This document shows positions 1 through 53,552 of a DNA stretch of 53,552 bases, piece by piece; within the stretch, counting starts at the first letter, position 1, and each line of letters begins with the position of its first letter. The notes beneath the pieces are model-generated. The model saw only the letters and a list, made by a program, of their open reading frames with translations. It was not told the DNA's origin and ran no database searches. The translations under genes were made by a program, and so were the position numbers. The stretch is from the IMG/VR virus record IMGVR_UViG_3300046656_000217, positions 1-53,552 of that record; one strand, given 5' to 3'. This DNA comes from a virus (lineage: Duplodnaviria > Caudoviricetes).

Positions 1-437
1 GGAGCGTCGTGGGTGCCGGCCCCGTAGGTCGGCGTGCCGGTCGTGGTCAAAAGGACGTACATGAGCGGGGATCCGCCGCCCGTCGCGGGGATGTCGGTGT
101 ACCCGCCGACCGAGTACGCGGTCTCGGCGATCGACACCGCGTTCTGGGTCTTGTACGTCGCCGCCAGCACTTCCACCGACGCGACGAGTAGTGCCGCCGC
201 ACCGGTCCCGAACGAGAGGGCGGCTTGATCGGTGTACGTCCCGGCCGGCAGACTCGGGAAGAAGTGGGCCATCAACTGAGCGCCTTGGTTCGCCAGGTCG
301 ATGACGTACAGGTTCTTGAGCACCCACTGACCGCTGCCCGACGGGTACGGGATGGGCAAGAGCCCGCCGACCACGTTGCCCGCCGAATAGGCGTTGGCGG
401 TCGTCGGCACGCCGTACTGGAAGTAGCTCGGTCGCAT
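1..437 (-). CDS. Probable virion structural protein, truncated by window start (MRPSYFQYGVPTTANAYSAGNVVGG...)
   Basis: ATG at 437 preceded by GGAG; open to window edge; Thr/Gly/Ala-rich; downstream of capsid genes; absent from ORF track because incomplete. Confidence 0.6.
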   Translation of the reverse strand, partial: MRPSYFQYGVPTTANAYSAGNVVGGLLPIPYPSGSGQWVLKNLYVIDLANQGAQLMAHFFPSLPAGTYTDQAALSFGTGAAALLVASVEVLAATYKTQNAVSIAETAYSVGGYTDIPATGGGSPLMYVLLTTTGTPTYGAGTHDA

Positions 438-502
438 GGGCTCTCCTAACGAAACCGCCCGCCCGAAACTCGGACGGGCGGCTTGGAATAATGCACTCGC
501 CG

Positions 503-1270
503 CTACGGGATCGAGATCGTCATCGTCCCGATGAAGGTCGATCCGCTCAGGGTGACCGTCGCCCCGTTGAGGGCGGCTTCGATCTCCGCGGTCGTCGCGT
601 TCGGCGGAAGGATCGTCACGTAGTCGCCGGTGGCCGACGTGAAACCGGGGTTGCCGACCAGAGTAACCGTCTTCGACGCCCCGGTGTAATCGAGCACGAC
701 GCCGATCGAAATCTGACCCGGCGTCGTCTGGTCGCGGGTGATGAGGATGCACCCGTTGTAGGCGTCGTCGTCGGCCGAGCCGGCGGTGAGGGTGAAGGAC
801 GTCTGGCTCGCCCGGGTGGCGATCGTCGTGTTGTTCACGACCATCCCCGAGTTCCCGTTCACCATGTTGTTGATGCCGGTCAGCAAGACCTTGATGTCGG
901 TCTGCTCGGCATCGGCCATCGCGAGCGACGTGATGTTCAACTCGCGGGCCCCGGCCACCGCGAACCGGGCGTCGGCGAGCGACAACTGGTAGACGCCGGG
1001 GTTGTTGGTGCCGTCGACCGCGACGAACCGGGCTTTGGTGGCGGTGGGGGCGACGTAGGCGCCTACCGCCGCCTGGGCCTCAAGAGTTGAAGCCCCCGAT
1101 GAGTAGACGACGGGGACCGCCTCGTTGTCGGTGATCGTCGAGAATGCGATCCCGGACGTATCGAACGCGAGCCCCGTCTTGCCGGCCCCGTTGTTGGACG
1201 ACAGGTCGCGGATCTTGAACGTCAAGATGACGGACTTGATCCCCCAGGGAAGCGCGAGTGTTTCGTCCAC
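503..1270 (-). CDS. Virion structural protein (beta-rich, Thr/Gly/Ala-rich)
   Basis: 255 aa ORF co-oriented in head operon; composition typical of virion proteins. Confidence 0.55.
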   Translation of the reverse strand: MDETLALPWGIKSVILTFKIRDLSSNNGAGKTGLAFDTSGIAFSTITDNEAVPVVYSSGASTLEAQAAVGAYVAPTATKARFVAVDGTNNPGVYQLSLADARFAVAGARELNITSLAMADAEQTDIKVLLTGINNMVNGNSGMVVNNTTIATRASQTSFTLTAGSADDDAYNGCILITRDQTTPGQISIGVVLDYTGASKTVTLVGNPGFTSATGDYVTILPPNATTAEIEAALNGATVTLSGSTFIGTMTISIP

Positions 1271-1309
1271 GGACTGACTCCGAAAGAGGGCGGGAACCGA
1301 CCCGGGGGA

Positions 1310-1927
1310 TTAACCCTTGGTCATGTCGACCGTAATGGTCACCGCTCCACCACCGGACGAAGCCCGGTCAGCGGTCGCACGGGCACGGGCGTTCTTCAAC
1401 GCCTGCCAGTAGTTGTAAGCCGGCGTCCCGGTCGTCGGGACGAGCGAGAAGTCGAAGATGTTCACCGTCCCGTCCGTGGTGGCGTCGGCGATCAGGTAGT
1501 CGCCCGCCGTGATGTTCGCGGTCACCGTCGCCGCGGTCACCACCTTGCACAACCCCTCGACCACCACCCAGAAAATCGCGTCGTCCGGTACACCCGCGGC
1601 CGGGAGGAATTCGTCGGCTGGGAAGTACCGGTCGGTGTAGTCGCTGGTGAGACCGGTCATCGAACCCGGGGTCAACGGGCTCGGCTTGCAAAGGGCCTTG
1701 GGCAGAATCGCCGACCCCGAGTCATTCCGGGCCAACATGCACATGACCTTGCCGCTCGACCGGCGGTCCGGCGGACCGTTCGCCCCGGTGTTCCAAAGCA
1801 AGTCGTCGAACTCCCAGAACTGACCGAGAATGCCGGCGAACGGCATATTCGTATCGGTCTGGTCCGACGCCTGAGTCTGGTACTGGCCGCGTCCAAAGGG
1901 CGGCTCATTAGTAGTCGGGTACGGCAT
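1310..1927 (-). CDS. Putative capsid decoration/cement protein
   Basis: Directly downstream of major capsid gene; 'FWVVVEGLCKV...AGDYL' resembles capsid cement proteins. Confidence 0.55.
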   Translation of the reverse strand: MPYPTTNEPPFGRGQYQTQASDQTDTNMPFAGILGQFWEFDDLLWNTGANGPPDRRSSGKVMCMLARNDSGSAILPKALCKPSPLTPGSMTGLTSDYTDRYFPADEFLPAAGVPDDAIFWVVVEGLCKVVTAATVTANITAGDYLIADATTDGTVNIFDFSLVPTTGTPAYNYWQALKNARARATADRASSGGGAVTITVDMTKG

Positions 1928-1986
1928 GACTCACTCCGACGGTGGAAGGTTCCGGGCCTGGGGTCAATGGGGCGACGCCCCGGTTA

Positions 1987-3120
1987 TCACGTACCGGCGG
2001 TCGACCGGACCGAGCACTGAGCCCGCGGGTTGATCCGAAGCTGACCGTAGTACCCGCAGAAGAACAGGTACGCTTGGAGCAACGTGTTCCAGACCGGCCC
2101 TTCCGTCTTGAAGAGCATGTCGTCGTTGCAAAGCATCTGCATCTCGTCGAAGTTGAACCCGTACCCGCGGTTCACCGTGACGTCGAACTCCTGGGTCACT
2201 TCCACGCCGTCGTGGTAGAGCACGCCCGGGAAGCCCATCGAAGTAAGCGTCCCGCCCGCCGTGTCCATGATGACGCCGGCCTGGCCCGTGGTCGAAGCCC
2301 CCCGGCTGACTTCGTACCGCTGGCGGCTGCGCTGGAAGGCCATGAACTGTCGGTACAGTTCCCGGTCCAGCATGAAGCAGTCGAGCATCCCCTGGCGACC
2401 GCCGTTGCGGTGCGAGTGGATGATCGCGAAGGACAGAACCTCTTCGCAGTCGTTCGACCACGCGGCGGTCGAACCGAAAGACGTGTTGTCGTACAGGACC
2501 ACCGGCGGGGTCCAGAAATCGTAGTCGACCGAGCCCGAGCCCCGCGGCCAAGTGTTCGAACCGCTCGACTCGGTCCACGTTCCGCCGAGCGCCCCGAGAG
2601 CCGTCGACAGGCCGGCGTACGTGTCGTTGTTGATCCCGACGTACCCGTTGGTCGCGGCACCCGAGATCGACATCATCGACTCGATGCCCTGCAACTTGTT
2701 CTCGTTCCCGCTCGCGTTGCCGTCCACGTACGGCTGGGAACCGAACTGCTGCTTCATTTCCTTCGCCAGCAACTCGGCCTTACCGGACATGAGGCTGACG
2801 ATCGCCTCGGGCGCCTGGTTGGCCAGAGTTTCCAGCTTCGTGACCGACTCGGGGAGTTGGTACGCGATGTACTGAAGGGTCGGGGACTGGTACCGGTTGA
2901 TCCGGTCGAACACCGGAGTCTGACCGTCCACGTAGGTCTGCATCTGCTTCTGCTTGAACTGAACCTTCCACTCGAACCGGGTGCCACCCTGGTTGTACAG
3001 GATGTTCCCCTTCGACTGAAGCAGCGCGAGGAACTGTTGGAACCGGATCGTGTTGTCCGACACTTCGCGCATGTAATTCGCGATGGTTGTCTGGACTACA
3101 CCTTCCCAGGGCGCTGCCAT
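1987..3120 (-). CDS. Major capsid protein (podovirus-type, HK97 fold)
   Basis: 377 aa; N-terminal 'TTIANYMREVSDN', 'DGNASGNENKLQGI' and C-terminal 'GQLRINPRAQ' patterns typical of this MCP class; follows scaffold gene. Confidence 0.85.
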   Translation of the reverse strand: MAAPWEGVVQTTIANYMREVSDNTIRFQQFLALLQSKGNILYNQGGTRFEWKVQFKQKQMQTYVDGQTPVFDRINRYQSPTLQYIAYQLPESVTKLETLANQAPEAIVSLMSGKAELLAKEMKQQFGSQPYVDGNASGNENKLQGIESMMSISGAATNGYVGINNDTYAGLSTALGALGGTWTESSGSNTWPRGSGSVDYDFWTPPVVLYDNTSFGSTAAWSNDCEEVLSFAIIHSHRNGGRQGMLDCFMLDRELYRQFMAFQRSRQRYEVSRGASTTGQAGVIMDTAGGTLTSMGFPGVLYHDGVEVTQEFDVTVNRGYGFNFDEMQMLCNDDMLFKTEGPVWNTLLQAYLFFCGYYGQLRINPRAQCSVRSTAGT

Positions 3121-3148
3121 GATCTACTCCGATCGAGGTAGGGCGGCT

Positions 3149-4285
3149 CTAGCCCGCCTGCTGGTGAGCCATCGGCAACCGAGAGCCGGGCGTGTAACCC
3201 GCGGCGAGCAAATCCTGAAGCATGGCTTCGCGGATCGACAACTTGTGGGTCGAAGGCGTCGCGCTCGTAGTGGGCGGGACGACCGTTCCCGGCAACGCAC
3301 CGGCGACCCGGTTCAAGAACGCGGTCTTCAGGTCGACCGTCGGCTGCGGTTGGGCGCCCTGCGGAGCGGCCCCGACCGGCACGACCGCCCCGGCGACTGG
3401 CGCCGCGGGCGCCGTCTGCTGGGTCTGGGCCTGGGTCCACGCCCACCGGTGGGCGTAGCTCTTGGCCATGTCGTCGATGAGGACCGGATCCGTCATCCCC
3501 TGATTCATCATGTGCTGTGCGGCCTCGGCCCACTTGTCGCCGACTTCGGTCCGCTTCCGGTACCGCTGGCCCGTGAGGGGATCGGCGACCACGACTTCCT
3601 GGCCCTGGGCGTCCTTCGCGAACATCCACTCGGCATTGCTCTGCATGATCTGCGCGGCGACCGCGGTGTTCCGGGCCTGGGTCTGCTGCTCGGTGAACGC
3701 CTTCTGTGCCTTCTCGGTCGCGGCGGCTTCGTACTTGGCAAGGATCGGCCCGAGAGCCCCTTCCGGATCGGTGGCCAACTTCTTGATCGCGTTGGCCATC
3801 GCCCGCCGGTAGGCGATCACCTGGGACGCGGCACCCGGCGGGGCGCCGGGGATCTCGACCGTGTTACCGTTGGCGTCGGTCTGAACCCACGATTCGAGGT
3901 TCGGATCGATCTCGGGGATGCCGAAGGCGTTGACCTTCGGCGGCGCCGGCGCGGGCGTTGCCGGAGTCGCCGGTGCGGTCTGCTGGGCCTGGCTCGCCCG
4001 GTACCCGAGAGCCGCGTACGGCGTGAGCCGGGCGACTTCCGCTTCCAGCCGAGCCCGGTCCGCCCGGATCTGCGTAAGCTCGGGCGATTCCACCGGTGCC
4101 GCGGGAGTCGGCGGAACGACCGGCACTGTAACCGCCGGGGTAACGGCCGGGACGACCGCTACCGCCGGGGGCCCCGACGCGCCAACGGCGGGGGGGATAA
4201 CCCCCGGCGCTGGCTGGGGTGTAGGAACGACGGTAACCGGTCCGTTGACCGGGGTCGAATTCGTGGTAACAGGGTCCATCGGCAT
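3149..4285 (-). CDS. Capsid scaffolding protein
   Basis: Pro/Ala/Gln-rich, coiled-coil, directly upstream of MCP. Confidence 0.7.
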   Translation of the reverse strand: MPMDPVTTNSTPVNGPVTVVPTPQPAPGVIPPAVGASGPPAVAVVPAVTPAVTVPVVPPTPAAPVESPELTQIRADRARLEAEVARLTPYAALGYRASQAQQTAPATPATPAPAPPKVNAFGIPEIDPNLESWVQTDANGNTVEIPGAPPGAASQVIAYRRAMANAIKKLATDPEGALGPILAKYEAAATEKAQKAFTEQQTQARNTAVAAQIMQSNAEWMFAKDAQGQEVVVADPLTGQRYRKRTEVGDKWAEAAQHMMNQGMTDPVLIDDMAKSYAHRWAWTQAQTQQTAPAAPVAGAVVPVGAAPQGAQPQPTVDLKTAFLNRVAGALPGTVVPPTTSATPSTHKLSIREAMLQDLLAAGYTPGSRLPMAHQQAG

Positions 4286-4495
4286 TGGTCGGTCTCCGTT
4301 TGGCGCGTCGAACGGGGACCAACCTAAGCCGGGATCCGGAATTCACTGACAACTCGGGTGTGACACCCTAGTTCGTGTCGGTGAAATTCTCGCTTTGAGA
4401 ATTCGATGCGCGGAAGCAAACGAGCGCACGGAAGGGAAGATGAGAGAAAGACTTGCGACGAGTGAAATGAACCGCGCTCGGAAGCATCCGCGCGC

Positions 4496-4939
4496 CTATT
4501 TGCGAACGTTATTATTTTCCGACTTTTTGTTTGCCCGCATCACGATTTCCATCTGATCCGGCACCGGTCCGCCGCCCATCTTGTCGGCGGCGGCGAGTAG
4601 ATCGAACGCCTCTCCCTCCATTAATAAGGAGGGTGCGCACCCGTGCGGGCATCGCATCATCTCGGCGTCGACCTGGCCCCAGAGTCGGCAGATCACCGGC
4701 CGGATGTCGTGGTGCTGGCACTTCCCCTCCATTAAGAAGGGGCAGTCGTGCTCGCCTCGGGGGACCGGGATCTTGCCGTGCCGGGCGACGAGCCGCTTCC
4801 ACTCGAACTCGGACATGGGGACGTACCCGCACGAATCCTGGCAGAGACCCTTGCACTCCATGACCGGGATGCGGGCGTAAAGCTGGTCGAAAGCGGTGAT
4901 GAGTTGGAGCGGAAGGCGGATCGATTGGGCCCGTTTCAT
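4496..4939 (-). CDS. YkgJ-like cysteine-cluster (Fe-S/Zn) protein
   Basis: Start re-called at MKRAQ; motifs CKGLCQDSC, CPFL...C...RPVICRLW. Confidence 0.7.
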   Translation of the reverse strand: MKRAQSIRLPLQLITAFDQLYARIPVMECKGLCQDSCGYVPMSEFEWKRLVARHGKIPVPRGEHDCPFLMEGKCQHHDIRPVICRLWGQVDAEMMRCPHGCAPSLLMEGEAFDLLAAADKMGGGPVPDQMEIVMRANKKSENNNVRK

Positions 4940-5571
4940 GACACCCTCTTCAGGATTCGTTCGAACGCCCGGATCTCGATCTGGTGGACACGCTGTCGTT
5001 TGATTCCGAGTGCCGCAGCGACTTCCTTGTGCGTCATTGGCACGCCGTCTAAACCGTACCGGAGTCGGAGGACGAGACGTTCCCTCGGGAGCACGTACCG
5101 AAGGTAGCGGCCCACCTTGTCGACGGCGTCGATCACCACGTCCAGATCCACGTCCTTTGCCGCGCGTTCGTCGTCCTTGTCTTCGTCCGGTTGGAAAGCC
5201 CCGTTGCCAGGGAACCGCATCGCCCGACAGGCGTAGGCACACCACCAACAAACGACGCCCCGCATCTTTTCGAGTGCGTACGTGTCGAACGTCGCGATTG
5301 CCGGGTTCCACGTCCGCGTCGCCCGGATGACGCCGAGACAACAGGTCTGGTTCAGGTCTTCGAACGTGGCCCCGAGCAAGACCGCTTTCCGGTAGGTCGA
5401 CGGGTAAACGGTGATGACCGCCTGGAGCGGCTTCGGGTACCGCTCCATGTACTCGGCGGCGATCGCCTTCTGCTCGGGGGTGAGCGGAAGATTCGCCTGG
5501 TCCTGAAGGCGGGCGAGATCGGCACCGCTGTAGACGTGTTTGCGCGTTTTCACGCCGGTTGGACGAGCCAT
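4936..5571 (-). CDS. Sigma-70-family RNA polymerase sigma factor (regions 2 and 4)
   Basis: 'EDLNQTCCLGVIRA...FDTYA' (region 2) and 'LPRERLVLRLRYGL...THKEVAAALGIKRQRVHQIE' (region 4 HTH); start re-called at MARPTG. Confidence 0.85.
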   Translation of the reverse strand: MARPTGVKTRKHVYSGADLARLQDQANLPLTPEQKAIAAEYMERYPKPLQAVITVYPSTYRKAVLLGATFEDLNQTCCLGVIRATRTWNPAIATFDTYALEKMRGVVCWWCAYACRAMRFPGNGAFQPDEDKDDERAAKDVDLDVVIDAVDKVGRYLRYVLPRERLVLRLRYGLDGVPMTHKEVAAALGIKRQRVHQIEIRAFERILKRVS

Positions 5572-5996
5572 CCGCCTTGTACCCTCCCGACGAACCGGAT
5601 CAATTCTACCCGGCCCCCGATCCGTGCATACGACACGACGTCCGGGGCCGGCGATCGGTTCGAACTGCACGGCTTGAGTTCCTGGCCGAGTATCCACACC
5701 ACCGCCGTTTTCTTGAGGTACTGTCGTCGCTTCGTGCGACCGCCTGGGTACTGCGGGACCGGCCGGCGGATGCGGCCACACGGCTCGGCGAACGACACGA
5801 CCACTCGCTCCCGACCGCCTTCCCACCTATTCTCGACCTTGCACAGTTTCTCGGCCTGCAACCTTTTGATCGCCCGTTCCAGATCCGGAACGACCAGACC
5901 GTACATGTCGCGAAGGTACACCCGCGTCCCGAAGGCGCGGCGTAGGCGGGAACACAACGCCCGCGGGCCGTAGAGTCTGGCGTCGATCTTCTTCAT
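5550..5996 (-). CDS. Hypothetical basic protein
   Basis: Start MKKIDAR overlaps upstream stop (ATGA coupling). Confidence 0.5.
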   Translation of the reverse strand: MKKIDARLYGPRALCSRLRRAFGTRVYLRDMYGLVVPDLERAIKRLQAEKLCKVENRWEGGRERVVVSFAEPCGRIRRPVPQYPGGRTKRRQYLKKTAVVWILGQELKPCSSNRSPAPDVVSYARIGGRVELIRFVGRVQGGWLVQPA

Positions 5997-6316
5997 GGTT
6001 TGCAAAAGTCGGGGAACCAGACGACGTCGAAGTTCTCTTTGTCCTCGAAGACGATGCCCAACATGACGCCGTCCTTGTCGAACGACACCGCGCAGATCCG
6101 CCCTTCCAGATCTTGAATGTGGTCGACCTTCGCCGCTTCGACCATCGCCAACGCGATCTGCGAAATGTGCCGGGGCTTCATCCATTCGGCCCCGAGACCG
6201 TACCCGGTCAGACTCGGCGGTCGCCGGTCTGCCGGGTAGGTGAACCGAAGGACCATCGCCCGGTCGGACAGGACGACCGATTCGATCCGGGCTTGGCAGG
6301 TAGTACCAGTCTTCAT
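5993..6316 (-). CDS. Hypothetical protein
   Basis: Coupled ORF in minus-strand operon. Confidence 0.55.
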   Translation of the reverse strand: MKTGTTCQARIESVVLSDRAMVLRFTYPADRRPPSLTGYGLGAEWMKPRHISQIALAMVEAAKVDHIQDLEGRICAVSFDKDGVMLGIVFEDKENFDVVWFPDFCKP

Positions 6317-6672
6317 CCCAGGTCCGGTGCGGTGAGAGGATTCGGGCTCGGGGACTCGGGGATCGGCGGTGCGGCCACCTTCAGCCTAGCCCACACTCCG
6401 GTCGTTTCCTTCCCGTCGTTCCGGAGAGTGCGGGTGACGATCTCAAACTCCGGAAAGGCGTCCTTCAGGTTGCGGACCATCTGGGTCGCGTTCGGGTGCT
6501 GAAGGATGAGTGCCGACTTGCCGGCCAACGCCCGAACCTTCTCCATGATCGGAATGAACGGCACGGTCGGCTTGGCCTTGTCCACCGGTCCGACCTGATA
6601 CTTCGGGATCTCCGATTCCTCGAACACCGGGACGATCGGCGGAATCGCCTTGGGCTTTGTTGGCTTGGCCAC
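6313..6672 (-). CDS. Hypothetical protein
   Basis: GTG start with upstream AAGGAG; coupled to next gene. Confidence 0.55.
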   Translation of the reverse strand: MAKPTKPKAIPPIVPVFEESEIPKYQVGPVDKAKPTVPFIPIMEKVRALAGKSALILQHPNATQMVRNLKDAFPEFEIVTRTLRNDGKETTGVWARLKVAAPPIPESPSPNPLTAPDLG

Positions 6673-6701
6673 GGGCTTACTCTCCTTGTTGGGGGATGGG
6701 A

Positions 6702-7226
6702 CTAGAAGGGCAAAGTATCAGACAGTCTCGACTCGGACGCACACGCGGCGATCATGTCGCCGTCTTGCGATCGGACGCCGTAGGTGCCGTCGGGATTGTG
6801 GAAGCCGACGACGAGCGTCGCCTTGTCGTCGCCGTCGAGGAACACTTGGCATCCGACGGAGTACTTCATCTTGGGTTTCGCGGGCGTAACGCCCTCGGCC
6901 TGCCGCTTCATCGCGGTCATCTCCTCGTAATACTGGTTCGCCCGATCGATTTGTTGGTCGAATCGGCTGTCCAAGTCCTGATTGGCAGCCGTCAGTTCGT
7001 CGATCGTCTGCTGCTTGTTCTCGCACTCCGGACACGACCGGATCCCGCCGGTGACGTTCTTCTCAAGTTGGCACTCGCGGGCCTGCCAGGTCCAACACTC
7101 GCCGGAGTGACGCACGAACGTCACGAACAGGATGTGGCCCTCGGACCCGTAGTCGATGACGAAGTGGGCGTCGGCCGGGCCCTTGGGCGTGTCGAGCGGG
7201 AGCGGCGGGTTCAACTGAAGCATCAT
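6702..7226 (-). CDS. Phage hypothetical protein (MMLQLNPPLPLDTPKG...)
   Basis: Start re-called behind GAGG; N-terminus resembles a common small phage family. Confidence 0.55.
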   Translation of the reverse strand: MMLQLNPPLPLDTPKGPADAHFVIDYGSEGHILFVTFVRHSGECWTWQARECQLEKNVTGGIRSCPECENKQQTIDELTAANQDLDSRFDQQIDRANQYYEEMTAMKRQAEGVTPAKPKMKYSVGCQVFLDGDDKATLVVGFHNPDGTYGVRSQDGDMIAACASESRLSDTLPF

Positions 7227-7249
7227 TGGCGCGTCCTCGGTTTTGGGGT

Positions 7250-7270
7250 TTGCTCTCAAAGTGATAGCAA
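7250..7270. promoter_or_regulatory. Palindromic site 1, TTGCTCTCA-AAG-TGATAGCAA (candidate parS/operator)
   Basis: One of five near-identical 9-3-9 inverted repeats; intergenic. Confidence 0.75.
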
Positions 7271-7285
7271 GTTTGCCCCTTGGAT

Positions 7286-7432
7286 TTACGTTGTTTTTTC
7301 CGCCTTGTGTTCCTCCAAGGCGTCGGCGATCCGGCCGAGTTCTTTCTTGATTTCCCACAAGGCGGTCACGCCTGAGACGAATGCGATGAACGTGGCAATC
7401 CCGATCGGTGCTACGGTACAAAAATAGTCCAT
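7286..7432 (-). CDS. Small membrane protein (48 aa, MDYFCTVAPIGIATFIAFVSGV...)
   Basis: Below ORF-track cutoff; ATG follows upstream stop; hydrophobic N-terminal stretch. Confidence 0.45.
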   Translation of the reverse strand: MDYFCTVAPIGIATFIAFVSGVTALWEIKKELGRIADALEEHKAEKTT

Positions 7433-8293
7433 CTACTTGCCCTCCACAGGCGGGGCGTTGAGGGAGAGGACGAAGGCGTCCGACAGGATTCGCATATCAC
7501 GCGAGAGAAGCAACATTGCTTCGTCGTTCTGGTTGAACGTGCCCATGTAGTAGGGGCTGTCGGCTTCGTCCTTGCGTTGTTGATGCTTTCGCCATCGGTC
7601 TACCGCCTGTTGCACTTTCTCCGGCACCGTCCGCCCGGCGAGTTCGCGTTCCAGTCGGGCGACGTCGGCACGGGCGGTGTCGCGTTCGGACCTGGCCTCA
7701 GCAACCTTGGCTTCTTCTAGGTTCAACTGCCTACGATAGAACCTCTTGTCTATTTCCGAAGCCACCAACTCCCCCTCCACCGATTCCACCCGGGCGGCGA
7801 GGCGGGGATAATCATCGGCGACGGCTTTCAGGTCGGCCACGTACCTGTTTTCCAGCATCCGGTACATGAAATCGTCCATCTCCTCGTCATCGAATTCGTA
7901 GACGGCACGCTGCCGTTCGCCGGCCTTGATCCGGGTCAGGTTGCGTAGAGCCAACGCCAGCCGTGTCGCGTCGGCGTCCCCCGGTCCCGCCGGGGGTATG
8001 GAGATTGTCTTGAACACATCGCATGATGGACTGTGAATGCCATTCCCTTCGAGTTGTGGAATCAGGCAGTTGCATGGCAATTCGGCCGGCGGGGGCGGCG
8101 GGAGGGAGCACCGCCGTTCGAGGTCGGCGATAAGTTCAGCGATGCCGGGTATGGGGACGGCGACGAAGGTCTCGCGTACTTGGGCGTCCCTAGTCCGCAC
8201 CCGGTCGATGATGACTTCCACGATGTCCCGCACGCTCATCCGGATCAGGTCCGCGTCGGGCGGTGCGGCGGGGGTCACGTCGTCGGGATTCAT
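7433..8293 (-). CDS. Hypothetical coiled-coil protein
   Basis: 286 aa ORF with AAGGAG SD. Confidence 0.6.
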   Translation of the reverse strand: MNPDDVTPAAPPDADLIRMSVRDIVEVIIDRVRTRDAQVRETFVAVPIPGIAELIADLERRCSLPPPPPAELPCNCLIPQLEGNGIHSPSCDVFKTISIPPAGPGDADATRLALALRNLTRIKAGERQRAVYEFDDEEMDDFMYRMLENRYVADLKAVADDYPRLAARVESVEGELVASEIDKRFYRRQLNLEEAKVAEARSERDTARADVARLERELAGRTVPEKVQQAVDRWRKHQQRKDEADSPYYMGTFNQNDEAMLLLSRDMRILSDAFVLSLNAPPVEGK

Positions 8294-8577
8294 GGGGACT
8301 CCTTCGTGGGGGCCGGGGGGAGGAGTGCCAGATGGTCGGCCACAAGGTTGATAACCTGCCGGGGTGTCAGGTGCGTCGGAATTCTCTCGACGTGTGCGAT
8401 CTCCCGGATTCGGTCAATGCACTCCCGCCGGGCGAACGCGGCGGCGGCGTCCAGTTCGGCGAAGAACATCGCCTTGGGGTCGGCATACGCCGTAGTCGCG
8501 TCCCGATTGATTTCGTCCAGCAACCGCTCCCACGCCCCATCCCGGTCGTACTCCCGGTCCGCATCGGTCGGGTTCAT
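8290..8577 (-). CDS. Hypothetical protein
   Basis: Start re-called at MNPTDAD; ATGA coupling at both ends. Confidence 0.55.
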   Translation of the reverse strand: MNPTDADREYDRDGAWERLLDEINRDATTAYADPKAMFFAELDAAAAFARRECIDRIREIAHVERIPTHLTPRQVINLVADHLALLPPAPTKESP

Positions 8578-8789
8578 GATTCGATCTCGATAGGTTCCTG
8601 AAACACCACGGGCTCGTCTGCCGGTATAAGCTCCAACCGGCCGTACGGCGACACCAACTCGCGGCCGTCGTCGTACCGGACCGCGACCGAGCCCGGCGAG
8701 ACGCGGGCCCGGGCACACACCGTACCGGTCTTTCCGGTCTTCCGGTGCCGGACCCGCTCCCCGGGGTAGAAGTGCAACGGCGGCGTCAT
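8574..8789 (-). CDS. Small SH3/KOW-like domain protein
   Basis: 'FYPGERVRHRKTGKTGTV' pattern. Confidence 0.5.
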   Translation of the reverse strand: MTPPLHFYPGERVRHRKTGKTGTVCARARVSPGSVAVRYDDGRELVSPYGRLELIPADEPVVFQEPIEIES

Positions 8790-8795
8790 GACCTG

Positions 8796-9140
8796 TTACT
8801 GTTGGAGGGAGTAAGCCACCGCGTCGTCCATTTCCTGTTGGCTGATCGGCGTCTTCTTGTTCATGTTGAGCCACCGCTGCACCAAGTAGACCAACAGTTG
8901 TTGCATCAGCCAAATCCAGTTCGCGAGCGCGATCGGGTTCGGCAGGTTGAAGTCGATCTTGCGGATGCCGAACACCCGCTCGACCCGTTCCGGAAATTTG
9001 AAGTCCTTGAGCACCGGGTCGACTAAAGGGGGGTCGTCTTCCGCCATCTCCGGCGCCCAACTAATCAACCGCTGGATGAAGTCGTTGAACTCCTCCGTGT
9101 AGATGTCGTAGTTCACGGTAATTGAGTACGTGACTGCCAT
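8796..9140 (-). CDS. Hypothetical protein
   Basis: 114 aa ORF with GGAG SD. Confidence 0.55.
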   Translation of the reverse strand: MAVTYSITVNYDIYTEEFNDFIQRLISWAPEMAEDDPPLVDPVLKDFKFPERVERVFGIRKIDFNLPNPIALANWIWLMQQLLVYLVQRWLNMNKKTPISQQEMDDAVAYSLQQ

Positions 9141-9172
9141 TCGACGATCTCCATTAAGAAGGAAGGGATGGT

Positions 9173-10441
9173 CTATTCGAACGACGTCCGGAAGTCTTCA
9201 CGGCTCACCACCTGTTCGTGCTCGCCGACCGAGACCTTGATGGGCTCGGTGCCGTTGAGCATGGCCGCGGTGTAGATGTCGACGAACCACTTCGGCATCG
9301 GCCGGGCATTCTTCGGGGCCCCGATCATCGCATTCGCCAAGGCCGGGTCGGACAGGTAAGGATTCGGCCGCGGGTCGTACCCGACGGGGACGCCGCTCAT
9401 GTGCTTTACGGCGTCCGGCGAGTTGTCCCAATACTCCTCCTTCGCCATCTGGATCGCGGCCAGGCTCACCCCGCAGATTATGCACCGGCCGTACTCGATC
9501 CGGTGGCCCGGACACTTCAAGGGGACCGGGGGCGTCGCCCGCAACGAATCCTCGGCCGACTGGATCCGCGACTCCTCCAAATGGACCTGCCGGCCATTTT
9601 GGTGTGCCAGGTAGACGCCGTCGCCGAGCGGCTTGACGATCTCGTAGACCATGTTCGGCGGGTACCCGGTCACCAAGTCCCCCTGCTTGAACTTGTCCTT
9701 CGGCTTGTCGGCCTTCCTGACGATTTCGAGGATGCCCACTTCGTTGACGTACCGCTCGCCGTTCGGGCCCTCCAAGGCCACCTTGTCGCCGGGCAAGATC
9801 TCCCGGACCGGCCAATACGCCGCGTCGTTCCTCGATCCTTTGGCCCGGACCCAATCCCCTACCTCAATAGAAGGGAGGGCCTTCGACTCGTTCGACCAGA
9901 GCGTCGTCGGCTCGACCTTGTCGAACTCGGAGATCGGGCCGTCGACCGTGTTGCCCGACGTGCTCATCGCCTTCACCCATTGGTTGTCGAAGCTCATATC
10001 GATCACTCGGTAATCGACGCCCGGCACGCCCGAGCGACGCGGCCGGACCATGTCCCCTACCCCAATAGAAGGGAGCGGCGTGTCGACCTTCTCGAAGCGG
10101 TCGGGCGGACCGCTGGCCCTCCCGCCGTGCTCGGTCACCGCCGAGATCAAAGCGTCGCCGACGTCCGTTACCCGGTACGCGATTCTCGACCCCCGCGGCC
10201 GGACCAAGTCCCCCCGGCGAAATTCCGGTTTGCTCTCACTTTGAGAGCAAAATGCCCCTTGGTTTTCCGTCGGTTTTGACGGTGACACCGGACCGTCAAC
10301 GGGCGTCACCCACTCCTCGTTGAACAGGTGCAACCGGCCGTCGTCCGTCGACACGACCACGACGTCGTCGTACCAGACGTGGGCCTTCCCTCGACCCGCC
10401 GGGGTCATGACCTCAACCGGCGGTTTCGGCATCACCATCAT
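9173..10441 (-). CDS. Protein with tandem SH3/KOW-like repeats
   Basis: Four modules (FRRGDLVRP, IGVGDMVRP, IEVGDWVRA, FKQGDLVTG) with DNA-level repeats. Confidence 0.65.
   Translation of the reverse strand: MMVMPKPPVEVMTPAGRGKAHVWYDDVVVVSTDDGRLHLFNEEWVTPVDGPVSPSKPTENQGAFCSQSESKPEFRRGDLVRPRGSRIAYRVTDVGDALISAVTEHGGRASGPPDRFEKVDTPLPSIGVGDMVRPRRSGVPGVDYRVIDMSFDNQWVKAMSTSGNTVDGPISEFDKVEPTTLWSNESKALPSIEVGDWVRAKGSRNDAAYWPVREILPGDKVALEGPNGERYVNEVGILEIVRKADKPKDKFKQGDLVTGYPPNMVYEIVKPLGDGVYLAHQNGRQVHLEESRIQSAEDSLRATPPVPLKCPGHRIEYGRCIICGVSLAAIQMAKEEYWDNSPDAVKHMSGVPVGYDPRPNPYLSDPALANAMIGAPKNARPMPKWFVDIYTAAMLNGTEPIKVSVGEHEQVVSREDFRTSFE
10230..10250. promoter_or_regulatory. Palindromic site 2, TTGCTCTCA-CTT-TGAGAGCAA
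   Basis: Perfect 9-3-9 inverted repeat, inside a CDS. Confidence 0.75.
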
Positions 10442-10967
10442 GGGCTTCTCCTCGTTGATAAGGTCGGAACGGGTTTCTCATCCACCACAAGATCGCCGGG
10501 TCGTAGAACCCGGACTCTTCGAGCACGTCCGCCGCCGGACCGAGACCCGCCAGGTCACCCTCGGCAAGCCCGGCCAGGATCTCCTCGAACGCGGGCGGCG
10601 GCGAGCCCCCGCGGTTCGATACCCCCCACACGATCGCGTCCCGCAGATCGCCGAAGGCCCAGCGGTCCACCGGCTTCGGACGCGGCCTGCCCGCGTACGG
10701 AACGTCCTCGTACAAGCCCCACCCGATCGAGACCAAGCCCCGAGCCAGGGCCCGACGCTCCTCGATCGTCGCGATCCGCTTGAAGCCTTCCAGCATAGCC
10801 CGCTCCAACCGCAACCGAGATGCCGTCCACTCGGCGTACTCCCGGTAACGGGCACCCGCCAACTCACGAAACGTCTTGGAAATCAAGGCGTTCAACGAGT
10901 CGGACGATTCCGGCTCGACGGGCAAAATCGGGCTTTCGGGCTCAGATGTGTTCGCTTTCGACAACAC
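10413..10967 (-). CDS. Hypothetical protein with Gemmata-type 'ADxLEExG...IL' C-terminal motif (start uncertain)
   Basis: 'GDLAGLGPAADVLEESGFYDPAILWWMR' resembles the 'PILADALxxAG' family expanded in Gemmataceae. Confidence 0.5.
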   Translation of the reverse strand: MLSKANTSEPESPILPVEPESSDSLNALISKTFRELAGARYREYAEWTASRLRLERAMLEGFKRIATIEERRALARGLVSIGWGLYEDVPYAGRPRPKPVDRWAFGDLRDAIVWGVSNRGGSPPPAFEEILAGLAEGDLAGLGPAADVLEESGFYDPAILWWMRNPFRPYQRGEAHDGDAETAG

Positions 10968-11304
10968 TGCACCGTTGGCGCGGTTTCGACAGGTTAACAC
11001 CTTCAGGTCCGGCAGCAAGCGGAAAAGCCGACCCCCTGCAAAACCGATGTTTTTCCCTGAATTACGACGATCGGGGCACCGGCGACCACCCTGGGACCGG
11101 CCCGACAAGACGCTCGACGCACGGGCTTCCAGGCTCTCATCCGATGGGACGCGGGCCTTCAAAAAGGGGGAAGAAGGCAGGTGAATCAAATGCGGGCGCG
11201 CCGGGGGGCCGGGCCGGGCCGGGTCTGGTCCCTGCCCATTTCCCCCTTGGTTTCCTAGTGCTTTCCCCCCTGTCTGACTGCGAGCGTAGGACGCAAGGCG
11301 CAAC

Positions 11305-11640
11305 TTGCCCCGAGCCCCATCGGGTGCAGGTGCCGCGGGGCTTGTCCCTCATGGGAGGGGGAGTTCATCGGCTCGGGCGGGCTCGGGCTCGGGTGGCGAC
11401 GGGTGAAGGTGCTCGGCTCGGGTGCTGTTGTCCTGTCTACTCTGGGTATCGGGTGTCATCTTGTCCGGTTTCCCTGTCGTTCCGGGCTCGGGAGGGTGTT
11501 AAGCCTGGTTAACAAAGCGCGACTGACATTGTGTTAAGCCTGGTTAGCGCGGATTGTGAGAACGGGAAAGATTGTCCGGGGAATTGCGGGAGGGTGCTCG
11601 GGTGGGAATTACCGGGGAATGCGGTTCGCTGTCTGGTCAA
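11305..11640. promoter_or_regulatory. Divergent control region / possible genome-end or origin region with GCTCGG repeats and a 16-bp direct repeat
   Basis: Strand switch point; GTGTTAAGCCTGGTTA at 11496-11511 and 11531-11546; clustered GCTCGG. Confidence 0.55.
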
Positions 11641-11671
11641 TTCCCACAATCCCATTTTCCAAGGTGCTGAG

Positions 11672-12028
11672 ATGACAACGCAAGAGAACGAACAACGGAT
11701 TAATGAGGCAGTTTCCGAGCATGCGCGATTGAAAGCGGACCGGGCTCGGGAAGTGAACTTGGCTCGGGAGTTTTCCAAGGTGCTCCGGGAATGGCTGACA
11801 CCCTCTCAGATGGCGGAAGTGATTCGGCGAAACGCTACTCCCGAGTATGCCGACGGGTTGTGCTGCGCGTCCCACGATTTTTGTGATGCGAATATGGCGA
11901 TGGACGCGGCGCTACGGGTTAACTATGCCGACCGGATGACTGGCGATTGGGTGACTGAAGACGACGAACTACGGGGATTGTGGAATTCCGCTTGGGATAT
12001 TGCCAAGTCTAACGGGTTCACGGTCTGA
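11672..12028 (+). CDS. Early hypothetical protein
   Basis: Start re-called at MTTQEN behind AAGGTG; 'CASHDFCDANMAM' motif. Confidence 0.6.
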   Translation: MTTQENEQRINEAVSEHARLKADRAREVNLAREFSKVLREWLTPSQMAEVIRRNATPEYADGLCCASHDFCDANMAMDAALRVNYADRMTGDWVTEDDELRGLWNSAWDIAKSNGFTV

Positions 12029-12120
12029 CCCGGCCCGTCCTAGTTTCCCCGGTGCTATCGGCCGGGGAATTGTTGGGACGTGCCGATTTCCGGCCCGTTA
12101 ACTCTTGTGAGGGTCTGACG

Positions 12121-13506
12121 ATGAACTTTGCCGATTTAGTTGCAAGCGCTCCGCGGATTACCTTGGATGGGCGCCCCGTTGTGGTTTCCGAGAATCACGA
12201 CATGTCGTCGATTAACTGGGTCGCGGGATTATCCGACCCCGGGGAAATGATCGCTTGCGGCGCCTACCAAGAATTGCGCCGTTTGACGGGTGAGAACGAC
12301 GGGGATTATGCCAAGCGCCTTGTTCCCCTGATTGCTTCCCTCCCACCCGAGCACCGGGAACGGATAACCCGGGCCGGAATCGAGAGCGCGACAAAACGGG
12401 CGGGTCTCAGCATGACGAACGGGCGGGTCGCGGTTATGACTAGCGGGAATATCTCCCCCTGGCATGCGCTCGGAACGCACTTCTCGGGTCCGGTTTCCGG
12501 GGATATGGTCCTAGTTCCTTCCGGTACCAATTTCGACGTTGCCAAGCGGGAATTGGCCTACGAATTCCAAGGGAAGACAATCGCTTCCAAGTGTGCGTGG
12601 TCAATCGTCCGGACCGATACCGGGTTAGAACTCGGTTCGGTCGGGTCGAAATACAAGGTAGTCCAGAATCGGGAAGTGGTCGCGCTTGCCGATTCAATCG
12701 TCGGGGAATTCGGGGCTCGGTTTGAGACCGCGGGCGCCTTAGATGACGGGGCTCGGGTTTGGTATCAAATTGCCTTACCTAAACAGTCGTTCGCGCTGTT
12801 TGGTGGGAAGGTGCGAAATGAGGCAAGCGCCTTGTTTTCGTCATCTCATGACGGATCGGGAGCGCTGCTAGTCGTGCCGACAAGCGAAAACGTGGTTTGC
12901 AAAAATACCCATCGAATCGCGCTGAATAAGGCGCGCGGGAAAGGGATTGCAATCCGCCATACGGGAGACCCCCGAGCGAAAATCGAGGAATGCCGAAAGG
13001 CGCTCGGTTTGGTTGTGAAAGGTGCTGAAGTCTACGCGCAAACCGCCGACGCGCTTTCCCGGGCTCGGCTCGGAAATGAGCGCGTCTACTTCGGGTCGAT
13101 TTTGGATGAGGTTTTAACCGCGACGGAAGCGCAATTGGCCACGGGCCGGGAAGTGTGGGCTCGGTCCGATTCCGACGCGCTTGCGGGTATCATCGGCTCG
13201 GAACAGTCGAAGTATTTGGAGAAGCGCCGGGAAGAATTCGACGGTTTGGTAGAACTCAGGACGACGCTATTGGATGACATGTTGAACCGGTTTAACAGTG
13301 AAAACTGTGGCGCCGGTGGGATGCGGGGAAGCGCGTTTTCTGGGTATATGGCTGTCACGGAAAGCGCCGACCACGGTTTGCTCGGCGGACGACGACAGGG
13401 AAGCGAACGCAAGCGCGAGGAAACGCGGTTTGATTCTGTCACGGTCGGGAAGGCAGACGACATAAAGCAAATTGCTTTCCGGAACGCTAAGACCCTTTCG
13501 GCGTAG
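12121..13506 (+). CDS. DUF932 (TIGR03299-like) phage/plasmid protein
   Basis: 'PWHALG', 'VRTDT..LGSVGSKYKVVQN', 'FETAG.L..G..VW', 'SHDGS', 'VVCKNT', 'IRHTG' motifs; ATG follows conserved leader. Confidence 0.8.
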   Translation: MNFADLVASAPRITLDGRPVVVSENHDMSSINWVAGLSDPGEMIACGAYQELRRLTGENDGDYAKRLVPLIASLPPEHRERITRAGIESATKRAGLSMTNGRVAVMTSGNISPWHALGTHFSGPVSGDMVLVPSGTNFDVAKRELAYEFQGKTIASKCAWSIVRTDTGLELGSVGSKYKVVQNREVVALADSIVGEFGARFETAGALDDGARVWYQIALPKQSFALFGGKVRNEASALFSSSHDGSGALLVVPTSENVVCKNTHRIALNKARGKGIAIRHTGDPRAKIEECRKALGLVVKGAEVYAQTADALSRARLGNERVYFGSILDEVLTATEAQLATGREVWARSDSDALAGIIGSEQSKYLEKRREEFDGLVELRTTLLDDMLNRFNSENCGAGGMRGSAFSGYMAVTESADHGLLGGRRQGSERKREETRFDSVTVGKADDIKQIAFRNAKTLSA

Positions 13507-13770
13507 TTCACCCGAGCCCGAGTTAACCCGAGCACCCGCGGATTTCCCGCGGGTGCTTTCTTTTGCGCTCGAGTGCTCGGGCATTCCCCGGGCTCGGTAA
13601 GGTGCTCGGCAATCGCCCGGGAACCGAGCCGAGCCCGAGCCCGGCGGGTGCTCGGCATTCCGTCGGCTCGGAATGCGAGCCCGAGCCCGAGCCCGGGAAA
13701 TGCGGTTTAATGCGCTCGGGTGCTCTCCGGGAATTCCCGCGGGTGCTCGGGTGCTCGGGTCGATTCCCCT
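13507..13770. repeat. Dense cluster of CCGAGC/GCTCGG hexamers in both orientations
   Basis: More than a dozen copies visible in ~260 bp of non-coding DNA. Confidence 0.75.
13531..13564 (+). terminator. Intrinsic terminator after DUF932 gene
   Basis: AGCACCCGCGG/CCGCGGGTGCT stem followed by TTCTTTT. Confidence 0.7.
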
Positions 13771-13804
13771 GGTCAACCGCCGGTGTGTGTCGGCCGGAGA
13801 TGAA

Positions 13805-13820
13805 CGGCGCGGCGGTTGCT
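13805..13820 (+). promoter_or_regulatory. Sigma54-type -24/-12 promoter
   Basis: CGGCGCG-GCGG-TTGCT matches GG-N10-GC spacing and TTGC element. Confidence 0.55.
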
Positions 13821-13858
13821 TTACGTCGGCCGGGTCTATTTCCTCATGAGGGTCTGAC

Positions 13859-14074
13859 ATGACGACGGAAGCAAGCAAGCCGCGCGGTGAATTCGACCGG
13901 TCAGTCTGGAAGGATTCAGACTTCGCGCTGATCTTCAGCTATTTCCGGGAAACTCGGGAGATATTCAAGAACTGTCCCGAGAGGGCCGGGGAATTCGCGT
14001 CGGTCATGTTGGACGATTGCGAGAGGGCCGGGTCTGCTCTGCTCTGTATCATGCGGGGTTGCGGCGCAGTCTAA
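13859..14074 (+). CDS. Early hypothetical protein
   Basis: ATG directly after TGAGGGTCTGAC leader. Confidence 0.65.
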   Translation: MTTEASKPRGEFDRSVWKDSDFALIFSYFRETREIFKNCPERAGEFASVMLDDCERAGSALLCIMRGCGAV

Positions 14075-14090
14075 CGGCACGTCGGTTGCA
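14075..14090 (+). promoter_or_regulatory. Sigma54-type -24/-12 promoter
   Basis: CGGCACG-TCGG-TTGCA, near consensus TGGCACG-N4-TTGCW. Confidence 0.65.
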
Positions 14091-14148
14091 TCGATGCGAG
14101 CCCGGGGCAATTCCGCCCCGGGCTTTCTTCTTTACTGAGGGTCTGACG

Positions 14149-14421
14149 ATGACGAATCCCATCAATGCTATTGGTGCGATTGACCAATTGACCGGAGAAG
14201 TGGCGCGGCTGTCGTCATTTCTGCGGAATGAGGCGGACGGGATTAAGGACCAGTGGGAAGGACTGAAGCGGTGCGGCGGTGCTCGGGAAGATCATGCGGC
14301 CGAGATTCTGGCCAGACTGCGCATGATCCTGGACGACCTGGCCAAGTTCTGTACTCGCACGTCGGCCGAGATAACGGCCATGAAAGCCGATCCTTTCGAG
14401 CGCAAGCAGGAAGCGGCGTAG
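14149..14421 (+). CDS. Early hypothetical protein
   Basis: Start re-called at MTNPIN after conserved leader. Confidence 0.65.
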   Translation: MTNPINAIGAIDQLTGEVARLSSFLRNEADGIKDQWEGLKRCGGAREDHAAEILARLRMILDDLAKFCTRTSAEITAMKADPFERKQEAA

Positions 14422-14481
14422 GGGATTACTCGGGGCGCCTACTTCGGGCGCCCCGTTCCTTTCTCTCTGAGGGTCTGAACA

Positions 14482-14883
14482 ATGCGGCGAATCTGTACAA
14501 GTTTTGAGACGGTAACGCCGGAGAGTGCGGCCGAAGGTGATTTCTCGGATAGTGGCTGGACCGACAAGGACGGCGAAGAGCTAGACCCGTCGGCCGACGA
14601 TGTGGCCGAGCACGGGACCGAAGAAGCGGCGGCGGTTGTGCTGGCCGTTCGCTTCCTTGAGGACCGGGGATCGGTCGAGCCGTCTAGTTCTCCAACCTGG
14701 CACCCGCGAGTCTGGTACTCGACAACCGATCCGAACATGGACTACGCGACCGGGGCGGAAACTCGCCACTCGTTTCATCTCAAGGGTTATTCAGAGAAAG
14801 AGGAACGGGAGATATACCGGGTGCTGACCCGCCCGCTGGCTGACAAACTACGGGACGCGGGCCGGGCGATCCGCGGAGAGTAA
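14482..14883 (+). CDS. Early hypothetical acidic protein
   Basis: After conserved leader; 'FETVTPESAAEGDFSDSGW'. Confidence 0.65.
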   Translation: MRRICTSFETVTPESAAEGDFSDSGWTDKDGEELDPSADDVAEHGTEEAAAVVLAVRFLEDRGSVEPSSSPTWHPRVWYSTTDPNMDYATGAETRHSFHLKGYSEKEEREIYRVLTRPLADKLRDAGRAIRGE

Positions 14884-14884
14884 G

Positions 14885-14900
14885 CGGCACGTCTCTTGCT
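14885..14900 (+). promoter_or_regulatory. Sigma54-type -24/-12 promoter
   Basis: CGGCACG-TCTC-TTGCT. Confidence 0.65.
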
Positions 14901-14947
14901 TCACACAAGCGCCCCAATCCGGGGCGCTTTCCTTTTGAGGGTCTGAC

Positions 14948-15655
14948 ATGATGGAACGACTGATCGACAGGCTACGGCCGAAATCCTGGGAGGAAGTAAT
15001 TGGTCAACCGAAAGCGGTGGCCGCTTGCCGGGGATTCGCACGGGCCGGCGTCGGTGGCCGCGCGTTCTGGATTACGGGCAAGACGGGGACCGGTAAGACG
15101 TCCCTGGCTATGTTGCTGGCCGGGGAGTTGGCCGACCCCCTCTGCATCGAGAGCATGACCGGCCGGAGTTTGACGGGGCCGGGGGTCAAGGCGCTGGCTG
15201 CTCATTCGAGGTATATGGGTGTCGGCGTGAAGACGGGCCGCGTATTCGTGGTGAATGAGGCGCAAGGGTTGAAGCGGGAAGCCATTGAAGAGCTACTAGA
15301 AACCCTGGACACGGGGGAGATTCCCCGACATGTGTGCTGGATATTCACGACGACGATTGACGGGCAGGAAAGGCTATTTGACGAATCGATAGACGCTCAC
15401 CCGCTCTTGTCCCGGTGCTCGGTTATCCCTCTCACGTCTCAGGGGTTAGCTAAGCCGTTCGCGTCCTACTTGGAAACGGTCGATCCCCTCGGCCCTCGGC
15501 CGGCGAAGTTCTACGCTCGGTTGATTGAGGACTGCCGCAACAATCTGCGGGAAGCAATTTCGTGGTTAGAGAACGACGCATTGACCGCGGCGGGTGCCGA
15601 GCCGGCGATACCCGAAGTTAACAAAGCGCAAGCTGACACTGTTACTGCTTCTTAA
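14948..15655 (+). CDS. AAA+ ATPase of the clamp-loader/RarA clade
   Basis: 'LRPKSWEEVIGQ', Walker A GKTGTGKT, Walker B variant VVNEAQ, 'LLSRC' motif. Confidence 0.8.
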   Translation: MMERLIDRLRPKSWEEVIGQPKAVAACRGFARAGVGGRAFWITGKTGTGKTSLAMLLAGELADPLCIESMTGRSLTGPGVKALAAHSRYMGVGVKTGRVFVVNEAQGLKREAIEELLETLDTGEIPRHVCWIFTTTIDGQERLFDESIDAHPLLSRCSVIPLTSQGLAKPFASYLETVDPLGPRPAKFYARLIEDCRNNLREAISWLENDALTAAGAEPAIPEVNKAQADTVTAS

Positions 15656-15685
15656 CACTAACCATTAAATCCGTGAGGGTCTGCA

Positions 15686-15898
15686 ATGCTTCAGTTCAAG
15701 GACATTCACCTAGACCGGCGAATTAAGAAGCGGGCGGTCATGTCCGCCTCTCCGGTGCTGAAGGACGGGACGGCTTACGTTAAGTTACCTGACCAGCCGG
15801 GGGTTGTATTTGAGTTTGAGATGAAGGGTTCCAAGTGGCGGTGTGTCGGCATGGGCCGTGCGGACCACTCGGCTTACCGTGGGCTATTTCCTGGATAG
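15686..15898 (+). CDS. Early hypothetical protein
   Basis: After leader variant TGAGGGTCTGCA. Confidence 0.6.
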   Translation: MLQFKDIHLDRRIKKRAVMSASPVLKDGTAYVKLPDQPGVVFEFEMKGSKWRCVGMGRADHSAYRGLFPG

Positions 15899-15983
15899 GT
15901 GCGACGCGCGGAAACCGGCCCGGGTTTGGCCCTGGCCGGATTCCCTGCGCCGGCCGGTGCGGGATTCCTCAAGAGGGTCTGAC

Positions 15984-16838
15984 ATGAGCGCGGTTAAGAC
16001 GTTGCCGGTGCGACTGCACCACTACCGTACCTTTGTGGACGAGCCGGCGTACGCTGCCGTCCTGGCCGAGATTAAGGCGAACGAAGTACCTGGCCGCGGG
16101 CATCCGATGCACGCGATTGCTGACCCGAAGAATAACGCCGACCGGGTTCACAACCACGGCGACGTCGAGGAGATCGAGATCGAGTTAGATCACCTGTTCG
16201 GGAACCAGTTAAACACGACCGACGGGCGGCGAGTGTTCGATTGGTGGGAAGGAATCGTCTACGTCAACGGTCATCGTGGCCGAAGCCGGTGCGGTCATTG
16301 GGTCGAGGTCACGCCGGAACTCGCAGAAGCCCGGATGGATTGCTGGAAGTGCGGGTATTGCGGGGAACGCTACGGGCCGAACCACAAGCCGCTACCCGGT
16401 GGGGGATTCTGCCTTGCTTGCATCGGTTCGCCGTACCTGAAGACGGAAGACATGTACCTGTTGCGATTGCTGCCCGTCATCGAGCCCGAGCCGAAGCGGG
16501 AACCGTTGACCGATGACGAGAAGGCCGCATTGATGCCGGTCTATCTGGACAAGCAGACGAAGCGGACCGAGCAAGAGGCGGTCAAGCTGCGGGTGAAGAT
16601 TCTTGACGAGTATTCGACGGCGATTCAGAAGGCAACGACCGAGCGGGATGGGATGATCTGGCTGTTGGATCACGGGTACAACGCGGATAACGTCATCTAC
16701 TACAACCATACCGGCCGGTTCGGGTTCGGCTGGCGGTCGAAACTCTCGGCCGAAGTGAAGGATAAATTGCTGGATTTGCTCTGTGAATTCCAGTTCCCGT
16801 ACACGATCGAATGGACGGGAGGGAAGATCGAAAGCTAA
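15984..16838 (+). CDS. Early hypothetical protein with CxxC motifs
   Basis: Start re-called at MSAVKT after AGAGGGTCTGAC. Confidence 0.65.
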   Translation: MSAVKTLPVRLHHYRTFVDEPAYAAVLAEIKANEVPGRGHPMHAIADPKNNADRVHNHGDVEEIEIELDHLFGNQLNTTDGRRVFDWWEGIVYVNGHRGRSRCGHWVEVTPELAEARMDCWKCGYCGERYGPNHKPLPGGGFCLACIGSPYLKTEDMYLLRLLPVIEPEPKREPLTDDEKAALMPVYLDKQTKRTEQEAVKLRVKILDEYSTAIQKATTERDGMIWLLDHGYNADNVIYYNHTGRFGFGWRSKLSAEVKDKLLDLLCEFQFPYTIEWTGGKIES

Positions 16839-16927
16839 GGGGTGCGACCATCCCGCCCGGCCCGGCTTGTTCCGGGCCGGGTAGGACGGCCGGCTTTTCG
16901 GTTGTCTATCCTCTTGAGGGTCTGACG

Positions 16928-17668
16928 ATGCCGGAACCAACTGCGCACCTGCACAAGTACAAGTGTGACGAGTGCGGCGACGAGTGGGAAACGACCAGTG
17001 AGTACGACGACGATGCCGAGTGTGGCGAGTGCGGCCATGCTCAGGAGTGTACGGAAGAGTCGATTCCGTTGTACGCCGAAGAGCCGGCGGCAATCGCGGC
17101 GCTGCGGGCGTTATTCGAGCATTGCGCGATGACGCACAAGCATTGGGGCGACGGCTGCAACCGGAAAGAGGCTAACGCCGCGGAGAAAGCCGGCCGGGAT
17201 GCGCTGGCCGCATGGGATGCGGGAAAGGCGGTGGCCGAGCCCAAGCCGGTCGGTGTTCGATGCGCCGGGTGCGACGAAGTTCGGCCGGTGTTTACCTGGG
17301 TGCCGGGTAGCGACGGGTACGAACACTTCCCGGCGTGCTCGGCCGAGTGCGAAGCGGCGCTGAAGGCTGCCGGCGATCCGGACGACGAAGATGACAAGCC
17401 CTACGCGGATTCTCTCTCTGGCCCTGTTACGGCATTTCACCGGTCGTTAGGCCGCGCCATGGTCTGCGAGCCGATCCCCGACGATTACCCCGTCCGACCG
17501 CTGGACGTGGACGAGCCGGCGAAGGATCGCAAGACCTGCGGATATTGCGGCTGGTCGTGGGATGACGCGATTGTCACCGGCATGACACCGGCGCCGGGTG
17601 CCCGGTGTCCGTTCGAGTCGTTCCACCGGCCCGAGATGGTTGAGGCGGGGAAGGCGGTGCGGTCGTGA
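16928..17668 (+). CDS. Multi-zinc-finger hypothetical protein
   Basis: Start re-called at MPEPTA after leader; several CxxC pairs. Confidence 0.65.
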   Translation: MPEPTAHLHKYKCDECGDEWETTSEYDDDAECGECGHAQECTEESIPLYAEEPAAIAALRALFEHCAMTHKHWGDGCNRKEANAAEKAGRDALAAWDAGKAVAEPKPVGVRCAGCDEVRPVFTWVPGSDGYEHFPACSAECEAALKAAGDPDDEDDKPYADSLSGPVTAFHRSLGRAMVCEPIPDDYPVRPLDVDEPAKDRKTCGYCGWSWDDAIVTGMTPAPGARCPFESFHRPEMVEAGKAVRS

Positions 17669-17865
17669 AACGCGCCATCACAATCCCGACCGTCCTTTAC
17701 CGTCGGCTGATCTGGGTATCCCAGCAAGCCCGCGATACGCTCGACAACCTACAAGATGTTGGGTTGGACAGGAACGAAACGACTGGCAAGGAATTTGAGG
17801 ACTGCCGTAAATTGAGGAAGGCACTCGAAGCCTTGGACAAAGTCCGTAACGCGAAAGCGGTCTGA
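17665..17865 (+). CDS. Hypothetical protein
   Basis: GTGA coupling to upstream gene. Confidence 0.5.
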   Translation: MKRAITIPTVLYRRLIWVSQQARDTLDNLQDVGLDRNETTGKEFEDCRKLRKALEALDKVRNAKAV

Positions 17866-17875
17866 TACTCGTAAA

Positions 17876-17963
17876 GCTCGGGCCGATCCTTGGAGGGGTG
17901 ACGTCAGACCCCATCCCCCGGGGCGCCGCTTGTTGCGGCGGGAATCGGACCATCGGCCCGAGC
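17876..17963 (+). ncRNA. Candidate small structured RNA with a segment antisense to the early-gene leader
   Basis: Perfect 12-bp closing stem (17876-17887/17952-17963), two inner hairpins, CGTCAGACCC at 17902-17911. Confidence 0.5.
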
Positions 17964-17993
17964 CTCTTTAACCTCCACCCTCTTAGGTGATGA

Positions 17994-18224
17994 ATGAACG
18001 CGAATTACACTGGTGAACACGGCAACAGGACTAAGCCGCGGATCACTAATGATCTGTTCGATTACCTCCAAAAGTGGAAGGGTTGGGTCGGCGCGGATGC
18101 CGTCAGCCGGGCGAAGTTCGACCGGGACGTATCGGACCAATTCGGGCTATCCCTGTCCGATGCGTCCGCTGCCGTGGCTGAAGTGTTCGGGGCGAACTAC
18201 GCGAGCCCGACGGTGGAAGGATGA
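17994..18224 (+). CDS. Hypothetical protein
   Basis: ORF with AGGTG SD, coupled to next gene. Confidence 0.5.
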   Translation: MNANYTGEHGNRTKPRITNDLFDYLQKWKGWVGADAVSRAKFDRDVSDQFGLSLSDASAAVAEVFGANYASPTVEG

Positions 18225-18457
18225 CCAAAGCGGAATTCGTGCGGGCTGCGATCCCGCAGCCTATCGCCCTGGGTGGTATGCCGCTGTCCGCCGACCCCCG
18301 GCTCTTCCCGGCCGGGTCGTGCGGCTGGCGGTGGAACGGCTCTCTGTACGTCAAGGTCGGCGGCGACTGGCTGTCCGTCCTGGCTGCCGTCCAGATGACC
18401 GTCATCGGGTCGAGAAAGTGGGAAGCTGACATTGCCGCGATCAGGACGACCGCGTAG
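18221..18457 (+). CDS. Hypothetical protein
   Basis: ATGA coupling. Confidence 0.55.
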   Translation: MTKAEFVRAAIPQPIALGGMPLSADPRLFPAGSCGWRWNGSLYVKVGGDWLSVLAAVQMTVIGSRKWEADIAAIRTTA

Positions 18458-18486
18458 ATTCGATTCCGACGCATGGAGGTTAGCGT

Positions 18487-18684
18487 ATGCTAGTTCTCAG
18501 CATGTCTGAACATTCCGGCGGCGACGACGACATCATCCTAAGAGATGCGGCGACCGGCCGGATTATCTGTGAAATTACACTCGTCGAGGTGCGCGGGAGC
18601 AAAGCCCGGTTGGGCTATGCCGCGCCCGACGACGTCGAACTCAACCGGCGGGCAATCGATCAAAAGAAGCACCCCGCCGGGTGA
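18487..18684 (+). CDS. csrA: CsrA/RsmA-like RNA-binding translational regulator
   Basis: 'MLVLS...ITLVEVRGSKARLGYAAPDDVELNRR' aligns by eye with CsrA (MLVLSR...ITVVEIRGDKVRLGIDAP..V.VHR); GGAGG SD. Confidence 0.75.
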   Translation: MLVLSMSEHSGGDDDIILRDAATGRIICEITLVEVRGSKARLGYAAPDDVELNRRAIDQKKHPAG

Positions 18685-18714
18685 CCTGTCCTTTCTTTCT
18701 CTCTGAGGATTCCC

Positions 18715-19851
18715 ATGACGACCGACGCGCCCGATGGGGTGGAAGCCCCGTCAATCCACATGCCGGTGGTGAAGTACAGCCCGGACGACGCGGCGATTGC
18801 CGTGCTCCGGAAAGAGTGTGCCGAGTTGTTGGCCGATCCCGCTGCGGCGGTGGCCACGGACGAAGGGTACGAGCGGGTAAGGTCGGCCCTACAGATCACC
18901 CGGAAGTGGCGGGGTGAGATCGAGCGGAACCGGGTGAGCCTGAAGGCCGACGCCTTGGAGTTCGGCCGGCTGGTTGACCTGCGGGCGAAAGAGGCGCTGG
19001 CCAAGGTGACCTCGATTGAAGACCCGCTGAAGGCGGCGAAGGATGCCAAGGACGACGAGAAGAAGAAGGCCAAGGAAGCCGCGGAGAAAGCCGAGCGGGA
19101 AGCCCTGGAAGCCGCGGAGCGGGCCAAGGTCGAGGCCGAAGTTGCACGGCTGAAGGCGATTCGGGACGCGGAGCAAGCCAAGCTGGACGCGGACCGGGCG
19201 GCGCTGGCCGCGGAACGGGCGGCGATGTTGGCCGAACAGAAGGCCGCGGACGACCGGCGGCGGGCCGAACAGGATGCCGCGGACGCCAGGCGGAAGGCCG
19301 AACAGGACGAGCGCGATCGCGCTGCCGCGATTGAGGCGGCGAGAGTTGCGGCAGTTAACGCGGAAGCCGCCCGCATCCTGAAGGAATCCTCGGACAAGCT
19401 GGAAGCGGAGCGGGCCGCGCTGAAGGCCGAAGCCGATCGCCAGGCGAAGGCCGAAGCCGATCGACTGGAAGCGATCCGGGCGGCGAAGGAGAAGGAAGAC
19501 CGGGCCGAGTTCGAGCGACAGACGAAGGAACGGCTGGCCAAGGAAGCGGAGATGACGGCCGCGCGGCTGGCCAAGGAAGCGGCCGACAAGGCTGAGGCCG
19601 AGCGTCTGAGGGCCGAAGCCGCTGCTAAAGCCAAGGCGGAAGCCGATATGAGGGAACAAGCCCGGTTGCTGGCCGCTGCACCGGACGTCGAGAAGCTGAA
19701 CAAGTTCGGCGAGATGTTGTTGGAGTTCCTGGACGACAACAAGCCGAAGCTGAAGACGGCCGACGCGAAGGGGATCTTCGAAGTTCAGTTCAAGATCATC
19801 ACCGATTCCGCTATCGCCTTCCAGAATTACCGGGTCGAGAAGAAGAAGTAA
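18715..19851 (+). CDS. Long coiled-coil protein (Ala/Glu/Lys/Arg-rich)
   Basis: Charged helical repeats; position before ERF typical of recombination modules. Confidence 0.7.
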   Translation: MTTDAPDGVEAPSIHMPVVKYSPDDAAIAVLRKECAELLADPAAAVATDEGYERVRSALQITRKWRGEIERNRVSLKADALEFGRLVDLRAKEALAKVTSIEDPLKAAKDAKDDEKKKAKEAAEKAEREALEAAERAKVEAEVARLKAIRDAEQAKLDADRAALAAERAAMLAEQKAADDRRRAEQDAADARRKAEQDERDRAAAIEAARVAAVNAEAARILKESSDKLEAERAALKAEADRQAKAEADRLEAIRAAKEKEDRAEFERQTKERLAKEAEMTAARLAKEAADKAEAERLRAEAAAKAKAEADMREQARLLAAAPDVEKLNKFGEMLLEFLDDNKPKLKTADAKGIFEVQFKIITDSAIAFQNYRVEKKK

Positions 19852-19880
19852 CCTTCCATCTCCAACTCAAGAGGACTGCG

Positions 19881-20099
19881 ATGAGCAAGCACAACAGGGA
19901 ACGCCGGAAGGCCGGGGTCGAGCGGGCCAAGCTGATCGCGGCCGGCAAGATCAAGCCGACGCCTCGGGTGCGGGACACCCGGAAGGTGATCTACAAGGAC
20001 ACCGAAGCCGGTCCGTCCCGCCACCGGGAAACGAAGCACAACCCGCCGTGGTGGATCACGCCGAAGGAACCGTTGACCGCTACTGTTTCATCTCTCTAA
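19881..20099 (+). CDS. Small basic hypothetical protein
   Basis: GAGG SD; fills gap in operon. Confidence 0.5.
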   Translation: MSKHNRERRKAGVERAKLIAAGKIKPTPRVRDTRKVIYKDTEAGPSRHRETKHNPPWWITPKEPLTATVSSL

Positions 20100-20111
20100 C
20101 AGGGGCTCACC

Positions 20112-20837
20112 GTGGTAGAAGAAAGCGCACTGGCCACCTTCAACCCGCAGCCTTTGTTGGCTGCGGCGATCGAGGGGAAGGCGACGCCCGAGACGTTGGC
20201 CAAGCTGACCGACTTGATGGAACGCTGGATGAAGATGCTGGCCGAGAAGCAGTTCAACGAAGCGATGAACCGGGCACAGATCAACGCCCCGACCGTCGTC
20301 CGGGATCTGAAGAACAGCGAGACGGGTAAGGGGTACGCTCCGGTCGAGACGGTCCAGACCTACATGAAGCCGGTGTATACCGTCGAGGGGTTCGCCCTGT
20401 CGTTCGGCACCGACGTCGGCTCGGGTGAAGGACTGACGCACGTCTGGATGGACACCCGGCACGTCGGGGGTCACACCGCCCGTACCTGGCTGCACAACGT
20501 CCCTCTCGACGTGGCCGGTCCCAAGGGCGGCAAGACGAAGAGCGACATTCAGGGGCTCATGTCCAGTATCAGCTACGCCCAAGGCCGGCTGATCCGCATG
20601 GCGTTCAACGTCACGGTGGCCGACGAAGATCGCGACGGGCAGATGGACGTCATCTCCGATGAACAGGTCGAGGAGATCGAAGGCTGGTTCACCAAATGCG
20701 AAGAGGCCGGCAAACCGGTCAGTCAAGCTAGGATGCTGCACTGGCTGCGGGTCGATTCGTGGGACCGGCTGCCGCTCAAGAAGTACCCGCTCTGCATTGA
20801 CGAACTCACCCGCAAGTTCAACGAGAAGAAACAATGA
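20112..20837 (+). CDS. ERF-family single-strand annealing protein
   Basis: 'YAPVETV...GFALSF...HVGGH...IQGLMSSISYAQGR' resembles ERF signature; adjacent to YqaJ. Confidence 0.75.
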   Translation: MVEESALATFNPQPLLAAAIEGKATPETLAKLTDLMERWMKMLAEKQFNEAMNRAQINAPTVVRDLKNSETGKGYAPVETVQTYMKPVYTVEGFALSFGTDVGSGEGLTHVWMDTRHVGGHTARTWLHNVPLDVAGPKGGKTKSDIQGLMSSISYAQGRLIRMAFNVTVADEDRDGQMDVISDEQVEEIEGWFTKCEEAGKPVSQARMLHWLRVDSWDRLPLKKYPLCIDELTRKFNEKKQ

Positions 20838-21457
20838 GACACATCCCCTGTGAACAAGGGTCTCAGGAATGGTACCTGGCCCGCCGGGGGATCCCCACGG
20901 CGAGCCGGTTCGGGGAGATCCTGACCCAGAAGACGTTGCGGCTCTCCGAGTCGTGCGAGGGTTACATCGACGAGTTGATCGGCGAGCGACTGGCGACGAT
21001 GCTGCCGGAAGGGGTCGAGAACTACACGTCCCGGGCGATGCAATGGGGACAGGCCACGGAAGAGGACGCCCGCCGCTACTTCAGCCTTCAGACCAACTAC
21101 GACGTGAAGAAGTGCGGATTCCTCATCACCGACGACAACAAGTTCGGGGCGAGCCCGGACGGATTGGTGTACGACGGCGAGACCCTGATCGGTGGGCTCG
21201 AACTGAAGTGTCCCCAGCCGAAGGCCCACATGGGGTACGTGCGGAAGAAGGTTCTGCCGGACGATCACCGGGCCCAGGTTCACGGCGGGATGTTCGTGTC
21301 GATGCTGCCTCGGTGGTGGTTCCTGTCCTACTGTCCGGGCTGCCCGCCCCTGTTGAGATCCGTGGTCCCCGACTCGTATACCCGGATGCTCGGGGAAGCG
21401 TTGTTCGAGTTCGACAAGCGGCTTCAAGACGCAATCGCCGCACTCCGCGACGGTTGA
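20834..21457 (+). CDS. YqaJ/lambda-exonuclease-family protein
   Basis: 'QGSQEWYLARRGIPTAS', 'MQWG...E', 'GASPDGL', 'ELKCP' motifs. Confidence 0.9.
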   Translation: MRHIPCEQGSQEWYLARRGIPTASRFGEILTQKTLRLSESCEGYIDELIGERLATMLPEGVENYTSRAMQWGQATEEDARRYFSLQTNYDVKKCGFLITDDNKFGASPDGLVYDGETLIGGLELKCPQPKAHMGYVRKKVLPDDHRAQVHGGMFVSMLPRWWFLSYCPGCPPLLRSVVPDSYTRMLGEALFEFDKRLQDAIAALRDG

Positions 21458-21480
21458 TTTAACCCTTTCAGGATGCGCCA

Positions 21481-21789
21481 ATGGCTAAGGCCAAACCGAA
21501 GAAGAAGAACGGTCTCACCGCGAAGGAGAAGGAGCAACCGCCCATCCCAGGGGCGGAACAAGACGACAAGATTCAGGCGATCCACACCGCGGCGGTCGCG
21601 TACAAGCAGACCCAGCAAGAATTCAGCGAAGCCGGCGGGGAGTTGAGTGAGGCTAAGATCCGGCTGATCGAGATCATGAAGCAGCACGACAAGACCCACT
21701 ACCAGCACGGCAACGTCGAGGTCGATCTGAGGGCCGGCAAGGACCGGATCAAGGTGAAGATCCAGAACGCCGAGAAGGACGAGAAGTAA
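21481..21789 (+). CDS. Hypothetical protein
   Basis: 102 aa ORF in operon. Confidence 0.6.
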   Translation: MAKAKPKKKNGLTAKEKEQPPIPGAEQDDKIQAIHTAAVAYKQTQQEFSEAGGELSEAKIRLIEIMKQHDKTHYQHGNVEVDLRAGKDRIKVKIQNAEKDEK

Positions 21790-21790
21790 T

Positions 21791-21828
21791 CCCCTCCCCC
21801 TATCCCCTCTCCCCCTCGGGGAGAGGGG
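21791..21828. repeat. REP/BoxC-like palindromic element
   Basis: Pyrimidine tail plus CCCCTCTCCCC-CTC-GGGGAGAGGGG 11-bp stem. Confidence 0.5.
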
Positions 21829-21844
21829 CCAATCGAGGACCATC

Positions 21845-22141
21845 ATGAACGCCGATGGGATTGGGGATACGTTCGCCGGCCAGCGAATCGACAAGGCCCG
21901 TCTGTCCGCGAAGCGTCGGGCAATCGCCGTTGCGATCTTGGAGCGGGAAAAGATCTGTTTCGAGTCTTGTGCCAATGGCAAAAGACTGTTCGTTCTCTAC
22001 TCGATAGACTTTTGGCCCGGGTCCGAATTGTGGGTCGACAGACACACAAAGCAACGCGGTCGTGGCGTCGCGTCTTTGATTCGCCACATTGACACAACCT
22101 GTCCGTCGGCACGACGGGCGTTGGAGGAATGTTGTGGCTAA
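21845..22141 (+). CDS. Hypothetical protein
   Basis: GAGG SD; overlaps ParB-like start. Confidence 0.45.
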   Translation: MNADGIGDTFAGQRIDKARLSAKRRAIAVAILEREKICFESCANGKRLFVLYSIDFWPGSELWVDRHTKQRGRGVASLIRHIDTTCPSARRALEECCG

Positions 22142-22919
22142 GCTCAAACAACTCAGGCCGAAGATCGATCCGGAGATCTGCGGGTTGCTCCCTCAACCCC
22201 ACGCGGAAGAGCGGGCGCAACTGAAGGCCGACATTGAGATGAACGGCTTGCTCGACGAAGGGATCGTCTGGAAGGAGAACGGCATCCTGTTGGACGGTCA
22301 CACCCGGTTCAAGATCTGCGAAGAGTTGGGCATTCCTTTCCGGTACCAGACTCTCTCGTTCCCGGACCGGCAAGAGGCGATCGATTGGGTCTACAACAAC
22401 CAACTCGCGCGGCGGAACGTGGCGAAAGACGAACGGGCAGTCTTGATAGCGAAGCGGGTGAAGATCCTCAAGGCTCAAGCCGAAGCGGAAAAAGCACTGG
22501 AAAAGCAGGGCGAAAGTTGCTCTCAAAGTGATAGCAAACCGGCCACCGTGCGGGAAATCGCGGAACGTGTAGCGGCCGAGAAGAAGGTGTCGACGGCCAC
22601 GGTTTACCGAGCCGTCGCCAAGGTCGATTCCAACTTCTGCGACCGGTGCGTGCGGACCGGGATGCCGGCGAAGAACTGTCCGAAGTGTGCCGAGAAGCGG
22701 GCCGCGAAGCCCAAGCCGAAGAAGAAGGCGCCCGACAAGGGAAGGGTGCTCATCGACTGGCCGAAGTTCAAGAAGGCATTCCCCGCGGTCGTCCAACTCT
22801 CCGACCACATGCACCGCCACTATCCGAAGGTGATGGAATCCGGTGAGCGGAAGGAGTACGAACGCCACATCGCCGCCATCACCGCCCTGTGGCAATCCTG
22901 GGAGAAGAAGATCAAATGA
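22134..22919 (+). CDS. ParB-like protein (ParB N-terminal domain plus HTH)
   Basis: GTG behind GGAGG; 'LLDGHTRFKIC', 'NQLARRN', HTH 'VREIAERVAAEKKVSTATVYR'. Confidence 0.8.
   Translation: MAKLKQLRPKIDPEICGLLPQPHAEERAQLKADIEMNGLLDEGIVWKENGILLDGHTRFKICEELGIPFRYQTLSFPDRQEAIDWVYNNQLARRNVAKDERAVLIAKRVKILKAQAEAEKALEKQGESCSQSDSKPATVREIAERVAAEKKVSTATVYRAVAKVDSNFCDRCVRTGMPAKNCPKCAEKRAAKPKPKKKAPDKGRVLIDWPKFKKAFPAVVQLSDHMHRHYPKVMESGERKEYERHIAAITALWQSWEKKIK
22517..22537. promoter_or_regulatory. Palindromic site 3, inside ParB-like gene just before the HTH codons
   Basis: TTGCTCTCA-AAG-TGATAGCAA, identical to site 1. Confidence 0.75.
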
Positions 22920-24466
22920 ACGACTGGCCCCACCAAACGAAAGCCGTCGCCGACGTCCTGGCCGCGATCGAGGCCAAGCATCGGCGGATCTGTGTGACGA
23001 GTCCGACGGGCGGCGGCAAGTCCCGGATCATGGGCTTGCTGGCCGAACACTTCCAAGATCAGGGTGTCGTTCTCTACACGAACCGCAAGCTACTGGTCAA
23101 CCAAACCTCGGGGGTGTTCTCCGGGTTTGACTTCGAACACGGGGTAAGGGCTGCTGGCCATGAAGAAAACAAGCACCACAAAGTCCAAGTCTCTTCGGTC
23201 CAGACCGAAGACGCCCGGGTCAACAAAGGGAAGACGTGGCAACTCCACGAAGCCAAGATCGTCCTTGTCGACGAAGCCCATCTCATCAAGGCCGATGTCG
23301 CCAAGGGGATCTTTGACAGTCACATTGAACGGGGTGCTACTATTGTCGGCTTCACCGCTACCCCGCTCGATCTCGAAGAACTCTACGATCACCTTATTGC
23401 CGCCGGGCGACCCTCCGAACTACGAGACTGTGGGGCCCTGGTCTCGGCGTCTCATTTCGGCCCCGACGAACCCGATCTCGCCGCCCTCAAGAAGCTCAAA
23501 AAGAAAATCCCCGCCGAAGGGGAAGAGTGGTCCGAGAACCAAGTCAAAGCCGCGATGATGAACCCCTCCCTGTTCGGTCGGGTGTGGGACTGGTTCGGCA
23601 AGCTGAATCCCGAGCGGAAGCCGTCCATCCTGTTCGCCCCCGGCACTCAGGAATCCCTCTGGTTCGCCGAGAAGTTCTTCCAGAACGGAGTCTCGGCCGC
23701 TCACCTGGCCGCGGGGCAAGTCTGGTTCAACGGCGAGTGGCTGCACGACCGCGGCAAGGGCGACGAGCAAGAGGCGAGACAGAAGGTGCTCGCCGTATCC
23801 AAGGCCGGGAAGTGTACCGTCCTCTGCAACCGGTTCCTCTTGCGGGAGGGGATCGACGCGCCTTGGCTCGAACACGGGATCTTCGCCACCATCTTCGGCA
23901 GCCTGCAACCCTACCTTCAGTCCGGTGGCCGTTTGCTGCGGTCGTCGTCTTCGACCGGAAAGACCGGGGCAACCATTCAGGACCACGGCGGGAACTGGTG
24001 GCGGCACGGCAGCCTCAACGCCGACCGTGAATGGGATCTGCACTACTCCGCGTCGATGGTCGCACAAATGCGGGCGGAACGGTTCCGGGAGAAGAAGGAG
24101 AAGGAACCCTGGCGGTGCCCGGGGTGCGGCCAGATCCGCACCGGGAAGACGTGCGAGTGCGGGTACGTCCTCGGCCCCAAGGCGAGCCGGCCGGTGGTGA
24201 CGATGGACGGCGACATGAAGGAGATGGTTGGGGACATTCATAGACCGCGCCGGGTGGATACGAGACTGGCCGGAGTGCAACTGTGGGAGAAGATGTACTT
24301 CCGGTCGCTCCGCGGGAAGGGGATCAAGTCGTTCGCTCAGGCTCGGGCTCTCTACGCCTACGAGAACAACTGGCTGTGGCCCGACAAACGGTGGCCGCTC
24401 ATGCCGATGTACGAAGAAGACTTCTACCGGCTGGTCCCCGACGTCCCTCGGGAGCGGTTGCGATGA
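22916..24466 (+). CDS. SF2 (DEAH) helicase with C-terminal zinc finger
   Basis: SPTGGGKS, DEAH, TATP, EGID, QSGGRLLR; CPGC...CEC. Confidence 0.9.
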   Translation: MNDWPHQTKAVADVLAAIEAKHRRICVTSPTGGGKSRIMGLLAEHFQDQGVVLYTNRKLLVNQTSGVFSGFDFEHGVRAAGHEENKHHKVQVSSVQTEDARVNKGKTWQLHEAKIVLVDEAHLIKADVAKGIFDSHIERGATIVGFTATPLDLEELYDHLIAAGRPSELRDCGALVSASHFGPDEPDLAALKKLKKKIPAEGEEWSENQVKAAMMNPSLFGRVWDWFGKLNPERKPSILFAPGTQESLWFAEKFFQNGVSAAHLAAGQVWFNGEWLHDRGKGDEQEARQKVLAVSKAGKCTVLCNRFLLREGIDAPWLEHGIFATIFGSLQPYLQSGGRLLRSSSSTGKTGATIQDHGGNWWRHGSLNADREWDLHYSASMVAQMRAERFREKKEKEPWRCPGCGQIRTGKTCECGYVLGPKASRPVVTMDGDMKEMVGDIHRPRRVDTRLAGVQLWEKMYFRSLRGKGIKSFAQARALYAYENNWLWPDKRWPLMPMYEEDFYRLVPDVPRERLR

Positions 24467-24768
24467 CCACCAAGCAGAAGGCCGAGTTCCTGAAGAACGA
24501 AGACGGCTGGTTGACCGGCACGTTCTGCCCGCATTGCGACGGGGACATGTTCGAGTTCGAACCCTACCGGAATCGCGCCCTGAAGAACCCGCTCATCTGC
24601 ATCGACTGCGGGAAGCGGATGGGACACGACGCACCGGTCGCCTGGCCCGGGACCACAATTACGGCGGTCGATTACGAGCGGGCGATCTGGCAGCACCAAC
24701 AGGACAACCGGGTCGTGCTCCTCGGCGACGTGGTGGATCAGGTACTCGATCGGCTGGGTGTCACATGA
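24463..24768 (+). CDS. Zinc-finger hypothetical protein
   Basis: CPHC...CIDC; ATGA coupling. Confidence 0.55.
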   Translation: MTTKQKAEFLKNEDGWLTGTFCPHCDGDMFEFEPYRNRALKNPLICIDCGKRMGHDAPVAWPGTTITAVDYERAIWQHQQDNRVVLLGDVVDQVLDRLGVT

Positions 24769-25100
24769 TGGGAAAGACCGTCTACCGTTTGCCACTAACC
24801 GCCGTCGTGCGGGAGTGCTGGGTCAACCCGGACAACAAGCGGATTTCTCAAATAGAGCCGAAGGTCGGTTGGATCCATGCGATCGCAATCGAGTCTATCT
24901 TTGTTGCGAGAGAACGCCGACAGGGACACGCCAAACGATTCATCGACGAACTGTGCCGGGATCTCCGGTTCGACATGGTAATCGTCGAGATGGTCCGAAA
25001 CCCGTACCTCATGGACGCACTTCACCGGTGGGGGTGGGAATGCGATCCGGGGGTGAGTGATTTCTTCAAGAGGACTGAACGTGGACAGACCGTCGTGTGA
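24765..25100 (+). CDS. GNAT-like acetyltransferase
   Basis: 'IESIFVARERRQGHAKRFIDEL' resembles GNAT motif A. Confidence 0.5.
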   Translation: MMGKTVYRLPLTAVVRECWVNPDNKRISQIEPKVGWIHAIAIESIFVARERRQGHAKRFIDELCRDLRFDMVIVEMVRNPYLMDALHRWGWECDPGVSDFFKRTERGQTVV

Positions 25101-25581
25101 CAACTGCCGATTCTGGGTGGGGGAAGATCCAGAAACCGACCATTCGCCTGCCAACGGAGAATGCCGCCGCCACTCACCCCGGATTGTGCTCGATCAAGTG
25201 CCGAATTATTTCAAGTGCATTACTCGGAAGGGAGGTTTCGTACCAGCCGAAGAAGATCGGGAAGAGGATGCCCGTAACGCGGTCTGGCCGCGGACCCTCT
25301 CGTACCATTGGTGCGGCGAGTATTTACGGATCAGAGATCCAAAGTGGGATTCCCCGCTCGACCTTTCACACACTTCCGTCCGCCTGAAGAAAGTCCTTCA
25401 CCGAATCACAAACGACGATTACGATCCGCGAAACATTGGGACGGCTGCTGAATTAGCAGACTTGTCGCGTAGCGAATTTATGCTGTATCGGGGTTCGGGG
25501 GCTACTACAGCCAAGGAAGCCGCTGACTTACTTCGGAGATACGGTCTGGCATTCAAAGGGGAAGTAGCTGATGCACAGTAA
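25081..25581 (+). CDS. Cys-rich N-terminal domain fused to RNA polymerase alpha-CTD-like domain
   Basis: 'LSHTSVRLKKVL...IGTAAELADLSRSEFMLYRGSGATTAKEAADLLRRYGLAF' parallels the alpha-CTD pattern. Confidence 0.6.
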   Translation: MDRPSCDNCRFWVGEDPETDHSPANGECRRHSPRIVLDQVPNYFKCITRKGGFVPAEEDREEDARNAVWPRTLSYHWCGEYLRIRDPKWDSPLDLSHTSVRLKKVLHRITNDDYDPRNIGTAAELADLSRSEFMLYRGSGATTAKEAADLLRRYGLAFKGEVADAQ

Positions 25582-26002
25582 AGCCAAAGGCCCGACGAAG
25601 GCCGAGCGTAAGCGGTGGGATCTCTTCCGCGAGATCGGCTGTGTCTACTGCCGGATCTTCCTCGGTCACCGCGGCATGGACGCCGACGTCGGCCACATAC
25701 TCGACGACGGGGCCCGCCGCGCCGGCCACGACGTCACGGTCCCGAGTTGCCCCTGGCACCACCGGGGCGTGTTGCCGGCCGGGTGTCCGGACGTGAAGAC
25801 GGCGGTCAAGGATCTCGGCCCGTCGCTCACCCACGGCACGGTACCGTTCCGGAAGCGGTTCGGGACGGACGACTACATTCTCCGATTGGTCAACCAACTT
25901 CTTCAACAGGTGCAAGATGAAGGTCGAGGAACTAGCCCGAGCGGTGAGGGAGATGCGAGACGCCCAAAAGCACTTCTACAGCCTCCCGAAAGAATCGCCT
26001 GA
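25571..26002 (+). CDS. Ref-like (recombination enhancement) HNH nuclease
   Basis: 'IGCVYC...GH...CPWHHRG...GPSL...FRKRFGT' typical of the P1 Ref-like family. Confidence 0.7.
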   Translation: MHSKAKGPTKAERKRWDLFREIGCVYCRIFLGHRGMDADVGHILDDGARRAGHDVTVPSCPWHHRGVLPAGCPDVKTAVKDLGPSLTHGTVPFRKRFGTDDYILRLVNQLLQQVQDEGRGTSPSGEGDARRPKALLQPPERIA

Positions 26003-26102
26003 GAAACAACCGGCCCTTCGGGAATCAAAGGGGCTGGAAGGTAAAGTCGATCGTATGCTCGACGACGTGCTCGGGTCCAGTCTCGCCGCCCTCTTCCACT
26101 AG
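25917..26102 (+). CDS. Small hypothetical protein
   Basis: 'VREMRDAQKHFY...SKGLEGKVD' resembles a small phage family. Confidence 0.5.
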   Translation: MKVEELARAVREMRDAQKHFYSLPKESPEKQPALRESKGLEGKVDRMLDDVLGSSLAALFH

Positions 26103-26108
26103 GACGCC

Positions 26109-27074
26109 ATGACGCGGGTGTATTACAACGAGTTCGATCGCACCGCCGCAGAATGGTTGCGGCAGTTGATCCGTGACGGGCTCATTCCGGGAGGATGGGT
26201 GGATGACCGCAGTATCGAAGAAGTCCGACCGGAAGACATCGAAGGGTACGACCAGTGCCACTTCTTCGCCGGCATCGGTGGATGGGCTTACGCTCTTTCC
26301 CTGGCCGGATGGACCGGAACCGTCTGGACCGGTTCCTGTCCGTGCCAGCCGTTCTCGGCGGCGGGCAAAAGGCTCGGGAATCGAGACGCCCGGAATCTTT
26401 GGCCTGAGTTTCGACGACTCGTCGCTGAGTGCCGCCCTTCAGTGGTCTTTGGAGAACAGGTTGCAAGCGAGGATGGGCGCGACTGGCTCGCCGGAGTACG
26501 GCGTGACGTGGAAGCGGTGGGTTATCGGTTCGGGGCTGCCGATCTGTGCGCTGCGGGCGTGGGAGCGCCCCACATCCGACAGCGGCTCTATTGGGTGGCC
26601 GACGGCCACAGTACGAGACGCCCGGGGGGTGGGTTCTCCTGCAAGAACGGCTCGACTAAAAGCGAGAGGCCACATGCCGTCCATTCTCTGCGAAGTGGCA
26701 GAAATGGCCGGCTGGGCGACGCCGACCCCTCGGGACGCGAAGGACGGGGACTGCACGGACGCGGACGTGCCGACCAACTGTCTGCTGGGCCGGCAAGCGG
26801 TGCGGCTGCCGGCGGGGGGATGGATGACACCGAAATCAGCGGAGCATCAGACGACCACCAAAAGGGGATCCCCCACACTCTACGGTCAAGCCATTGGGAC
26901 GACTGCTACCTCATCCCCTGCACCGACGGGAAGGCGCGGCGTTCTGGATCCGGAGTTTTCCCGCTGGCTCATGGGGTACCCGGCCGCGTGGGGCTTATCC
27001 GGGGCTACGGCAATGCGATCGTGCCGGCTCTCGCGGCGGAATTCGTCCGGGCGTACCAAGAGGCGATAGCGTGA
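26109..27074 (+). CDS. C5-cytosine DNA methyltransferase, main (alpha) frame
   Basis: FFAGIGG (motif I), PCQPFS (IV), EQV (VI), RQRLY (VIII), GYGNAIVP (X). Confidence 0.9.
   Translation: MTRVYYNEFDRTAAEWLRQLIRDGLIPGGWVDDRSIEEVRPEDIEGYDQCHFFAGIGGWAYALSLAGWTGTVWTGSCPCQPFSAAGKRLGNRDARNLWPEFRRLVAECRPSVVFGEQVASEDGRDWLAGVRRDVEAVGYRFGAADLCAAGVGAPHIRQRLYWVADGHSTRRPGGGFSCKNGSTKSERPHAVHSLRSGRNGRLGDADPSGREGRGLHGRGRADQLSAGPASGAAAGGGMDDTEISGASDDHQKGIPHTLRSSHWDDCYLIPCTDGKARRSGSGVFPLAHGVPGRVGLIRGYGNAIVPALAAEFVRAYQEAIA
26173..27069 (+). CDS. Overlapping +1-frame methyltransferase beta subunit (TRD plus motif IX); start uncertain
   Basis: Open for 298 codons; GWPT/GWAT/GWMT repeats and 'LDPEFSRWLMGYPAAW'. 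Confidence 0.65.
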   Translation: MTGSFREDGWMTAVSKKSDRKTSKGTTSATSSPASVDGLTLFPWPDGPEPSGPVPVRASRSRRRAKGSGIETPGIFGLSFDDSSLSAALQWSLENRLQARMGATGSPEYGVTWKRWVIGSGLPICALRAWERPTSDSGSIGWPTATVRDARGVGSPARTARLKARGHMPSILCEVAEMAGWATPTPRDAKDGDCTDADVPTNCLLGRQAVRLPAGGWMTPKSAEHQTTTKRGSPTLYGQAIGTTATSSPAPTGRRGVLDPEFSRWLMGYPAAWGLSGATAMRSCRLSRRNSSGRTKRR

Positions 27075-27598
27075 CCAACGAAGAGTTCTATCAGGCGATG
27101 AAGGCCAAGGGCCAGGTCATCGACGAAGGCCGACCGGTCGGGCTGGCGCTGATTGCCGACGAGCGGAAGAAGAACAACAAGAAACCGCCCCGGAAGCTGG
27201 TCGAGCCCGCGTTCAAGGTCGGGTACGACTCGGTCGAGTTCCTTGTCCCGCTCGCTCTTGAGCCGGCGACGAACGGACCGGCGCTCAAGAAATGGCTGAT
27301 GGGCGTCGCCGCCAAGCACCGGCGGATCGTCACCCGGGCGATCGTCGGCCACCTGCGGGAAACCCTGTTCCTGATCGAAGCCGCCCAAGCCGGCAAGCCG
27401 CTTGTCTGCAAGATCTGCCGCCTCGGCCGCTCGATGGACGACGACAACATTCAGTACCCGGCGAAGTGGGTCCGGGATTCCGTGGCCCTCATGTGCGGAG
27501 TCGATGACAACCTGAAGGGCGTCATCCGGTGGGAGTACGCGCAAGAGCCACGGGCGGTTTACGGCGTGCGGATCCGCTTGTCCCTAGGGTCGCCATGA
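27071..27598 (+). CDS. RusA-like Holliday junction resolvase
   Basis: 'RSMDDDNIQYPAKWVRDSV...VDD' fits D-x-DN-x-K-x3-D...DD pattern. Confidence 0.6.
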   Translation: MTNEEFYQAMKAKGQVIDEGRPVGLALIADERKKNNKKPPRKLVEPAFKVGYDSVEFLVPLALEPATNGPALKKWLMGVAAKHRRIVTRAIVGHLRETLFLIEAAQAGKPLVCKICRLGRSMDDDNIQYPAKWVRDSVALMCGVDDNLKGVIRWEYAQEPRAVYGVRIRLSLGSP

Positions 27599-27891
27599 TC
27601 GAACGCATCACCCGATTCATTGACGGCGAGCCGGTTAGCCGGGAAGTCGTCCTTCGCCGACGGACGCCGATGGAAGAGCGGGAATACTGGTACCTGAAGC
27701 TCGGCCAACTCATGAACGAGTTGCGGGACAAGGACCGGGTGATCCTTGCCCTGGCCGAGCGGATCTTCCTTCAACACGAATTGCTAATGGCCAACAGCCT
27801 TCGCCGCCATCTCGATCAGGAAGACGATGAGACCCCAGCCGAGCCGGAATCCCATGCCCACGAAGATCGCCCAAATGAACGTGCCGAGTAA
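27595..27891 (+). CDS. Hypothetical protein
   Basis: ATGA coupling. Confidence 0.5.
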   Translation: MIERITRFIDGEPVSREVVLRRRTPMEEREYWYLKLGQLMNELRDKDRVILALAERIFLQHELLMANSLRRHLDQEDDETPAEPESHAHEDRPNERAE

Positions 27892-28345
27892 GCCGGTGAG
27901 GCTGGTCGACTGTTGCGGAATGTTATCGGGCATGAAACGACTCCCGGAAAAGTGGGGCGACGTTAGCCGAATTGTACTCGCCGCGCGGTCCGGAGTTGGA
28001 TAGAGTCTTAAACGCCGAAGGCCCGGGTGCTACCCCGAGCCTTCGACTTGGTTCGAGTCGGCCGATACCCGACATGAACCCGCCGAAGTGATTTAACCAC
28101 TTTCGACGGTTCACGTCTAGTTAGCCAACCCGAATCTTCACAAGTGAGGCAAGCAGCGGGTGAGGCCCGCGTGCGGCTTCAGGATTGCCCCACCGGGCAG
28201 TAGGCTCATGGCCGAGCGCCTGAAGCATAGCCCACACCCTGACCCCGCGGGGGGTAGGGGGGTAACGTACCTGTGCAGTTCATCCGGCGCATGCCGGTGA
28301 ACGAATCGAGAACAGCCAACAGCCGAAAGGCACCTACGAGGGTAA
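27892..28345 (+). ncRNA. Candidate large structured non-coding RNA (~450 nt; strand assumed from flanking operon)
   Basis: No credible plus-strand ORF; about ten hairpins/multiloops visible, including G-U pairs and a GCC-GAAA-GGC tetraloop. Confidence 0.6.
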
Positions 28346-28348
28346 GAA

Positions 28349-28696
28349 ATGACGGAATCGACTCTCAGTGATCGGCTTGATGAACTTGCCGAGAGCAAGG
28401 CCAAGTCGTGGCTGCGGGCGGTGAAGAGTGCGATCGACGCCGCCCTGAAGCCCTACTACCGGCTCGAACAGAACGGCGACGAGTTCTTCGGTGAAGTGAT
28501 TGGGGCGATCATCGCCGAGATCTACGCCAAGCATTACCCGAGCCGGGAAACCTTCGACGAGCGGGCGATCGACCTGAGTTTGGTGGAAGCCGCCTACCGT
28601 CGACGGATCTTGGCGGAAGTTCTGGAAAAGCTGCCGCTGGTGAAGGAACTGTCCATGATGGGCCAGAACCACGTCATCCTCGAACCCACGGAGTAA
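28349..28696 (+). CDS. Hypothetical protein
   Basis: GAGGGT SD; operon position. Confidence 0.6.
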   Translation: MTESTLSDRLDELAESKAKSWLRAVKSAIDAALKPYYRLEQNGDEFFGEVIGAIIAEIYAKHYPSRETFDERAIDLSLVEAAYRRRILAEVLEKLPLVKELSMMGQNHVILEPTE

Positions 28697-28699
28697 GCC

Positions 28700-28960
28700 A
28701 TGACCGTTCTACCGATCACGATTCTGGACAAGGGCGAGAGCGACGACACGAAACTCCCGGAAGGGACGAAGGTCGTGTACGGCGAACTCGACCACGTCTG
28801 GATCATGAACGACGGCACCGAAAGCGGGAAGCCGGCGGTCATGCTCCGGACGAAGTTGCCGGACGGGACGCTGGTGTTGTGCCAGACGACCGGCAACATG
28901 TTCAACATGGCCGCGGGTGCGCTGCGGGGTGCGTGCCAGCGGTGGGGCCACAAACTCTAG
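28700..28960 (+). CDS. Hypothetical protein
   Basis: GGAG SD; 'GTESGKPAV' small phage family pattern. Confidence 0.6.
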   Translation: MTVLPITILDKGESDDTKLPEGTKVVYGELDHVWIMNDGTESGKPAVMLRTKLPDGTLVLCQTTGNMFNMAAGALRGACQRWGHKL

Positions 28961-28968
28961 GGGATGCC

Positions 28969-29325
28969 ATGAGCCAGTGTCCAACCTGCGGGGAGACCAT
29001 GAAGATCCTCATCGAAGGGGAGAGGATGGGCGAGAGTGTCATATCGTGGTGCGGCCGGTGCGGAACCAGAACGACAACCTGTCACGGGGAGTCCGGCGTA
29101 GAAGTTGACATGCCGTCGCTGGTCTTCCGGTGCCGGTCGTACGAAGACACGTTCAAGTTCTCGGACTGCCTCGGGCCGACACCGCCCGGTACGAATCAAC
29201 TCGTTTGGAGATCGTTGAACATTCCTCCCTGCCTCCATGTGCCGGAGAAGGATTCGGTTCTCTTCGACGGCAGCTACCCGACGTCGCCCGTGGTCGCCGG
29301 GCGGAAGAGCGAATCGATTCACTAA
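28969..29325 (+). CDS. Zinc-finger hypothetical protein
   Basis: CPTC...CGRC. Confidence 0.5.
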   Translation: MSQCPTCGETMKILIEGERMGESVISWCGRCGTRTTTCHGESGVEVDMPSLVFRCRSYEDTFKFSDCLGPTPPGTNQLVWRSLNIPPCLHVPEKDSVLFDGSYPTSPVVAGRKSESIH

Positions 29326-29326
29326 C

Positions 29327-29347
29327 TTGCTCTCACTTTGAGAGCAA
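29327..29347. promoter_or_regulatory. Palindromic site 4, TTGCTCTCA-CTT-TGAGAGCAA
   Basis: Perfect inverted repeat, intergenic. Confidence 0.75.
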
Positions 29348-29365
29348 ACCCAGAGGGCGAGAGCC

Positions 29366-29584
29366 ATGCGGGTTGCAAAGTGCTATGCGTGTGGTCGTGA
29401 AGGCTGGGTGAATGCCGTCATCGCCGACCGCAACGTGGAGGACGGCGAATACTGCGCCGACTGTTTCGACAACCTTAACATCGGCCCGATTCATCGTCCG
29501 CCCGCTGGCCAGAGTGGGCCGCACCGGTTCAACAACGACCCGTGGGGCGACAACGCGGTCCGTGCGTTGGAAGAAGACCGATAA
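29366..29584 (+). CDS. Small zinc-finger protein
   Basis: CYAC...CADC. Confidence 0.5.
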   Translation: MRVAKCYACGREGWVNAVIADRNVEDGEYCADCFDNLNIGPIHRPPAGQSGPHRFNNDPWGDNAVRALEEDR

Positions 29585-29601
29585 CCCCAGAGGACGCGCC
29601 G

Positions 29602-30030
29602 ATGACGAAGCCGAATTACGAGACCATCGTTTTGCAAGTCGCCAACGTCGCGGTCAGTGAAGCCATTGACCGGCGGAAGTTGCTGATCGCCCGGAATCAG
29701 GTCGAGATCTTGGCCGCGATGGAGATGATGTCCGGGAATCTGGTCGTCTACCTTCAGGCGTATCTCGCGGCCGGGGATCGTCAGCAAGTCGGGGAGGACA
29801 CGGTCACCTACCTTGCCGACTGGCGTCAATGGTTCAAGGCCCGGTGGTTCAACAACCGGATGCTGCGGTGGCTACTGCGGAAGTACCCGCTGCGACACAA
29901 GACGATCAAGGTGCCGACGGTGTGGATCACCCGGGTCTGCCCGCACTTGGCAATCCCTGTCGGCAGCAACAAGTTCGAAATCCTGAAGCCGCACTTCGAT
30001 CATTGCCTCACGAAAGACCAACCGCGATGA
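29602..30030 (+). CDS. Hypothetical protein
   Basis: GAGG SD; coupled to recombinase. Confidence 0.55.
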   Translation: MTKPNYETIVLQVANVAVSEAIDRRKLLIARNQVEILAAMEMMSGNLVVYLQAYLAAGDRQQVGEDTVTYLADWRQWFKARWFNNRMLRWLLRKYPLRHKTIKVPTVWITRVCPHLAIPVGSNKFEILKPHFDHCLTKDQPR

Positions 30031-31094
30031 CCGAGCCCATCTACAACCAGCGGATCCGCCCCTTCACTACCCGGAGTCGGGCGGCGGACAAGCCGACCGG
30101 TACCCGGTGCTGGGGGTACATGCGGGTGAGCACCGACAAGCAAGTCGACGGGACGTCCCTCGAAAGCCAAGAACTCGACATTCGCCGCGAGTACGAGAAG
30201 TGGAAGAACACCCACACGATGATGGGCATTACGAAGGACGTCACCCCCGGCGGAAAGACCCGGTTCTGTGACCGGCAAGGCGGGCGGGAACTGCTCGGGA
30301 AGATGGTCCCCGGCGACGTGCTCATCATCTCCAAGGTCGACCGCTTCAGCCGGTCCGTGGTCGACGGGCTCAACGAGATGCGGGAGATCTGGCGGAAGGG
30401 GATCACGATCGTCTGTCTCGACATGGGCGGCGAGCCGGTGTCGTTCGGGGACAACGGCGAGATCCTGTTGTTCATGCTGCTCCTCGGGGCCCAAATGGAG
30501 AACAAGCGGCGCAGCGAGCGGTCGAAGGAATCCTGGGCCCGGGAGAAAGCGGCGGGGATCAAGCGGAAGCGAAGCCCGATCGCCAACCCGCCGTACGGGT
30601 ACGTGGGTGGGGTGATCGACTGGCACTGGCGGACGTTCGTTGTGCGATTACGCAACATGTTCGATTTCGCCTGCCGCAACCTCGGTTACTCGAAGTGCGA
30701 CACCCGGCACCTGAAGCTCGCCGAGAGGTACGGGCTGCTCTGGTGGAAGAGTTACAGCAAGACCGGGCCGAACGGTCGCCGGCCGGAAGCGATCTCGGCC
30801 GACTACTACCTGCGGTGGTTCCGGTGCGAAGACGAACTGTCCAAGACGCACCCGTTCGTGCTGAAGATCGAGACCCCGTGGGTGGAAGATTTCATCGCCG
30901 GTCGGCTCAAGCCACTGCCCAAACCAATAAACCCTTTCTTCAGTCCCATTAACTCCCCAGGAGAGAACGATGCTCTTGCAACAGTTAACGCCGACCGAAG
31001 CGGCCCGACAGATCCGGGAGAACCTACAGCGGGGGGAGGGCCGGGTGCAGACCTTCCCGGTCATGGTGCTCCCGGACAACACCCTGCACTCTGA
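30027..31094 (+). CDS. Serine recombinase (resolvase/integrase family)
   Basis: 'GYMRVSTDKQ...SLESQ', 'GDVLIISKVDRFSRS', 'PPYGY'; start re-called at MTEPIY. Confidence 0.85.
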   Translation: MTEPIYNQRIRPFTTRSRAADKPTGTRCWGYMRVSTDKQVDGTSLESQELDIRREYEKWKNTHTMMGITKDVTPGGKTRFCDRQGGRELLGKMVPGDVLIISKVDRFSRSVVDGLNEMREIWRKGITIVCLDMGGEPVSFGDNGEILLFMLLLGAQMENKRRSERSKESWAREKAAGIKRKRSPIANPPYGYVGGVIDWHWRTFVVRLRNMFDFACRNLGYSKCDTRHLKLAERYGLLWWKSYSKTGPNGRRPEAISADYYLRWFRCEDELSKTHPFVLKIETPWVEDFIAGRLKPLPKPINPFFSPINSPGENDALATVNADRSGPTDPGEPTAGGGPGADLPGHGAPGQHPAL

Positions 31095-31326
31095 ACCGGG
31101 CGAGAGCCTGTTCACGAAGTACGCGGCTCAGTTCATGGCGGCGTACATCACCGCCGACGACAAAGACAGTTTCGACGTCCACGCCAAGAATGCCATCGCC
31201 GCATCCAAGGCATTATTCATCGCCCTCAAGGCCAACACCGAAGAGGAGAAGAAGAAGGCGGAAGCCGAGATCAAGGCCGAGCGGGACGCCATCCCGTCCG
31301 GCATCCTCCTTAACAGGCCCGAGTGA
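30970..31326 (+). CDS. Hypothetical protein
   Basis: AGGAG SD; overlaps recombinase 3' end. Confidence 0.55.
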   Translation: MLLQQLTPTEAARQIRENLQRGEGRVQTFPVMVLPDNTLHSEPGESLFTKYAAQFMAAYITADDKDSFDVHAKNAIAASKALFIALKANTEEEKKKAEAEIKAERDAIPSGILLNRPE

Positions 31327-31769
31327 TGATCCACCACCGTTCCGAAAGCGAGTACCTGAACATGGCCAACGACACGATCGACGAACTGAAGGACGCCGGC
31401 AAGCGGTTGCTGGCCCTCTTCCAAGATCAGGAGATCGACCACCCGGCCGCATTCAGCGAGTTCCGAAAGGCGTTCGGCTACGTCGAAGAGCCGATCCCGG
31501 TGCGGCCGACGACCATTACCCTGCCGGCGGACGACCAGATCTACGAGACGGTGAAGCAGTTCGAGCACAACAAACACGTCTTGAATAAGGCGTTCGAGGA
31601 CAACAAGGATTTCCGGGACAAGATCCTGGCCACGATGGGTTCGGCGGACGTCCTTCGGTTCCCGGACGGGACGGAAGTGAAGCGAAAGGTGAGCGAGCGT
31701 AAGCCGACGTCCATGCCGGCGGTGAAGTACAACACGATCCGCGTCGACTGGCGGGGTGCGAAGTCGTGA
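31323..31769 (+). CDS. Hypothetical protein
   Basis: Coupled ORF. Confidence 0.6.
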   Translation: MMIHHRSESEYLNMANDTIDELKDAGKRLLALFQDQEIDHPAAFSEFRKAFGYVEEPIPVRPTTITLPADDQIYETVKQFEHNKHVLNKAFEDNKDFRDKILATMGSADVLRFPDGTEVKRKVSERKPTSMPAVKYNTIRVDWRGAKS

Positions 31770-32281
31770 GCGAGCCCGGCCCGAATCACGCGCACTTCAC
31801 CTGGCAGCCGAAGTTCGTTACTTGGATGCACCGGAAGTCCAGAGAAGTGCCGGCGTTCCGGGCGGTCGTCGAGGATCTGGCGCATAACCCGTGGTTCATC
31901 CGGAAGGTGAGCCCGGACGCGACGAGCCTGAATGTCGAGTTCGTCTGGCCGATCGTGATCCAAGCGGTGTGTGCGGTGCGGGTGGCCCTCCACTGGCCAC
32001 CCCCGCCGATGAACGACGACTCGATCGAGAAGTTGTCCGGGATCCCCGAGTTCGGCCGGGCGCTCGACCGGGCCGGGGTGTGCAAGCGGGACGACGACGG
32101 GATCTACGATCTGTCCGGACTGCAATCGCTCTTGATTTTCGCGGTGACGAGCAAACTCATGACGCGCCGACACAAACAAAACCGGCGACGGGAGAACAGA
32201 AAGCTCGGGCTAAGGACGACCCAACGGGGTAAGCACGGGCCACTTATACCCCTCCTCATTTGGAAACCGGAGAACCCATGA
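31766..32281 (+). CDS. Hypothetical protein
   Basis: Coupled ORF. Confidence 0.55.
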   Translation: MSEPGPNHAHFTWQPKFVTWMHRKSREVPAFRAVVEDLAHNPWFIRKVSPDATSLNVEFVWPIVIQAVCAVRVALHWPPPPMNDDSIEKLSGIPEFGRALDRAGVCKRDDDGIYDLSGLQSLLIFAVTSKLMTRRHKQNRRRENRKLGLRTTQRGKHGPLIPLLIWKPENP

Positions 32282-32523
32282 ACGGCGGCGAACAAACCTG
32301 GCTGGCGATCGGTGTAGTGGTCGGCCTTGTAATCGGCATGGCGATCTGCTGCGGCATGATGGACTGGCGGTATCGGAGTCTGAGCAAGGAGCGGGTCGAG
32401 ATGGTCCGCGAGTTGGGCAACTACAAGGGGATGGTCGAGCACCTGCTTATCATCCAAGAGATCGGGGCTCGGGCGCTCGACCTGGCGAACCGGGAAGTGT
32501 CACTACTCAAGAAAGGAACCTGA
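32278..32523 (+). CDS. Small membrane protein
   Basis: N-terminal hydrophobic helix WLAIGVVVGLVIGMAI. Confidence 0.55.
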   Translation: MNGGEQTWLAIGVVVGLVIGMAICCGMMDWRYRSLSKERVEMVRELGNYKGMVEHLLIIQEIGARALDLANREVSLLKKGT

Positions 32524-32524
32524 G

Positions 32525-32920
32525 ATGTCGACGACCCTGCAATACACCGATACGCTCGTCACCGAGACGTGCATTCACTGTTGGGCTCGATTCGCGATGC
32601 ACTTTGAACTCAAGAATCAGAGGAAGATCGATCACGCCCATTTCTATTGCGTCGCCTGCGGGAAGCCGATGATCTACAAGGGCGAGAGCGATGAGGAGAA
32701 GTTCAAGCGGCTCTACCACCAAGAGCAACAGGCCCACGACCAAGCCAAGGCCCGAGCCCGGGACGCCGAAGAGAAAGCCGCGAACCTTGAGCGGACCGCT
32801 AAGCGTCTTCGCAAGCGGGCGGCGAACGGCGTCTGCCCGTGCTGCAAGCGGTCGTTCAAGGAACTGGCCTCACACATGAAGACCAAACATCCGGATTACG
32901 CTGTCGCCAAACAGGAGTAA
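32525..32920 (+). CDS. Zinc-finger / C2H2 protein
   Basis: CIHC, CVAC, CPCC...H...H. Confidence 0.65.
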   Translation: MSTTLQYTDTLVTETCIHCWARFAMHFELKNQRKIDHAHFYCVACGKPMIYKGESDEEKFKRLYHQEQQAHDQAKARARDAEEKAANLERTAKRLRKRAANGVCPCCKRSFKELASHMKTKHPDYAVAKQE

Positions 32921-32923
32921 GTC

Positions 32924-33418
32924 ATGGCGGTCTTATTCGACAATCTGAAGGTCGGCGGCTGGTACGCCATCTTCGAGCACAAGGAACAGGAAGCCGAGCC
33001 CAATCCGTACGATGCGTTCAACCTGTTCGCCAGGGCGCCTAAACGGCAGCGGTGCGACGGGATGCCGTTCATGATCCGGGCGGCGTCCTTCCCGTTCATC
33101 ACCGGGGTTGGACTGAAGGGTGAATTCCTTGCGTTCGATTTCCGAGAAGTACAGTTCGTCTCTCTCGACAAGAGGTACGTCAACGAGTGGTACAAGGCGG
33201 TGGCGTCGGCCTCGGGCCAGTTACCGCAAGGCCAGAGTTGCTTAGACGTCGCCCGGAAACACCTGCGGAAGCTGAAAAAGAAGAAAGAGAAACCGGACCC
33301 GAACACCTGCCCGCGGTGCGGCAGCCGAATGATCCAGAAGTTGCGGGACGTCAAGGACGGGTGGCGAATCGCCTGCCGCGAGTGTGGGATGGACGCCGGG
33401 CCGGCACCGACAACCTAA
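32924..33418 (+). CDS. Zinc-ribbon hypothetical protein
   Basis: CPRC...CREC; last plus-strand gene, convergent with virion genes. Confidence 0.6.
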   Translation: MAVLFDNLKVGGWYAIFEHKEQEAEPNPYDAFNLFARAPKRQRCDGMPFMIRAASFPFITGVGLKGEFLAFDFREVQFVSLDKRYVNEWYKAVASASGQLPQGQSCLDVARKHLRKLKKKKEKPDPNTCPRCGSRMIQKLRDVKDGWRIACRECGMDAGPAPTT

Positions 33419-36400
33419 CGCGCCGTCTGCTGCTCCAACTTGGCCCGGTCCTGCACCCGCTTGTCGGTCTCCTTCAGCAAGTCCAGCAAGTAACGAGTCG
33501 TCGGATCCAACTCGCCCCGGGTCTTCAACGGGGCGTACACTTCTTCCCGCGACTTGATCCCCGTGTTGCCCCGCAGTTCGTCCTTCACCAACTGCCGCGC
33601 GGCGAGATCCTGTTGGCGGGCGGTGTCAATGTCCGTGACGCGAACCCCGGTCCCCAGGTTGAACAGGGTCGACCCGATGCTCTTGCGCGGGTCGAAGAGG
33701 GTGTCGACGGTGTGCAGCGCCCGAGCGGCCGGCGAGTTCGACGCCAACTCGGTCGCCCCTCGGGCAATGTCGTCCGGGACGAGCCCGCCGAGCCCGAGCA
33801 CGGTGGACGGCTGAAGGTCTTCCAACTTCCGGCCCGAGTAAAGCTGGGTGCCGAACGCCTGCTCGAACGGGAGTTTGAAGAGCGGGTTCGCCTGACCGAT
33901 CCCCTGTTGGAAGGTGCGCTGGACGTCGCCCTTCAGGAACGAGCCGATCGTCTTCAGCGCCTCATCCTCGATCGGCAGACCGAACGACGAGATGTACCGC
34001 TGCTGTCCTTCGGGGGCCCCGGGGATCGGAACGCTCGCCCCCTCCCCCACGAAGGACGGGACGAACTGGCCGGGATCCCGGACGCCGCCGACGAGCCGGG
34101 TCGCCGCGGAGATCTGGCCGGGCTGGGTGACGAGATCTTCGAGGATCGGCGGGAGGTTCTTCCGGCTGAAGGCGTACCACGGGAACACCCGCTTCATGAT
34201 GTTCTTCTCGAACTGAGTCATGTCGGCGTAGTCGATCTGGTACTTCATCGTGGTCAGTTTCGCCTCGGCGGGCCCCATGTCGTGAAGCATGGCCCCCAAG
34301 AAGTGAGTGCCGCGGATCCAGTCCTCGGCCGTGTTGCCCATCTTCTCGCCCTGCTTGAACGGCAGGAACTCCGACCGCGAGCCCGAGCCCACCGGCCGGG
34401 CCAGACTCTCCAACGGGTTCAACTGCTGGAAGACCTTCCCCTTCTCGGGGATGAACCCGGCGCCGAACGTGGCGAGATCCTGTTTGAGCGGCCGGGGCTG
34501 CGCGGCGCCGACGTCCGGCAGACTGCCGGGGAGGAGTCCCGGCCGGCTGACCGCCTCGATCCCGCCGATCCGCTCCCCCACCTGGCCCGATCGGGTGAAG
34601 GCGACGTTGTTGGCGATCAACAGTTCCCGGAACTTCTTGGTCGCTTCCTCCGCGGTCTGGCCGGGGAACAGTTTGGTGATCGTCTCGTCCGACAGGGATC
34701 CGCCGCGGAGCACCCGGAACATGTCTTCGCCGGCCTGCTTCGAGAGCACGCCGGCCCGGCTCATGTTGAAGACGCCGGTCATGAGGTTCCGGACGTGGAA
34801 AGCCGGGAACGGGCTGGTCACGCCGCCCTTGAACAGACTGGCGAACCGATCCCACATGTCGACGACCGGCTTCAGCGACTCGGGCGTCGTCCACGCCTGC
34901 CCGATCCGGAAGAGATCCTTGGCCACGTCCTCGGGGATCGCCAGATCCTTGAGTTGGTTCGGGTTCACCCCGAGCCCGGCCGCGATGCGCTGGTACGACA
35001 CCGGCATCCGACCGCCGACCTTCTGGGTCATCCCGGCCTTCTCCAAGGCTTCCTTGAGCGGGACGGCTCGGACGCCGGCCTGTTGGAGTTGGGTGAGCGG
35101 CACGGCTTGCTGTGTGAGCCCGGTAATCATCGTCTCGCCCGACGCCACCGTCCGGGCCGACTCTAATTGCCTGGCCCGTGCATTCCCCAAGAAGTCGAAG
35201 TTGAACAACCCTTCCTGCCGGGTCTTGTCGGGGACCGCCTTCAGGTAGTCGGCCAGCTTCTTCGCCTGCTTGTTGGCCCCCTTCCACGCCGCGTCGCCCC
35301 ACGGCGTACCGACCCACGCCGCCGGCATACCCTGCGCGGCCGAGCGGCCGGTGAGACTCTGGACGATGTCACTCTGCACCTGAAGGTCCGACTTGAACGC
35401 GGTCCGCCCGGCGCCGGCCATCGTGGGATCCTTGATTAGCCCCTCGATCCCGGCCGTGCCGCCGGGGATGCCGCGGAACATCGGCGCGCGAGCCTCTTGG
35501 AACTGACTGCTCCCGGAGAGACGGGTCGAGATCGCCCGGCCGACGTCGCCCTCTGGGTTCAACGCGGTCCGGGGGAAGTAGTCCGTCGGGAACACCCCGG
35601 CCGGGAACGGCTCGGCCAGACCGGCAGCCTTCGCCTGCTTGTTCGCCAAGAGAGCCCACTGAGGCGTGTCGGTCGCCTCTTTCGAGACGACGCCGGCTGC
35701 CCGCTCGGCGCCGAGCGTCGCCCGGGTCTCGGTCGCCACCCGGTCGCCGATCGCAAGGATGTCTTGAACATCCTGCTGGTTGAACCCGAGCCCGAGCAAC
35801 TTCCCTTGGGCGTCTTGGGTGTACCCCTCGGCGTGCTGGGTGAGAGCCGTCCCGAAGTCGAGCCGCTTGTCGACCGGGATCTGCTTGGCGTAGTCGTCGA
35901 GCGGGGTGAGAGCCGACGCGAAGCGGGCTTCCGCGTCCGCGCGGCCCTGCTTCAAGAGGGGCGTGAACTGGTTCTCGGCGAGGGTCTGGCCCACCCGACC
36001 GCCGGCCTCGGCAACGCGTGTATCGAACAACTGCCGCATTCCGAGATAAGCCTTGTCCCCGAGATTGCCGAGAGCGGTCACCGGGTTGGTCCCGATCGCT
36101 CGCTGGATCGGTCCGCCGATGTACTTCTCGGCCCCGAGTGCCGCTTGGGTCGCCGGGTAGGTCACCGGCTTCCAGAAGTTCTCGGCGATCGCCTGGCCGG
36201 TCGCACCGGTGCCGACGATCTTCCGCGGGGCCCCGAAGAGGGTTTCCTGAAGCGGGATCCCGAAGTCCATCAAGCCGGCCTGCCCCTGGGCGATCCGCTG
36301 GGACAGTTTCGGGGCGAGCGTCCCGGCCCGCGCCGCCGCCTTCCCGCCCTGGGTGAGCGGCCCGATGCCGGCGTAGGTGAGCGGGTCGGTCGCAAGCTCG

Positions 36401-36804
36401 GTCAGAAAGCCGGCTGCCTGGTTCTCTAACGAGTCGTCGCCGCGGGTGGTGATCCCCAAGCTCGCGTTGATGTCGGACCCTTGGACCGCATTCCTCTCCT
36501 GGGTGAGCCCGATCGTGTCCGATCCCGGGAGGAACGACAGGAGTTCCGACGCCGGGGTGCTCCCGCCGGCCAAGAGGTTGAGCCCCGCGCGGACGGACCG
36601 GGCCGGCTTGTCGACCAGCTTGCCGAGATAGGAAACGCCGCCTAGCGATTGGTCGAGCATCCGGGAGAGGAAGTCCGTCTGCTCCTCGGGGGACTGGCCG
36701 GTGCCGGTGTTGTTCGGATCGCCAACCTGCTGCCGCTGGTAGGCGGCTCGACGGTAGGCGTCGGCCGCGACGGGGTCGAGGTAGTCAAGGAAGTCGGTCG
36801 GCAT
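33415..36804 (-). CDS. Large internal virion (ejection) protein, paralog A
   Basis: 1129 aa Ala/Gly/Gln-rich; end of tail operon; 'IDYADMTQFEKNIMKRVFPWYAF' typical of large ejection proteins; shares N-terminal module with paralogs B and C. Confidence 0.7.
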   Translation of the reverse strand: MPTDFLDYLDPVAADAYRRAAYQRQQVGDPNNTGTGQSPEEQTDFLSRMLDQSLGGVSYLGKLVDKPARSVRAGLNLLAGGSTPASELLSFLPGSDTIGLTQERNAVQGSDINASLGITTRGDDSLENQAAGFLTELATDPLTYAGIGPLTQGGKAAARAGTLAPKLSQRIAQGQAGLMDFGIPLQETLFGAPRKIVGTGATGQAIAENFWKPVTYPATQAALGAEKYIGGPIQRAIGTNPVTALGNLGDKAYLGMRQLFDTRVAEAGGRVGQTLAENQFTPLLKQGRADAEARFASALTPLDDYAKQIPVDKRLDFGTALTQHAEGYTQDAQGKLLGLGFNQQDVQDILAIGDRVATETRATLGAERAAGVVSKEATDTPQWALLANKQAKAAGLAEPFPAGVFPTDYFPRTALNPEGDVGRAISTRLSGSSQFQEARAPMFRGIPGGTAGIEGLIKDPTMAGAGRTAFKSDLQVQSDIVQSLTGRSAAQGMPAAWVGTPWGDAAWKGANKQAKKLADYLKAVPDKTRQEGLFNFDFLGNARARQLESARTVASGETMITGLTQQAVPLTQLQQAGVRAVPLKEALEKAGMTQKVGGRMPVSYQRIAAGLGVNPNQLKDLAIPEDVAKDLFRIGQAWTTPESLKPVVDMWDRFASLFKGGVTSPFPAFHVRNLMTGVFNMSRAGVLSKQAGEDMFRVLRGGSLSDETITKLFPGQTAEEATKKFRELLIANNVAFTRSGQVGERIGGIEAVSRPGLLPGSLPDVGAAQPRPLKQDLATFGAGFIPEKGKVFQQLNPLESLARPVGSGSRSEFLPFKQGEKMGNTAEDWIRGTHFLGAMLHDMGPAEAKLTTMKYQIDYADMTQFEKNIMKRVFPWYAFSRKNLPPILEDLVTQPGQISAATRLVGGVRDPGQFVPSFVGEGASVPIPGAPEGQQRYISSFGLPIEDEALKTIGSFLKGDVQRTFQQGIGQANPLFKLPFEQAFGTQLYSGRKLEDLQPSTVLGLGGLVPDDIARGATELASNSPAARALHTVDTLFDPRKSIGSTLFNLGTGVRVTDIDTARQQDLAARQLVKDELRGNTGIKSREEVYAPLKTRGELDPTTRYLLDLLKETDKRVQDRAKLEQQTAR

Positions 36805-36831
36805 GAGATCACCCCCGGGGATGGGGAGATC

Positions 36832-37938
36832 TTACCGCTGTTGAGAGGTTTCCGGGATACCGAGAGTGGATCCAAGCTGCATACCCGACCGGCCGAGCCG
36901 TTTCTGGTACTGCGGGGCCGACTGCCCGATCGCCAGCGCCTTCCGCATTTCTTCCTGCCCGCCCAACAGGTCGAGGAGGTACCGGGTCATCCGGTCCGGT
37001 TCCTGCACGGCCACCGACGGCGCCATCTGGCCGGCGAACGCGGGGATCGGCTGGTTCCGGGCTGCCATCGACGCGAACGGGGCGTCGTGCGTCGTCACCG
37101 CCCCCGGGTCGATCACCACCGGTCGGCCCTGGTACATGCCGACGTTGCCGGCGTGCCTGTCGAAGAAGTCGAGCCCGCGGGTGGCCATGTCCTGCTGCAT
37201 CCCGTGGTAGGCGTCGCGGACGCCCGGCATGTTCACAAGGGGAGTCGACGTCGACTCGCCGAAGGCCGGGGCGAACGGCGTGCGCTCGACGCGAAGGGCG
37301 TTCTTGTACCCGCCGCTGCCGGCGATGTCCGCCGTGCGGGTCGCGGGGAGGACGGCTTGGTCGATCGGCCGGGTTTCGCCACCGAGCGGGGAGAAGGACA
37401 TTCGAGACACGTCACCGCCGGGTGACCGGAACGCGACGGCTTCCGCGCCGCTGCCGAGATACTTGCTCCCTTCCGGGATCTCCTGCAACGCCTTCTCGAA
37501 CCCCGGGTGATTGGAGAGGGTGAGGAACTTGTCCCGGCCGAACTCCGGAAGGCTTTGGAAGAGTTCGGACCGCGTCGTCGCGTACCCGGGTCCGCGGGCG
37601 GCTGCCGCCGCTTCCGCCCCCTTGCCGAGTAACCGACCGCCGAGCCGGCCGGCGAAACCGCCGAGATACGTCGTCGGATCGGTCAAGATGCCGGTCGCGA
37701 GCCCGGCCAGTTCGTCGCCCGTCTCCGAACCAGTCGAGCCGATATGCCGCTTGAACAGGTCCGTACTCGAAATCGCGTTCTGCTGGTGGGTGGTCCCCAG
37801 CGTGTCGGAGAACGGGAGGAACGAAAAGAGTTCGGACGGGTCCGTGCCGCCGCCGCCCAACATGTCGAGCCCGGCCCGAGCCGCGCGGCCCGGCTTGTCG
37901 AGCACGTCACCGATCCAGCCGAGTGCTTCATCGAACAT
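36832..37938 (-). CDS. Internal virion paralog B with protein-kinase-like cargo domain
   Basis: Shared N-module; 'YLGSGAEAVAF', 'DRHAGNVG', 'VVIDPG'. Confidence 0.65.
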   Translation of the reverse strand: MFDEALGWIGDVLDKPGRAARAGLDMLGGGGTDPSELFSFLPFSDTLGTTHQQNAISSTDLFKRHIGSTGSETGDELAGLATGILTDPTTYLGGFAGRLGGRLLGKGAEAAAAARGPGYATTRSELFQSLPEFGRDKFLTLSNHPGFEKALQEIPEGSKYLGSGAEAVAFRSPGGDVSRMSFSPLGGETRPIDQAVLPATRTADIAGSGGYKNALRVERTPFAPAFGESTSTPLVNMPGVRDAYHGMQQDMATRGLDFFDRHAGNVGMYQGRPVVIDPGAVTTHDAPFASMAARNQPIPAFAGQMAPSVAVQEPDRMTRYLLDLLGGQEEMRKALAIGQSAPQYQKRLGRSGMQLGSTLGIPETSQQR

Positions 37939-39316
37939 TGGGGAATCCCTCTCTCGCCGTCTGGTAACTCGCGAGCATCCCGAGCCGGGATGCCGCCGCC
38001 CGCGCCATGGACGGGGCCGAGACGTTGGCCGGGATCGGTGCTTCCGGTGGTGCGATCCACGGCGAGTAGATCTGGTTCTGGTCGAAGACGACCCACTGAC
38101 TACCGGTCGATCCTTCGTGCGGAGCGATCACCGAGTCGTACCCGTGTTCCTTCAGGGCAGCCAGGTACTTCTCGGCCGTGCCGTACGGCGCGTCGGGATG
38201 CGGCTTCGAAAACCGTTCCTTGAGAATGTCGTACGGTCGGTTCGGATCTGGCAATCCCATACCTTCTTGGAGTTTGGTGAGGACCGGGTGCAAGTTCTCC
38301 TCACCGTATCCAGTTCCCCGTAGGTCGAGCGGCTTGCGAACGTCGAGGTATTGCGTTCGCACGCCGGCCGGGTTTTTTAACATGTCGTCGAGTTGCTTCA
38401 TCGCGATCGAACCACGCATCTCCGGGTCGTGCTTTTTTCTGAGATCGTCGATTTGGTAGTAGAGATTTCTCCTGCGGGAGTCCAACAGACCCTCTTGTTC
38501 GGCATGGGCCGGATCGATCGTCGAAGAATACCCGTACCCGGAATCGTGTGGGGTTTTGACGAACTTGGGATTCTCGTAAAGGTACCGCAAATCGTCGGTC
38601 GTGACGCGGTGTTCATGCCAAAGCCGATTCACCGTGTTGTTGGCTTCCTCTGCCGCCGCGTCCATTGCTTCACGCGATCCGCCGAACGCTTCGAGTCCGG
38701 GCTTCGCCTTCTTCAACATGTAATCGACTTGTTCAGACGATGGTCCGGCGTAGCTGCTGGCAAGCTCGGCGTCCGGGGTGACGTAGTACCCGGGGCCGAG
38801 TGTTGAAGCGTCCGCCGTCCCGGCCCTGGCGAAGTCCACCGGCCCTTCGAACGCGGTCTTGGTCCCGTGGTACATCTTGACCGGGTTGCCCGCCGCGTCC
38901 TTGGCGAACGTCTGGCCGGCGATCTCGGCCGGCATGGCACCCTTGGCCAACAGGGATTCCCGGAGTGCGTTGACCGCCTTGGCGCTGGCGATCGCCTCTT
39001 CGTTGGTCTTCACCGCCCTGGAAGCCACCCGGGCGGCTTTCCCGGCCGCACCGAGCCCGATGAGGTTGGTCGGGTCGAGGGCCATTTCCAGCCCGAACCC
39101 GGCAGCCTGGCCGCTGGCGTCCTCGGGCGACAAACCGAACCAGTCGTGTGCCAGATTGGCACCCGAGACCCGGCGGGACGGGTCGGTCAGACCCATAGTG
39201 TCGGAAAACGGGACAAGTGCCGCCAATTCGTCGGGATTTCCGCCAAGTAGACCCCGGAAAGCCCGGCCGGGCTTGTCCAAGGCGTCGGAAAGGTATGAGA
39301 GGGCTTCGTCGAACAC
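37928..39316 (-). CDS. Internal virion paralog C with ADP-ribosyltransferase-like (ART-PolyVal-type) cargo domain
   Basis: Shared N-module; 'MYHGT', 'GPGYYVT...ASSYA', 'YLDVRKP', 'GYDSVI...QWVVFDQNQI'. Confidence 0.7.
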   Translation of the reverse strand: MFDEALSYLSDALDKPGRAFRGLLGGNPDELAALVPFSDTMGLTDPSRRVSGANLAHDWFGLSPEDASGQAAGFGLEMALDPTNLIGLGAAGKAARVASRAVKTNEEAIASAKAVNALRESLLAKGAMPAEIAGQTFAKDAAGNPVKMYHGTKTAFEGPVDFARAGTADASTLGPGYYVTPDAELASSYAGPSSEQVDYMLKKAKPGLEAFGGSREAMDAAAEEANNTVNRLWHEHRVTTDDLRYLYENPKFVKTPHDSGYGYSSTIDPAHAEQEGLLDSRRRNLYYQIDDLRKKHDPEMRGSIAMKQLDDMLKNPAGVRTQYLDVRKPLDLRGTGYGEENLHPVLTKLQEGMGLPDPNRPYDILKERFSKPHPDAPYGTAEKYLAALKEHGYDSVIAPHEGSTGSQWVVFDQNQIYSPWIAPPEAPIPANVSAPSMARAAASRLGMLASYQTAREGFPNVR

Positions 39317-39408
39317 GGGCTTTGCCCTCCAAGGCGTCTATAAGGCCGGCTGGCGCGTCGGAAGTTTTGACCCGGCGGATGGTCCCCGGGGCCGAGATCG
39401 TGGCTTGG

Positions 39409-40890
39409 CTAACGAAGGCCGAGACCGAACGCCTTGTAGACGGACGGGTATTTCGACCGCCGGAGTTCCCGGGCCCGGTCGAGTTCGGCCTGGGACTGGC
39501 TGAACGGGTTGAGCGGGTTCGACTCGTTGCCGCCGGCCCCGAACGGACTGGCTGCCCCGATGTCGAGTTCCGGTCCCTCTTTCAACTGCACCTTCCGGTA
39601 GGGGTCCGAGCCAACCCCGAGCGGGATCCTGCCTTCCTTGGCCAGATAGTTGAACGGCGTACCGGCCAGCGTGAACGTGCCCGGGATCTGGCCCTGTTGG
39701 TTGAGCGGAACCCCCCACTGAGTAGGTCCGTTCTTATTCGCCGACCGGTGCGCGGACATTTCGTCGATCGCGGCTTGCTGAAGGAGTGCCTTCTTGACGT
39801 TCGCTCCGGCCGGGCTGGCTTGGATCCGATTCAGAATGGCGTCCATTTCGTCGGGTGCCAGGTTGGCATCGGCCATCGCCTTCAGGAGCGGAGAGGCGTT
39901 CTGCTGCTGGAAGTCCTGAACGCCACCCTTGGCACCGGGGATCATCTTGCGGTCGGCCCCGAGCCCGCCGCCCATCTGCATATCGGCCGGCAGGACACCG
40001 GCATTTGACGAGAGGAACTGTTCGATCTTCGACAACTGCGCGAGCGACGGCTGGCCCGGGGCCGGAGCACCGCCCTTGTCGACCGTCATGGACTGGTTCG
40101 GTCCACCCAGGTTGAGGAAGTTCCCCGCCACCGAACTACCCGGGAACGCGCTCCGCACTTCCTTCGAGGCGGCGAGAGCCTGTTGAATGCTGGTCGCGTC
40201 CAGCCGGCCGGATCCGCCGAGCGCCCCGAGCAACGTGAGCAACGTCTGGCCCTGCATCGCGTCCGGGTGGAACTTCAGCGAGGCTTCCTTCAGCCGGGCT
40301 TCGTTGTTCATCTGGGCCACGTCGCGGGCGGTCTGGCCCTGCATCGTCTCGGGCAGGATCCCGACCTGGGCCCCGAGCATCCGGTTCGCCGCGTCGCCGC
40401 CCATGTTCGGGGCGTTCGCCTGCTGGTCGAGGAAGAGTTGCCGGATCTGATCCTTCGGCGAGCCGCCGGTCGCACCCCCAACGCCCGCCGGCAGGGTCGA
40501 GCCCGCGTTCGCCATCTTGGTCCCCCAGCCCGAGTACCAGTTCCCGGGCTCGGCCGTGCCGTTCAACGTCTGGACGGATCCACCCAAAGCCGGCGACGGC
40601 GCCAGCCCCGGCAGATCGCCTCGGACGTCGTTCTGAGCCTGCGCGGTCTGATCCGGCACGTTCCGCGGCATCCCGGCGACGCCGGAGTAGGCGCCGCCGC
40701 CCCACAAGCCGCCCGGCAGCATGGACGCGGCCATCGCCCCGGTACCGGCGATCGAGGCCGGGGCGTTGAGCCCGGGACCGAAACCCGGGACGCCGAGCCC
40801 GGCGGCAGCCATCCGCTTCTTCCGCTCCTCTTCGTCGTCCGGCTGCATGAAGCCGGCGTACGGGTTGTAACCTTCGGGTCGCGGGTCCAT
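39409..40890 (-). CDS. Internal virion (ejection) protein
   Basis: Gly/Ala/Gln/Met-rich low-complexity protein in ejection module position. Confidence 0.6.
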   Translation of the reverse strand: MDPRPEGYNPYAGFMQPDDEEERKKRMAAAGLGVPGFGPGLNAPASIAGTGAMAASMLPGGLWGGGAYSGVAGMPRNVPDQTAQAQNDVRGDLPGLAPSPALGGSVQTLNGTAEPGNWYSGWGTKMANAGSTLPAGVGGATGGSPKDQIRQLFLDQQANAPNMGGDAANRMLGAQVGILPETMQGQTARDVAQMNNEARLKEASLKFHPDAMQGQTLLTLLGALGGSGRLDATSIQQALAASKEVRSAFPGSSVAGNFLNLGGPNQSMTVDKGGAPAPGQPSLAQLSKIEQFLSSNAGVLPADMQMGGGLGADRKMIPGAKGGVQDFQQQNASPLLKAMADANLAPDEMDAILNRIQASPAGANVKKALLQQAAIDEMSAHRSANKNGPTQWGVPLNQQGQIPGTFTLAGTPFNYLAKEGRIPLGVGSDPYRKVQLKEGPELDIGAASPFGAGGNESNPLNPFSQSQAELDRARELRRSKYPSVYKAFGLGLR

Positions 40891-40931
40891 GAGTCACCTT
40901 TCCAAAAGCGGACGGATACCGGCCGGGATCT

Positions 40932-41555
40932 TTACACAAGGCCGGCGAGTTGAGCCAGCAACCCTTGGACGCCCTGCATCTGGGTCTGCCGGCGGCGGAT
41001 GTCGGTGTCTTCGCCCTGGGCCCACTGGTTCTCGGCCAAGGCGTCGGTCCGGTACGTCGAGTCGGCGTTCGCCTGGGCGTACTGCATCGGGAGTTCCCGG
41101 GTGGTCCGGGCGTTCTCCCCGATGTTGGCGATGCCGAGTTGCGTCATCTGCGCCTGCATGGCCGGGCTCGACCCGCCGAACCCGCGGCCGGCACTCGACG
41201 AGCCGAGTTGCCGCATGAGCGTCTGGTACCGGGCATCGTTCCCGGCCACCCCCGAGTTGACTTGCTGCTGGATCTGGTCCGGGGTGAAGATCGGCCCCCG
41301 GGTGATCGACGGCTGCGGCTTGGTCGCCCCGCCGACCTGTCCGAACTGCCCGAGCATCGACGTCGCGTACGGGAAGAGTTGGTTGAAGGCGCCCTGCTTG
41401 GCGGCGAACTTCGCCTTGTCCAAGTCCATCGTGTCGCCAAATTCCTTCTTCCTCTGCTGCAACGCCATGTAGGCGTCCGGATCCGAGACCGGCGTGTTCG
41501 AATAACCCATCCGGGCCCCGAGCGCCGGATTCGCCCCTTGAAACAACATCGGCAT
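40932..41555 (-). CDS. Small internal virion (ejection) protein
   Basis: Gln/Gly-rich, 'AGRGFGGSS' pattern typical of DNA-transfer proteins. Confidence 0.6.
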   Translation of the reverse strand: MPMLFQGANPALGARMGYSNTPVSDPDAYMALQQRKKEFGDTMDLDKAKFAAKQGAFNQLFPYATSMLGQFGQVGGATKPQPSITRGPIFTPDQIQQQVNSGVAGNDARYQTLMRQLGSSSAGRGFGGSSPAMQAQMTQLGIANIGENARTTRELPMQYAQANADSTYRTDALAENQWAQGEDTDIRRRQTQMQGVQGLLAQLAGLV

Positions 41556-41614
41556 GATTTACTCTCCCAGCGTTGCGGACAGTTTACCACGATAAGACAG
41601 GAAAAGGAGAAGCG

Positions 41615-42370
41615 ATGCCCGACGCCAACGGAAATCTGATCCCCGGTGACCCCACCCCGACGGCTTGCACCAAAGTCGGACTGATCGTTCCGGGACTGCT
41701 AAAGGACGACGGCGGGGTCATCGCCCGGTCGACCGCCCACCCCGAATTTCATGGCCGTGTGTGGACCGCTTCGTTCGTCCTCGGCGAGTTCCGCGACGCA
41801 CTCAAGGCGGGCGGCTTGGACATTTGCAACGAGTCGGAGATCGCGGCCGGGAAGACCTTGAGCCTGTCGATCAAGAAGTTGCCGGTCCTGGCACCCGTTA
41901 CCTACGTCACCGATTACTCCGCACAATCGGCGTCGCCGTTCCCGATCGTCCAAATCGTACCCGGCTGCAACGTGGTCGGCATGATCGGAGTCGATCCCGG
42001 GTTTCCGCCGTTTCACCTGCCCTTTTGCAAGATCAACGCGATGGGATACGCGGCTTGGCGTGTCATCAAGTCGATCAGCACGGAAGGGGGCCCGTTCGTC
42101 CAGACGATCATTCTCTCGGGGACGGTCAGCCTGACGACCGGCGAGTGTCTTGCCCTGCCGGCCAGCGTCTTCGACAGTCGCGTCGCGATCGGTGCGCCGA
42201 CCGGCTTCCTTCAGGCTTTGGTCATGTATCACGTCCAGCTTTCCGGCGACGGAACGACGTGGGACGCATTGCCGACGTCGTTCTCGCCACCGTTCCCCCC
42301 GCGCAACTGCGCCCTCGGGAGCGGCGGCGATCCGTGCCCGACGCACGGGCCCGGTAGTCCGTGGCACTAA
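41615..42370 (+). CDS. Hypothetical beta-rich protein in opposite orientation within the virion operon
   Basis: AAGGAG SD before MPDANG; fills the gap between minus-strand genes. Confidence 0.55.
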   Translation: MPDANGNLIPGDPTPTACTKVGLIVPGLLKDDGGVIARSTAHPEFHGRVWTASFVLGEFRDALKAGGLDICNESEIAAGKTLSLSIKKLPVLAPVTYVTDYSAQSASPFPIVQIVPGCNVVGMIGVDPGFPPFHLPFCKINAMGYAAWRVIKSISTEGGPFVQTIILSGTVSLTTGECLALPASVFDSRVAIGAPTGFLQALVMYHVQLSGDGTTWDALPTSFSPPFPPRNCALGSGGDPCPTHGPGSPWH

Positions 42371-42915
42371 GGCAGGTAAATGGGGACCAGCATTCGGAGC
42401 GAAGTGATCGCGTTCCCGGCACCGATCGCGCACCAGACGAGACAGTGTGTTCCCGCGGGGATCGTCTCGGCCGGGTCGATCTGCCCTTGGAAGCACGGGA
42501 AGGTTCCGAGCGGCGTCCCGCTCGTCGGATCGGTGATCCAACAGAGTACGTTGTAAGTCTGCCCGCTCCCGGAAACCACGATGCCGTAGAGCATGACCGG
42601 GAACTGCGGGGCGAGCGCGGCCGGCGGGGGCGTCGACGGGAACGTCGTCTGGGCCGGCGGCAGCCCGCCCCCTCCCCCGCCGCCACCGCCGGAGAACGGC
42701 GGCACGGTCGCACCCGGGAATGGAACGATGGTAAGGGCCGGGACGTCCGGCGCCGTCTGGCGGATGGTGAGCGGCCCGTCGACCGTCTGCCCGTCGGGGT
42801 GCTCGGCCCCGAAGATCGAGATGAGGTTTTCGGCCAACCGGCGTGCGCCACCCGGCCCCGGGTACTTCTCCCGGAGAATGCTGTCGAGTTCTTCGTCGGT
42901 GAGGATCGACGCCAT
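42367..42915 (-). CDS. Putative tail protein with Gly/Pro linker
   Basis: Start re-called at MASILT, coupled to nozzle gene stop. Confidence 0.55.
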   Translation of the reverse strand: MASILTDEELDSILREKYPGPGGARRLAENLISIFGAEHPDGQTVDGPLTIRQTAPDVPALTIVPFPGATVPPFSGGGGGGGGGLPPAQTTFPSTPPPAALAPQFPVMLYGIVVSGSGQTYNVLCWITDPTSGTPLGTFPCFQGQIDPAETIPAGTHCLVWCAIGAGNAITSLRMLVPIYLP

Positions 42916-44981
42916 TACCCGTTCGCCCCGTTGACCAGAACGCTTCCGATCTGAACCTGCTCTTCGTTCGACACTCCGCTCATGACGAGCCGCGCCGTGC
43001 GGCCCATCGCACCGGCCACCGAGCCTTCCCGCCAAGAGTTCTGCTGGACGAGCGTGTAACCGTCCACGCTGTCGAGCAAGATGTCTTGGCCCTGGTCGCC
43101 GATCTTCGCCTGCACGTCGGTCCGGAAGCCGCGGTCGATGTCCCACGCCATCTTCACCGGGTCCGAGAAGTCGGGGGCGAACCCGACCCGGGCCTTGTTT
43201 GGCACCCGGTTCGGCTGGAACTCCATCTCGACACTCCGGGCCATGTCGGCTTCACCCGGCACCCACCGCAGCCGTTGACTCGAATACGTCCAGACGATTC
43301 CGCCGAGACAATACCGCGACGTCTCGTCGGGCCGGACCCGCCACGGGGTATTGATGACCAGCCGCGTCGTCGTCCGCTCGACGACGTACGCCGACTGGCC
43401 CCGGCCCTTCCCCTCGGTGATCGACACCGGCGAGTTGACGCACCCGGCCGCGAATCGGGCGTTGGCGTCGGTGATGCTGACGTCGTCGGCCGACGTGACG
43501 CTGCCGCGGATGGTCCCGCCCTGGGGCGAGCCGTCGATCGCCGCACCGAGCGGGGCGTACACCCGACCGCCCGTCGACCCGACGTAATACTGCTCGATCC
43601 CCTCGGCCACGGTCCCCACCCGCCCGCCGATCCGCGAGAGCACGCTGGATGCCGCCCGGAACGGGAGTGATTCGGTCCAGATCTTCCCCAGCTTGTAGGC
43701 GAAGCAGATCATGTCCCGGGGAACGTAGTCGCCGGCCAAGGCCACGAACCAGCGGACAACCTCTTCGTTCGGCGAGTGGCACGCATGGAAGTACCGGCCC
43801 GCCGCCCAATTAATCTTCTTCCCGGTCCCCGGCTGGTTATTGAACATGTCCTGAATCGGCGTCGAGATGAGTTCACCCTGGTCGTCACCGCGGAAGGCGT
43901 GAATCCCACCGGTGTCCATCATGTAGCACGTCTCGTCCACGATCGCCCACGACCGGTTGTTGACGCACCCGATGCTCGCCGCCAGGAAGATCCGACCGTC
44001 GTTCGCCGGGTCGCTCCGGCAAATGAACCGGTAGAGATGCCGGGTTTTGACGATGTACAGGTAAGACCCGTAGTTGAAGGCGCCGACCACCCGGTCACCG
44101 TCCTCGGGGAGAACGAGCACATTCACCGGGTTCCACGCCTCGGGCTTGTCCGGCTCGGAGAACTGGAAGGCGTTGGCCTCGGCCGGGACGGGCCGCACCG
44201 AATACTCGCCCCACGGGTTCGACGTGCCGCCGTAGACTTCGGACAGGAAGATCTGTTGGGTCGTCTCGTTGACGCTGGTGATCGTGTAGTTCTTCGGGGC
44301 CCCGGTGACGTACAGGATGCGGCCGACGAACGTCTCCTTCCATTTCGTGTTGTACCCCTGGACGATCTGAGACCCGAGCGTGACCGAGCACGACCCCCGC
44401 TGGTACGGCTCGATGCCCAACAGGTACATTCGGTTCTGGTGCCAGATCAAGAACGGCTTGTAGGACGGTGGCACCCCGTTTTCGATCGCTGCTTGATCGA
44501 TGTCGACCGACTCCTGAGTCGAGAGATCCGGATCTGTACGAGTGCTGGTGAAGGTCGTTGAAACAATGTCGGTCGTATCGATGTCGACATAGGCGATGTT
44601 CCTCGTCTCGCCGGTAAGGGGATCGACCGACCCGACCGACCCGTTGGTATTGCGGATGATCTGACGCCCGACGACGTCGTTCATGAAGAAGGGGACCGGC
44701 ACGTTGATGTAGTCGATCTGCCCGTTCGCCGAAGCGCTGGCCGGCGCGGAGATCGGGGAGAGGTTGGAGAACTGCCCGCGGCTGTTGACGAACCGAACCC
44801 ACCCGTAGTACGTCCCGGTGATCGAGCCCGCCCCGGACGCCGACAGGTCGAGGGCCCCGACCGGGGCGACGACGCCGGCCGGCGCCGCCGTGGACGACAA
44901 GCCGTCCCAGACAAGAACCTGCTCGATGCCGTTGGCGATGAAGACGTTCCCGTCCGACGAACTCTGTGCGAACGATTCCAT
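42915..44981 (-). CDS. Tail nozzle / tubular protein B-like (beta-propeller)
   Basis: 688 aa beta-rich; 'FSEPDKPEAW', 'IGCVNNRS', 'ISTPIQD' patterns typical of P22 gp10/T7 gp12-like proteins. Confidence 0.7.
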   Translation of the reverse strand: MESFAQSSSDGNVFIANGIEQVLVWDGLSSTAAPAGVVAPVGALDLSASGAGSITGTYYGWVRFVNSRGQFSNLSPISAPASASANGQIDYINVPVPFFMNDVVGRQIIRNTNGSVGSVDPLTGETRNIAYVDIDTTDIVSTTFTSTRTDPDLSTQESVDIDQAAIENGVPPSYKPFLIWHQNRMYLLGIEPYQRGSCSVTLGSQIVQGYNTKWKETFVGRILYVTGAPKNYTITSVNETTQQIFLSEVYGGTSNPWGEYSVRPVPAEANAFQFSEPDKPEAWNPVNVLVLPEDGDRVVGAFNYGSYLYIVKTRHLYRFICRSDPANDGRIFLAASIGCVNNRSWAIVDETCYMMDTGGIHAFRGDDQGELISTPIQDMFNNQPGTGKKINWAAGRYFHACHSPNEEVVRWFVALAGDYVPRDMICFAYKLGKIWTESLPFRAASSVLSRIGGRVGTVAEGIEQYYVGSTGGRVYAPLGAAIDGSPQGGTIRGSVTSADDVSITDANARFAAGCVNSPVSITEGKGRGQSAYVVERTTTRLVINTPWRVRPDETSRYCLGGIVWTYSSQRLRWVPGEADMARSVEMEFQPNRVPNKARVGFAPDFSDPVKMAWDIDRGFRTDVQAKIGDQGQDILLDSVDGYTLVQQNSWREGSVAGAMGRTARLVMSGVSNEEQVQIGSVLVNGANG

Positions 44982-44983
44982 GC

Positions 44984-46102
44984 CTACCTCTGATACCGGT
45001 TGCCGACCAGCACGTTCGGCTCGTCGGCCAGGAACAGGTTGAGGATCGTGCCGACGTCGATGTTGTTGGCGGTGCTGTACTGTTCGACGAAGGTAACGAA
45101 CTGGTCAACGTCGATCACGTTCTGGGTCAGACTCGGGATCGACTCGACCATGTTGAGGAACTGGAAGACGTTGATGTCGTTGATCTGGGCGAACCCGCCG
45201 CCGCCCGAACTCGGGATGTCGCCGCCGGTCGCGGCCCCGGCGGTGAGGACGGTCCCCAGGACGAACGGGCTGTCCCCGATAAAGGTCTGGTCGACGACGA
45301 TGTCGTTGCCGGTGATGTAGGGCGGCGGTGCCCCGGTACCGCCTCTGGTCTTCTGCGGGATCTGCACCATCGCGATCGGGTCGTGCGTCGTCGTCCACGC
45401 CACCATCTCGGGGGCGGACAGGGCTCGGTTGAACACGGCCACCCACCACACCGATCCGTTGAGCCCGAACGTCACCCCGGCCCCGCCGCCGGTCGAGAAG
45501 CGGCCGGTCGAGGCGAACCCGGCGCTCGACGTGTTGTGGCTCGCCCCGGCCGACGTGTTGCTCGCGACTAAGACCCCGCTCTTGTAGAGCCGCATCGTCC
45601 CGGCACCGCTCGGATCGTACGAGCCCCCGAGAGTGAATTCGTTGTTGACCGATCCCGCCACGTCCCCGTCGCTGATGAACGTCCCGCCGCCGTTGCCGAC
45701 GAACCACCCGCACCCGGACGCGGCGCTAATCTGAAGCGTGCAACCATCCCCGGAAGAGACGTCGTGTGTCCCCCATAGCTGGCCGGCGGTATCGACCGAC
45801 GTCGGAAGGCAGCGGGCGATCACGGTGACCGGCCCCAGGAACTTGCCCGTCCAAGAGGTATCCCACTGGATGTAGTCGCCGTTCGACGCGGAGAAGATCG
45901 ACCCGTCGTAGCCGGTGATCGGCGAGAACGACCGGGCGAGAATCTTGGACGTGATGTCGGAACCCTTCTGGATCAGGTTCCCGGTCTCGATCGTGTCGCT
46001 GGCCTTGAGGGCGTACCGGATTAACGAGAACATCCGTAGCCCCGCCGTCCACTGATTCGTGGCGACTTGGAACGGGCGGCGGATCTGGGACGGTGCGGCC
46101 AT
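44984..46102 (-). CDS. LamG/concanavalin-domain tail protein
   Basis: 'GSYD...MRLYKSGVLVAS...NGSVWWVAVFNRALSAPEM'. Confidence 0.7.
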   Translation of the reverse strand: MAAPSQIRRPFQVATNQWTAGLRMFSLIRYALKASDTIETGNLIQKGSDITSKILARSFSPITGYDGSIFSASNGDYIQWDTSWTGKFLGPVTVIARCLPTSVDTAGQLWGTHDVSSGDGCTLQISAASGCGWFVGNGGGTFISDGDVAGSVNNEFTLGGSYDPSGAGTMRLYKSGVLVASNTSAGASHNTSSAGFASTGRFSTGGGAGVTFGLNGSVWWVAVFNRALSAPEMVAWTTTHDPIAMVQIPQKTRGGTGAPPPYITGNDIVVDQTFIGDSPFVLGTVLTAGAATGGDIPSSGGGGFAQINDINVFQFLNMVESIPSLTQNVIDVDQFVTFVEQYSTANNIDVGTILNLFLADEPNVLVGNRYQR

Positions 46103-46674
46103 TACTGGATCTCGTCGACCAGCGGGATGAAGACTTGGTTGGCTTCGACGTCGTCGCCTTCGAACGAGTCGCCGCTGTTGTTGACCAGAACGAGTTGCCC
46201 GTACCGGCTCGACGGGACGAAGTAGTTGTTCACGACGCCGTTCTGGACGCAAGCCCCGTCGTGCGTCCTGAGAGAGCCGATGAAGTCACACATGATGATG
46301 AATTCGCCGAGCGTCACCCCTCCCAAGGCCCCGTCGGGCGCCGCCCCGTCCACGCCTGAATTGCCGGCCACGTTGCCGTTGGCGGCGGTCACGCTCGTCG
46401 AGGGGGCCCAATAGTAGTCAATGTGGCCGGACGCGCCGGGCGTTTCGCCCGTGAAGTCGACGCACCCGAGCACCCGGAACCCGGCGGCGAACGTCGCCCC
46501 GAGATCCGCCTTGTCCGATTGCCGGCCGGCGGCGTCCGCGACGGATGCGAGCGTGATGAGCACGTTCGTCGGCGAACCGATCGTCCAGTCCGTCGCCGGG
46601 TCGGCCGGGCTGAACGAGCCCGAGACACAGAACCGGAGTTCCGTCCCGAGTTTGCGAAGGATTTCATTGGCCAC
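46102..46674 (-). CDS. Virion structural protein
   Basis: Coupled ORF in tail operon. Confidence 0.55.
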   Translation of the reverse strand: MANEILRKLGTELRFCVSGSFSPADPATDWTIGSPTNVLITLASVADAAGRQSDKADLGATFAAGFRVLGCVDFTGETPGASGHIDYYWAPSTSVTAANGNVAGNSGVDGAAPDGALGGVTLGEFIIMCDFIGSLRTHDGACVQNGVVNNYFVPSSRYGQLVLVNNSGDSFEGDDVEANQVFIPLVDEIQ

Positions 46675-46678
46675 GGCG

Positions 46679-47179
46679 TTACTCCCTAATGGTCAGAATG
46701 TACGTTCCGGAGATCACGTCCAAGTTGGCGACCGCCAGGCCCGCCGGCATGACCGCCGTACAGTAGAGCAAGCCGGTCGGACTCACCGACCCCTTGGTCA
46801 CAAGCGAAGCCAGGAACGCCCCCCGGATGCTGCCGCCCGCGTTCATCACCCAGCTAAACGGTCCCGGGGTCGACATGATGCCGCCCGTCGCCGGGCCGGG
46901 GATCCAAGTCGGTCGATTCCCGACGTAGTTCGTCCACTCGTTCCAGCCGCCGTGCGCCGCGTGCGTGTCCGCGGTCAAGACCCCGGTGTAACCCGATTGA
47001 GAAATCACCCCGACGTAGTAGAGCGTCGGGGCTTGCCCGCGGAAGGCGGTTTCGAGGATCCCGTTGCACCCCTGGGTCGTCACCCCGTTCGAGATCGTCA
47101 CGCGCCACTTCTGCTTACCGGCCGGCGAGCGACAGGTCAGTTCGAACCAGCCGCCGACACCGAGCCGGTTGTGGGTCAT
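46679..47179 (-). CDS. Tail structural protein (paralog of 47179-47736)
   Basis: 'VGGWF...ADTHAAHGGWNEWTNY...RPTW'. Confidence 0.65.
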   Translation of the reverse strand: MTHNRLGVGGWFELTCRSPAGKQKWRVTISNGVTTQGCNGILETAFRGQAPTLYYVGVISQSGYTGVLTADTHAAHGGWNEWTNYVGNRPTWIPGPATGGIMSTPGPFSWVMNAGGSIRGAFLASLVTKGSVSPTGLLYCTAVMPAGLAVANLDVISGTYILTIRE

Positions 47180-47736
47180 TAGCTGCTCGGTGTGAGGGTG
47201 ATCCCGTAGATGCCCGAAAGCGTCGACCCGTTGGTCACCGACCGGGTCTGAAGGGCCGTCGCCCACAACGTCCCGACGTTACCCGGGCTCTTGTTGGCGG
47301 TGTCCGTGACGAGCGTACCCGCCAAGGTGGCGTCGGCACTGATCGCGTAGGTGAACACCGTCGAGTTCACCATCACCCCGCTCGCGGCAGCCGTCGGCGT
47401 CCACGTCGGCCGGGTCGTGCCGGTGTAGGACGTGAACTCGGCCCAACCGCCGTGCGACGCCATCGTGTCGTTGACCGACACCCCGGAGAACGCCGTGCTG
47501 TTGATGAGCCCGATCTTCCAACTGGTGATCGGCGTGCCCGAGTTGAACATCACTTCGAGCATGTAGTTCAACCCGACGTACGTCGCCGTGTTGTTGAAGA
47601 ACTGCTCGTTGATCCGCTCGCCGTTGGGGCCGTCCTCCCACCACCGGAACCAGCCGCCGACGCGCATCCGCGTCCGGCCGTTCTTCTTGCCGAGCAATTC
47701 CCAAAGCCGCTGAATGATCCGTTCACGGGGGCTCAT
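47179..47736 (-). CDS. Tail structural protein
   Basis: 'VGGWF...NDTMASHGGWAEFTSY...RPTW'. Confidence 0.65.
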   Translation of the reverse strand: MSPRERIIQRLWELLGKKNGRTRMRVGGWFRWWEDGPNGERINEQFFNNTATYVGLNYMLEVMFNSGTPITSWKIGLINSTAFSGVSVNDTMASHGGWAEFTSYTGTTRPTWTPTAAASGVMVNSTVFTYAISADATLAGTLVTDTANKSPGNVGTLWATALQTRSVTNGSTLSGIYGITLTPSS

Positions 47737-47738
47737 AG

Positions 47739-48137
47739 CTACCTCGGGTTCTTGCGACGGCTGATCGTGCCGGCGTCGGTACTGGTGAGAAGGTAACGGG
47801 CGTCCGGACGGGCGACCGCGAACATCGAAATGATCGTCCCGGCCGGCTTCCCGCCGCCGACGAGTTCGAACGAGCCGGCGATGAGTTGGGGGTCGCCGTC
47901 CTGATCCGTCCACCGGACGAACACGAAATGCCGGCCCGCGTTCGGGTAGAGCGTTCCAAGGAACTCGACGTACCGGAAGACGCCGTGAGTCACGGTCGGC
48001 TGGTAGGACGCCATCAAGGCGGACAGGAGTTTGACCGGCGGGGTGCCGTCCCGGAAGATCTCGATGCGGGGACGGAGATCGGGCCAGTCCGGCACGTACG
48101 CACTGTTCGACGTGCGAATCGTGACGTTGAGATTCAT
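47739..48137 (-). CDS. Hypothetical virion protein (start uncertain)
   Basis: ORF in tail operon. Confidence 0.5.
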   Translation of the reverse strand: MNLNVTIRTSNSAYVPDWPDLRPRIEIFRDGTPPVKLLSALMASYQPTVTHGVFRYVEFLGTLYPNAGRHFVFVRWTDQDGDPQLIAGSFELVGGGKPAGTIISMFAVARPDARYLLTSTDAGTISRRKNPR

Positions 48138-48205
48138 CCCTTGCTGGAACCGGCCACAATACACGACGGACTCCGGGTCCGTCGTTGGCGCGTCGGTGGC
48201 TGATT

Positions 48206-48739
48206 CTATCCGACGATGAACTGGAAGGTCTGCTTGTGGACCACTGAGGATTCGGCCCACGTCACGTCGGCGGTGTAATTCTGGCCGCTTTCGAGCGCCG
48301 CGACAAGGTTCGGCACGGTCGCGAGCGTCAGATCCAGCAAGTACAACCCGGCCGTCATCCACGTACCGCCGCCGCTATAGGCCCCGTTCCCGTTGGCGTC
48401 GAGTTCGGCGGTCGTCACGGTCAGGACGTCGATGATGTGCAACCCGTTGGCGTTCGTGTTGCCGCCGACACCGGCGATCTGAATGGCCGTTCCGTCCGAA
48501 AGGGTGGTGTCCGCGTTGAAGGTCACCACGATCGGCGACGTGTTCGTCGCCCCGGTGAGCGTCCCGGATTCGAACGGGGCGAGCGTGACGTCCCCCGTGT
48601 TGACTAGACCCTCTTGCCCGTAGATCCGGCAGACCGGGTTGTCGTCGGGATTCGCCGGAAGGCCGGTCGAAAGGTTGACGAGACCCAGGGCGAACCGGGT
48701 ACCCGCCCCGACCGGCAGGTAACCCAAGAAGTCATTCAT
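48206..48739 (-). CDS. Virion structural protein
   Basis: 'TGATNTSPIVVT...I.I.GV.GNTNANG' beta-barrel module seen in tail proteins. Confidence 0.6.
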   Translation of the reverse strand: MNDFLGYLPVGAGTRFALGLVNLSTGLPANPDDNPVCRIYGQEGLVNTGDVTLAPFESGTLTGATNTSPIVVTFNADTTLSDGTAIQIAGVGGNTNANGLHIIDVLTVTTAELDANGNGAYSGGGTWMTAGLYLLDLTLATVPNLVAALESGQNYTADVTWAESSVVHKQTFQFIVG

Positions 48740-48740
48740 C

Positions 48741-50558
48741 TCATTCCCTCGGGAACTTGGTCGAGTATAGCGTGTAGGCGTCCGCCGTGTAGCGGGCGAC
48801 GCCGATGGTCACCCGCAAGTCGTCCGTCGATCCCTTGGGGCCCTTCATCGCTTCGTTCGATCCGATCCCCACCGGTGCGGTCCCGTCGAACGCCGTCGCC
48901 AAGGAGAACGTGGTCGGCTGCCGCTCGCCCATGAGGTAGAGGGCCCACGTCGAGCCCTCTTTCACGATCGCCAAATGCCGGGGGGCCCCGTTGTAATAGC
49001 ACAGGGTCTCGTTCGACCCGATCGTCGTCTGGGCGAAGGTCACCGCCGTACCGTCGGCACTCGCGTTGATGAAGAAGTTGCCGAACCCGTCCGTCGACAA
49101 AGCCCACTCCCGGTTGTTCGTGCTTTCTTCCCATTTGACAATGTGCCAGATCGACCCCGGGTTGACCCCGATCCCGGCGAACCAGACTTCGGCGGTCATG
49201 TCCCCGCTGCCGACGGTCAGACTCGGGGCGTCCGCCGCGGTGAGGTAGTCCATCTTGAAGGCGACGAACAAAGCCCCCTCGGTCGCGTTGACGGGATCGC
49301 CCATCGTCACCCCGCCGTTCGTCAAGGCTCGGGCGGCGTTGCTCTCGTCCACGATCGACCCGTCGGCCCCGATCAGGAGTTGCACGTCGGTCCAATTCGG
49401 ATCCGGGCCGGCTGCCAGGTCGAGGTACGGGAAGTCGCGGGGCATCCCGTAGATCAGCCCCCGGGCGTCGAGCATGATGCAGTAAAGAGACTTCGACCCC
49501 ATCGTCGCGACGACGCACTCGACGCCGGACGGCGACTCCCAGATCACCGCACACGCACCGGACGTAATCGACGTGAACCCCGGGGCCCAATACCCCTGCT
49601 TGCCGGCGAGCACGCCCGTGTCGCGGATCCCGGCGGGGGCGGCGATCGGCATGTTCGCCCACCAACTGAAGTTGGACATGGTGATGGTCCGCGGGTTCAA
49701 CCCGGTGACCGGCACGCCGACCGACGAGTCGGACTGGATCGTCCGAAGGGCGGCACTCGCGTAGGCGGCGACGCACACCGTTGCGAGATCCCGCGTCGAC
49801 ATGATGTTCCAACTGGTGTCGTACGGCGGCGTCGTCGGGGTGAAGCTGCCGCCGAACGGATCGACGAAGGTCGAGTTGGTCATGCCGAGAATGGTCGCTT
49901 CGGTGTTCATGGTGGCGACGAACGCGGCCATGCCGCCGGCACCCGCCCCGTCGCTCCCGATCACCCGGGCGATCGCCTGGGCGGCGTCGAACCCGCTTGC
50001 GATCAGCAACCCTTGGAGCAACCCCCGCCACGTCACGATGTCGCCGGCCTGGAACCCGGCGGACGTCGAACCGCCGCCGAACGGATCCGTGACGTCCGCC
50101 GTGGTGATCGTCACCGTCTCGGTGTCGAGCACGCCGCTCTTGTACCCGATCGCCAAGTGGGCCGTCATCAACTTCACGGTCGAGGCCGGGAAGTCGTTCG
50201 GGGTGTCCGAGTCGAGGTCGTACAACTCGTAGTCGTTGTCCGTGTCCCGCGCGTAGCCGAACGCCTGCTGACCGCCGGGGATCCCGATCGGAAAGTCAGT
50301 CACGGGTGTCGGAGCGGGGGGTGGGACCGGCGGGACGGGAGGTACGGGAGGGGGCGGCGGACTTGGAGGTTCTTCCTCCTCGTCGAACCGGACGGGTTGA
50401 AGGCCGGGGCGCGTCGCAAGCTCGCCGGGTTTCGTCGCCTGCACGTTGTTCTGGACTTCGGCCGTGCCGGCGGGGCGTCCGCCGGTCGACGGGCCCGAGT
50501 TGGTGTACAACCCGGGCCAGTCGTCGATCGCCGCTACGCCCTTGGGATCTGGTTTCAC
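48741..50558 (-). CDS. Tail-associated protein: short N-terminal module, Pro linker, D-Ala-D-Ala carboxypeptidase (S11)-like domain, LamG domain
   Basis: 'PASTVKLMTA' (SxxK), 'IASGFDAA', 'FVATMNTEATILGMTNSTFVDP', 'GKQGY'; C-terminal 'DDLRVTIGVARYT'. Confidence 0.8.
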   Translation of the reverse strand: MKPDPKGVAAIDDWPGLYTNSGPSTGGRPAGTAEVQNNVQATKPGELATRPGLQPVRFDEEEEPPSPPPPPVPPVPPVPPPAPTPVTDFPIGIPGGQQAFGYARDTDNDYELYDLDSDTPNDFPASTVKLMTAHLAIGYKSGVLDTETVTITTADVTDPFGGGSTSAGFQAGDIVTWRGLLQGLLIASGFDAAQAIARVIGSDGAGAGGMAAFVATMNTEATILGMTNSTFVDPFGGSFTPTTPPYDTSWNIMSTRDLATVCVAAYASAALRTIQSDSSVGVPVTGLNPRTITMSNFSWWANMPIAAPAGIRDTGVLAGKQGYWAPGFTSITSGACAVIWESPSGVECVVATMGSKSLYCIMLDARGLIYGMPRDFPYLDLAAGPDPNWTDVQLLIGADGSIVDESNAARALTNGGVTMGDPVNATEGALFVAFKMDYLTAADAPSLTVGSGDMTAEVWFAGIGVNPGSIWHIVKWEESTNNREWALSTDGFGNFFINASADGTAVTFAQTTIGSNETLCYYNGAPRHLAIVKEGSTWALYLMGERQPTTFSLATAFDGTAPVGIGSNEAMKGPKGSTDDLRVTIGVARYTADAYTLYSTKFPRE

Positions 50559-50758
50559 TTCGGGGGTCTCTCGTACACGTTATAGCGGATCCACCCGTCC
50601 TCCTGCACCGGTTCGACGACCACGATCGTCTGGTCCCCGATCTTGTGTTCGCCCGGCTTCATGATGTCGGTGATCTGGCCGGCGAACTGGTTCCGCTCCT
50701 TCTGGCCCATCGCGTGAAAGTGACTGTAGAGAAGGTCGGAAAGGGCCTGGTTAATCAT
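50555..50758 (-). CDS. Small hypothetical protein
   Basis: GAGG SD; coupled. Confidence 0.45.
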   Translation of the reverse strand: MINQALSDLLYSHFHAMGQKERNQFAGQITDIMKPGEHKIGDQTIVVVEPVQEDGWIRYNVYERPPK

Positions 50759-50765
50759 CGCGTCC

Positions 50766-51938
50766 TCAACTGGTGGAGTACGGGAGAGAGGGAACGTCGA
50801 AGATGGTCAAGAGCGGACGCCACGGGGAACACGCCTTGTACCCGGCGTACCGGTCGTCGGCGTCCTTGGCCTGGTTGAGACACCGTTGCCAGTCCGCGGC
50901 CTCCCCGGCGATCGCCGGCACCCGGGCCATCGTCCGGTACTGCCGCTGGCACTCCCGGAACACGTACTCGCGGGTGGCGTTGGGCTCGACGTCCAAGAGG
51001 GAGGAGATCACGTACTTCCCGCGGTTGACCGATACCGTGGGGGCGGTCTGAAGGACGAGCGTCGTCCCGTCGGTGACCGAATCGATCACCCCCTCGAAGT
51101 AGGGGGGATTGTCGCCTTCGATGCCGGTCGGGAGGGCCGTGTTGCCCCCCTTGCTCACCCGCAGCACCGTCCCGGCCATTCCCGATTCGAACGCGGTCCC
51201 GTTGCCGTTGACCGTCGAGTTCCCGGAAACGATCGTCACGTCGCCGTCGACCACCTTCCGGTACTGCGGTTTGACGAGATCCGCCTTGTAGCTGAACAGG
51301 ATCGAATATTCGCCGTTCGGGGCCGGGTAGAACCGCGCCGCCTGCCGCTGCGGGACGGTCAGATCTTGGGTGACCGTGAAGATGAACGGGTAGCTCTGAT
51401 TCAGGTAGTAGTCCCGGCCGTACGCCCATTGCGCGATCGGGACGTATTCGAGTTTCTGGCCCGACGGCTGGACGATCGCGTTGAACGCCTCGAAGTAGTC
51501 GGGCGGAAGCGGGTAGAGATCCCGCGGCATCTGGTACGCCTGCGGGTCGGTGATGTCGGCCCCGGGGTTGTTGAACTCGGCGAGTTGAATGACCGACGTC
51601 GAGAACCACTTCTGGACTTGGTACGTCTTCATGGCGATCTGGACGTACCCGTACGCGGCCCACGTCGGGAAGGATCCGCCGGTCAAGGTGATCTGCCGCT
51701 CGCACGTCGCCCCGCCGGTGTGGTCGTACGTGACGGTCCCGGTCGAGTATCCGGTGTTCGTCGGGATCGAAAACATCCGCTTGTAGAACGACCAATCGTG
51801 CATCCGCACGATCCCCAGGTACGCGGCAACCGCCGCCCGGTTCGCGTTCTGGGTGTTCTGCGTGTTCGGATTCTGGCCCGAGTACGCAATGATCGAGTCG
51901 ACCAGATCGCAGTAAGCCATCAGGGAATTTGCGGGCAC
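50766..51938 (-). CDS. Head-tail adaptor / tail tubular protein A-like
   Basis: 'HDWSF', 'YPLPPDY', 'FYPAPNGEY' patterns; position downstream of portal. Confidence 0.65.
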   Translation of the reverse strand: MPANSLMAYCDLVDSIIAYSGQNPNTQNTQNANRAAVAAYLGIVRMHDWSFYKRMFSIPTNTGYSTGTVTYDHTGGATCERQITLTGGSFPTWAAYGYVQIAMKTYQVQKWFSTSVIQLAEFNNPGADITDPQAYQMPRDLYPLPPDYFEAFNAIVQPSGQKLEYVPIAQWAYGRDYYLNQSYPFIFTVTQDLTVPQRQAARFYPAPNGEYSILFSYKADLVKPQYRKVVDGDVTIVSGNSTVNGNGTAFESGMAGTVLRVSKGGNTALPTGIEGDNPPYFEGVIDSVTDGTTLVLQTAPTVSVNRGKYVISSLLDVEPNATREYVFRECQRQYRTMARVPAIAGEAADWQRCLNQAKDADDRYAGYKACSPWRPLLTIFDVPSLPYSTS

Positions 51939-51957
51939 GGTTCGTCCTCGGGATAGT

Positions 51958-51978
51958 TTGCTCTCACTTTGATAGCAA
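51958..51978. promoter_or_regulatory. Palindromic site 5, TTGCTCTCA-CTT-TGATAGCAA
   Basis: Overlaps stop codon of FmdB-like gene, just upstream of adaptor gene. Confidence 0.75.
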
Positions 51979-52542
51979 ACGGCGTTTGGCCTTGATGATC
52001 CGCTTCCCGTTCCGTGGCGCGTGCGCGTTGACGACGTCCTCGACCACCCGCGAGACCTTCTGCCCCGGGTCGACGACCATCCGTTCGTGGACGAGTTCCC
52101 GGACGTTCTTCGCCGAGATCCCGGCCTTCGGGGTGTCGGTGTTGACGTCGCCCTTGGCCTTCACGTTCACCTTCCCCTTGATCCCGAGATTGCGGTGCTC
52201 GGCCACCTGGCGGACGTCGGAGTCTGACCCGACCCACGCCTTCGGATCGCCGGGGAAGCTGGCCAACTGCGGGTCGTACACCTTGCCCGTGACGTTGACG
52301 CCGTGCTTCTTGGCTTGGGCGAGATGGAATTCCCTCATCGCCTCGGACTTGAACTGTCGGCCGAAGTCGGTGGCTTCGGAGTTGTAGACGGTGCAGTCCG
52401 ACACACAGGCCGGTGGAAGAAACCTCCGCGGCGAGTGGATCCCGCAGTCCGGGCAGGTCTGGGGCAGCGCGGCCCCGGCCATCGGCGCCATCTTCTCGAA
52501 GACGACGTCGCACCGGGGGCATTCGTAGGCGTACAGCGGCAT
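51964..52542 (-). CDS. FmdB-family zinc-ribbon protein
   Basis: 'MPLYAYECPRC...FE...CPDCG'; commonly follows portal genes. Confidence 0.75.
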   Translation of the reverse strand: MPLYAYECPRCDVVFEKMAPMAGAALPQTCPDCGIHSPRRFLPPACVSDCTVYNSEATDFGRQFKSEAMREFHLAQAKKHGVNVTGKVYDPQLASFPGDPKAWVGSDSDVRQVAEHRNLGIKGKVNVKAKGDVNTDTPKAGISAKNVRELVHERMVVDPGQKVSRVVEDVVNAHAPRNGKRIIKAKRRLLSK

Positions 52543-52551
52543 GTCGATCTC

Positions 52552-52836
52552 CTAAACGACCCTGCGGACGGAAAATCCTACCGGTGCGTCCTCGTCGAGT
52601 GCGGAAAGAACTTCGCCTCTTGGTGCCACCGCGAAACGCCCCTCCTCGGCATTGACCGACGTGCAAGCGCCGTTGAGGTCCGATCCGGCCGGCAATCCGA
52701 TAAATCGAAACGGCGTCCCGCACTCGACGCACTTTATCCGCACGTCGGCCTGCCATCGTTCGACGGGACCGCCTTCGCCCATCTGGATACGGTTGACGTC
52801 CACTTCGGCGGCGAAGTTCATGTGCGCGCACTTCAA
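52552..52836 (-). CDS. Small hypothetical protein with CxxC
   Basis: Fills gap between portal and FmdB-like gene. Confidence 0.5.
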   Translation of the reverse strand: MKCAHMNFAAEVDVNRIQMGEGGPVERWQADVRIKCVECGTPFRFIGLPAGSDLNGACTSVNAEEGRFAVAPRGEVLSALDEDAPVGFSVRRVV

Positions 52837-52845
52837 GGAAGACTC

Positions 52846-53552
52846 CTACGCGGCCATCGCGGGTTGGGGTGTGCCGCCCTTGGCGCCGCCCTTGCCCGGT
52901 TCCGGGGCCGGCGCACCCGGCGGCAGGGTGGGCCCCATGCCGGGCATCATGAGCGGGGCGAAGTTGACGAGCGACTGATCGATGTCCATCGACTTCTTCC
53001 AGAGGGCGAGAATCTGGTTCACCGCGTCGATGTTCCCGGTCATCTGGAAATACTGAATGGCGATCGGCATGACGTTCTGCATGAGTGCCGTCGCGTTCTC
53101 CGCGTCCCGGCTGCGGTTCGGCTTCCGGATCGAACCGGCCTCGACCCGGTATTGAAGATCGTACAGCATCGACGCCGGATCCTGATTCACCACAAGCATC
53201 TGCCAGAGGGCGGCGCCGGGCTTGCCAAGGAACGGCATGACGTCGTTGCCCTGAAGGTGCCACCGGCTCGCGAACGCCTCCCGGCGGGCGATGAGCGATT
53301 GCCAGTCCTCGACCCGGTTCGCCATGTCCTCGGGGCGGATGTTCGCCTGGTCCTTCTTGATCTCGGCTTCCGCGGCCGAGCGGTACTGCCGGTTCGACTG
53401 GCCGTACATGAGTTCCGACAGACCCGTCGCCTTGTCGAACCACCCTTCCAGCATCTCGATGATCTGCCACATGTCGGTGTTCGCCGGCATCTGTTGAATG
53501 AACTGCACCGCTTCCCGGGCGTCCTTGTACTCCTCGGTCAGTTCCAGAAGCG
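52846..53552 (-). CDS. Portal protein, C-terminal part (truncated by window end)
   Basis: 'DKATGLSELMYG...RSAAEA', 'YRVEAGS.RKPN' typical of P22-like portals; Pro-rich tail. Confidence 0.75.
   Translation of the reverse strand, partial: LLELTEEYKDAREAVQFIQQMPANTDMWQIIEMLEGWFDKATGLSELMYGQSNRQYRSAAEAEIKKDQANIRPEDMANRVEDWQSLIARREAFASRWHLQGNDVMPFLGKPGAALWQMLVVNQDPASMLYDLQYRVEAGSIRKPNRSRDAENATALMQNVMPIAIQYFQMTGNIDAVNQILALWKKSMDIDQSLVNFAPLMMPGMGPTLPPGAPAPEPGKGGAKGGTPQPAMAA

Follow-up and report, generated by a model that had tools for sequence, protein, structure and literature searches.

A start-linked tag before eight consecutive genes of an uncultured soil-metagenome phage

Start-associated sequences and gene-boundary cassettes in other phages

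The SAS of Cluster K mycobacteriophages are portrayed, in the parts of the source drawn on here, as short, asymmetric sequences that occur in virtually one orientation in the non-structural part of the genome, typically 3-7 nt from a start codon and in 11-19 copies across half a genome (Pope et al. 2011, PMC3203893). According to the same passages, they favour ATG starts, combine a Shine-Dalgarno (SD) core with conserved letters beyond the SD pairing, precede unrelated gene families and sometimes contain the stop codon of the upstream gene, and about half of them have conserved imperfect 17-bp inverted repeats on their 5' side, the extended SAS or ESAS (PMC3203893). The function of SAS is described as unexplained in the section consulted of a 2025 paper, which called for experimental verification (PMC12699233). 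[quoted passage not shown] 2010, PMC2839356; Comeau et al. 2014, PMC4122927). They resemble one another chiefly in the promoter and the GGGG...CCCC stem, and these excerpts also report mini-circles and measured terminator activity (PMC2839356; PMC4122927).

Here we describe an uncultured phage from soil metagenomes in which eight consecutive, unrelated genes are preceded by a 12-letter tag made up of a predicted ribosome-binding site and a fixed spacer. Of the systems known to us, those that the locus appears to resemble most closely are SAS and, minus the promoter, the PeSL cassettes. The window, that is, the whole stretch of 53,552 nt that was analysed, comes from a phage record with a CheckV completeness of 82%, so that ~18% of the genome is missing.

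The tag, its eight genes and the intergenic cassette

The tag is a GAGG SD core followed by an invariant spacer, and its start-linked copies, each containing the motif GAGGGTCTG, are as follows.

12108 to 12119 (+): tag copy 1, TGAGGGTCTGAC, motif from 12109; 1 nt 5' of the ATG of 12121-13506 (DUF932 / phrog_1221 protein)
13847 to 13858 (+): tag copy 2, motif from 13848; abuts the ATG of 13859-14074 (71 aa, no family)
14136 to 14147 (+): tag copy 3, motif from 14137; 1 nt 5' of the ATG of 14149-14421 (90 aa, no family)
14468 to 14479 (+): tag copy 4, TGAGGGTCTGAA, motif from 14469; 2 nt 5' of the ATG of 14482-14883 (133 aa)
14936 to 14947 (+): tag copy 5, motif from 14937; abuts the ATG of 14948-15655 (AAA+ / clamp-loader-like, phrog_5846)
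15674 to 15685 (+): tag copy 6, TGAGGGTCTGCA, motif from 15675; abuts the ATG of 15686-15898 (70 aa)
15972 to 15983 (+): tag copy 7, AGAGGGTCTGAC, motif from 15973; abuts the ATG of 15984-16838 (phrog_26133 protein)
16915 to 16926 (+): tag copy 8, motif from 16916; 1 nt 5' of the ATG of 16928-17668 (246 aa, zinc-ribbon-like cysteines)

A genome-wide count, which the initial annotation had proposed as a check, found 10 exact matches to GAGGGTCTG in the whole 53.5-kb record against 0.50 expected (100 shuffles, maximum 3, none reaching 10); the reversed pattern, taken as a control, gave 0 and 0. Eight of these matches, all on the + strand between 12109 and 16924, are start-linked, and the two others (35980, +; 38494, -) lie inside long ORFs with no start codon behind them. 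In all eight start-linked copies the motif ends 2-4 nt, and the GAGG 7-9 nt, before the ATG. GAGGGTCTGAC is present in six of them and the full TGAGGGTCTGAC in five, while the base on the 5' side of the motif is T in seven and A in one; identity ends sharply at the tag edges, and the flanks vary among the copies. The initial annotation had placed eight copies, six of them exact, 0-2 nt before eight ATGs, and both statements hold. It had seen no copy before genes outside this block, and this is likewise borne out: the motif precedes none of 44 other hand-curated gene starts of the phage. None of the 11 one-mismatch copies precedes a start, no tag was found before the structural genes on the - strand, and the tag copies are confined to 4.8 kb, all within the + strand replication/recombination block. 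The tagged genes differ in length and family, and we infer from their position and content that they are early; the 133-aa protein has 22 non-self relatives, at no more than 57% identity.

The remaining genes of the phage use GGAG, GGAGG, GAGG or AGGTGAT with variable spacers, and the presence of GGAG, GGAGG or AGGTGAT implies a canonical 16S tail. Scored against a generic anti-SD tail, which we assumed and which may not be the host's, the tag has a predicted pairing of -6.3 to -6.8 kcal/mol, and the other genes have means of -6.9 (20 genes) and -7.6 kcal/mol (24 genes). Because the predicted pairing of the tag is only average, its extra conservation is probably not due to ribosome pairing, in agreement with the earlier proposal that the conserved spacer goes beyond what an SD needs.

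Like SAS, the tag is short, asymmetric, present in several copies of one orientation (8/8 on the + strand) and only a few nucleotides from an ATG, is found only in the non-structural block before unrelated genes, and joins an SD core, of the generic-tail pairing given above, to further conserved letters. It differs from SAS in its sequence, in its host and in its occurrence in a soil-metagenome phage, and the SAS consensus GGGATAGGAGCCC, allowing up to two deviations, matched once (18243-18255, - strand), not at a start, against 1.66 expected; this single chance-level match indicates that the tag is an analogue of SAS and not a homologous member. Measured against the account of SAS in the parts of the paper used here, the tag is also denser (8 copies in 4.8 kb versus 11-19 over half a genome), its upstream GC hairpins are unrelated in sequence whereas ESAS are conserved 17-bp inverted repeats, and its in-frame inner stop is a regular feature, which those parts do not describe for SAS (PMC3203893).

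The tag closes a composite intergenic unit that runs, from 5' to 3', through a stop codon, a terminator-like GC hairpin, a CU-rich tract, the tag and the ATG. Its other elements are listed below.

12045 to 12069 (+): GC hairpin 5' of tag copy 1, not immediately followed by a T tract
13530 to 13558 (+): terminator-like hairpin after the DUF932 gene, 12 pairs and a T-rich tail
13805 to 13821 and 14885 to 14901: boxes similar to the one at 14075
14075 to 14091 (+): box CGGCACGTC..TTGCAT, directly 3' of the gene 2 stop, read from the sequence
14098 to 14125 (+): terminator-like hairpin between gene 2 and tag copy 3, 11 pairs, tail TCTTCTTTAC
14431 to 14455 (+): terminator-like hairpin between gene 3 and tag copy 4, 10 pairs
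14907 to 14929 (+): terminator-like hairpin between gene 4 and tag copy 5, 9 pairs
about 16855 to 16882 (+): GC hairpin 5' of tag copy 8, 11 pairs

Hairpins lie 5' of five to six of the eight tag copies and are mutually unrelated in sequence, and those after genes 1-4 are four predicted terminator-like hairpins on the + strand (9-12 pairs, T-rich tails). The five GC-rich hairpins named in the initial annotation are confirmed; the site at 15675 has none, and the structures at 13848 and 15973 are weaker or of another kind. Boxes of the CGGCACGTC..TTGCAT type form the 5' edge of three cassettes. Some leaders fall into sub-families with longer likeness (33 nt at 70-85%; 24 nt at 79-88%), as would be expected from copying.

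Set beside the published excerpts on PeSL, the cassette is similar in being composite and intergenic, with a predicted terminating stem-loop and, at its 3' end, the SD and start codon that belong to the following gene, and in being repeated around small genes of unknown function. The likeness among copies lies in the SD and spacer here, and in the promoter and GGGG...CCCC stem in PeSL. The analogy with T4 PeSL drawn in the initial annotation nevertheless fails at its defining promoter: between 10400 and 22000 the + strand yielded no sigma-70-like site, and the two sites detected were both on the - strand, against 2.0 expected with a consensus from which that of the host may differ.

Breaks in a diverged relative and tags of distant relatives

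The soil metagenome run X5 contains a relative whose contigs diverge from the window by 6.5-8.5%; these contigs are short and were aligned at 80% likeness, so that parts called unlike below may be homologues at greater divergence. In one contig 13833 runs straight into 14072, and tag copy 2 and gene 2 are missing; past the joint it matches for 82 nt, to just past tag copy 3 and its ATG, and is then unaligned for ~510 letters. A second contig matches 14880-15683, stopping at the last letter of tag copy 6, with 393 and 74 unlike letters beyond its ends, and a third, with 81 unlike letters outside the match, starts at 12106, 2 nt 5' of tag copy 1. Three contig alignments hence stop 0-2 nt from a tag edge or at a cassette edge. 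A further indel, from 18481 to 18736, falls at an ordinary GGAGG start region without a tag. This gene loss and these breaks in similarity lend support to the repeated intergenic cassette suggested in the initial annotation, and the one joint and three alignment ends, with one untagged indel, may correspond to the indels and replacements at cassettes that the PeSL excerpts describe for close relatives. Breaks at gene boundaries would also be expected from selection on random recombinants.

The inner TGA of the tag shares its frame with the upstream gene in seven of the eight copies (binomial P=0.0026, a value that should be about doubled because two TGA positions were examined), and in 5/5 short hairpin cassettes it is reached in the upstream frame without an intervening stop. 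The other frames of these cassettes are almost stop-free too, so the openness of the frame says little. Tag copy 6 is the only one that lacks the inner TGA (it reads TGC); it also lacks a hairpin and is out of frame with the upstream gene. This frame relation and the X5 breaks are new observations.

Two distant relatives, found through the phrog_26133 protein, carry tags of their own, which are clustered on one strand and consist of an SD, 3 nt, a stop, 0-4 nt and the ATG. The tag GGAGCACTAGAC occurs in three records, in 5, 5 and 6 exact copies plus one single-mismatch copy in each, and its copies span ~3.2 kb in the record that has seven. The tag GGAGGGCTGA has 16 copies in a 4.6-Mb Hyphomicrobiales MAG, of which only 6 cluster on one contig, in a 7.4-kb part at the phrog_26133 homologue; SAS, by comparison, are characterised by being rare in or missing from the host genome. 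The inner stop closes open frames of 213-1272 nt in all six copies at one relative locus (L105), and at another (L070) it terminates the gene begun at the preceding tag copy in three of six, as judged by hand. In these two relatives the tag stop is often the real stop of the upstream gene.

Possible modes of action

On balance, we lean towards the view that the tag is a start-associated stop-start junction that acts on the mRNA, mainly in cis, and whose identity is kept by cassette copying and recombination together with function. This reading starts from the observed position, number, strand, spacing and block restriction of the tag, from its frame relation and from the hairpins and the breaks in the relative. 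GAGG would act as SD core, and GTCTGAC would hold the GAGG 7-9 nt away from the ATG and supply a UGA 1-4 nt 5' of the start. The tag would head each ORF that is translated on its own within the initial ~5 kb of a rightward replication/recombination operon, as the last module after the upstream stop, a GC hairpin resembling an intrinsic terminator or attenuator, and the CU-rich tract. Every ORF behind structured RNA would thereby obtain an identical ribosome loading site, and translation arriving from upstream would be halted just 5' of the next start. The tag would thus act in translation, the hairpins would act as terminators, and no dedicated reader would be needed. A fixed distance to the ATG is easier to reconcile with a role on RNA or in translation than with a DNA operator. 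The letter-for-letter identity most likely comes from cassette copying and recombination in addition to function, and it would make the cassettes the joints where the phage loses, gains or replaces genes. Perfect identity over 9-12 nt in eight copies with differing flanks would, however, also result from a sequence-specific reader, which could be encoded in the missing ~18% of the genome; no trans-acting reader or regulator, protein or RNA, was identified in the record at its CheckV completeness of 82%.

We regard it as possible but unlikely that the tag is the recognition site of such a trans-acting regulator, controlling the whole gene set either as a protein that represses or cleaves the leaders or as a base-pairing RNA. 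In T4, RegA is a translational repressor and RegB a nuclease that cuts in the GGAG of early leaders, and the sites of both are degenerate. The tag is comparable in the idea of a gene class that is marked at its ribosome-binding sites and shut off by one factor, but is one invariant 12-mer. The letters outside the SD are the same in 8/8 copies amid varying flanks while SD strength is merely average, as a regulator would predict, yet neither a RegA- or RegB-like protein was detected among the phage proteins (Pfam/PHROG) nor an RNA-binding or nuclease family among those of the block (Pfam, PHROG and Atlas). The RNA version has one candidate.

17876 to 17963 (+): structured non-coding element ending the tagged block, with a 12-bp outer stem and two inner hairpins

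The predicted fold of this element (-59.7 kcal/mol, z -2.9) was equalled by 0/200 shuffles, and GTCAGACCC at 17903-17911 is exactly complementary over 9 nt to GGGTCTGAC of the tag. Of the 222 letters in the X5 piece covering 17747-17968, 5 differ, whereas the other X5 pieces listed diverge by 6.5-8.5%; the 9-mer survives a 1-nt deletion at 17909. Against this, the site at 17903 is not statistically exceptional: ranked by pairing with the tag, it shares only third or fourth place with other distinct + strand sites, 18 of 17,843 overlapping windows being equal or better, and its complement is partly paired inside the element's own hairpin. Three more 9-nt tag complements all lie in coding DNA, the + strand holds no mirror copy of the tag with at most one mismatch in 11, no complement of at least 9 nt to their own tag was found at the loci of the two relatives, and the element had no Rfam match. 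The element is only a candidate tag-pairing RNA.

We give little credence to a role in read-through, whereby ribosomes that pass the primary stop would keep the terminator from forming as they cross the hairpin and, by halting at the tag UGA 1-4 nt 5' of the ATG, would favour re-initiation, or, in a weaker form, the UGA would be a backup stop. The shared frame (7/8), the 5/5 short cassettes open up to the TGA, and the single out-of-frame copy that lacks both TGA and hairpin are what this would produce, and in the relatives the upstream gene often really terminates at the tag stop. However, the primary stops are of the TAA or TAG type, with a G behind them in 4/5 short cassettes, and such stops terminate efficiently in model bacteria. 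At other tight junctions of this strand block TAA likewise serves as a normal stop, and the near absence of stops in the other frames and the doubling of P weigh against it as well. We know of no read-through, antitermination or restart coupling of this kind in bacteria.

That the tag is a DNA site, either an asymmetric operator of the "stoperator" type or a recombinase target, seems to us improbable to a similar degree. Stoperators act on DNA, blocking transcription through a bound repressor, are spread over both genome arms and keep no fixed distance to a start codon. The tag is local (4.8 kb, not genome-wide), keeps its distance to the ATG to within 2 nt and includes an SD core, neither of which a DNA operator needs; the distinct repeat GTGCTCGG and CCGAGCCCGAG, which fills long non-coding regions, is a better candidate for an operator or iteron. 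The tag does share with the Cluster A stoperators, as outlined in the portion of the paper used here, its shortness, asymmetry, one orientation relative to transcription and an intergenic position (PMC3203893). Both are about 13 bp long. The phage moreover encodes a ParB-like protein and a serine recombinase (Pfam Resolvase), which also matched PHROG families of DNA invertases and integrases, and direct repeats of GTCTA, similar to the tag core, border an X5 indel.

Finally, a GAGG placed 7-9 nt from the start is usual for an SD and 8-mers (SD plus 3-4 nt) recur 4-11 times before starts at the phage loci L078, L071 and L114, but it is very improbable that the tag is only a good ribosome-binding site whose identity is a passive remnant of recent leader duplication, given that the eight genes have neither length nor family in common and so were not duplicated together with their leaders, that identity is cut off sharply at the tag edges, that X5 contigs, 6.5-8.5% different elsewhere, align up to those edges, and that the frame relation of the inner TGA would be unexpected.

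A start tag on eight consecutive genes

First, we find that the 12-nt motif, a GAGG Shine-Dalgarno (SD) core followed by the fixed spacer GTCTGAC, is a real, non-random and lineage-specific start tag. A genome-wide count, proposed as a check in the initial annotation, gave ten exact copies of GAGGGTCTG in the window against 0.50 expected from shuffles (0/100 of which reach ten), and the reversed-pattern control has no occurrence in the window. Eight of the copies (tags 1-8) lie on the + strand between 12109 and 16924, are in every case followed by an ATG after 2-4 nt, and precede eight consecutive ORFs whose lengths and families are unrelated; the remaining two exact copies fall within long ORFs. 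The tagged genes are:

12121-13506 (+), gene 1, DUF932 protein
13859-14074 (+), gene 2
14149-14421 (+), gene 3
14482-14883 (+), gene 4
14948-15655 (+), gene 5, AAA+ protein
15686-15898 (+), gene 6
15984-16838 (+), gene 7, phrog_26133 protein
16928-17668 (+), gene 8

An alignment of the leaders anchored on the motif gives TGAGGGTCTGAC as the conserved core, exact in five copies, with one change in two and with two changes in one, and likeness among the leaders stops at the start codon. Immediately 5' of the motif runs a C/T-rich stretch (50-90% C+T over the preceding 20 nt, against a window mean of 49%). None of the 44 other gene starts, hand-curated from the ORF listing, carries the motif, which bears out the earlier description of a leader shared by eight starts and confined to this block; these 44 genes use GGAG, GAGG, GGAGG or AGGTGAT at variable distance from the start. 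TAA or TAG stops end 7/8 tagged genes and 24/44 others, a count from which we draw no inference. A second recurring leader word, AACAGG, stands behind a CT-rich stretch before the starts at 20112, 25917 and 31323 (+) and at 8789 (-).

The window is the entire IMG/VR virus record (53,552 bp, linear class, CheckV completeness 82%, G+C 63%), and its DNA is present in soil and rhizosphere metagenome runs; none of the 8 runs listed is an RNA run. Its + strand block of ~11.7-33.4 kb encodes the DUF932 protein, the AAA+/clamp-loader-like protein, an Erf-like annealing protein, an exonuclease, a ParB-like protein, a helicase, a DNA methyltransferase and a serine recombinase, and the - strand genes at 1-10.4 kb and 33.4-53.5 kb include the major head protein, virion proteins and large unassigned proteins. 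No close cultured phage was found by tblastn, the best matches of the gene 7 protein being at most 43% identical (9 records) and the capsid protein having 0 matches among cultured phages. Distant capsid homologues are spread over MAGs of many phyla (best, a Planctomycetaceae MAG at 34%), homologues at 90% and 89% identity exist in the protein collection, and a search for tRNA genes as pointers to the host found none in the window. Scans of IMG/VR for a two-copy tag pattern returned 69 loci, all unrelated and the multi-copy ones coding repeats, and a 15-mer scan for relatives returned 63 loci, 62 with one copy and one with two. Protein-guided scans with gene 7, DUF932, capsid and AAA proteins (viral contigs, JGI metagenomes, GTDB genomes) recovered only distant relatives at up to 47% identity or a 1.9-kb capsid fragment, and an Atlas search with the proteins of genes 4 and 8 gave no match above chance.

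Second, judged with a generic 16S tail, the tag is an average SD that carries seven or eight further invariant letters beyond ribosome pairing. The GAGG ends 7-9 nt from the ATG, a normal SD arrangement. When the 20 nt 5' of each start are paired in silico with this generic tail, which may differ from that of the actual host, the eight tagged leaders score -6.3 to -6.8 kcal/mol, against means of -6.9 (20 other genes, + strand) and -7.6 (24 other genes, - strand). On this measure the strength is average and the extra letters are not accounted for by ribosome pairing; with the generic tail, the claim that conservation exceeds the needs of an SD therefore stands. The AGGTGAT-type SDs on other genes of the phage imply a canonical 16S tail. 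A mini-hairpin between the CU tract and GAGGG that would mask the SD appears in most folds, but it is no stronger than with shuffled upstream letters, only 1/8 copies falling below 0.05. The TCTGA within the tag resembles an ECF-type -10, but we reject a promoter reading: the tag has no conserved -35 to partner this -10-like TCTGA, and a transcript start would fall beyond the ATG.

Cassette anatomy and the in-frame stop

The intergenic units, here called cassettes, share one order: the upstream stop (sometimes with a box), a hairpin, the CU tract, the tag and the ATG. Folding confirmed the hairpins that had been noted upstream of most tags. A terminator-like hairpin (9-12 pairs, T-rich tail) follows each of the genes starting at 12121, 13859, 14149 and 14482, and GC hairpins also lie upstream of tags 1 and 8. 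A shared box, CGGC(A/G)CG(T/G)C..TTGC(A/T)T, opens three cassettes at 13805, 14075 and 14885, at or after the upstream stop codon. The leaders form sub-families that are alike over longer stretches (70-85% over 33 nt in one case, 79-88% over 24 nt in another), which points to copying among sites. On the + strand at 10400-22000 no sigma-70-like promoter was found, so the downstream genes must rely on hairpin read-through or on an unrecognised type of promoter. 3' of the block some genes are translationally coupled (GTGA at 17665, ATGA at 18221), and the leaders at 18715 and 19881 retain the CU tract and (T/A)GAGG without the spacer letters.

The frame relation of the tag is unexpected. Letters 9-11 of the tag read TGA, and this TGA lies in the reading frame of the upstream gene in 7/8 copies, the upstream stop being 90, 351, 72, 57, 63, 84 and 87 nt away; the exception, at 29 nt, reads TGC and has no hairpin. 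The binomial chance of at least 7/8 in frame is 0.0026, to be about doubled because two TGA positions were examined. No stop interrupts the frame between the primary stop and the tag in any of the five short hairpin cassettes; since the other frames there are also nearly stop-free, only the phase is informative.

Two gene ends, GTC-TGA-C (12022-12029) and GTC-TAA-C (14069-14075), have the letters of the tag's 3' half. GTGCTCGG occurs 21 times in the window against 3.4 expected and CCGAGCCCGAG, at up to one mismatch, 22 times against 4.0; their arrays are dense in the two long non-coding stretches of the + strand block, 11380-11605 (before the first gene) and 13510-13760 (after the DUF932 gene), are scattered elsewhere, and are candidate operators, iterons or an origin. 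The ORF at 18715-19851 (+) encodes a 378-aa protein that belongs to neither a PHROG nor a Pfam family; its numerous internal direct repeats are rich in A, E and K codons.

Natural variation and the proposed working of the tag

Third, three metagenome runs with window-like DNA offer a view of the block in nature. In X2 and X3 the stretch is nearly identical to the window, and the contigs of X5, a diverged relative, are 6.5-8.5% different. One X5 alignment starts at 12106, 2 nt 5' of tag 1, with 81 more letters that do not fit. In another contig 13549-13833 is joined straight to 14072, with 238 nt skipped and 0 letters between, and tag 2 and gene 2 are gone; here 82 nt more fit, to ~14153 (by arithmetic), just past tag 3 and its ATG, with ~510 letters unaligned, and the indel is flanked by the direct repeat GTCTA (13834-13838 and 14069-14073). 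A further X5 contig fits over 14880-15683; this alignment opens with the stop and box of the cassette preceding the AAA gene and closes on the final letter of tag 6, and 74 and 393 unlike letters lie beyond its two ends. On these alignments X5 appears to lack one gene and to break at tag edges in three places, with cassettes and the AAA gene kept. This reading uses the joint and the ends of the contigs and takes no account of the gaps in X5 depth over genes 3, 4 and 6; the X5 letters inside the tags are visible in part.

The comparison of relatives for cassette gain or loss, as suggested in the initial annotation, gives a mixed picture: the loss of gene 2 and the three breaks at tag edges may speak for it, but X5 also lacks 254 nt at 18481-18736 (a 65-aa gene at 18487-18684 and the first codons of 18715-19851) at an ordinary, untagged GGAGG start region, the left edge lying 2 nt after GGAGG. 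Breaks at gene starts may thus simply reflect surviving recombinants. Moreover, since these are short metagenome contigs aligned at 80% likeness, "unlike" may mean more diverged, not replaced.

Any mechanism beyond ribosome binding is inferred; on balance, we lean towards a cis-acting junction tag whose identity is kept by copying and recombination. Such a tag would supply a uniform ribosome-loading site behind each structured punctuation element, its stop would halt upstream translation 1-4 nt short of the next start, and copying and recombination among cassettes would maintain its identity, whereby the cassettes would become seams for gene exchange. If the cassettes truly are seams of gene exchange, they would account for the swapping of small accessory genes into a functioning operon with expression kept, and they would also provide ready-made portable expression junctions.

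We consider it unlikely that the tag has a sequence-specific reader, protein or RNA, which would amount to a one-step switch for a whole gene class. At 17876-17963 (+) lies an 88-nt non-coding element that folds into an outer stem of 12 bp and two inner hairpins (-59.7 kcal/mol, z -2.9). A 9-nt stretch of this element complements the tag exactly, and its conservation is unusual: an X5 contig fits over 17747-17968, ending at the element's 3' foot, with only 5/222 letters different, against 6.5-8.5% in the other listed X5 pieces. However, its complement site ties only third or fourth among distinct + strand sites for tag pairing, comparable tag complements lie in coding DNA, and the relatives' tagged loci examined hold no counterpart of an anti-tag RNA. 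Pairing of an anti-leader RNA with the tag is not exceptional, and Rfam searches, the element included, found nothing at the gathering threshold or with E values up to 1.

It is improbable that the tag serves an antitermination device coupled to translation, as the point at which read-through ribosomes land, or that it is a backup stop for read-through. In such a device each short cassette would keep the terminator hairpin in the upstream gene's frame and place an in-frame UGA 1-4 nt ahead of the following AUG; a ribosome past the primary stop would melt the terminator, RNA polymerase would continue, and translation would restart on the next gene, one signal setting the polarity of both transcription and translation along the operon. 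That the tag acts as a DNA site seems to us similarly doubtful, and we give very little credence to the tag as a passive remnant of duplication.

Relatives with their own tags and known start-associated sequences

Finally, analogous tags were found in two other lineages. The gene 7 protein has a very confident predicted fold (pLDDT 94.8) with no Foldseek match in the PDB at E up to 0.001 (best VIA-align Z 4.7 among PDB representatives), and its family, phrog_26133, is conserved across many uncultured phages as well as BcepNazgul, Sansa and Enc34. The protein has 110 homologues, none more than 55% identical to it, and their alignment led to 35 viral and 6 genomic loci. GGAGCACTAGAC occurs in three near-identical viral records, with 5-6 exact copies and one single-mismatch copy each within ~3.2 kb and 0 copies in the opposite orientation in those records, and GGAGGGCTGA occurs in a Hyphomicrobiales MAG, where 6 of its 16 genome-wide copies lie within 7.4 kb around the gene 7 homologue. 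Both lie on the gene strand and are built as an SD, three letters, a stop codon, 0-4 nt and a start codon (GTG in one copy at locus L070). At locus L105 the tag-internal stop closes open frames of 213-1272 nt in 6/6 copies, the gene 7 homologue included; at L070 a hand check found that it closes the gene begun at the previous tag copy in 3/6, with one ambiguous and two not. Because the stop ends upstream genes in these relatives, the tag is best seen as a stop-start junction element; in the window a primary stop and hairpin lie in phase upstream of the tag.

The closest known description is that of the start-associated sequences (SAS) of Cluster K mycobacteriophages. Like the SAS described in PMC3203893, the tag is asymmetric, in one orientation, associated with non-structural genes and placed a few nt before mostly ATG starts, with an SD core and, judged with the generic 16S tail, unexplained conserved letters. 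The SAS consensus is absent from the window, so by its sequence the tag stands outside that family, and the extended form (ESAS) has conserved inverted repeats that the tag lacks. Literature on "start-associated sequence(s)" covers, among the matches listed, mycobacteriophages and one Citrobacter phage genome announcement. SAS have been known since 2011 without a mechanism, and their function was still open in 2025 (PMC12699233). The tag is a second, unrelated SAS-like example, from a phage outside the actinobacterial phages, and its anatomy is clear: an SD, a fixed spacer and an in-frame stop, with a terminator-like hairpin upstream. Such a design is therefore no peculiarity of mycobacteriophages, and the analogous tags of two distant relatives add to this case. 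To known start tags it adds the in-frame stop, the terminator-like partners and natural variation suggestive of gene exchange at its edges, and its frame relation, spacer letters and cassette seams are testable features.

The analogy with the promoter-early stem-loop (PeSL) elements of T4-type phages, drawn in the initial annotation, holds for the stem-loop and for the 3'-terminal SD and ATG, and may extend to a role as seams of modular shuffling, all described for PeSLs in PMC2839356 and PMC4122927. It fails for the sigma-70-like promoter by which those sources define PeSLs, none being found on the + strand at 10400-22000.

When 55 loci recovered with the gene 7 and capsid proteins (L070-L124) were screened by k-mers, tags of 12-mer grade were reported, apart from the window, for the two tagged lineages alone. 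Other relatives have different repeated elements before genes (16-bp or 21-bp palindromes, or a motif and hairpin), and shorter SD-plus-spacer repeats also occur among the loci. Among phrog_26133 relatives, L094 has 17 copies of the perfect palindrome GGTCTCACGTGAGACC and one half-match, several just upstream of an SD, L085 has CTTAGAACC..GGTTCTAAG nine times, and L092 has GAGGCTTGC seven times, followed by a hairpin. L114 is a contig from a Hyphomicrobiales MAG and carries a distant homologue of the capsid protein; on its - strand (1466-6560) GGGAGAT(C/T) occurs 15 times, with 11 copies 3-6 nt before an ATG and often behind a CACTAC-like word.

What the first reader, a model, noticed from the sequence alone, without database searches (positions are those of the whole stretch)
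17876..17963. Hairpin RNA at the end of the early block presents the reverse complement of the shared leader
Seen: a perfect 12-bp stem (GCTCGGGCCGAT/ATCGGCCCGAGC) encloses hairpin GGGGT-GACGTCAG-ACCCC and hairpin CGCCGC-TTGTT-GCGGCG. CGTCAGACCC (17902-17911) is exactly complementary to GGGTCTGACG of the leaders, extendable by CA:UG with one bulged A, and the CGTCAG seed lies in the loop. Inference: one trans-acting sRNA could block the ribosome-binding sites of all eight early genes, giving an RNA-based early-gene shut-off. A 10-nt match could be chance, but its position and loop exposure argue otherwise.
Basis: partly seen in the sequence, partly recalled or inferred. Interest (0 to 1): 0.8.

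Follow-up and report, generated by a model that had tools for sequence, protein, structure and literature searches.

The report
Branched hairpin carrying an anti-leader loop
A very stable branched hairpin just after a phage's block of genes that share one ribosome-binding leader displays the complement of that leader in a loop, so it may be an RNA brake on those genes, though it could also be just a gene-end terminator.

Summary
The sequence facts are right. Bases 17876-17963 form a perfect 12-bp stem around two hairpins. CGTCAGACCC (17902-17911) is the exact complement of the leader core, and six of its bases lie in an open 8-nt loop. Eight genes (12.1-17.7 kb) carry the leader TGAGGGTCTGAC 0-2 nt before ATG. 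The match is 10 nt for 3 leaders, 9 nt for 3, 8 nt for 1 and 7 nt for 1.

Statistics for this window alone are modest. Shuffles of the element give p about 0.0005-0.002, but an energy-based test is not significant (21 of 60).

Three things raise the case:
- Two diverged strains keep the element almost unchanged at a mosaic boundary.
- Two of four distant related lineages with different repeated leaders carry matching anti-leaders (L088, L107); two do not.
- Cluster K1 mycobacteriophages place their single reverse start-associated sequence in a hairpin loop after the last such gene.

No RNA data exist. The element sits where the other gene cassettes have terminator-like hairpins, and a DNA-level protein site is not excluded.

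Best reading, at 0.4: a c4-like antisense RNA at the cassette's 3' end. A plain terminator with chance complementarity scores 0.33.

The parts
17876..17963 (+). 88-nt branched hairpin (three-way junction), the element in question
   Evidence: MFE -54.0 kcal/mol for the element alone; z -3.25 in its 125-nt context
17876..17887 (+). 5' arm of the perfect 12-bp outer stem; begins with the heptamer GCTCGGG
17952..17963 (+). 3' arm of the outer stem; GCTCGGG on the minus strand
17892..17916 (+). hairpin 1: leader-like 5' arm GGAGGGGT, 8-nt loop GACGTCAG, 3' arm ACCCC-A-TCC
17902..17911 (+). anti-leader CGTCAGACCC: 6 nt in the loop, 4 nt in the 3' arm
17924..17940 (+). hairpin 2: CGCCGC-TTGTT-GCGGCG
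17964..17971 (+). pyrimidine-rich tail CTCTTTAA (4 T in 8); homology with strain X6 ends at 17968
12108..12119 (+). leader 1, before ATG 12121 (DUF932 protein)
13847..13858 (+). leader 2, before ATG 13859
14136..14147 (+). leader 3, before ATG 14149
14468..14479 (+). leader 4 (TGAGGGTCTGAA), before ATG 14482
14936..14947 (+). leader 5, before ATG 14948 (AAA/clamp-loader-like protein)
15674..15685 (+). leader 6 (TGAGGGTCTGCA), before ATG 15686
15972..15983 (+). leader 7 (AGAGGGTCTGAC), before ATG 15984 (phrog_26133 protein)
16915..16926 (+). leader 8, before ATG 16928
17665..17865 (+). 66-codon gene overlapping the stop of 16928-17668 (GTGA); its stop lies 10 nt before the element
17994..18224 (+). 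next gene; it uses a different ribosome-binding site (AGGTGATGA-ATG) and is replaced in strain X6

Best explanation
The element is the structured 3' end of the last leader-bearing cassette. It is transcribed on the + strand with genes 16928-17865. The 12-bp outer stem plus CUCUUU tail would end or protect the transcript. Hairpin 1 acts as a self-masked antisense module. Its 8-nt loop (seed CGUCAG) first pairs with the spacer CUGAC(G) of the shared leader. Pairing then spreads into ACCC, displacing the leader-like arm GGGGU. The resulting 9-12 bp duplex covers the GGG of the ribosome-binding site up to the base before AUG and blocks initiation. The RNA accumulates with the genes it targets, which gives delayed negative feedback on the leader-bearing genes. 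It would act in trans, or over a long range within one transcript.

Shown: the structure, loop exposure, complementarity, same-strand position, conservation in two diverged strains, and matching leader/anti-leader pairs in two distant relatives.

Inferred: that the RNA exists as a stable species, that it pairs in vivo, and that pairing represses translation.
For: - Exact complement of the leader core sits in an exposed loop.
- Net interaction energy is -5.4 to -10.4 kcal/mol for 7 of 8 leaders.
- It is the best duplex site for the leader within 9000-25000.
- Shuffles of the element rarely give such a match: 48 and 166 of 100,000.
- The element is 10 nt after the stop of the last gene of the block and on the coding strand.
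- Contigs of strain X6 cover 17856-17968 with 2 other letters and 1 gap. The neighbouring 18302-18549 has 26 other letters in 248. In X6, 17969-18301 is replaced by 99 other letters. X4 and X6 share a 1-base loss in the C run at 17909, which leaves CGTCAGACCC intact as far as the table shows.
- L088 leader GGAGGGTTAGA has its 11-nt complement in hairpin GGAGGG-ATCTAA-CCCTCC, 8 nt after a stop codon. That is the same design: a leader-like 5' arm, the spacer complement in the loop, and the ribosome-binding-site complement in the 3' arm. The MFE pairs it with the leader 72 nt downstream. 2 of 60 shuffled leaders do as well.
- L107 leader AGGAGACTATCAA has a 10-nt complement 30 nt after a stop codon and just before a strong terminator. 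0 of 60 shuffled leaders do as well.
- In Anaya the one reverse start-associated sequence is the 10-nt loop of a conserved hairpin after the last such genes. G-U pairs place that structure on the + strand RNA.
- Precedent: the c4 RNA of P1/P7 binds around a ribosome-binding site through sequences placed in loops (review PMC12197685, passages read).
Against: - No RNA holder is listed, so there is no transcript evidence, and no promoter-like site lies upstream.
- The energy-based test for this window is not significant (21 of 60).
- Chance 9-nt anti-leader words exist at 38486 and 39186.
- Only 3 of 8 leaders have the full 10 nt, and 15674 pairs weakly at -1.7.
- Four of the ten bases are buried in a stem. 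The loop holds the self-complementary GACGUC.
- Both strands fold equally well and no G-U pair marks the strand.
- L080/81/82 and L116 have repeated leaders and no anti-leader at up to 1 mismatch in 10-17 kb.
- Amgine keeps 11 exact start-associated sequences but its homologous loop is CUUCCCUUCC.
- The element occupies the position of the plain terminator-like hairpins of the other cassettes.
- There is no match to Rfam, including C4.
Confidence: 0.4

Rival explanations
1. It is a plain inter-cassette terminator or 3'-end protecting hairpin. The complementarity to the leader is chance in a G+C-rich genome.
For: - Most genes of the block are followed by a G+C-rich hairpin, a pyrimidine run and then the next start (13530, 14098, 14431, 14907).
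- The element has the same placement, with a CTCTTT tail and a CU-rich tract before the next gene.
- 21 of 60 shuffled leaders find an equally strong duplex in 16 kb.
- The window-wide expectation for the 10-mer is 0.30.
- Other chance 9-mers exist.
- Two leader-bearing relatives lack any anti-leader.
Against: - The other cassette hairpins are simple. This one is an 88-nt three-way junction with a weaker T run (4 of 8), and the terminator scan did not call it.
- It is kept nearly unchanged in strains whose flanking genes differ by about 10% or are replaced, which simple terminators need not be.
- Independent matching anti-leaders in L088 and L107 and in Cluster K1 are hard to explain by chance alone.
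Confidence: 0.33
2. It is a DNA-level site. GGGTCTGAC is a half-site for a phage DNA-binding regulator. Hairpin 1 (GGGGTGAC/GTCAGACCCC) is an imperfect two-half-site operator, and the outer arms carry the reiterated GCTCGGG box.
For: - Relative L105 carries 17 copies of the palindrome GTCTCACGTGAGAC, 6 of them 15-20 nt before an ATG. Its half GGTCTCAC differs by one base from the window's GGTCTGAC.
- GCTCGGG occurs 62 times against 18.9 expected. It clusters in the non-coding regions 11304-11653 and 13507-13858, and it forms both ends of the outer stem.
- TGACGTCA is a perfect palindrome and is unique in the window.
- Folding is strand-neutral.
Against: - The two halves are not symmetric: GGGGTGAC against GGGGTCTGAC, with the GACGTC centre offset by one base.
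- The leaders are single half-sites with no partner.
- The motif is locked to the start codon at 0-2 nt and contains the ribosome-binding site, which points to the RNA level.
- The L107 anti-leader is not in a palindrome.
- GCTCGGG is enriched in coding DNA as well, so it may reflect general word bias.
Confidence: 0.15
3. It is a cis-acting RNA element for what lies downstream: a leader structure controlling gene 17994, or a processive antitermination or processing signal for the recombination and replication genes at 18-33 kb.
For: - It lies 30 nt before ATG 17994. A small CACC/GGUG hairpin can mask that gene's ribosome-binding site.
- In L088 the anti-leader acts, by prediction, in cis on the next gene.
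- The downstream genes are tightly packed without hairpins.
Against: - Strain X6 keeps the element but replaces the downstream 333 bases.
- The downstream ribosome-binding site AGGTGAT is not complementary to the anti-leader.
- No Rfam riboswitch or leader family matches.
Confidence: 0.07

Closest known systems
c4 antisense RNA of phages P1/P7 (Rfam RF01695, 87 model positions)
   Same: It is a small structured phage RNA of about the same length, co-transcribed with its targets. Sequences placed in loops pair around a ribosome-binding site and block translation (review PMC12197685, passages read; model length).
   Different: - No covariance-model match at the element.
- It lies downstream of its putative targets, not upstream.
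- There are eight dispersed targets sharing one leader rather than one operon.
- No antirepressor gene was recognised.
Start-associated sequences (SAS) of Cluster K mycobacteriophages
   Same: - An asymmetric 12-13 nt motif contains the Shine-Dalgarno core plus conserved extra bases.
- It lies a few nt before ATG starts of non-structural genes, in one orientation.
- K1 phages have one reverse copy that is not at a gene start (PMC3203893, passages read).
- In Anaya that copy is the loop of a conserved hairpin just after the last SAS genes.
   Different: - The sequence is unrelated (GGGATAGGAGCCC), and host and phage family differ.
- The SAS function is still stated as unknown in 2024-2025 papers (PMC11373665 and PMC12699233, passages read).
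- In the passages I read, none ties the reverse copy to an RNA hairpin. I did not read the whole texts or the supplements.
- Amgine keeps SAS without the complementary loop.
3'UTR-derived or operon-embedded small RNAs (for example DicF of the Qin prophage)
   Same: It is a non-coding RNA embedded in a phage operon and released by termination or processing. It is terminator-like in shape and acts by pairing at target ribosome-binding sites (DicF passages in PMC12197685). The L107 anti-leader sits between a stop codon and a strong terminator.
   Different: DicF targets host genes, whereas here the targets would be the phage's own genes. No transcript is shown and the U tail is weak.
Intrinsic (Rho-independent) terminator
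   Same: It has a G+C-rich stem directly after a gene, followed by a pyrimidine/T-rich run, like the other cassettes here.
   Different: The 12-bp stem closes a 64-nt branched interior instead of a 3-8 nt loop. Only 4 T occur in the first 8 bases. The consensus scan did not call it.

Membership tests
Rfam C4 antisense RNA (RF01695) | Scores at or above the family's gathering score (45 bits) against the covariance model | tested here: not met
   No C4 match in 17780-18060 even at E up to 10. The whole-record search gave only a 12.5-bit match at 12669-12733.
Rfam C4 antisense RNA (RF01695) | Loop sequences complementary to sites around a ribosome-binding site in the co-transcribed operon | tested here: met
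   CGTCAGACCC matches the leader core. Loop bases are unpaired with probability 0.80-1.00.
Rfam C4 antisense RNA (RF01695) | Mature RNA is processed out of the operon transcript | not testable with these tools
   No RNA run holds the phage.
Intrinsic terminator | G+C-rich stem with a short loop (3-8 nt) | tested here: not met
   The outer stem encloses 64 nt. The scan of 11000-22000 did not list it.
Intrinsic terminator | At least 5 T in the 8 bases after the stem | tested here: not met
   CTCTTTAA has 4 T. The four neighbouring cassette hairpins passed the scan's criterion of at least 5 T in 8.
Intrinsic terminator | Lies directly after the stop codon of a gene on the coding strand | tested here: met
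   The stop is at 17863-17865 and the stem starts at 17876.
Start-associated sequence system (Cluster K SAS), applied to the leader | Conserved asymmetric motif a few nt before ATG starts, one orientation, containing the Shine-Dalgarno core and extending beyond it | tested here: met
   8 of 8 copies are on the + strand, 0-2 nt before ATG, with invariant GAGGGTCTG.
Start-associated sequence system (Cluster K SAS), applied to the leader | Consensus GGGATAGGAGCCC | tested here: not met
   The window's motif is TGAGGGTCTGAC. It is an analogue, not a homologue.
Start-associated sequence system (Cluster K SAS), applied to the leader | A single reverse copy that is not at a gene start (K1 subcluster) | tested here: met
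   Window: 17902-17911. Anaya: L069:34871-34883, in a hairpin loop.
3'UTR-derived small RNA | A discrete stable transcript sharing the mRNA's 3' end | not testable with these tools
   No RNA run is listed.
3'UTR-derived small RNA | Accessible seed followed by a terminal hairpin and U tail | tested here: inconclusive
   The seed is half in a loop and half in a stem. The U tail is weak.

The most novel reading that the evidence does not exclude
Phages that put one uniform start-associated leader in front of many early genes also encode, at the end of that gene set, a self-masked 'toehold' hairpin RNA. Its loop seeds pairing with the leader and so shuts those genes off together. The same logic would then have arisen independently in this Casjensviridae-like soil phage, in its relatives L088 and L107 (each with its own leader and anti-leader pair), and in Cluster K1 mycobacteriophages. 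That would give the start-associated sequences, unexplained since 2011, an RNA partner.
Probability: 0.3. Interest if true: 0.8.

Novelty: new variant of a known kind. Interest (0 to 1): 0.55.

Why it matters
Conserved start-associated leaders are known in mycobacteriophages, and their function has stayed open. The 2011 description left 'RNA or protein' as the possible partner (PMC3203893). If the anti-leader hairpin is that partner, one short RNA would control the translation of a whole set of early genes. It would also be a natural toehold-type riboregulator.

The idea is directly testable in cultured systems. Adephagia and Anaya have RNA-seq data and genetics available.

If the complementarity is chance, the element is still a well-conserved marker of a mosaic boundary between gene cassettes.

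Tried and rejected
- tRNA or tmRNA: none in the window.
- Rfam: nothing at gathering score in the window. Only three chance-level matches beside the element at E up to 10. C4 model: no match at the element.
- Close relatives by DNA in the phage collection: none.
- Close relatives by protein in viral contigs: none, using proteins 16928-17668 and 15984-16838.
- Protein 16928-17668 has no full-length relative among 17 hits. Only its last roughly 50 residues are shared.
- The leader 15-mer in viral contigs gave 63 single hits, which looks like chance.
- A hairpin pattern in viral contigs gave 0 hits.
- The outer-stem pattern in metagenome contigs gave 3 loci, all unrelated, two of them one sequence in both orientations.
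- 401 genomes sampled from the order of the Hyphomicrobiales MAG that holds L116: 17 had marginal 26-48 nt matches and none lay at the element. It was not found in those searched.
- Sequencing runs: no RNA holder is listed, so expression could not be examined.
- Retron, integron attC, riboswitch and attP readings were considered from the sequence and dropped. There is no reverse transcriptase, no R'/R'' ends and no family match, and the recombinase gene is 12 kb away.
- Inverted duplication of a leader context: local alignment finds no similarity beyond the 9-10 nt core.
- A generic search for any 10-nt complement between any start region and any site was uninformative (264 real against 223 and 171 controls).
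- A hairpin-guided search gave 9 real against 3 control hits. Only L088 concerned a repeated leader, and it missed the window's own hairpin because it needed an exact arm match.
- The ZoeJ paper (RNA-seq of a K2 phage) is not held. Supplements of the Cluster K papers were not seen and may list the reverse sites.

Full report
WHAT THE WINDOW IS

The window is a whole IMG/VR virus record of 53,552 bases. It is linear and estimated 82% complete.

- Genes run leftward up to about 11.3 kb, rightward from about 11.5 to 33.4 kb, and leftward again beyond that.
- The rightward arm starts with small and unknown genes. It continues with an Erf-like annealing protein, an exonuclease, a ParB-like protein, a helicase and a serine recombinase.
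- One protein (15984-16838, phrog_26133) has 33-43% identical relatives in BcepNazgul, Enc34, Sansa and others. BcepNazgul is classed in Casjensviridae.
- Related contigs in genome bins are mostly labelled as Alphaproteobacteria. An alphaproteobacterial soil host is therefore my inference, not a result.

The sequence reads as described: a perfect 12-bp outer stem (17876-17887 / 17952-17963), hairpin 1 GGGGT-GACGTCAG-ACCCC and hairpin 2 CGCCGC-TTGTT-GCGGCG.

- The fold is unusually stable: -59.7 kcal/mol, z -3.25, 0 of 200 shuffles as stable. The opposite strand is just as stable.
- The loop of hairpin 1 is open, with unpaired probability 0.80-1.00 for 17901-17907.
- The leader TGAGGGTCTGAC occurs eight times, always on the + strand and 0-2 nt before an ATG, between 12108 and 16926.
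- CGTCAGACCC at 17902-17911 is the exact complement of GGGTCTGACG.
- The full 10 nt applies to three leaders, 9 nt to three, 8 nt to one and 7 nt to one.

CONTEXT

- Most genes of the block form a cassette: a G+C-rich hairpin, a pyrimidine run, the leader, ATG. The element sits in the hairpin position of the next cassette. After it come CTCTTTAACCTCCACCCTCTT and a different ribosome-binding site, AGGTGATGA-ATG.
- Genes 18715 and 19881 have degenerate leader-like starts, TGAGGATTCCC and AGAGGACTGCG.
- Across the phage, many starts have the form Shine-Dalgarno, then a stop codon, then a few bases, then the start. The leader is an unusually uniform version of this form.

IS IT MORE THAN CHANCE?

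- Shuffling the 88-nt element gives a 10-nt anti-leader in 48 of 100,000 trials and a 9-nt one in 166 of 100,000.
- Window-wide, the single 10-mer is expected 0.30 times on both strands. Two unrelated 9-nt anti-leader words occur elsewhere on the + strand.
- In a duplex-energy scan of 9000-25000 that allows wobble pairs and bulges, the hairpin is the top site at -21.1 kcal/mol. However, 21 of 60 shuffled leaders do as well.
- Taken alone, the window therefore gives moderate support at best.

ENERGETICS

I subtracted the cost of opening the hairpin and the mRNA site from the duplex energy. The net values are -8.1, -5.5, -7.2, -7.2, -8.7, -1.7, -10.4 and -5.4 kcal/mol for the eight leaders in order. 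The hairpin's 5' arm GGAGGGGU resembles the leader itself. Pairing with a real leader therefore swaps like for like in the stem and gains the loop pairs, which is a toehold-type arrangement. This last point is my reading of the sequence.

NEAR RELATIVES

No RNA run holds the phage. Contigs of four DNA runs were laid on 11500-20000.

- Two runs (X2, X3) are essentially identical to the window.
- Two (X4, X6) are diverged strains.
- In X6 one contig matches 17856-17968 with 2 other letters and 1 gap. It then carries 99 unrelated letters in place of 17969-18301, and resumes at 18302-18549 with 26 other letters in 248.
- X4 also lacks 13834-14071 (cassette 2) and 18482-18735.
- The element is thus a conserved island at a cassette boundary.
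- The table is truncated (362 differences are not shown), so I cannot place X6's two other letters or see the leaders of these strains.

DISTANT RELATIVES

An alignment of 36 homologues of protein 15984-16838 brought in 36 viral loci and 6 genome loci. A 9-mer repeat screen of these 42 loci (part of its output was cut) and follow-up picked out four other lineages with repeated start-associated leaders of their own:

- L080/81/82: AGGAGCACTAGAC.
- L116: GGAGGGCTGA.
- L088: GGAGGGTT(AGA).
- L107: AGGAGACTATCA.

Two of these four carry an anti-leader that matches their own leader:

- L088 has TCTAACCCTCC (11 nt) in hairpin GGAGGG-ATCTAA-CCCTCC, 8 nt after a stop codon. The predicted fold of the intergenic RNA pairs it with the leader 72 nt downstream. 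2 of 60 shuffled leaders do as well.
- L107 has TTGATAGTCT (10 nt) 30 nt after a stop codon and just before a strong terminator. 0 of 60 shuffled leaders do as well.

L080/81/82 and L116 have none at up to one mismatch, and their energy tests are null (15 of 60 and 35 of 60). Combining the five energy-test proportions by Fisher's method, by hand and not with a tool, gives roughly p = 0.02.

A further relative, L105, has 17 copies of the palindrome GTCTCACGTGAGAC, 6 of them 15-20 nt before an ATG. Its half-site differs by one base from GGTCTGAC. This keeps a protein-site reading alive.

A PARALLEL IN CLUSTER K MYCOBACTERIOPHAGES

Pope et al. 2011 (PMC3203893, passages read) described 13-nt start-associated sequences of unknown function. 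They noted that four K1 phages each have one copy in the opposite orientation.

- In Anaya I find 16 + strand copies and that one reverse copy. It lies in the 385-nt gap after the last two SAS genes. It forms the 10-nt loop CCUCCUAUCC of hairpin GCGCGG/CCGCGC.
- The region is held by 135 phage records.
- In an alignment of 10 of them the two hairpins are kept with compensatory and G-U changes that fit the + strand RNA.
- The loop is not conserved outside the Anaya-like phages. Amgine has 11 exact SAS copies but the loop CUUCCCUUCC. SirPhilip and Keshu differ as well.
- Papers of 2024 and 2025 still call the SAS function unknown (passages). I did not see the supplements or the ZoeJ paper.

VERDICT

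- The element is real, conserved and placed where a cassette ends.
- The anti-leader reading is plausible and has independent partial support, but no transcript evidence.
- I rank a c4-like, self-masked antisense RNA first (0.40). A plain terminator with chance complementarity is second (0.33), a DNA-level protein site third (0.15) and a cis element for downstream genes fourth (0.07).
- It is not a member of Rfam C4. It does not meet the consensus criteria of an intrinsic terminator, although it may still terminate.

Noticed in passing
window, whole; clusters at 11304-11653 and 13507-13858: The heptamer GCTCGGG occurs 62 times against 18.9 expected. Its strand largely follows the direction of transcription. 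Dense clusters, together with GGTGCTCGG and GGGAAT boxes, lie in two non-coding regions. These may be an origin, operator or iteron array, or a Chi-like word.
   Followed up: partly
window 13507-13858: A 352-nt non-coding stretch between the DUF932 gene and cassette 2 is full of direct and inverted CCCGAGC/GCTCGGG repeats, and has a terminator-like hairpin at 13530-13558.
   Followed up: no
window 12108-17993: The cassette architecture repeats before most genes of the block: a G+C-rich hairpin, a pyrimidine run, a 12-nt leader, ATG. The leader contains two TGA triplets in different frames just before the start.
   Followed up: partly
window 18687-18714 and 19853-19880: The starts of genes 18715 and 19881, downstream of the hairpin, have degenerate leader-like upstream regions (CU tract plus TGAGGATTCCC, and TCAAGAGGACTGCG). 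These are not complementary to the loop.
   Followed up: no
window 13834-14071, 17969-18301, 18482-18735 (runs X4, X6): Related strains lack or replace whole small-gene cassettes at these places. X4 skips 238 and 254 bases. X6 has 99 other letters in place of 333.
   Followed up: partly
window 18715-19851: A 378-residue protein is encoded by internally repetitive, Ala/Lys/Glu-rich DNA (repeat families D1, D2, D4). It has no PHROG match.
   Followed up: no
L069:34790-34930 (Mycobacterium phage Anaya) and 134 other Cluster K records: A conserved two-hairpin non-coding region lies near the right genome end. In Anaya-like phages the loop of the second hairpin is the reverse complement of the start-associated sequence. 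G-U pairs fit the + strand RNA. The passages I read do not tie the reverse copy to an RNA hairpin.
   Followed up: partly
L105 (IMG/VR contig), whole locus: There are 17 copies of the palindrome GTCTCACGTGAGAC in 16.8 kb, about one per gene. Six are followed 15-20 nt later by an ATG.
   Followed up: partly
L096, L101, L111: The inverted repeats CTTAGAACC...GGTTCTAAG recur up to 9 times per locus in other relatives, and look like operators.
   Followed up: no
L103:4580-10370: A roughly 50-nt unit (GAGGCTTGC...CAGTGGGCA...TCGGAATCC) is repeated about 7 times, with internal inverted repeats. It is reminiscent of the extended start-associated sequences of Cluster K.
   Followed up: no
window 16868-16883 and 17928-17936: The hairpin before leader 8 (CCCGGCCCGG-CTTGTT-CCGGGCCGGG) and hairpin 2 of the element (CGCCGC-TTGTT-GCGGCG) share the loop TTGTT.
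   Followed up: no

Follow-up and report, generated by a model that had tools for sequence, protein, structure and literature searches.

A structured, non-coding stretch of phage DNA lies upstream of an overlooked minus-strand gene and may, on a tentative reading, form the cis-acting leader of that gene's mRNA, which would encode a small membrane protein. The DNA analyzed is a viral contig of 53.5 kb (53,552 nt, referred to here as the window), probably from a planctomycete phage. At the locus, a gene for a 49-aa protein, P0001, borders a gap that is a divergent spacer rather than a single RNA gene, and exceptional stability is limited to ∼125 nt of it (within 28005-28140), mainly as minus-strand RNA. 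An earlier note on this DNA had missed the small gene, which changes the meaning of the gap, and had proposed either a large phage non-coding RNA (ncRNA) or a structured replication origin. What held up is a structured, non-coding, RNA-like element belonging to no known family; neither of the two specific readings did.

An Overlooked Minus-Strand Gene Borders a Non-Coding Gap

The interval in which the earlier note had seen some 450 nt of non-coding sequence begins inside a gene. Its left 42 nt (27892-27933) are the start of the P0001 gene (27784-27933, minus strand; ATG at 27933-27931, stop at 27786-27784). The non-coding description stands for 27934-28348, the true gap of 415 nt that is left when the coding edge is removed. 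The small gene is real, as judged from its ORF, ribosome-binding site, codon-position signal, homologs, aligned invariant residues, and predicted helix. A Shine-Dalgarno-like GGGAG (27941-27945, minus strand) is placed 7 nt ahead of the ATG, and GAGGG motifs resembling it stand ahead of further genes in the contig (repeats TGAGGGTCTGAC..ATGA). In the loose end at 27969 of a divergent relative, X5, the minus strand again shows a GGAG that an ATG follows at a distance of ∼7 nt. The GC3 signal moves into the P0001 frame at 27780-27900.

Homologs of P0001 have 84% and 70% identity, and the C-terminal 25 residues are invariant. The wider family consists of 39-56-aa proteins with relatives in other phages, and the family search returned 12 representatives at E ≤ 1e-3. 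We aligned eight short representatives (39-87 aa) with P0001 and P0005, leaving out P0011, P0012, and P0015 (1626, 762, and 379 aa), which match over a short hydrophobic stretch only, and found G28, G32, G34, and A44 to be invariant. With a hydropathy maximum of 2.02 at residues 22-40 and an AlphaFold model of one helix (residues 12-47, mean pLDDT 85), P0001 is predicted to be a single-helix, glycine-zipper membrane protein. Neither P0001 nor P0005 matched Pfam at E ≤ 1, the family had no match in PHROGs, and the nearest Protein Atlas clusters were all unnamed (scores ≤0.81). The family, 40-56-aa phage proteins, is conserved yet lies outside Pfam and PHROGs coverage. Searches with the small-protein alignment A1 turned up nothing related in viral, metagenome, or genome contigs, and those with alignment A2 nothing in genome contigs; weak A2 matches in 5 of 252 genomes were rejected as homologs, lying inside open frames of 237-329 aa. 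Four loci in other phages carry a gene of the family, adjoining holin-like and other membrane-protein genes. At all four, the gene is part of a same-strand operon and starts 0-133 nt past the preceding ORF with no long leader, so the leader is not a conserved companion of the P0001 family.

On the left, a plus-strand ORF (27529-27891; 120 aa from a GTG, or 98 aa as stored under P0017, whose start would be M23, position 27595) overlaps the P0001 gene convergently with its last 108 nt. GC3 supports this ORF at 27600-27780 and fades beyond 27780, and its product is an orphan, the protein database returning only the record of the window itself. On the right, a plus-strand gene (28349-28696) encodes a 115-aa orphan and has GAGGG 8 nt ahead of its ATG; in a diverged contig of a further relative, X12, the frame runs on from the start codon in the loose end behind 28357 and encodes a comparable peptide. 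The locus lies inside a block of replication and recombination genes (ERF, YqaJ, helicase, and RecA-dependent nuclease). The surroundings are less tightly packed than had been claimed: as judged from the ORF list and a GC3 filter, the plus-strand block holds several other ORF-poor gaps of ∼250-350 nt (e.g., 13507-13858, 18430-18714, and 21790-22088).

The gap itself is non-coding. GC content by codon phase is flat over 27900-28340, none of the four gap-internal ORFs matched Pfam, and X12 carries indels of +1, -1, -1, and +2 (net +1) within 28062-28090. The 22 gap substitutions listed in relatives fall 11/7/4 by phase; in the gene at 28349-28696, 8 of 15 listed differences are at third codon positions. 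ARAGORN found no tRNA or tmRNA in the 53,552 nt, and Rfam gave no gathering-score match in the window. When the Rfam threshold was relaxed to E ≤ 10 over 27500-28700, H19_1 alone appeared, a chance match (E 6.8) outside the gap.

Exceptional Stability Is Limited to a Minus-Strand Core

The stems named previously are all present in the sequence: CGACTCC (27938)/GGAGTTG (27992), CGAAGGC (28016)/GCCTTCG (28039), CGACT (28044)/AGTCG (28056), TGAACC (28075)/GGTTCA (28108), GAAGTG (28085)/CACTTT (28098; one G-T), GCGGG (28156)/CCCGC (28166), GCTTCAGG (28176)/CCTGAAGC (28219), GTTCA (28278)/TGAAC (28298), CCGGC (28284)/GCCGG (28293), and GCC-GAAA-GGC (28322-28331). A proposed long-range pairing of 27900-27910 with 28115-28126 fared worse; the segments are only partly complementary, and the left arm is in coding sequence. 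Against dinucleotide shuffles, the whole interval (27892-28348) folds better than expected on both strands, with -198.1 kcal/mol on the plus strand (z -3.68) and -206.3 kcal/mol on the minus strand (z -5.42), and 0 of 100 shuffles were as good in either case. It ranks 2nd on the minus strand and 14th on the plus strand among 232 sliding 457-nt windows of the contig (GC-corrected). The strand difference at this length is ordinary, 54 of the 232 windows being more minus-biased, so the strand argument is confined to the core. The excess of structure is local: scanned in 120-nt windows, it is confined to 28000-28159 (z on the minus strand -7.08 and -6.09, on the plus strand -3.38 and -1.88), and all windows starting at 28120-28280 lie between -0.49 and -2.73.

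Folded as minus-strand RNA, the core reached -78.5 kcal/mol (z -8.96), a stability that none of 200 shuffles attained, and was the most stable among 3144 GC-corrected 136-nt window-strands of the contig; as plus-strand RNA it reached -51.4 kcal/mol (z -4.44). With DNA parameters, the minus strand gave z -5.93 against shuffles. A GC-rich hairpin (28014-28047, minus strand) has 14 pairs, 10 of them G-C/C-G, with a 6-nt loop, and is followed by G-UUU-AAG. A long, irregular hairpin (28050-28136, minus strand) has 37 pairs, including seven G-U, and a 3-nt loop (28093-28095). The two G-U pairs of the 14-pair hairpin equal C-A mismatches on the plus strand. Taken together, the core helices contain nine G-U among 51 pairs and one A-C mismatch (unpaired positions read by eye), and since nine pairs turn into C-A mismatches on the plus strand, folding there costs the core 27 kcal/mol of stability. 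U residues follow the 14-pair hairpin on the minus strand only, where the tail, G-UUU-AAGACU, has only three consecutive U. A terminator scan of 27400-28800 found no terminator-like site, the 14-pair hairpin failing the T-tail rule; the same scan finds the contig's clear terminators, with 9-12-pair stems and T-rich tails, at 13530, 14098, 14431, and 14907.

The sequence between the core and the small gene (27934-28013, minus strand) is predicted to form a weak helix in which ACUCC (27996-27992) pairs with the ribosome-binding site. The piece containing that site (27925-28015) folds no better than shuffles (z -0.05; 82 of 200 as good), so the helix is a prediction only; in the loose end of X5 (30 letters, read by eye), CCGGAG could pair with a retained CUCCGG. 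The right half of the gap (28137-28348) is near background stability (z -1.37 on the minus strand, 16 of 200 as good; z -2.75 on the plus strand, 1 of 200) and holds ordinary hairpins (28153-28173, 28231-28262, and 28278-28302), a three-way junction (28176-28226), and the GAAA-loop hairpin named above. No sigma-70-type promoter match was found. A TACAAT hexamer on the minus strand at ∼27977-27972, ∼40 nt before the P0001 ATG and with no -35 partner found, is by our own reading retained at the edge of the conserved block in X5. Direct repeats within the gap are weak (24-nt copies at 67-79% identity). No convincing complementarity was found between the leader and a divergent RNA, only direct repeats of 12-24 nt at 79-92% identity. 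Repeats common to the gap and the rest of the contig, a 16-nt inverted pair aside, had chance E-values only (exact matches of 10-16 nt, or matches at 80-94% identity reaching 30 nt).

Relatives Differ Within the Gap

Comparative data on the gap are thin and mixed. The relatives X5, X6, and X12 are contigs from sequencing runs, four runs having been compared; such contigs may drop rare forms, and the compared stretch ended at 28900. Similarity breaks inside the gap at 27969 and 28311 (X5), at 28050 (X6), and at ∼28062 and 28285 (X12). X6 has 28050-28703 in common with the window and the sequence further left not, so the hairpins are tied to the right-hand gene at least as much as to the small gene. 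X6 retains the two arms of the 14-pair hairpin, in the loose end before 28050, around a different and longer loop. In one diverged X12 contig, the inner stem of the hairpin at 28278-28302 is kept through a G-C to C-G change, again with a different loop. X6 has no substitution listed over 28125-28208.

The hairpin at 28050-28136 is a hot spot of change in both X12 and X6, the latter having 8.0 listed changes per 100 nt over 28050-28124 vs. 3.9 in the neighboring gene. When the listed substitutions are placed on the minus-strand fold, the 12 of X12 comprise 3 unpaired, 2 pair-keeping, and 7 pair-breaking changes; the 12 of X6 comprise 6, 3, and 3, respectively. Judged from these sequences, the long hairpin is not clearly protected by natural variation. 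Its inner hairpin is weaker in X12 (from -27.6 to -19.5 kcal/mol). The core as a whole gives -58.7 kcal/mol in X6 and -53.3 kcal/mol in X12 on the minus strand vs. -44.6 and -46.3 kcal/mol on the plus strand. On the plus-strand fold, the six X6 changes listed in 28209-28310 are unpaired in five cases and wobble-compatible in one.

Wider searches gave little. The protein of 28349-28696 had no relative in viral or genome contigs and only its own cluster among a set of 5.8 billion proteins, and neither the protein of 27529-27891 nor the recombinase of 30027-31094 had a relative in viral contigs. The protein of 26894-27598 led to three distant loci, none similar to the gap. Helicase relatives at 15 viral loci and 3 genome loci have only the replication module in common with the window, and searches there with nhmmer, blastn, and tblastn yielded nothing homologous to the gap or to its neighbors. 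A blastn search of the phage database gave no match. DNA patterns of the 14-pair hairpin matched two viral and two metagenome contigs, which were set aside as chance hits in which the pattern alone matches. A DNA query against 252 genomes (the family of the best helicase match) yielded 21-48-nt pieces in 24 of them, at chance level (per-genome E 7.5e-4 to 0.01).

A Proposed Cis-Acting Leader and Its Alternatives

We infer that the P0001 gene would be transcribed leftward from a promoter somewhere in 28137-28348, where promoters for both directions are presumed, so that its mRNA would carry a long 5′ leader. Read from 28136 to 28014, the core would place the 37-pair hairpin and, directly after it, the 14-pair GC hairpin ∼80 nt before the ribosome-binding site. 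The leader may then control a potentially membrane-damaging protein in cis by setting the amount of translatable mRNA. The long stem would be the kind of substrate used by double-strand-specific RNases, such as RNase III, and the GC hairpin, together with the few U residues after it, might serve as a leaky stop signal or a 3′/5′ stability element. A more ambitious version, which we consider quite unlikely, is a self-contained cassette of a planctomycete phage that would work like a type I toxin-antitoxin system or as a lysis timer, in which a 49-aa pore-former would be silenced by an unusually stable 125-nt double-hairpin leader. The leader would then be a new RNA family, and P0001 would be a pore-forming peptide of the holin neighborhood. 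Antisense RNA from the convergent early operon over the last 108 nt of the gene could provide a further check, and processing of the long stem could lift the block, resulting in timed membrane damage or superinfection exclusion. If the leader reading is correct, a Planctomycetota phage would have a small membrane protein under RNA control, and a way into the conserved family of 40-56-aa phage proteins would be gained as well. At present the element is a plausible candidate for a cis-regulatory structure, seen in one phage lineage, and its wider importance is modest. For scans of this kind, the lesson is to look for reverse-strand mini-genes in high-GC phage "non-coding gaps" before postulating an RNA gene, and to localize fold significance and compare it between strands.

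The same core would also fit a separate minus-strand small RNA, ∼125-330 nt long, whose 5′ end would fall in 28137-28348 and whose 3′ end would lie at the 14-pair hairpin near 28012; such an RNA would serve as a trans-acting regulator or decoy, and the P0001 gene would have its own promoter in the 80 nt between. Bacterial small RNAs are usually built in this way, with a long 5′ hairpin followed by a terminal GC hairpin and UUU; the stability and strand bias of the core and the TACAAT retained in X5 likewise favor it. We consider it unlikely, since the three-U tail fails the terminator scan although canonical terminators occur elsewhere in the contig, and there is no -35 partner, promoter match, or family match. 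A feature of the plus strand is quite unlikely, whether as an inter-cistronic or 5′ untranslated part of the operon with processing or stability hairpins or as a promoter-leader of the gene at 28349. Both long flanking genes are on the plus strand, and read-through on that strand is therefore likely; the right half folds slightly better there, the GAAA tetraloop hairpin stands 17 nt ahead of the ribosome-binding site of the gene at 28349, and X6 shares 28050-28703 as one block, with its unchanged stretch and its right-half changes compatible with the plus-strand fold. However, the core, the sole exceptional part, loses 27 kcal/mol on this strand, and the interval ranks only 14th of 232 there. 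The single large (∼450 nt), ornate ncRNA of GOLLD/ROOL type proposed earlier now appears highly improbable. The many stems and the excess over shuffles on both strands speak for it, but there is no Rfam match and no nearby tRNA, the left 42 nt are coding, the structure signal lies within ∼125 nt rather than 450, the core is favored on the strand opposite the flanking genes, and the relatives are mosaic across the interval.

Two further readings dispense with a dedicated RNA. The locus could be a DNA-level element, either a 1.8-kb segment that the neighboring serine recombinase could invert or a strand-specific single-strand initiation or origin hairpin. A 16-nt exact inverted repeat has its left copy at 28171-28186 (plus strand), in the stretch without a listed X6 change, and its right copy at 29979-29994 (minus strand), 33 nt upstream of the likely start (ATG at 30027) of a serine recombinase (30027-31094, 355 aa; PF00239, E 8.3e-22; phrog_125 "DNA invertase," E 6.8e-27; phrog_95 "integrase"). 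The core is also stable with DNA parameters, and the locus belongs to the replication/recombination block. However, the contig contains six unrelated exact inverted pairs of 16-18 nt, so the repeat is within the chance range; the flanks of its two copies do not align, no dyad symmetry was seen, and the recombinase is longer than classical invertases. No joint or inverted form appeared in the four runs, over a compared stretch that ended at 28900, short of the right copy. The replication origin of the earlier note found no backing either: the gap shows no AT-rich dip (GC flat at 0.59-0.60) and no turn in cumulative GC skew, which rises monotonically, and its weak direct repeats compare poorly with a much better origin-like array at 13507-13860. 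We regard a DNA-level element as very unlikely. Unlikely, too, is the absence of any dedicated function, the gap being a recombination scar between mosaic modules with hairpins left over from terminators or palindromes. Such a scar would fit relatives that are mosaics with similarity breaking inside the gap, a long hairpin that is its most variable part, folding that is mostly no better than background, and searches of the contig collections that yielded no relative. Against it, accident would hardly produce rank 1 of 3144 with a z of -8.96, and in two hairpins the stems are kept while the loops are replaced. The 9:1 excess of G-U over A-C points to one-strand RNA selection, with the caveat that the folding program prefers G-U. 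The cis-acting leader remains our best, though tentative, reading.

Comparison with Known Systems

According to 10.1101/2024.12.08.627333, GOLLD members are often >800 nt, and phages and prophages carry the genes for both GOLLD and ROOL RNAs, frequently close to tRNA islands. The region studied here resembles them in being phage-borne, non-coding, and multi-hairpin. It differs in its far smaller size (a gap of 415 nt) and in having no covariance-model match or tRNA neighbors, and pseudoknots, a conserved architecture, or one coherent fold are not evident. Serine-invertase switches (Hin/hix, Gin/gix, and Cin/cix) offer a parallel at the DNA level: inverted repeats bound a segment beside a recombinase gene, with one repeat just upstream of it. 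Here, however, only 16 nt are repeated, which is within the chance range for this contig, no dyad symmetry was apparent, and the recombinase has 355 aa.

In the late leader of phage lambda, the 6S RNA ends at tR′ ahead of the holin gene, and the 14-pair GC hairpin upstream of a small membrane gene of the holin neighborhood recalls this arrangement. The likeness to a terminator or attenuator is limited by the run of only three consecutive U and the failed terminator scan; we found no competing antiterminator fold beyond the 5-pair CGACU/AGUCG and no candidate for an antiterminator gene here. The RNase III sites of T7 early and late mRNAs and the sib retroregulation of lambda are examples of hairpins that govern phage mRNA processing and stability. 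They share with the long hairpin an irregular, intergenic, double-stranded form and, on the leader reading, an action in cis on one strand only. Those sites are shorter and lie on the main operon strand, whereas here the favored strand is antisense to the surrounding genes.

Type I toxin-antitoxin systems (tisB/istR-1, zorO/orzO, shoB/ohsC, and hok/sok) provide the model for the cassette reading. The 5′ UTR of zorO is ∼180 nt, the tisB ribosome-binding site is hidden by structure, and antitoxin RNAs overlap the 5′ UTR, 3′ UTR, or coding sequence of their targets, as described in PMC3919570. P0001 differs in having no match to a Pfam toxin family and no significant helix at its ribosome-binding site, and its homologs are ordinary operon genes beside holin-like genes. 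Sequence scans of the locus found no discrete RNA, promoter, or terminator of an antitoxin-type small RNA. An antisense RNA to the P0001 mRNA is possible in principle because the gene shares its last 108 nt with the convergent plus-strand ORF. The likeness lies in a hydrophobic protein of <60 aa with a single predicted helix and in a long, strongly folded upstream region on the same strand, the whole forming a lone unit in a mobile element.

The Small Gene and Its Spacer

We found that the left 42 nt of the interval 27892–28348, which an earlier note had taken as about 450 nt of non-coding sequence, are the start of a minus-strand gene for a 49-aa small membrane protein, P0001 (ATG at 27933, stop at 27784, GGGAG 7 nt upstream of the ATG). 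The true gap is therefore 27934–28348 (415 nt), a divergent spacer between the P0001 gene and the plus-strand gene at 28349. Third-position GC shifts to the P0001 frame at 27780–27900, and homologs of the protein share 84% and 70% identity, with 25 C-terminal residues invariant. The wider family (12 representatives at E ≤ 1e-3, of which 8 short ones were aligned with P0001 and its homolog P0005 and three long proteins were omitted) consists of 39- to 56-aa proteins with a conserved core of roughly TFxWAIxVGMGFRxGWGLI. AlphaFold predicted a single helix for P0001 (residues 12–47, mean pLDDT 85), and the hydropathy maximum is 2.02. The plus-strand ORF 27529–27891 overlaps the gene convergently by 108 nt (27784–27891), its acidic product tail being the antisense of the P0001 membrane helix; the GC3 signal within the overlap favors the minus-strand gene.

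Homologs of P0001 are carried by four phage contigs (loci L024–L027, at about 2300–3600 in each). All four lie in a same-strand operon, 0–133 nt after the preceding ORF and without a long leader; a lone copy in reverse orientation, preceded by 415 nt of upstream sequence, is therefore peculiar to this lineage. In L027, the homolog adjoins a holin-like protein (phrog_199, E = 2.9e-17), and other neighbors are small proteins with N-terminal hydrophobic segments and coiled-coil-like regions, by reading of their sequences. Because the neighbors are holin-like or apparently membrane-anchored, a lysis-related or membrane role is suggested for the family, and there are hints that this unannotated family belongs to lysis cassettes.

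Folding of the Gap

Every stem listed in the earlier note was found where it had been placed. Against dinucleotide shuffles, 27892–28348 gave z scores (fold energy relative to shuffled sequences) of −3.68 on the plus strand and −5.42 on the minus strand, and none of 100 shuffles folded as well on either. Windowed folding showed the signal to be local. As minus-strand RNA, the core at 28005–28140 folds to −78.5 kcal/mol, its shuffles averaging −42.8 (z = −8.96, 0 of 200), and as plus-strand RNA to −51.4 (z = −4.44); after GC correction, it ranks first in stability among 3144 sampled 136-nt window-strands of the contig. The predicted minus-strand fold comprises a 37-pair hairpin (28136–28050) and a 14-pair GC hairpin (28047–28014). 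Nine of these 51 pairs are G-U, equivalent to C-A mismatches on the opposite strand, and only one A-C mismatch was read by eye among the core's unpaired positions. The right half, 28137–28348, has z = −1.37 (minus) and −2.75 (plus), and the stretch around the ribosome-binding site of the P0001 gene has z = −0.05. The observation of structure is real and needs three corrections: its left edge is coding, its signal is local, and the surrounding block, described as otherwise tightly packed, holds further gaps by the ORF list and GC3 filter.

As far as can be told, the gap is non-coding. Codon-phase GC is flat across it, its four longest internal ORFs gave no Pfam match, and the 22 gap substitutions listed fall 11/7/4 by phase; in the neighboring gene (28349–28696), 8 of 15 listed substitutions are on third positions. 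In one natural relative, a contig from public sequencing run X12, indels within 28062–28090 sum to +1. No Rfam family matched the gap, and the window contains no tRNA or tmRNA. The target is neither of the things first proposed, a large ornate non-coding RNA or an origin: judged by the published properties of GOLLD and ROOL (10.1101/2024.12.08.627333), the gap differs from them in model match, size, and tRNA neighborhood, and it shows neither an AT-rich dip nor a turn in skew, its direct repeats being weak.

Comparison with Relatives

The lineage is nearly alone in the searched collections, and the comparative material is solely a table from four public runs, where the relatives prove mosaic and lose similarity at points within the gap. 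Three observations favor conserved hairpins. In run X6, both arms of the 14-pair hairpin are kept around a different, longer loop. The diverged X12 contig keeps the hairpin at 28278–28302, with its third inner pair changed from G-C to C-G and a new loop. Run X5, divergent left of 27969, also has GGAG ∼7 nt before a minus-strand ATG. Speaking against conservation, the long hairpin is the part that varies most. Listed substitutions break predicted pairs of the minus-strand fold in 7 of 12 cases for X12 (a count that ignores its indels) and 3 of 12 for X6; minus-strand folds of 28012–28120 reach −62.0 in the window, −58.7 in X6, and −53.3 in X12, all three well below the plus-strand values (−44.6 to −46.3). 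Taken together, the relatives' support for conserved hairpins appears weak and mixed.

The Virus and Other Features of the Contig

The window is an entire linear IMG/VR record (53,552 nt; completeness estimate 82%) whose phage genes encode a helicase, the recombination proteins ERF and YqaJ, a serine recombinase, DUF932, an AAA ATPase, a C5 methylase, and a RecA-dependent nuclease, together with the major head protein and internal virion proteins. Gene orientation is minus up to ∼10.4 kb, plus between 10.8 and 33.4 kb, and minus again beyond that. Three relatives of the helicase were identified among eight candidate stretches, one with 51% identity in a Gemmataceae MAG and two with 40% in Planctomycetaceae and Gammaproteobacteria MAGs, and because of these identities a planctomycete host is likely. 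Soil and rhizosphere runs hold DNA near-identical to the window.

Between a DUF932 gene (12052–13506) and a small plus-strand ORF lies a dense array of short repeats in both orientations (13507–13860; CCCGAGC, GCTCGGG, and GGTGCTCGG), which opens with a canonical terminator (13530–13558) and gives the best-folding 457-nt plus-strand window of the contig (residual z = −4.58). Its appearance is that of an iteron or operator-type array of binding sites, and as an origin or centromere candidate it outranks the target gap. A ∼22-nt palindrome, TTTGCTCTCA..TGAGAGCAAA, occurs in five copies (7246–7270, 10228–10251, 22517–22537, 29327–29348, and 51956–51972), partly inside coding regions, with one intergenic copy lying 1 kb to the right of the target; a phage regulator may bind this motif. 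The 15- to 17-nt context TGAGGGTCTGAC(G)ATGA precedes six early plus-strand genes (12108, 13847, 14136, 14936, 15973, and 16915), suggesting that these genes have a strongly conserved ribosome-binding context in common. The contig's strongest strand asymmetry in folding is at 11323–11530 (−59.9 plus vs. −25.2 minus, kcal/mol per 136 nt), adjoining a 16-nt direct repeat (11496, 11531) at a gene junction; a second unusually stable plus-strand 136-nt stretch, 4251–4420 (residual z ∼−3.6), lies where a gap follows the minus-strand ORF 3149–4285.

Interpretation

The structure is real, locally exceptional, strand-biased, RNA-like, of no known family, and located beside an overlooked small membrane-protein gene. 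We tentatively favor the reading that the core hairpins are part of a minus-strand transcript with the small gene and act in cis on that mRNA. Such a transcript, from a putative promoter, would carry the hairpins together with the P0001 gene, and their effect might be on its processing or stability, or come about by partial termination. A small RNA made on its own from the minus strand is unlikely; a scan of 27400–28800 returned no sigma-70-type promoter and no canonical terminator, and elsewhere in the contig the same scan found four clean terminators (13530–14929). That the gap has no dedicated function is just as improbable. We give slightly less credence to a plus-strand leader or processing region.

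Least probable of these is a DNA-level site, argued for mainly by an exact 16-nt inverted repeat (28171–28186/29979–29994) whose right copy is strikingly placed, 33 nt upstream of the probable serine recombinase start (ATG 30027). However, the same contig has six unrelated 16- to 18-nt inverted pairs, and the inverted form was not seen in the four public runs, for which the compared stretch ended at 28900; the repeat may flank an invertible segment of 1.8 kb or be due to chance. The recombinase gene spans 30027–31094 (355 aa), its likely true start being ATG 30027 and not 29829.

Under the favored cis-acting reading or as a small-RNA-like element, the predicted structure would be a novel sequence belonging to a familiar type, observed in a single phage lineage. 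The cis-acting reading would match the way in which other small proteins active at membranes are restrained: type I toxin mRNAs are described as having 5′ UTRs that are long and structured, and ribosome-binding sites concealed from view (PMC3919570; PMC2887945; PMC4147584).

Follow-up and report, generated by a model that had tools for sequence, protein, structure and literature searches.

An N-terminal module shared by a large helical protein, a predicted ADP-ribosyltransferase and a protein with kinase-like motifs in an uncultivated phage

The locus and its shared module

Three adjacent late genes of an uncultivated phage, termed here A, B and C, encode proteins that begin alike and then diverge. 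All three genes are on the (-) strand of the window, i.e. the whole 53,552 nt stretch that was analyzed, and the open reading frames of the first-pass annotation are confirmed at their coordinates. The genes are on the late strand behind virion genes, and the gene order is 207 aa protein, 493 aa protein, C, B and A:

42915..44981, (-) strand: 688 aa virion structural protein (phrog_511, phrog_3287), upstream of the putative ejection block
40932..41555, (-) strand: open reading frame of 207 aa, gp14-like by position and size only
39409..40890, (-) strand: open reading frame of a Gly/Ala-rich 493 aa protein, adjacent to C on its upstream side; resembles gp15 in position and size only
37928..39316, (-) strand: gene C, open reading frame of 462 aa with a GTG start; family of 14 proteins aligned
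36832..37938, (-) strand: gene B, open reading frame of 368 aa; family of 26 proteins aligned
33415..36804, (-) strand: gene A, open reading frame of 1129 aa

Genes C and B overlap by 11 nt. A Shine-Dalgarno-like sequence is found upstream of the A start (GGGGGTGA) and of the C start (GGAGGG), and the block has no internal promoter-like or terminator-like sites.

The A, B and C proteins share an N-terminal module of ~95 aa, with pairwise BLASTP E-values from 2e-19 to 5e-11. Positions 49–146 of A and 1–93 of B display 44% identity (E = 2e-19), positions 1–115 of B and 1–113 of C 37% (E = 1e-17), and positions 57–160 of A and 6–101 of C 35% (E = 5e-11). The three-way alignment of the module has 24 invariant columns. 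Beyond the module, pairwise BLASTP shows no significant similarity among the three proteins, thus the earlier description of tandem genes that diverge after a common ~100 aa module is borne out. A search of the window with B yields exactly three copies of the module, which is covered by no Pfam or PHROG model. The copies, defined by BLASTP and the three-way alignment, are:

36367..36660, (-) strand: module copy in A, residues 49–146
37654..37938, (-) strand: module copy in B, residues 1–95
39029..39316, (-) strand: module copy in C, residues 1–96, a short variant

The module of A (pLDDT 76–91) is preceded by a leader of ~48 aa and followed by a low-confidence linker (residues 178–215, pLDDT <50). 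A longer, lineage-specific variant of the module is common to the window A protein and its close relatives, the window B protein, and the protein P0052. A long variant is present in only 3 of 26 B-like proteins, and two of these (window B and P0052) carry the variant of window A.

Distribution of the module and its cargo

The module is a genuine and widespread N-terminal domain. A profile of the three copies gives 924 matches at E ≤ 1e-3, and 530 at E ≤ 1e-10, in 1.84 billion cluster representatives. The matches listed fall into two length classes, an A-like class of ~1000–1670 aa and a short class of ~250–660 aa. Among the 150 of 924 matches that are listed, 79 are 240–700 aa long and nearly all of these have the module at about residues 1–100; another 57 are at least 900 aa long with the module at about 32–180. 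The rest comprise 13 proteins of less than 240 aa and one of 724 aa.

Clustering of what follows the module in 80 short proteins (79 of the matches listed, together with window B) gives 26 B-like proteins, 17 of a family termed fam2, 14 with an ADP-ribosyltransferase (ART), nine of a family termed fam4, and 14 singletons, i.e. at least four recurrent C-terminal families. In each of the B-like, ART, fam2 and fam4 families, conservation extends over many genomes and includes invariant residues of catalytic type. Eleven of 78 short proteins match ART-PolyVal at E ≤ 1e-3, seven of them above the cut-off. An RHExxHG motif is found in fam4 and is exact in 7 of 9 members; neither fam2 nor fam4 has a significant match to anything searched. 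Among 30 long proteins, one (P0164) includes an ADPrib_exo_Tox ART as part of its chain, located after the module and ahead of the body. The profile search therefore agrees with the prediction that the module occurs with diverse cargo, as what is fused to it is either a large A-like body or a member of one of several unrelated C-terminal families. In a tree of the module, the cargo families are not monophyletic and there are 24 label changes.

Of 18 related viral loci, 14 have the module on an A-like open reading frame. Short module open reading frames are present in five of the 18, always directly upstream of the A-like open reading frame and on the same strand. Eleven of the 16 assessable loci have no short paralog, thus the short paralogs are accessory. 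The commonest partners of A-like genes are B-like genes (loci L005, L006 and L024), and on a MAG contig, too, an A-like gene comes after a B-like one. The term "polymorphic", which had been applied to this system, fits in that the set of short paralogs varies among related genomes; it does not fit in that a small number of cargo families recur, each as a complete gene and not as a silent cassette.

C-terminal regions of the three proteins

The body of A is conserved in alignments across its family:

33418..36087, (-) strand: A body, residues ~240–1129

A has 49 homologues of 620–1976 aa, and a Pfam domain is absent from all of them. Residues near-invariant in the body include R672, N673, D858, Y859, E866, R936 and E946. 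Residues 619–996 match Microbacterium phage Shocker gp37 and a 1783 aa protein of Cellulosimicrobium phage DS1 (tblastn). The AF2 model is almost all-helical (mean pLDDT 84.6, pTM 0.83), and a search of A for hydrophobic transmembrane-like segments gave none. With VIA-align, alignments longer than 180 residues are obtained for just five solved chains, all of them core or ejectosome proteins of podophages (four phages in total). The best, T7 gp16 chain 9jyy_I (222 aa, model residues 267–846), has a Z of 8.2, which is in the grey zone as helical models can reach ~13 by chance; the others are T7 7eyb_I (Z 6.8), PhiM1 8vb2_A (6.7), E1004 9vvp_W (6.4) and A4 9k3a_A (4.0).

Foldseek gives no match of the A model in the PDB at E ≤ 1e-3. 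Among BFVD predicted structures there are 67 matches at the same threshold. Many of these are annotated "large polyvalent protein associated domain", Shocker gp37 is again present, and a number correspond to the C-terminal part of a protein annotated as ART-PolyVal-like, zeta toxin or helicase. They also include a 1114 aa protein of cyanophage A-4L (E = 6.9e-7). This is gp26, a pre-ejectosome component proven by cryo-EM (PMC12002296). An hhalign comparison of the A family with A-4L gp26 is non-significant (probability 1.3%).

The neighborhood of A is similar to that of podophage ejection genes. The order and sizes of the 207, 493 and 1129 aa proteins, with the largest last, resemble T7 gp14-gp15-gp16 and the A-4L (A4) pre-ejectosome gp26-gp29. 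Gp14-like proteins range over 181–240 aa and gp15-like proteins over 431–982 aa, and all three window proteins are within the gp14, gp15 and gp16 size ranges (PMC8954989). The 493 aa protein has no Pfam or PHROG match, and its gene is kept upstream of A-like genes in locus L006; the 207 aa protein is conserved in L006 and L009. Upstream, the 688 aa protein matches phrog_511 "internal virion protein" (E = 9.3e-8) and phrog_3287 "virion structural protein" (E = 2.9e-4), and is conserved in L005, L006, L009 and L019. As in A-4L, early genes converge on the late strand. A has no sequence-level homology to the T7 and A-4L ejection proteins, and it lacks a lytic transglycosylase domain. Small paralogs that carry the N-terminal domain of the large protein are absent from both T7 and A-4L; a search of A-4L with the module HMM found nothing, and its gp29 is unrelated to the module. 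Neither a portal nor a terminase was recognized in the window (the record is 82% complete), thus the podovirus assignment rests on context, and the window is probably from a short-tailed, podovirus-like phage. The "ejection-type body" of the first-pass annotation is accordingly kept in a qualified form: fold and gene placement support A as a putative gp16/gp26-type ejection (internal core) protein.

C consists of the module, a conserved linker and a predicted ART-PolyVal domain with an insert of ~120–150 aa:

38057..38899, (-) strand: C ART domain, residues ~140–420 (H150, Y178, D394)

The match to Pfam PF18760 (ART-PolyVal) scores 41.3 bits against a cut-off of 31.2, and H150, Y178 and D394 are invariant in all 14 family members aligned. 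The H-Y-D configuration is described for ARTs of polyvalent proteins (PMC5512222). By these sequence criteria C belongs to the ART-PolyVal ADP-ribosyltransferases and its H-Y-D triad is invariant, in line with the original "ART-like" label.

B consists of the module, a Gly-rich linker, a minimal kinase-like domain and a C-terminal helical tail:

37084..37491, (-) strand: B kinase-like core, residues ~150–285 (columns invariant or at least 90% conserved in 26 sequences)

The core displays LGSGAEAVAF (G162, G164), R179, E218, FDRHAGN (D260, N265) and VIDPG (D277), i.e. a kinase-like GxGxxG, DxHxGN and IDPG pattern, and the C-lobe is absent. The catalytic-loop D-x-H-x-G-N followed ~11 residues later by [IV]-D is similar to OspG/NleH and APH/SrkA-type kinases, and the small size without a substrate-binding C-lobe is similar to the minimal effector kinases OspG/NleH. 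Unlike these kinases, B matches neither PF22303 nor PF06293, and its family has an invariant Arg at the expected beta3 Lys position. PF18762 also does not match, and none of the 26 members matches a kinase HMM at E ≤ 5. The sole PDB match of the B profile is the NleH1 catalytic loop (E = 1.3) and the best hhalign segment is the SrkA catalytic loop (probability 0.35%), both non-significant. The single-sequence model has a pLDDT of 42. B is thus kinase-like at the motif level: the earlier label stands for the conserved motifs and does not extend to an HMM match or a confident model. Atlas neighbors of the B core provide leads only.

A and B also share the word TRYLLDLL near their C-termini, as had been noted:

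33475..33498, (-) strand: TRYLLDLL in A, residues 1103–1110, within the terminal helix
36964..36987, (-) strand: TRYLLDLL in B, residues 318–325, within the B-family motif P-x(5-6)-LLDxLGG

When the non-module part of B is shuffled 1000 times, no shuffle shares a word of eight with the A body (the maximum is seven, in three shuffles), and a profile of the B-family C-terminus matches none of 169 other proteins at E ≤ 10. TRYLLDLL is therefore a real short shared word and not a demonstrable second domain.

Proposed role of the module and its alternatives

The probable role of the module is to mark host-modifying enzymes for loading into the virion. The proposal starts from what is shown: the module and its distribution, the family of C, the confident all-helical model of A with its fold neighbors, and synteny. 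From these we infer ejection, the targets, the activity of B and a role for the module in virion incorporation. The late operon would end in an ejection-protein cluster (gp14-sized, gp15-sized, C, B, A), with A as the large internal core (pre-ejectosome) protein and the helical module near its N-terminus as a docking or incorporation domain for the core. As B and C carry this module, at their extreme N-termini, they may join the capsid core during its assembly and be ejected into the cell along with A and the DNA. Their C-terminal domains would then act early in infection on macromolecules of the host (or of a competitor), C as an H-Y-D ADP-ribosyltransferase and B as a minimal protein-kinase-like phosphotransferase without a C-lobe. 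In other phages enzymes of this kind are fused directly to an A-like body ("polyvalent proteins"); here they are separate, module-sharing proteins. We give the full proposal a probability of about 0.55.

It is possible, but unlikely, that the module is instead a structural piece of the ejectosome, such as a "tape" that binds gp15 or an element for oligomerisation comparable to T7 gp16-N. B and C would then be true ejection-channel subunits with C-terminal domains that work in the envelope or periplasm and are not cytoplasmic effectors. In T7, gp15 is bound by the N-terminal part of gp16, which contributes to the periplasmic tunnel (PMC8954989), C and B are located between the gp15-sized and gp16-sized genes, B-like genes are the most frequent partners of A, and the lineage-specific indel common to the A and B modules is as expected of parts that fit one partner. 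However ART-PolyVal and kinase-like domains require NAD or ATP, which are cytoplasmic cofactors, a search for a signal peptide or transmembrane-like segment found none, and A stands alone in most related genomes, thus B and C are dispensable for channel building.

About equally improbable is that B and C are unpackaged late enzymes whose module binds the partner of A in the producing cell, where they might act as regulators of A, or serve assembly by modifying or chaperoning core or capsid proteins. Such ARTs and kinases are documented or predicted as head-packaged effectors (PMC5512222, PMC9503650), and both P0164 and the BFVD neighbors that fuse ART or zeta-toxin parts to A-like bodies argue that the enzymes travel with the body. 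This is set against the position of B and C in the late operon, where they are probably co-transcribed, and the ability of paralogous binding domains to target an enzyme to an assembly intermediate. It is very unlikely that the short genes represent recombination cassettes, or degenerating partial copies of the A 5′ end joined to unrelated sequence, with no function of their own or serving only to diversify A as in polymorphic-toxin loci. In favor of this reading are signs of exchange between the A and B modules, the non-monophyly of the cargo families on the module tree, and the cassette-like small open reading frames that Iyer et al. (PMC5512222) note near large polyvalent genes. Against it, the short genes are all complete, each with an intact frame and with a start and an SD-like site of its own, the four cargo families are conserved with their catalytic-type residues, and cassettes normally have no N-terminal trafficking part, which is exactly the part retained here.

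The loading proposal has precedents: the general concept is already known from MuF-toxin fusions, polyvalent proteins and T4 Alt, and what is new is the module itself and its use on separate proteins instead of one polypeptide. Polyvalent proteins of phages include ART-PolyVal domains and kinases that lack the C-lobe, according to Iyer, Burroughs, Anand, de Souza and Aravind (2017, PMC5512222). Likenesses to these are the ART family of C with its H-Y-D site, the active-site-like motifs that B retains without a C-terminal subdomain, the location among late/virion genes, the predicted structures matched by A, and the ART of P0164. Differences are that the enzymes are separate small proteins headed by the module of A and not domains of a giant polypeptide, and that B lacks PF18762; LPD, MuF and MPTase Pfam models also have no match in A, B, C or 40 A-family members.

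As in MuF-domain polymorphic toxins and SPP1 gp7-type head proteins with variable C-terminal effectors, a conserved N-terminal virion-incorporation domain would precede interchangeable enzymatic C-termini, with delivery along with the DNA proposed. MuF (Phage_Mu_F) however has no match in the three window proteins or 78 short relatives, the module is ~95 aa as compared to ~250–300 aa, and it is shared with a gp16-like ejection protein and is not itself a portal-associated head protein.

T4 Alt is an ADP-ribosyltransferase packaged in the head and injected with the DNA (PMC5512222, PMC9503650). It belongs to the R-S-E clade of ARTs, unlike C, which is of the H-Y-D type. In this myovirus, Alt and IPI-III have a common N-terminal targeting element, the capsid targeting sequence (CTS), a cleaved peptide of ~10 residues. 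The arrangement proposed here is similar, as an ART and other small proteins carry a common N-terminal element, however this element is a folded domain of ~95 aa that is also present on the putative structural ejection protein.

The module and its bearers

The window, an IMG/VR virus record, is linear, 53,552 bp in length and 82% complete (CheckV). Early and replication genes (helicase, Erf, exonuclease, methyltransferase, resolvase) are located on the plus strand at about 12–33 kb, and the virion genes are on the minus strand. The genes of interest are:

1987..3120, minus strand, major head protein (phrog_9953)
33415..36804, minus strand, gene A (1129 aa)
36832..37938, minus strand, gene B (368 aa)
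37928..39316, minus strand, gene C (462 aa)
42915..44981, minus strand, virion structural protein

C, B and A are the final three genes of the minus-strand block. C and B overlap by 11 nt, SD-like sites precede the starts of C and A, and no promoter-like or terminator-like sites were found within 32800–41800. No terminase or portal was recognised with PHROGs and Pfam among the ORFs scanned in the window. As the record is 82% complete and related contigs reach 56–72 kb, these genes may sit in the missing part.

The three proteins share an N-terminal module. Positions 49–146 of A and 1–93 of B display 44% identity (E-value = 2e-19), positions 57–160 of A and 6–101 of C 35% (5e-11), and B and C over their first ~115 residues 37% (1e-17). 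The three-way alignment of the module (A2) has 24 invariant columns, among them DKP.R, P.SDT.G.T and DP. Thus the shared module proposed in the first-pass annotation is real. Outside of the module A, B and C are unrelated, with the exception of an 8-residue word, TRYLLDLL, near the C-terminal ends of A and B. A shared word of this length was found in 0 of 1000 shuffles, so the word itself stands, but the C-terminal region of B does not represent a second shared domain, in that a profile of it matches 0 of 169 other proteins. The word is treated here as a short helix motif common to A and B.

The A and B families show a loose P-x(5-6)-LLxxL pattern near their C-termini. Members of the B family (B residues ~313–330) and of the C family (consensus SPLLAALGG) end in a Pro-x(n)-LLxxL-G-G/S-like motif, and P-x(5-6)-L.LL(K/R) takes the corresponding position in the A family. 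The resemblance may stem from a common helix or a processing site, or be due to chance.

No Pfam or PHROG model covers the module. PHROGs gave 0 matches for A and B and, among 25 metagenomic module proteins, matched one ART part only. Scanning viral contigs with a pattern of the module found 0 loci. A word-indexed homologue search with the B module gave no matches either, and an exhaustive profile search was therefore needed. A profile built from the three window copies and searched against 1.84 billion representatives has 924 matches at E ≤ 1e-3, 530 at E ≤ 1e-10 and 2 at E ≤ 1e-30. Among the best 150 of the 924, 79 proteins are 240–700 aa long, with the module at residues ~1–100 in nearly all; 57 are at least 900 aa long, with the module at ~32–180; one has 724 aa, and 13, likely fragments, fall below 240 aa. 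P0085, one of the 57 long proteins, has 3346 aa with 23 stretches and a DUF1036 domain; it looks unrelated, and neither the families nor the tree include it.

The post-module parts of the 79 short proteins and of window B were clustered by blastp (E < 1e-5 over at least 50 aa). This gave 26 B-like, 17 fam2, 14 ART-type (including C) and 9 fam4 proteins, fam2 and fam4 being further families of short module proteins, together with 14 singletons. The refuting observation named in the first-pass annotation, that the module never occurs with other cargo, does not hold, as several cargo families carry it.

A FastTree analysis of 162 modules (96 A, 26 B, 17 fam2, 14 ART and 9 fam4, without singletons, fragments and P0085) shows 24 cargo-label changes, whereas 200 shuffles gave 62 on average and never fewer than 56. 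Among the short families, even the largest pure clades reach only 2–6 members, which reflects either the low resolution of a 90-residue domain or repeated exchange. The indel between DKPGR and FSDT is more telling than the tree on the coupling of copies. This stretch is 27 residues long in 17/17 fam2, 23/26 B and 13/14 ART modules. A longer variant, RAGL(D/N)(M/L)L.GG.TDPSEL.SFLP, is present in window A and its close relatives P0004, P0005 and P0007, and in window B and its closest relative P0052. Furthermore, in window A and P0004 the DKP.R of the short proteins replaces the usual A-family DKTFGGR. Window C retains the short form of the module. With the longer indel and DKP.R in common, A and B of the window lineage thus share lineage-specific module features.

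Enzyme-like parts behind the module

C displays the ART-PolyVal domain PF18760 (Tox-ART-HYD2-like clade) with 41.3 bits, compared with a gathering threshold of 31.2 (E-value = 3.4e-10), and is a member of this family by the Pfam threshold. H150 (YHGT), Y178 (GxYxT) and D394 (GYDxI) are invariant in 14/14 members of the C family. The ARTs of polyvalent proteins are described in PMC5512222 (section 9) as having an active-site His on strand 1, Tyr on strand 2 and Asp on strand 5. The predicted C triad is exactly this configuration, where the assignment to strands 1, 2 and 5 follows the order along the sequence and not a structure. The “ART-like” label given earlier to C is upheld by both the domain match and the triad. 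Most C-family members, C included, have an insert of ~120–150 residues within the ART domain. P0154, which is without the insert, matches the PF18760 profile almost end to end. PF18760 is found at E ≤ 1e-3 in 11 of the 78 short relatives, seven of them above the Pfam cut-off. Otherwise Pfam gave one sub-threshold VapB-like match among the 78, and 66 had no match at all.

B belongs to a family of 26 members in which LGxGxEGxAF is conserved and G162 and G164 are invariant. An invariant R179 is found 15 residues past the Gly loop, where the Lys of the beta3 Lys/alphaC Glu ion pair is expected. E218 is conserved in at least 90% of members, as are D260 and N265 of F-x-D-x-H-x-G-N and D277 and G279 of V-I-D-P-G (both motifs over 26 sequences). 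The D-x-H-x-G-N-x11-D spacing is that of E. coli SrkA residues 200–217. Thus a Gly-rich loop, the catalytic-loop Asp/Asn and the metal-binding Asp (DFG-equivalent) are present in B at the motif level. The C-terminal helix comes ~40 residues after VIDPG, and B is therefore without the kinase C-lobe. The predicted pattern is that of a minimal protein-kinase-like domain and resembles the polyvalent-protein kinases of PVC and Bacteroidetes phages described in section 10 of PMC5512222.

Pfam kinase families match 0 of the 26 B-family members at E ≤ 5, and PF06293, PF18762 and PF22303 have no match in the window at E ≤ 10. A PDB profile search with the B family has as its sole match the effector kinase NleH1, which is not significant (E-value = 1.3), and hhalign of the family with E. 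coli SrkA gives a probability of 0.35%; both alignments fall on the catalytic loop. ESM Atlas neighbours of B are OspG-type and Ser/Thr kinases (scores 0.81–0.83, TM ≤ 0.45), which are leads only. The single-sequence AF2 model of B has a pLDDT of 42 and is unusable. Pfam, the PDB profile and AF2 therefore provide no significant kinase HMM or kinase fold match for B, and such statistics do not support a putative kinase membership. The earlier description of B as kinase-like is thus borne out by the motifs of the 26-sequence family but not by an HMM or a usable model. B probably has a kinase-like fold.

The fam4 proteins display an RHExxHG motif, exact in 7/9 members, which is a lead to a possible zincin-type peptidase, the commonest polyvalent-protein domain as given in PMC5512222. 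The fam2 proteins, in which Trp, Arg and Gln residues are invariant, match nothing significantly, including in a PDB sequence search with the family profile. PDB sequence searches with profiles of the A and fam4 families, and with A, B and C singly, also gave nothing significant.

P0164, a metagenomic A-like protein of 1671 aa, has an ADPrib_exo_Tox ART domain of the R-S-E type at residues 473–616 (24.9 bits, cut-off 23.4). The domain lies between the module and the A-like body in one polypeptide, and P0164 is the one protein among 30 long relatives with an ART in the same chain. The A-like proteins of the related loci L015, L016 and L017 are 1954–2270 aa long and have ~1000 extra residues between module and body that belong to no Pfam family. 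These may be effector domains within the same polypeptide.

Protein A and the putative ejection-gene cluster

A has 49 homologues with chain lengths of 620–1976 aa, and a Pfam domain is found in none of them. The AF2 model of A, made with a 64-sequence alignment, is almost all-helical and has a mean pLDDT of 84.6 and a pTM of 0.83. The module (about positions 40–145) has a pLDDT of 76–91, the linker at 178–215 is below 50, and the body from ~240 onwards is mostly above 85.

Foldseek comparison of the model with the PDB gives no match at E ≤ 1e-3; the top row is the T7 core protein 9jyy_I (E-value = 0.23). A wide VIA-align search is dominated by the C-terminal helical hairpin at positions 1060–1129. 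In a second look with VIA-align, alignments longer than 180 residues are obtained with podophage core/ejectosome proteins only, i.e. T7 9jyy_I (Z 8.2, 222 residues, rmsd 6.0, model positions 267–846), T7 7eyb_I (Z 6.8), PhiM1 8vb2_A (Z 6.7), E1004 9vvp_W (Z 6.4) and A4 9k3a_A (Z 4.0). These five matches span 187–227 residues, and all other rows show the terminal hairpin of A only. Z values of this size can arise by chance with helical models; the case for A rests on the coherence of the list and not on any one score.

Among the predicted viral structures of BFVD, A has 67 matches at E ≤ 1e-3. They include many “large polyvalent protein associated domain” proteins from uncultured phages, and a number of C-terminal pieces from proteins annotated as ART-PolyVal-like, zeta toxin, helicase or LPD38. 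Also matched are Microbacterium phage Shocker gp37 and a 1114-aa “tail protein” (gene 26) of Anabaena phage A-4L (E-value = 6.9e-7, TM 0.34). By cryo-EM, A-4L gp26 belongs to the outer layer of the pentameric pre-ejectosome that lies within the A4 capsid (PMC12002296).

Three closer identifications were tried and rejected. Sequence-profile homology of A to A-4L gp26 has an hhalign probability of 1.3% over a local YFPR stretch only; identity of the module with the ordered N-terminal 92 residues of A-4L gp29 has one of 0.4%; and an LPD38 identity for A, an Atlas lead with a score of 0.95, has no Pfam support in 40 A-family members.

Upstream of C are a 493-aa gene and a 207-aa gene. In podophages, as described in PMC8954989, the ejection genes form a small operon in the order gp14-like (181–240 aa), gp15-like (431–982 aa) and gp16-like (609–1337 aa). 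The late-strand order 207 aa, 493 aa, (C, B), 1129 aa fits these size ranges. A is the final and largest gene of this gp14-gp15-gp16-like late-operon cluster, and the insertion of C and B separates the gp15-sized from the gp16-sized gene. A homologue search with the 493-aa gene gave only 2 near-identical matches.

The gene order of the cluster recurs in two related contigs, L006 and L009. L006 has ten upstream virion genes in the same order, followed by a B-like gene and then an A-like gene. The module HMM was run on 18 related viral loci and matched an A-like ORF in 14. Extra short module ORFs are found in five of the 18 (two in L004, one each in L005, L006, L015 and L017), always on the same strand and directly upstream; 11 are without a short module ORF, and two end at that point of the contig. 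In L005, L006 and L024 the short ORF is of the B-like type. An 8.4-kb contig of a Fimbriiglobus (Planctomycetota) MAG also carries a B-like gene followed by an A-like gene, which gives a host hint only, since the binning of so short a contig is weak.

Several other genes of the window were noted. The 605-aa protein of the virion block (48741..50558, minus strand) has a Peptidase_S11 (D-Ala-D-Ala carboxypeptidase) domain at residues 112–266 (E-value = 1e-15), and its C-terminal part matches phrog_3545 (E-value = 3e-31); it is possibly a virion-borne cell-wall enzyme. The adjoining, partly overlapping ORFs at 47179..48159 and 46679..47266 (both minus strand; 326 and 195 aa) each match phrog_8123 over the C-terminal ~140 residues. 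They are another tandem paralog pair of the structural block, and both are kept in L006 and L009. An ORF upstream of the head genes (4936..5826, minus strand) has a sigma-factor-like C-terminal part (phrog_351, E-value = 5.6e-16). The 265-aa ORF at 41573..42370 is on the plus strand within the minus-strand virion block and is matched by neither Pfam nor PHROGs, and may represent a moron or else a spurious high-GC ORF. The early block ends with a serine recombinase (29829..31094, plus strand; Resolvase N-terminal domain, E-value = 8e-22; phrog_125/phrog_95), a hint of a temperate or invertible-segment lifestyle.

A putative cargo-loading system

Enzymes that are injected with phage DNA can disable or redirect the host ahead of all phage gene expression. 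To our knowledge, the selection of such cargo for packaging is known for few systems only: the T4 capsid-targeting sequence, MuF fusions and giant polyvalent proteins.

A folded N-terminal domain is common to the gp16/gp26-like protein and to small enzyme-like proteins, and the bearers of the module keep a conserved position within the ejection-gene cluster. Other phages fuse the same enzyme classes directly to A-like bodies, as in the BFVD neighbours and P0164. The module may dock its bearer into the internal core, either on a multi-site partner (the gp15-sized protein or the portal) or by co-oligomerisation with A. Bearers would then exit with the DNA, and C would ADP-ribosylate, and B phosphorylate, host targets early in infection. 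A packaging-tag function of the module is favoured by a small margin.

A fuller reading, to which we give a joint probability of roughly one in three, is that the module represents an undescribed, widespread cargo-loading system of short-tailed phages, whereby any module bearer would co-assemble with the gp16-like core protein and be shot into the host. Lineages would swap enzymes behind the module, i.e. the H-Y-D ART, new C-lobe-less kinases, an HExxH protein and at least two unknown families, and the module copies of one genome would be homogenised by gene conversion. If this is true, the module would be a portable tag to package heterologous proteins into phage heads and the B family a new branch of minimal kinases.

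Effectors that are packaged in the head behind a shared virion-targeting part are an established concept, as described for T4 Alt, MuF fusions and polyvalent proteins (PMC5512222, PMC9503650). Polyvalent proteins are defined by Iyer et al. 2017 (PMC5512222) as large polypeptides with 2–15 effector-type domains each. However, C consists of the module and one ART and B of the module and one kinase-like domain, and both fall outside this definition; A and 40 members of its family have no recognised LPD or effector domain. Unlike the MuF-effector fusions, A, B and C show no Phage_Mu_F match at E ≤ 1, nor do 78 short relatives at E ≤ 1e-3.

Three aspects appear to be new: the module itself, for which there is no Pfam or PHROG model; the sharing of a module between separate small enzymes and a gp16-like ejection protein, as opposed to one polypeptide; and the B, fam2 and fam4 families, which are invisible to current libraries. 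Literature on ART-PolyVal, polyvalent proteins, the pre-ejectosome and ejection proteins gave no such module, a nameless domain being unsearchable by name, and novelty of the module was judged apart from the supplementary domain catalogue of PMC5512222.

This unannotated module, with at least 924 cluster representatives, appears to select separate proteins as cargo. It joins small enzymes to the large ejection protein of a phage group that is little known and for the most part uncultivated, and makes cargo loading into the podophage core amenable to concrete tests. The finding also connects “polyvalent protein” bodies with structurally characterised ejectosome proteins and points to three or more unstudied effector families, the kinase-like one of which is invisible to current HMM libraries.

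Microbacterium phage Shocker and Cellulosimicrobium phage DS1, with an A-like body and a partial module, are possible experimental entry points. In Shocker (gp37, locus L022) and DS1 (locus L023) the A-like body forms the C-terminal third of proteins of 1743 and 1783 aa, respectively, in each case the last structural gene before the lysis genes. A partial N-terminal module match is present in both (E-value = 1.5e-3 in Shocker and 8.4e-6 in DS1, in a small search). This match is to the AGFG..DP..Y part of the module and lies near residues 142–201. Both proteins are in phrog_36598, which is of unknown function.
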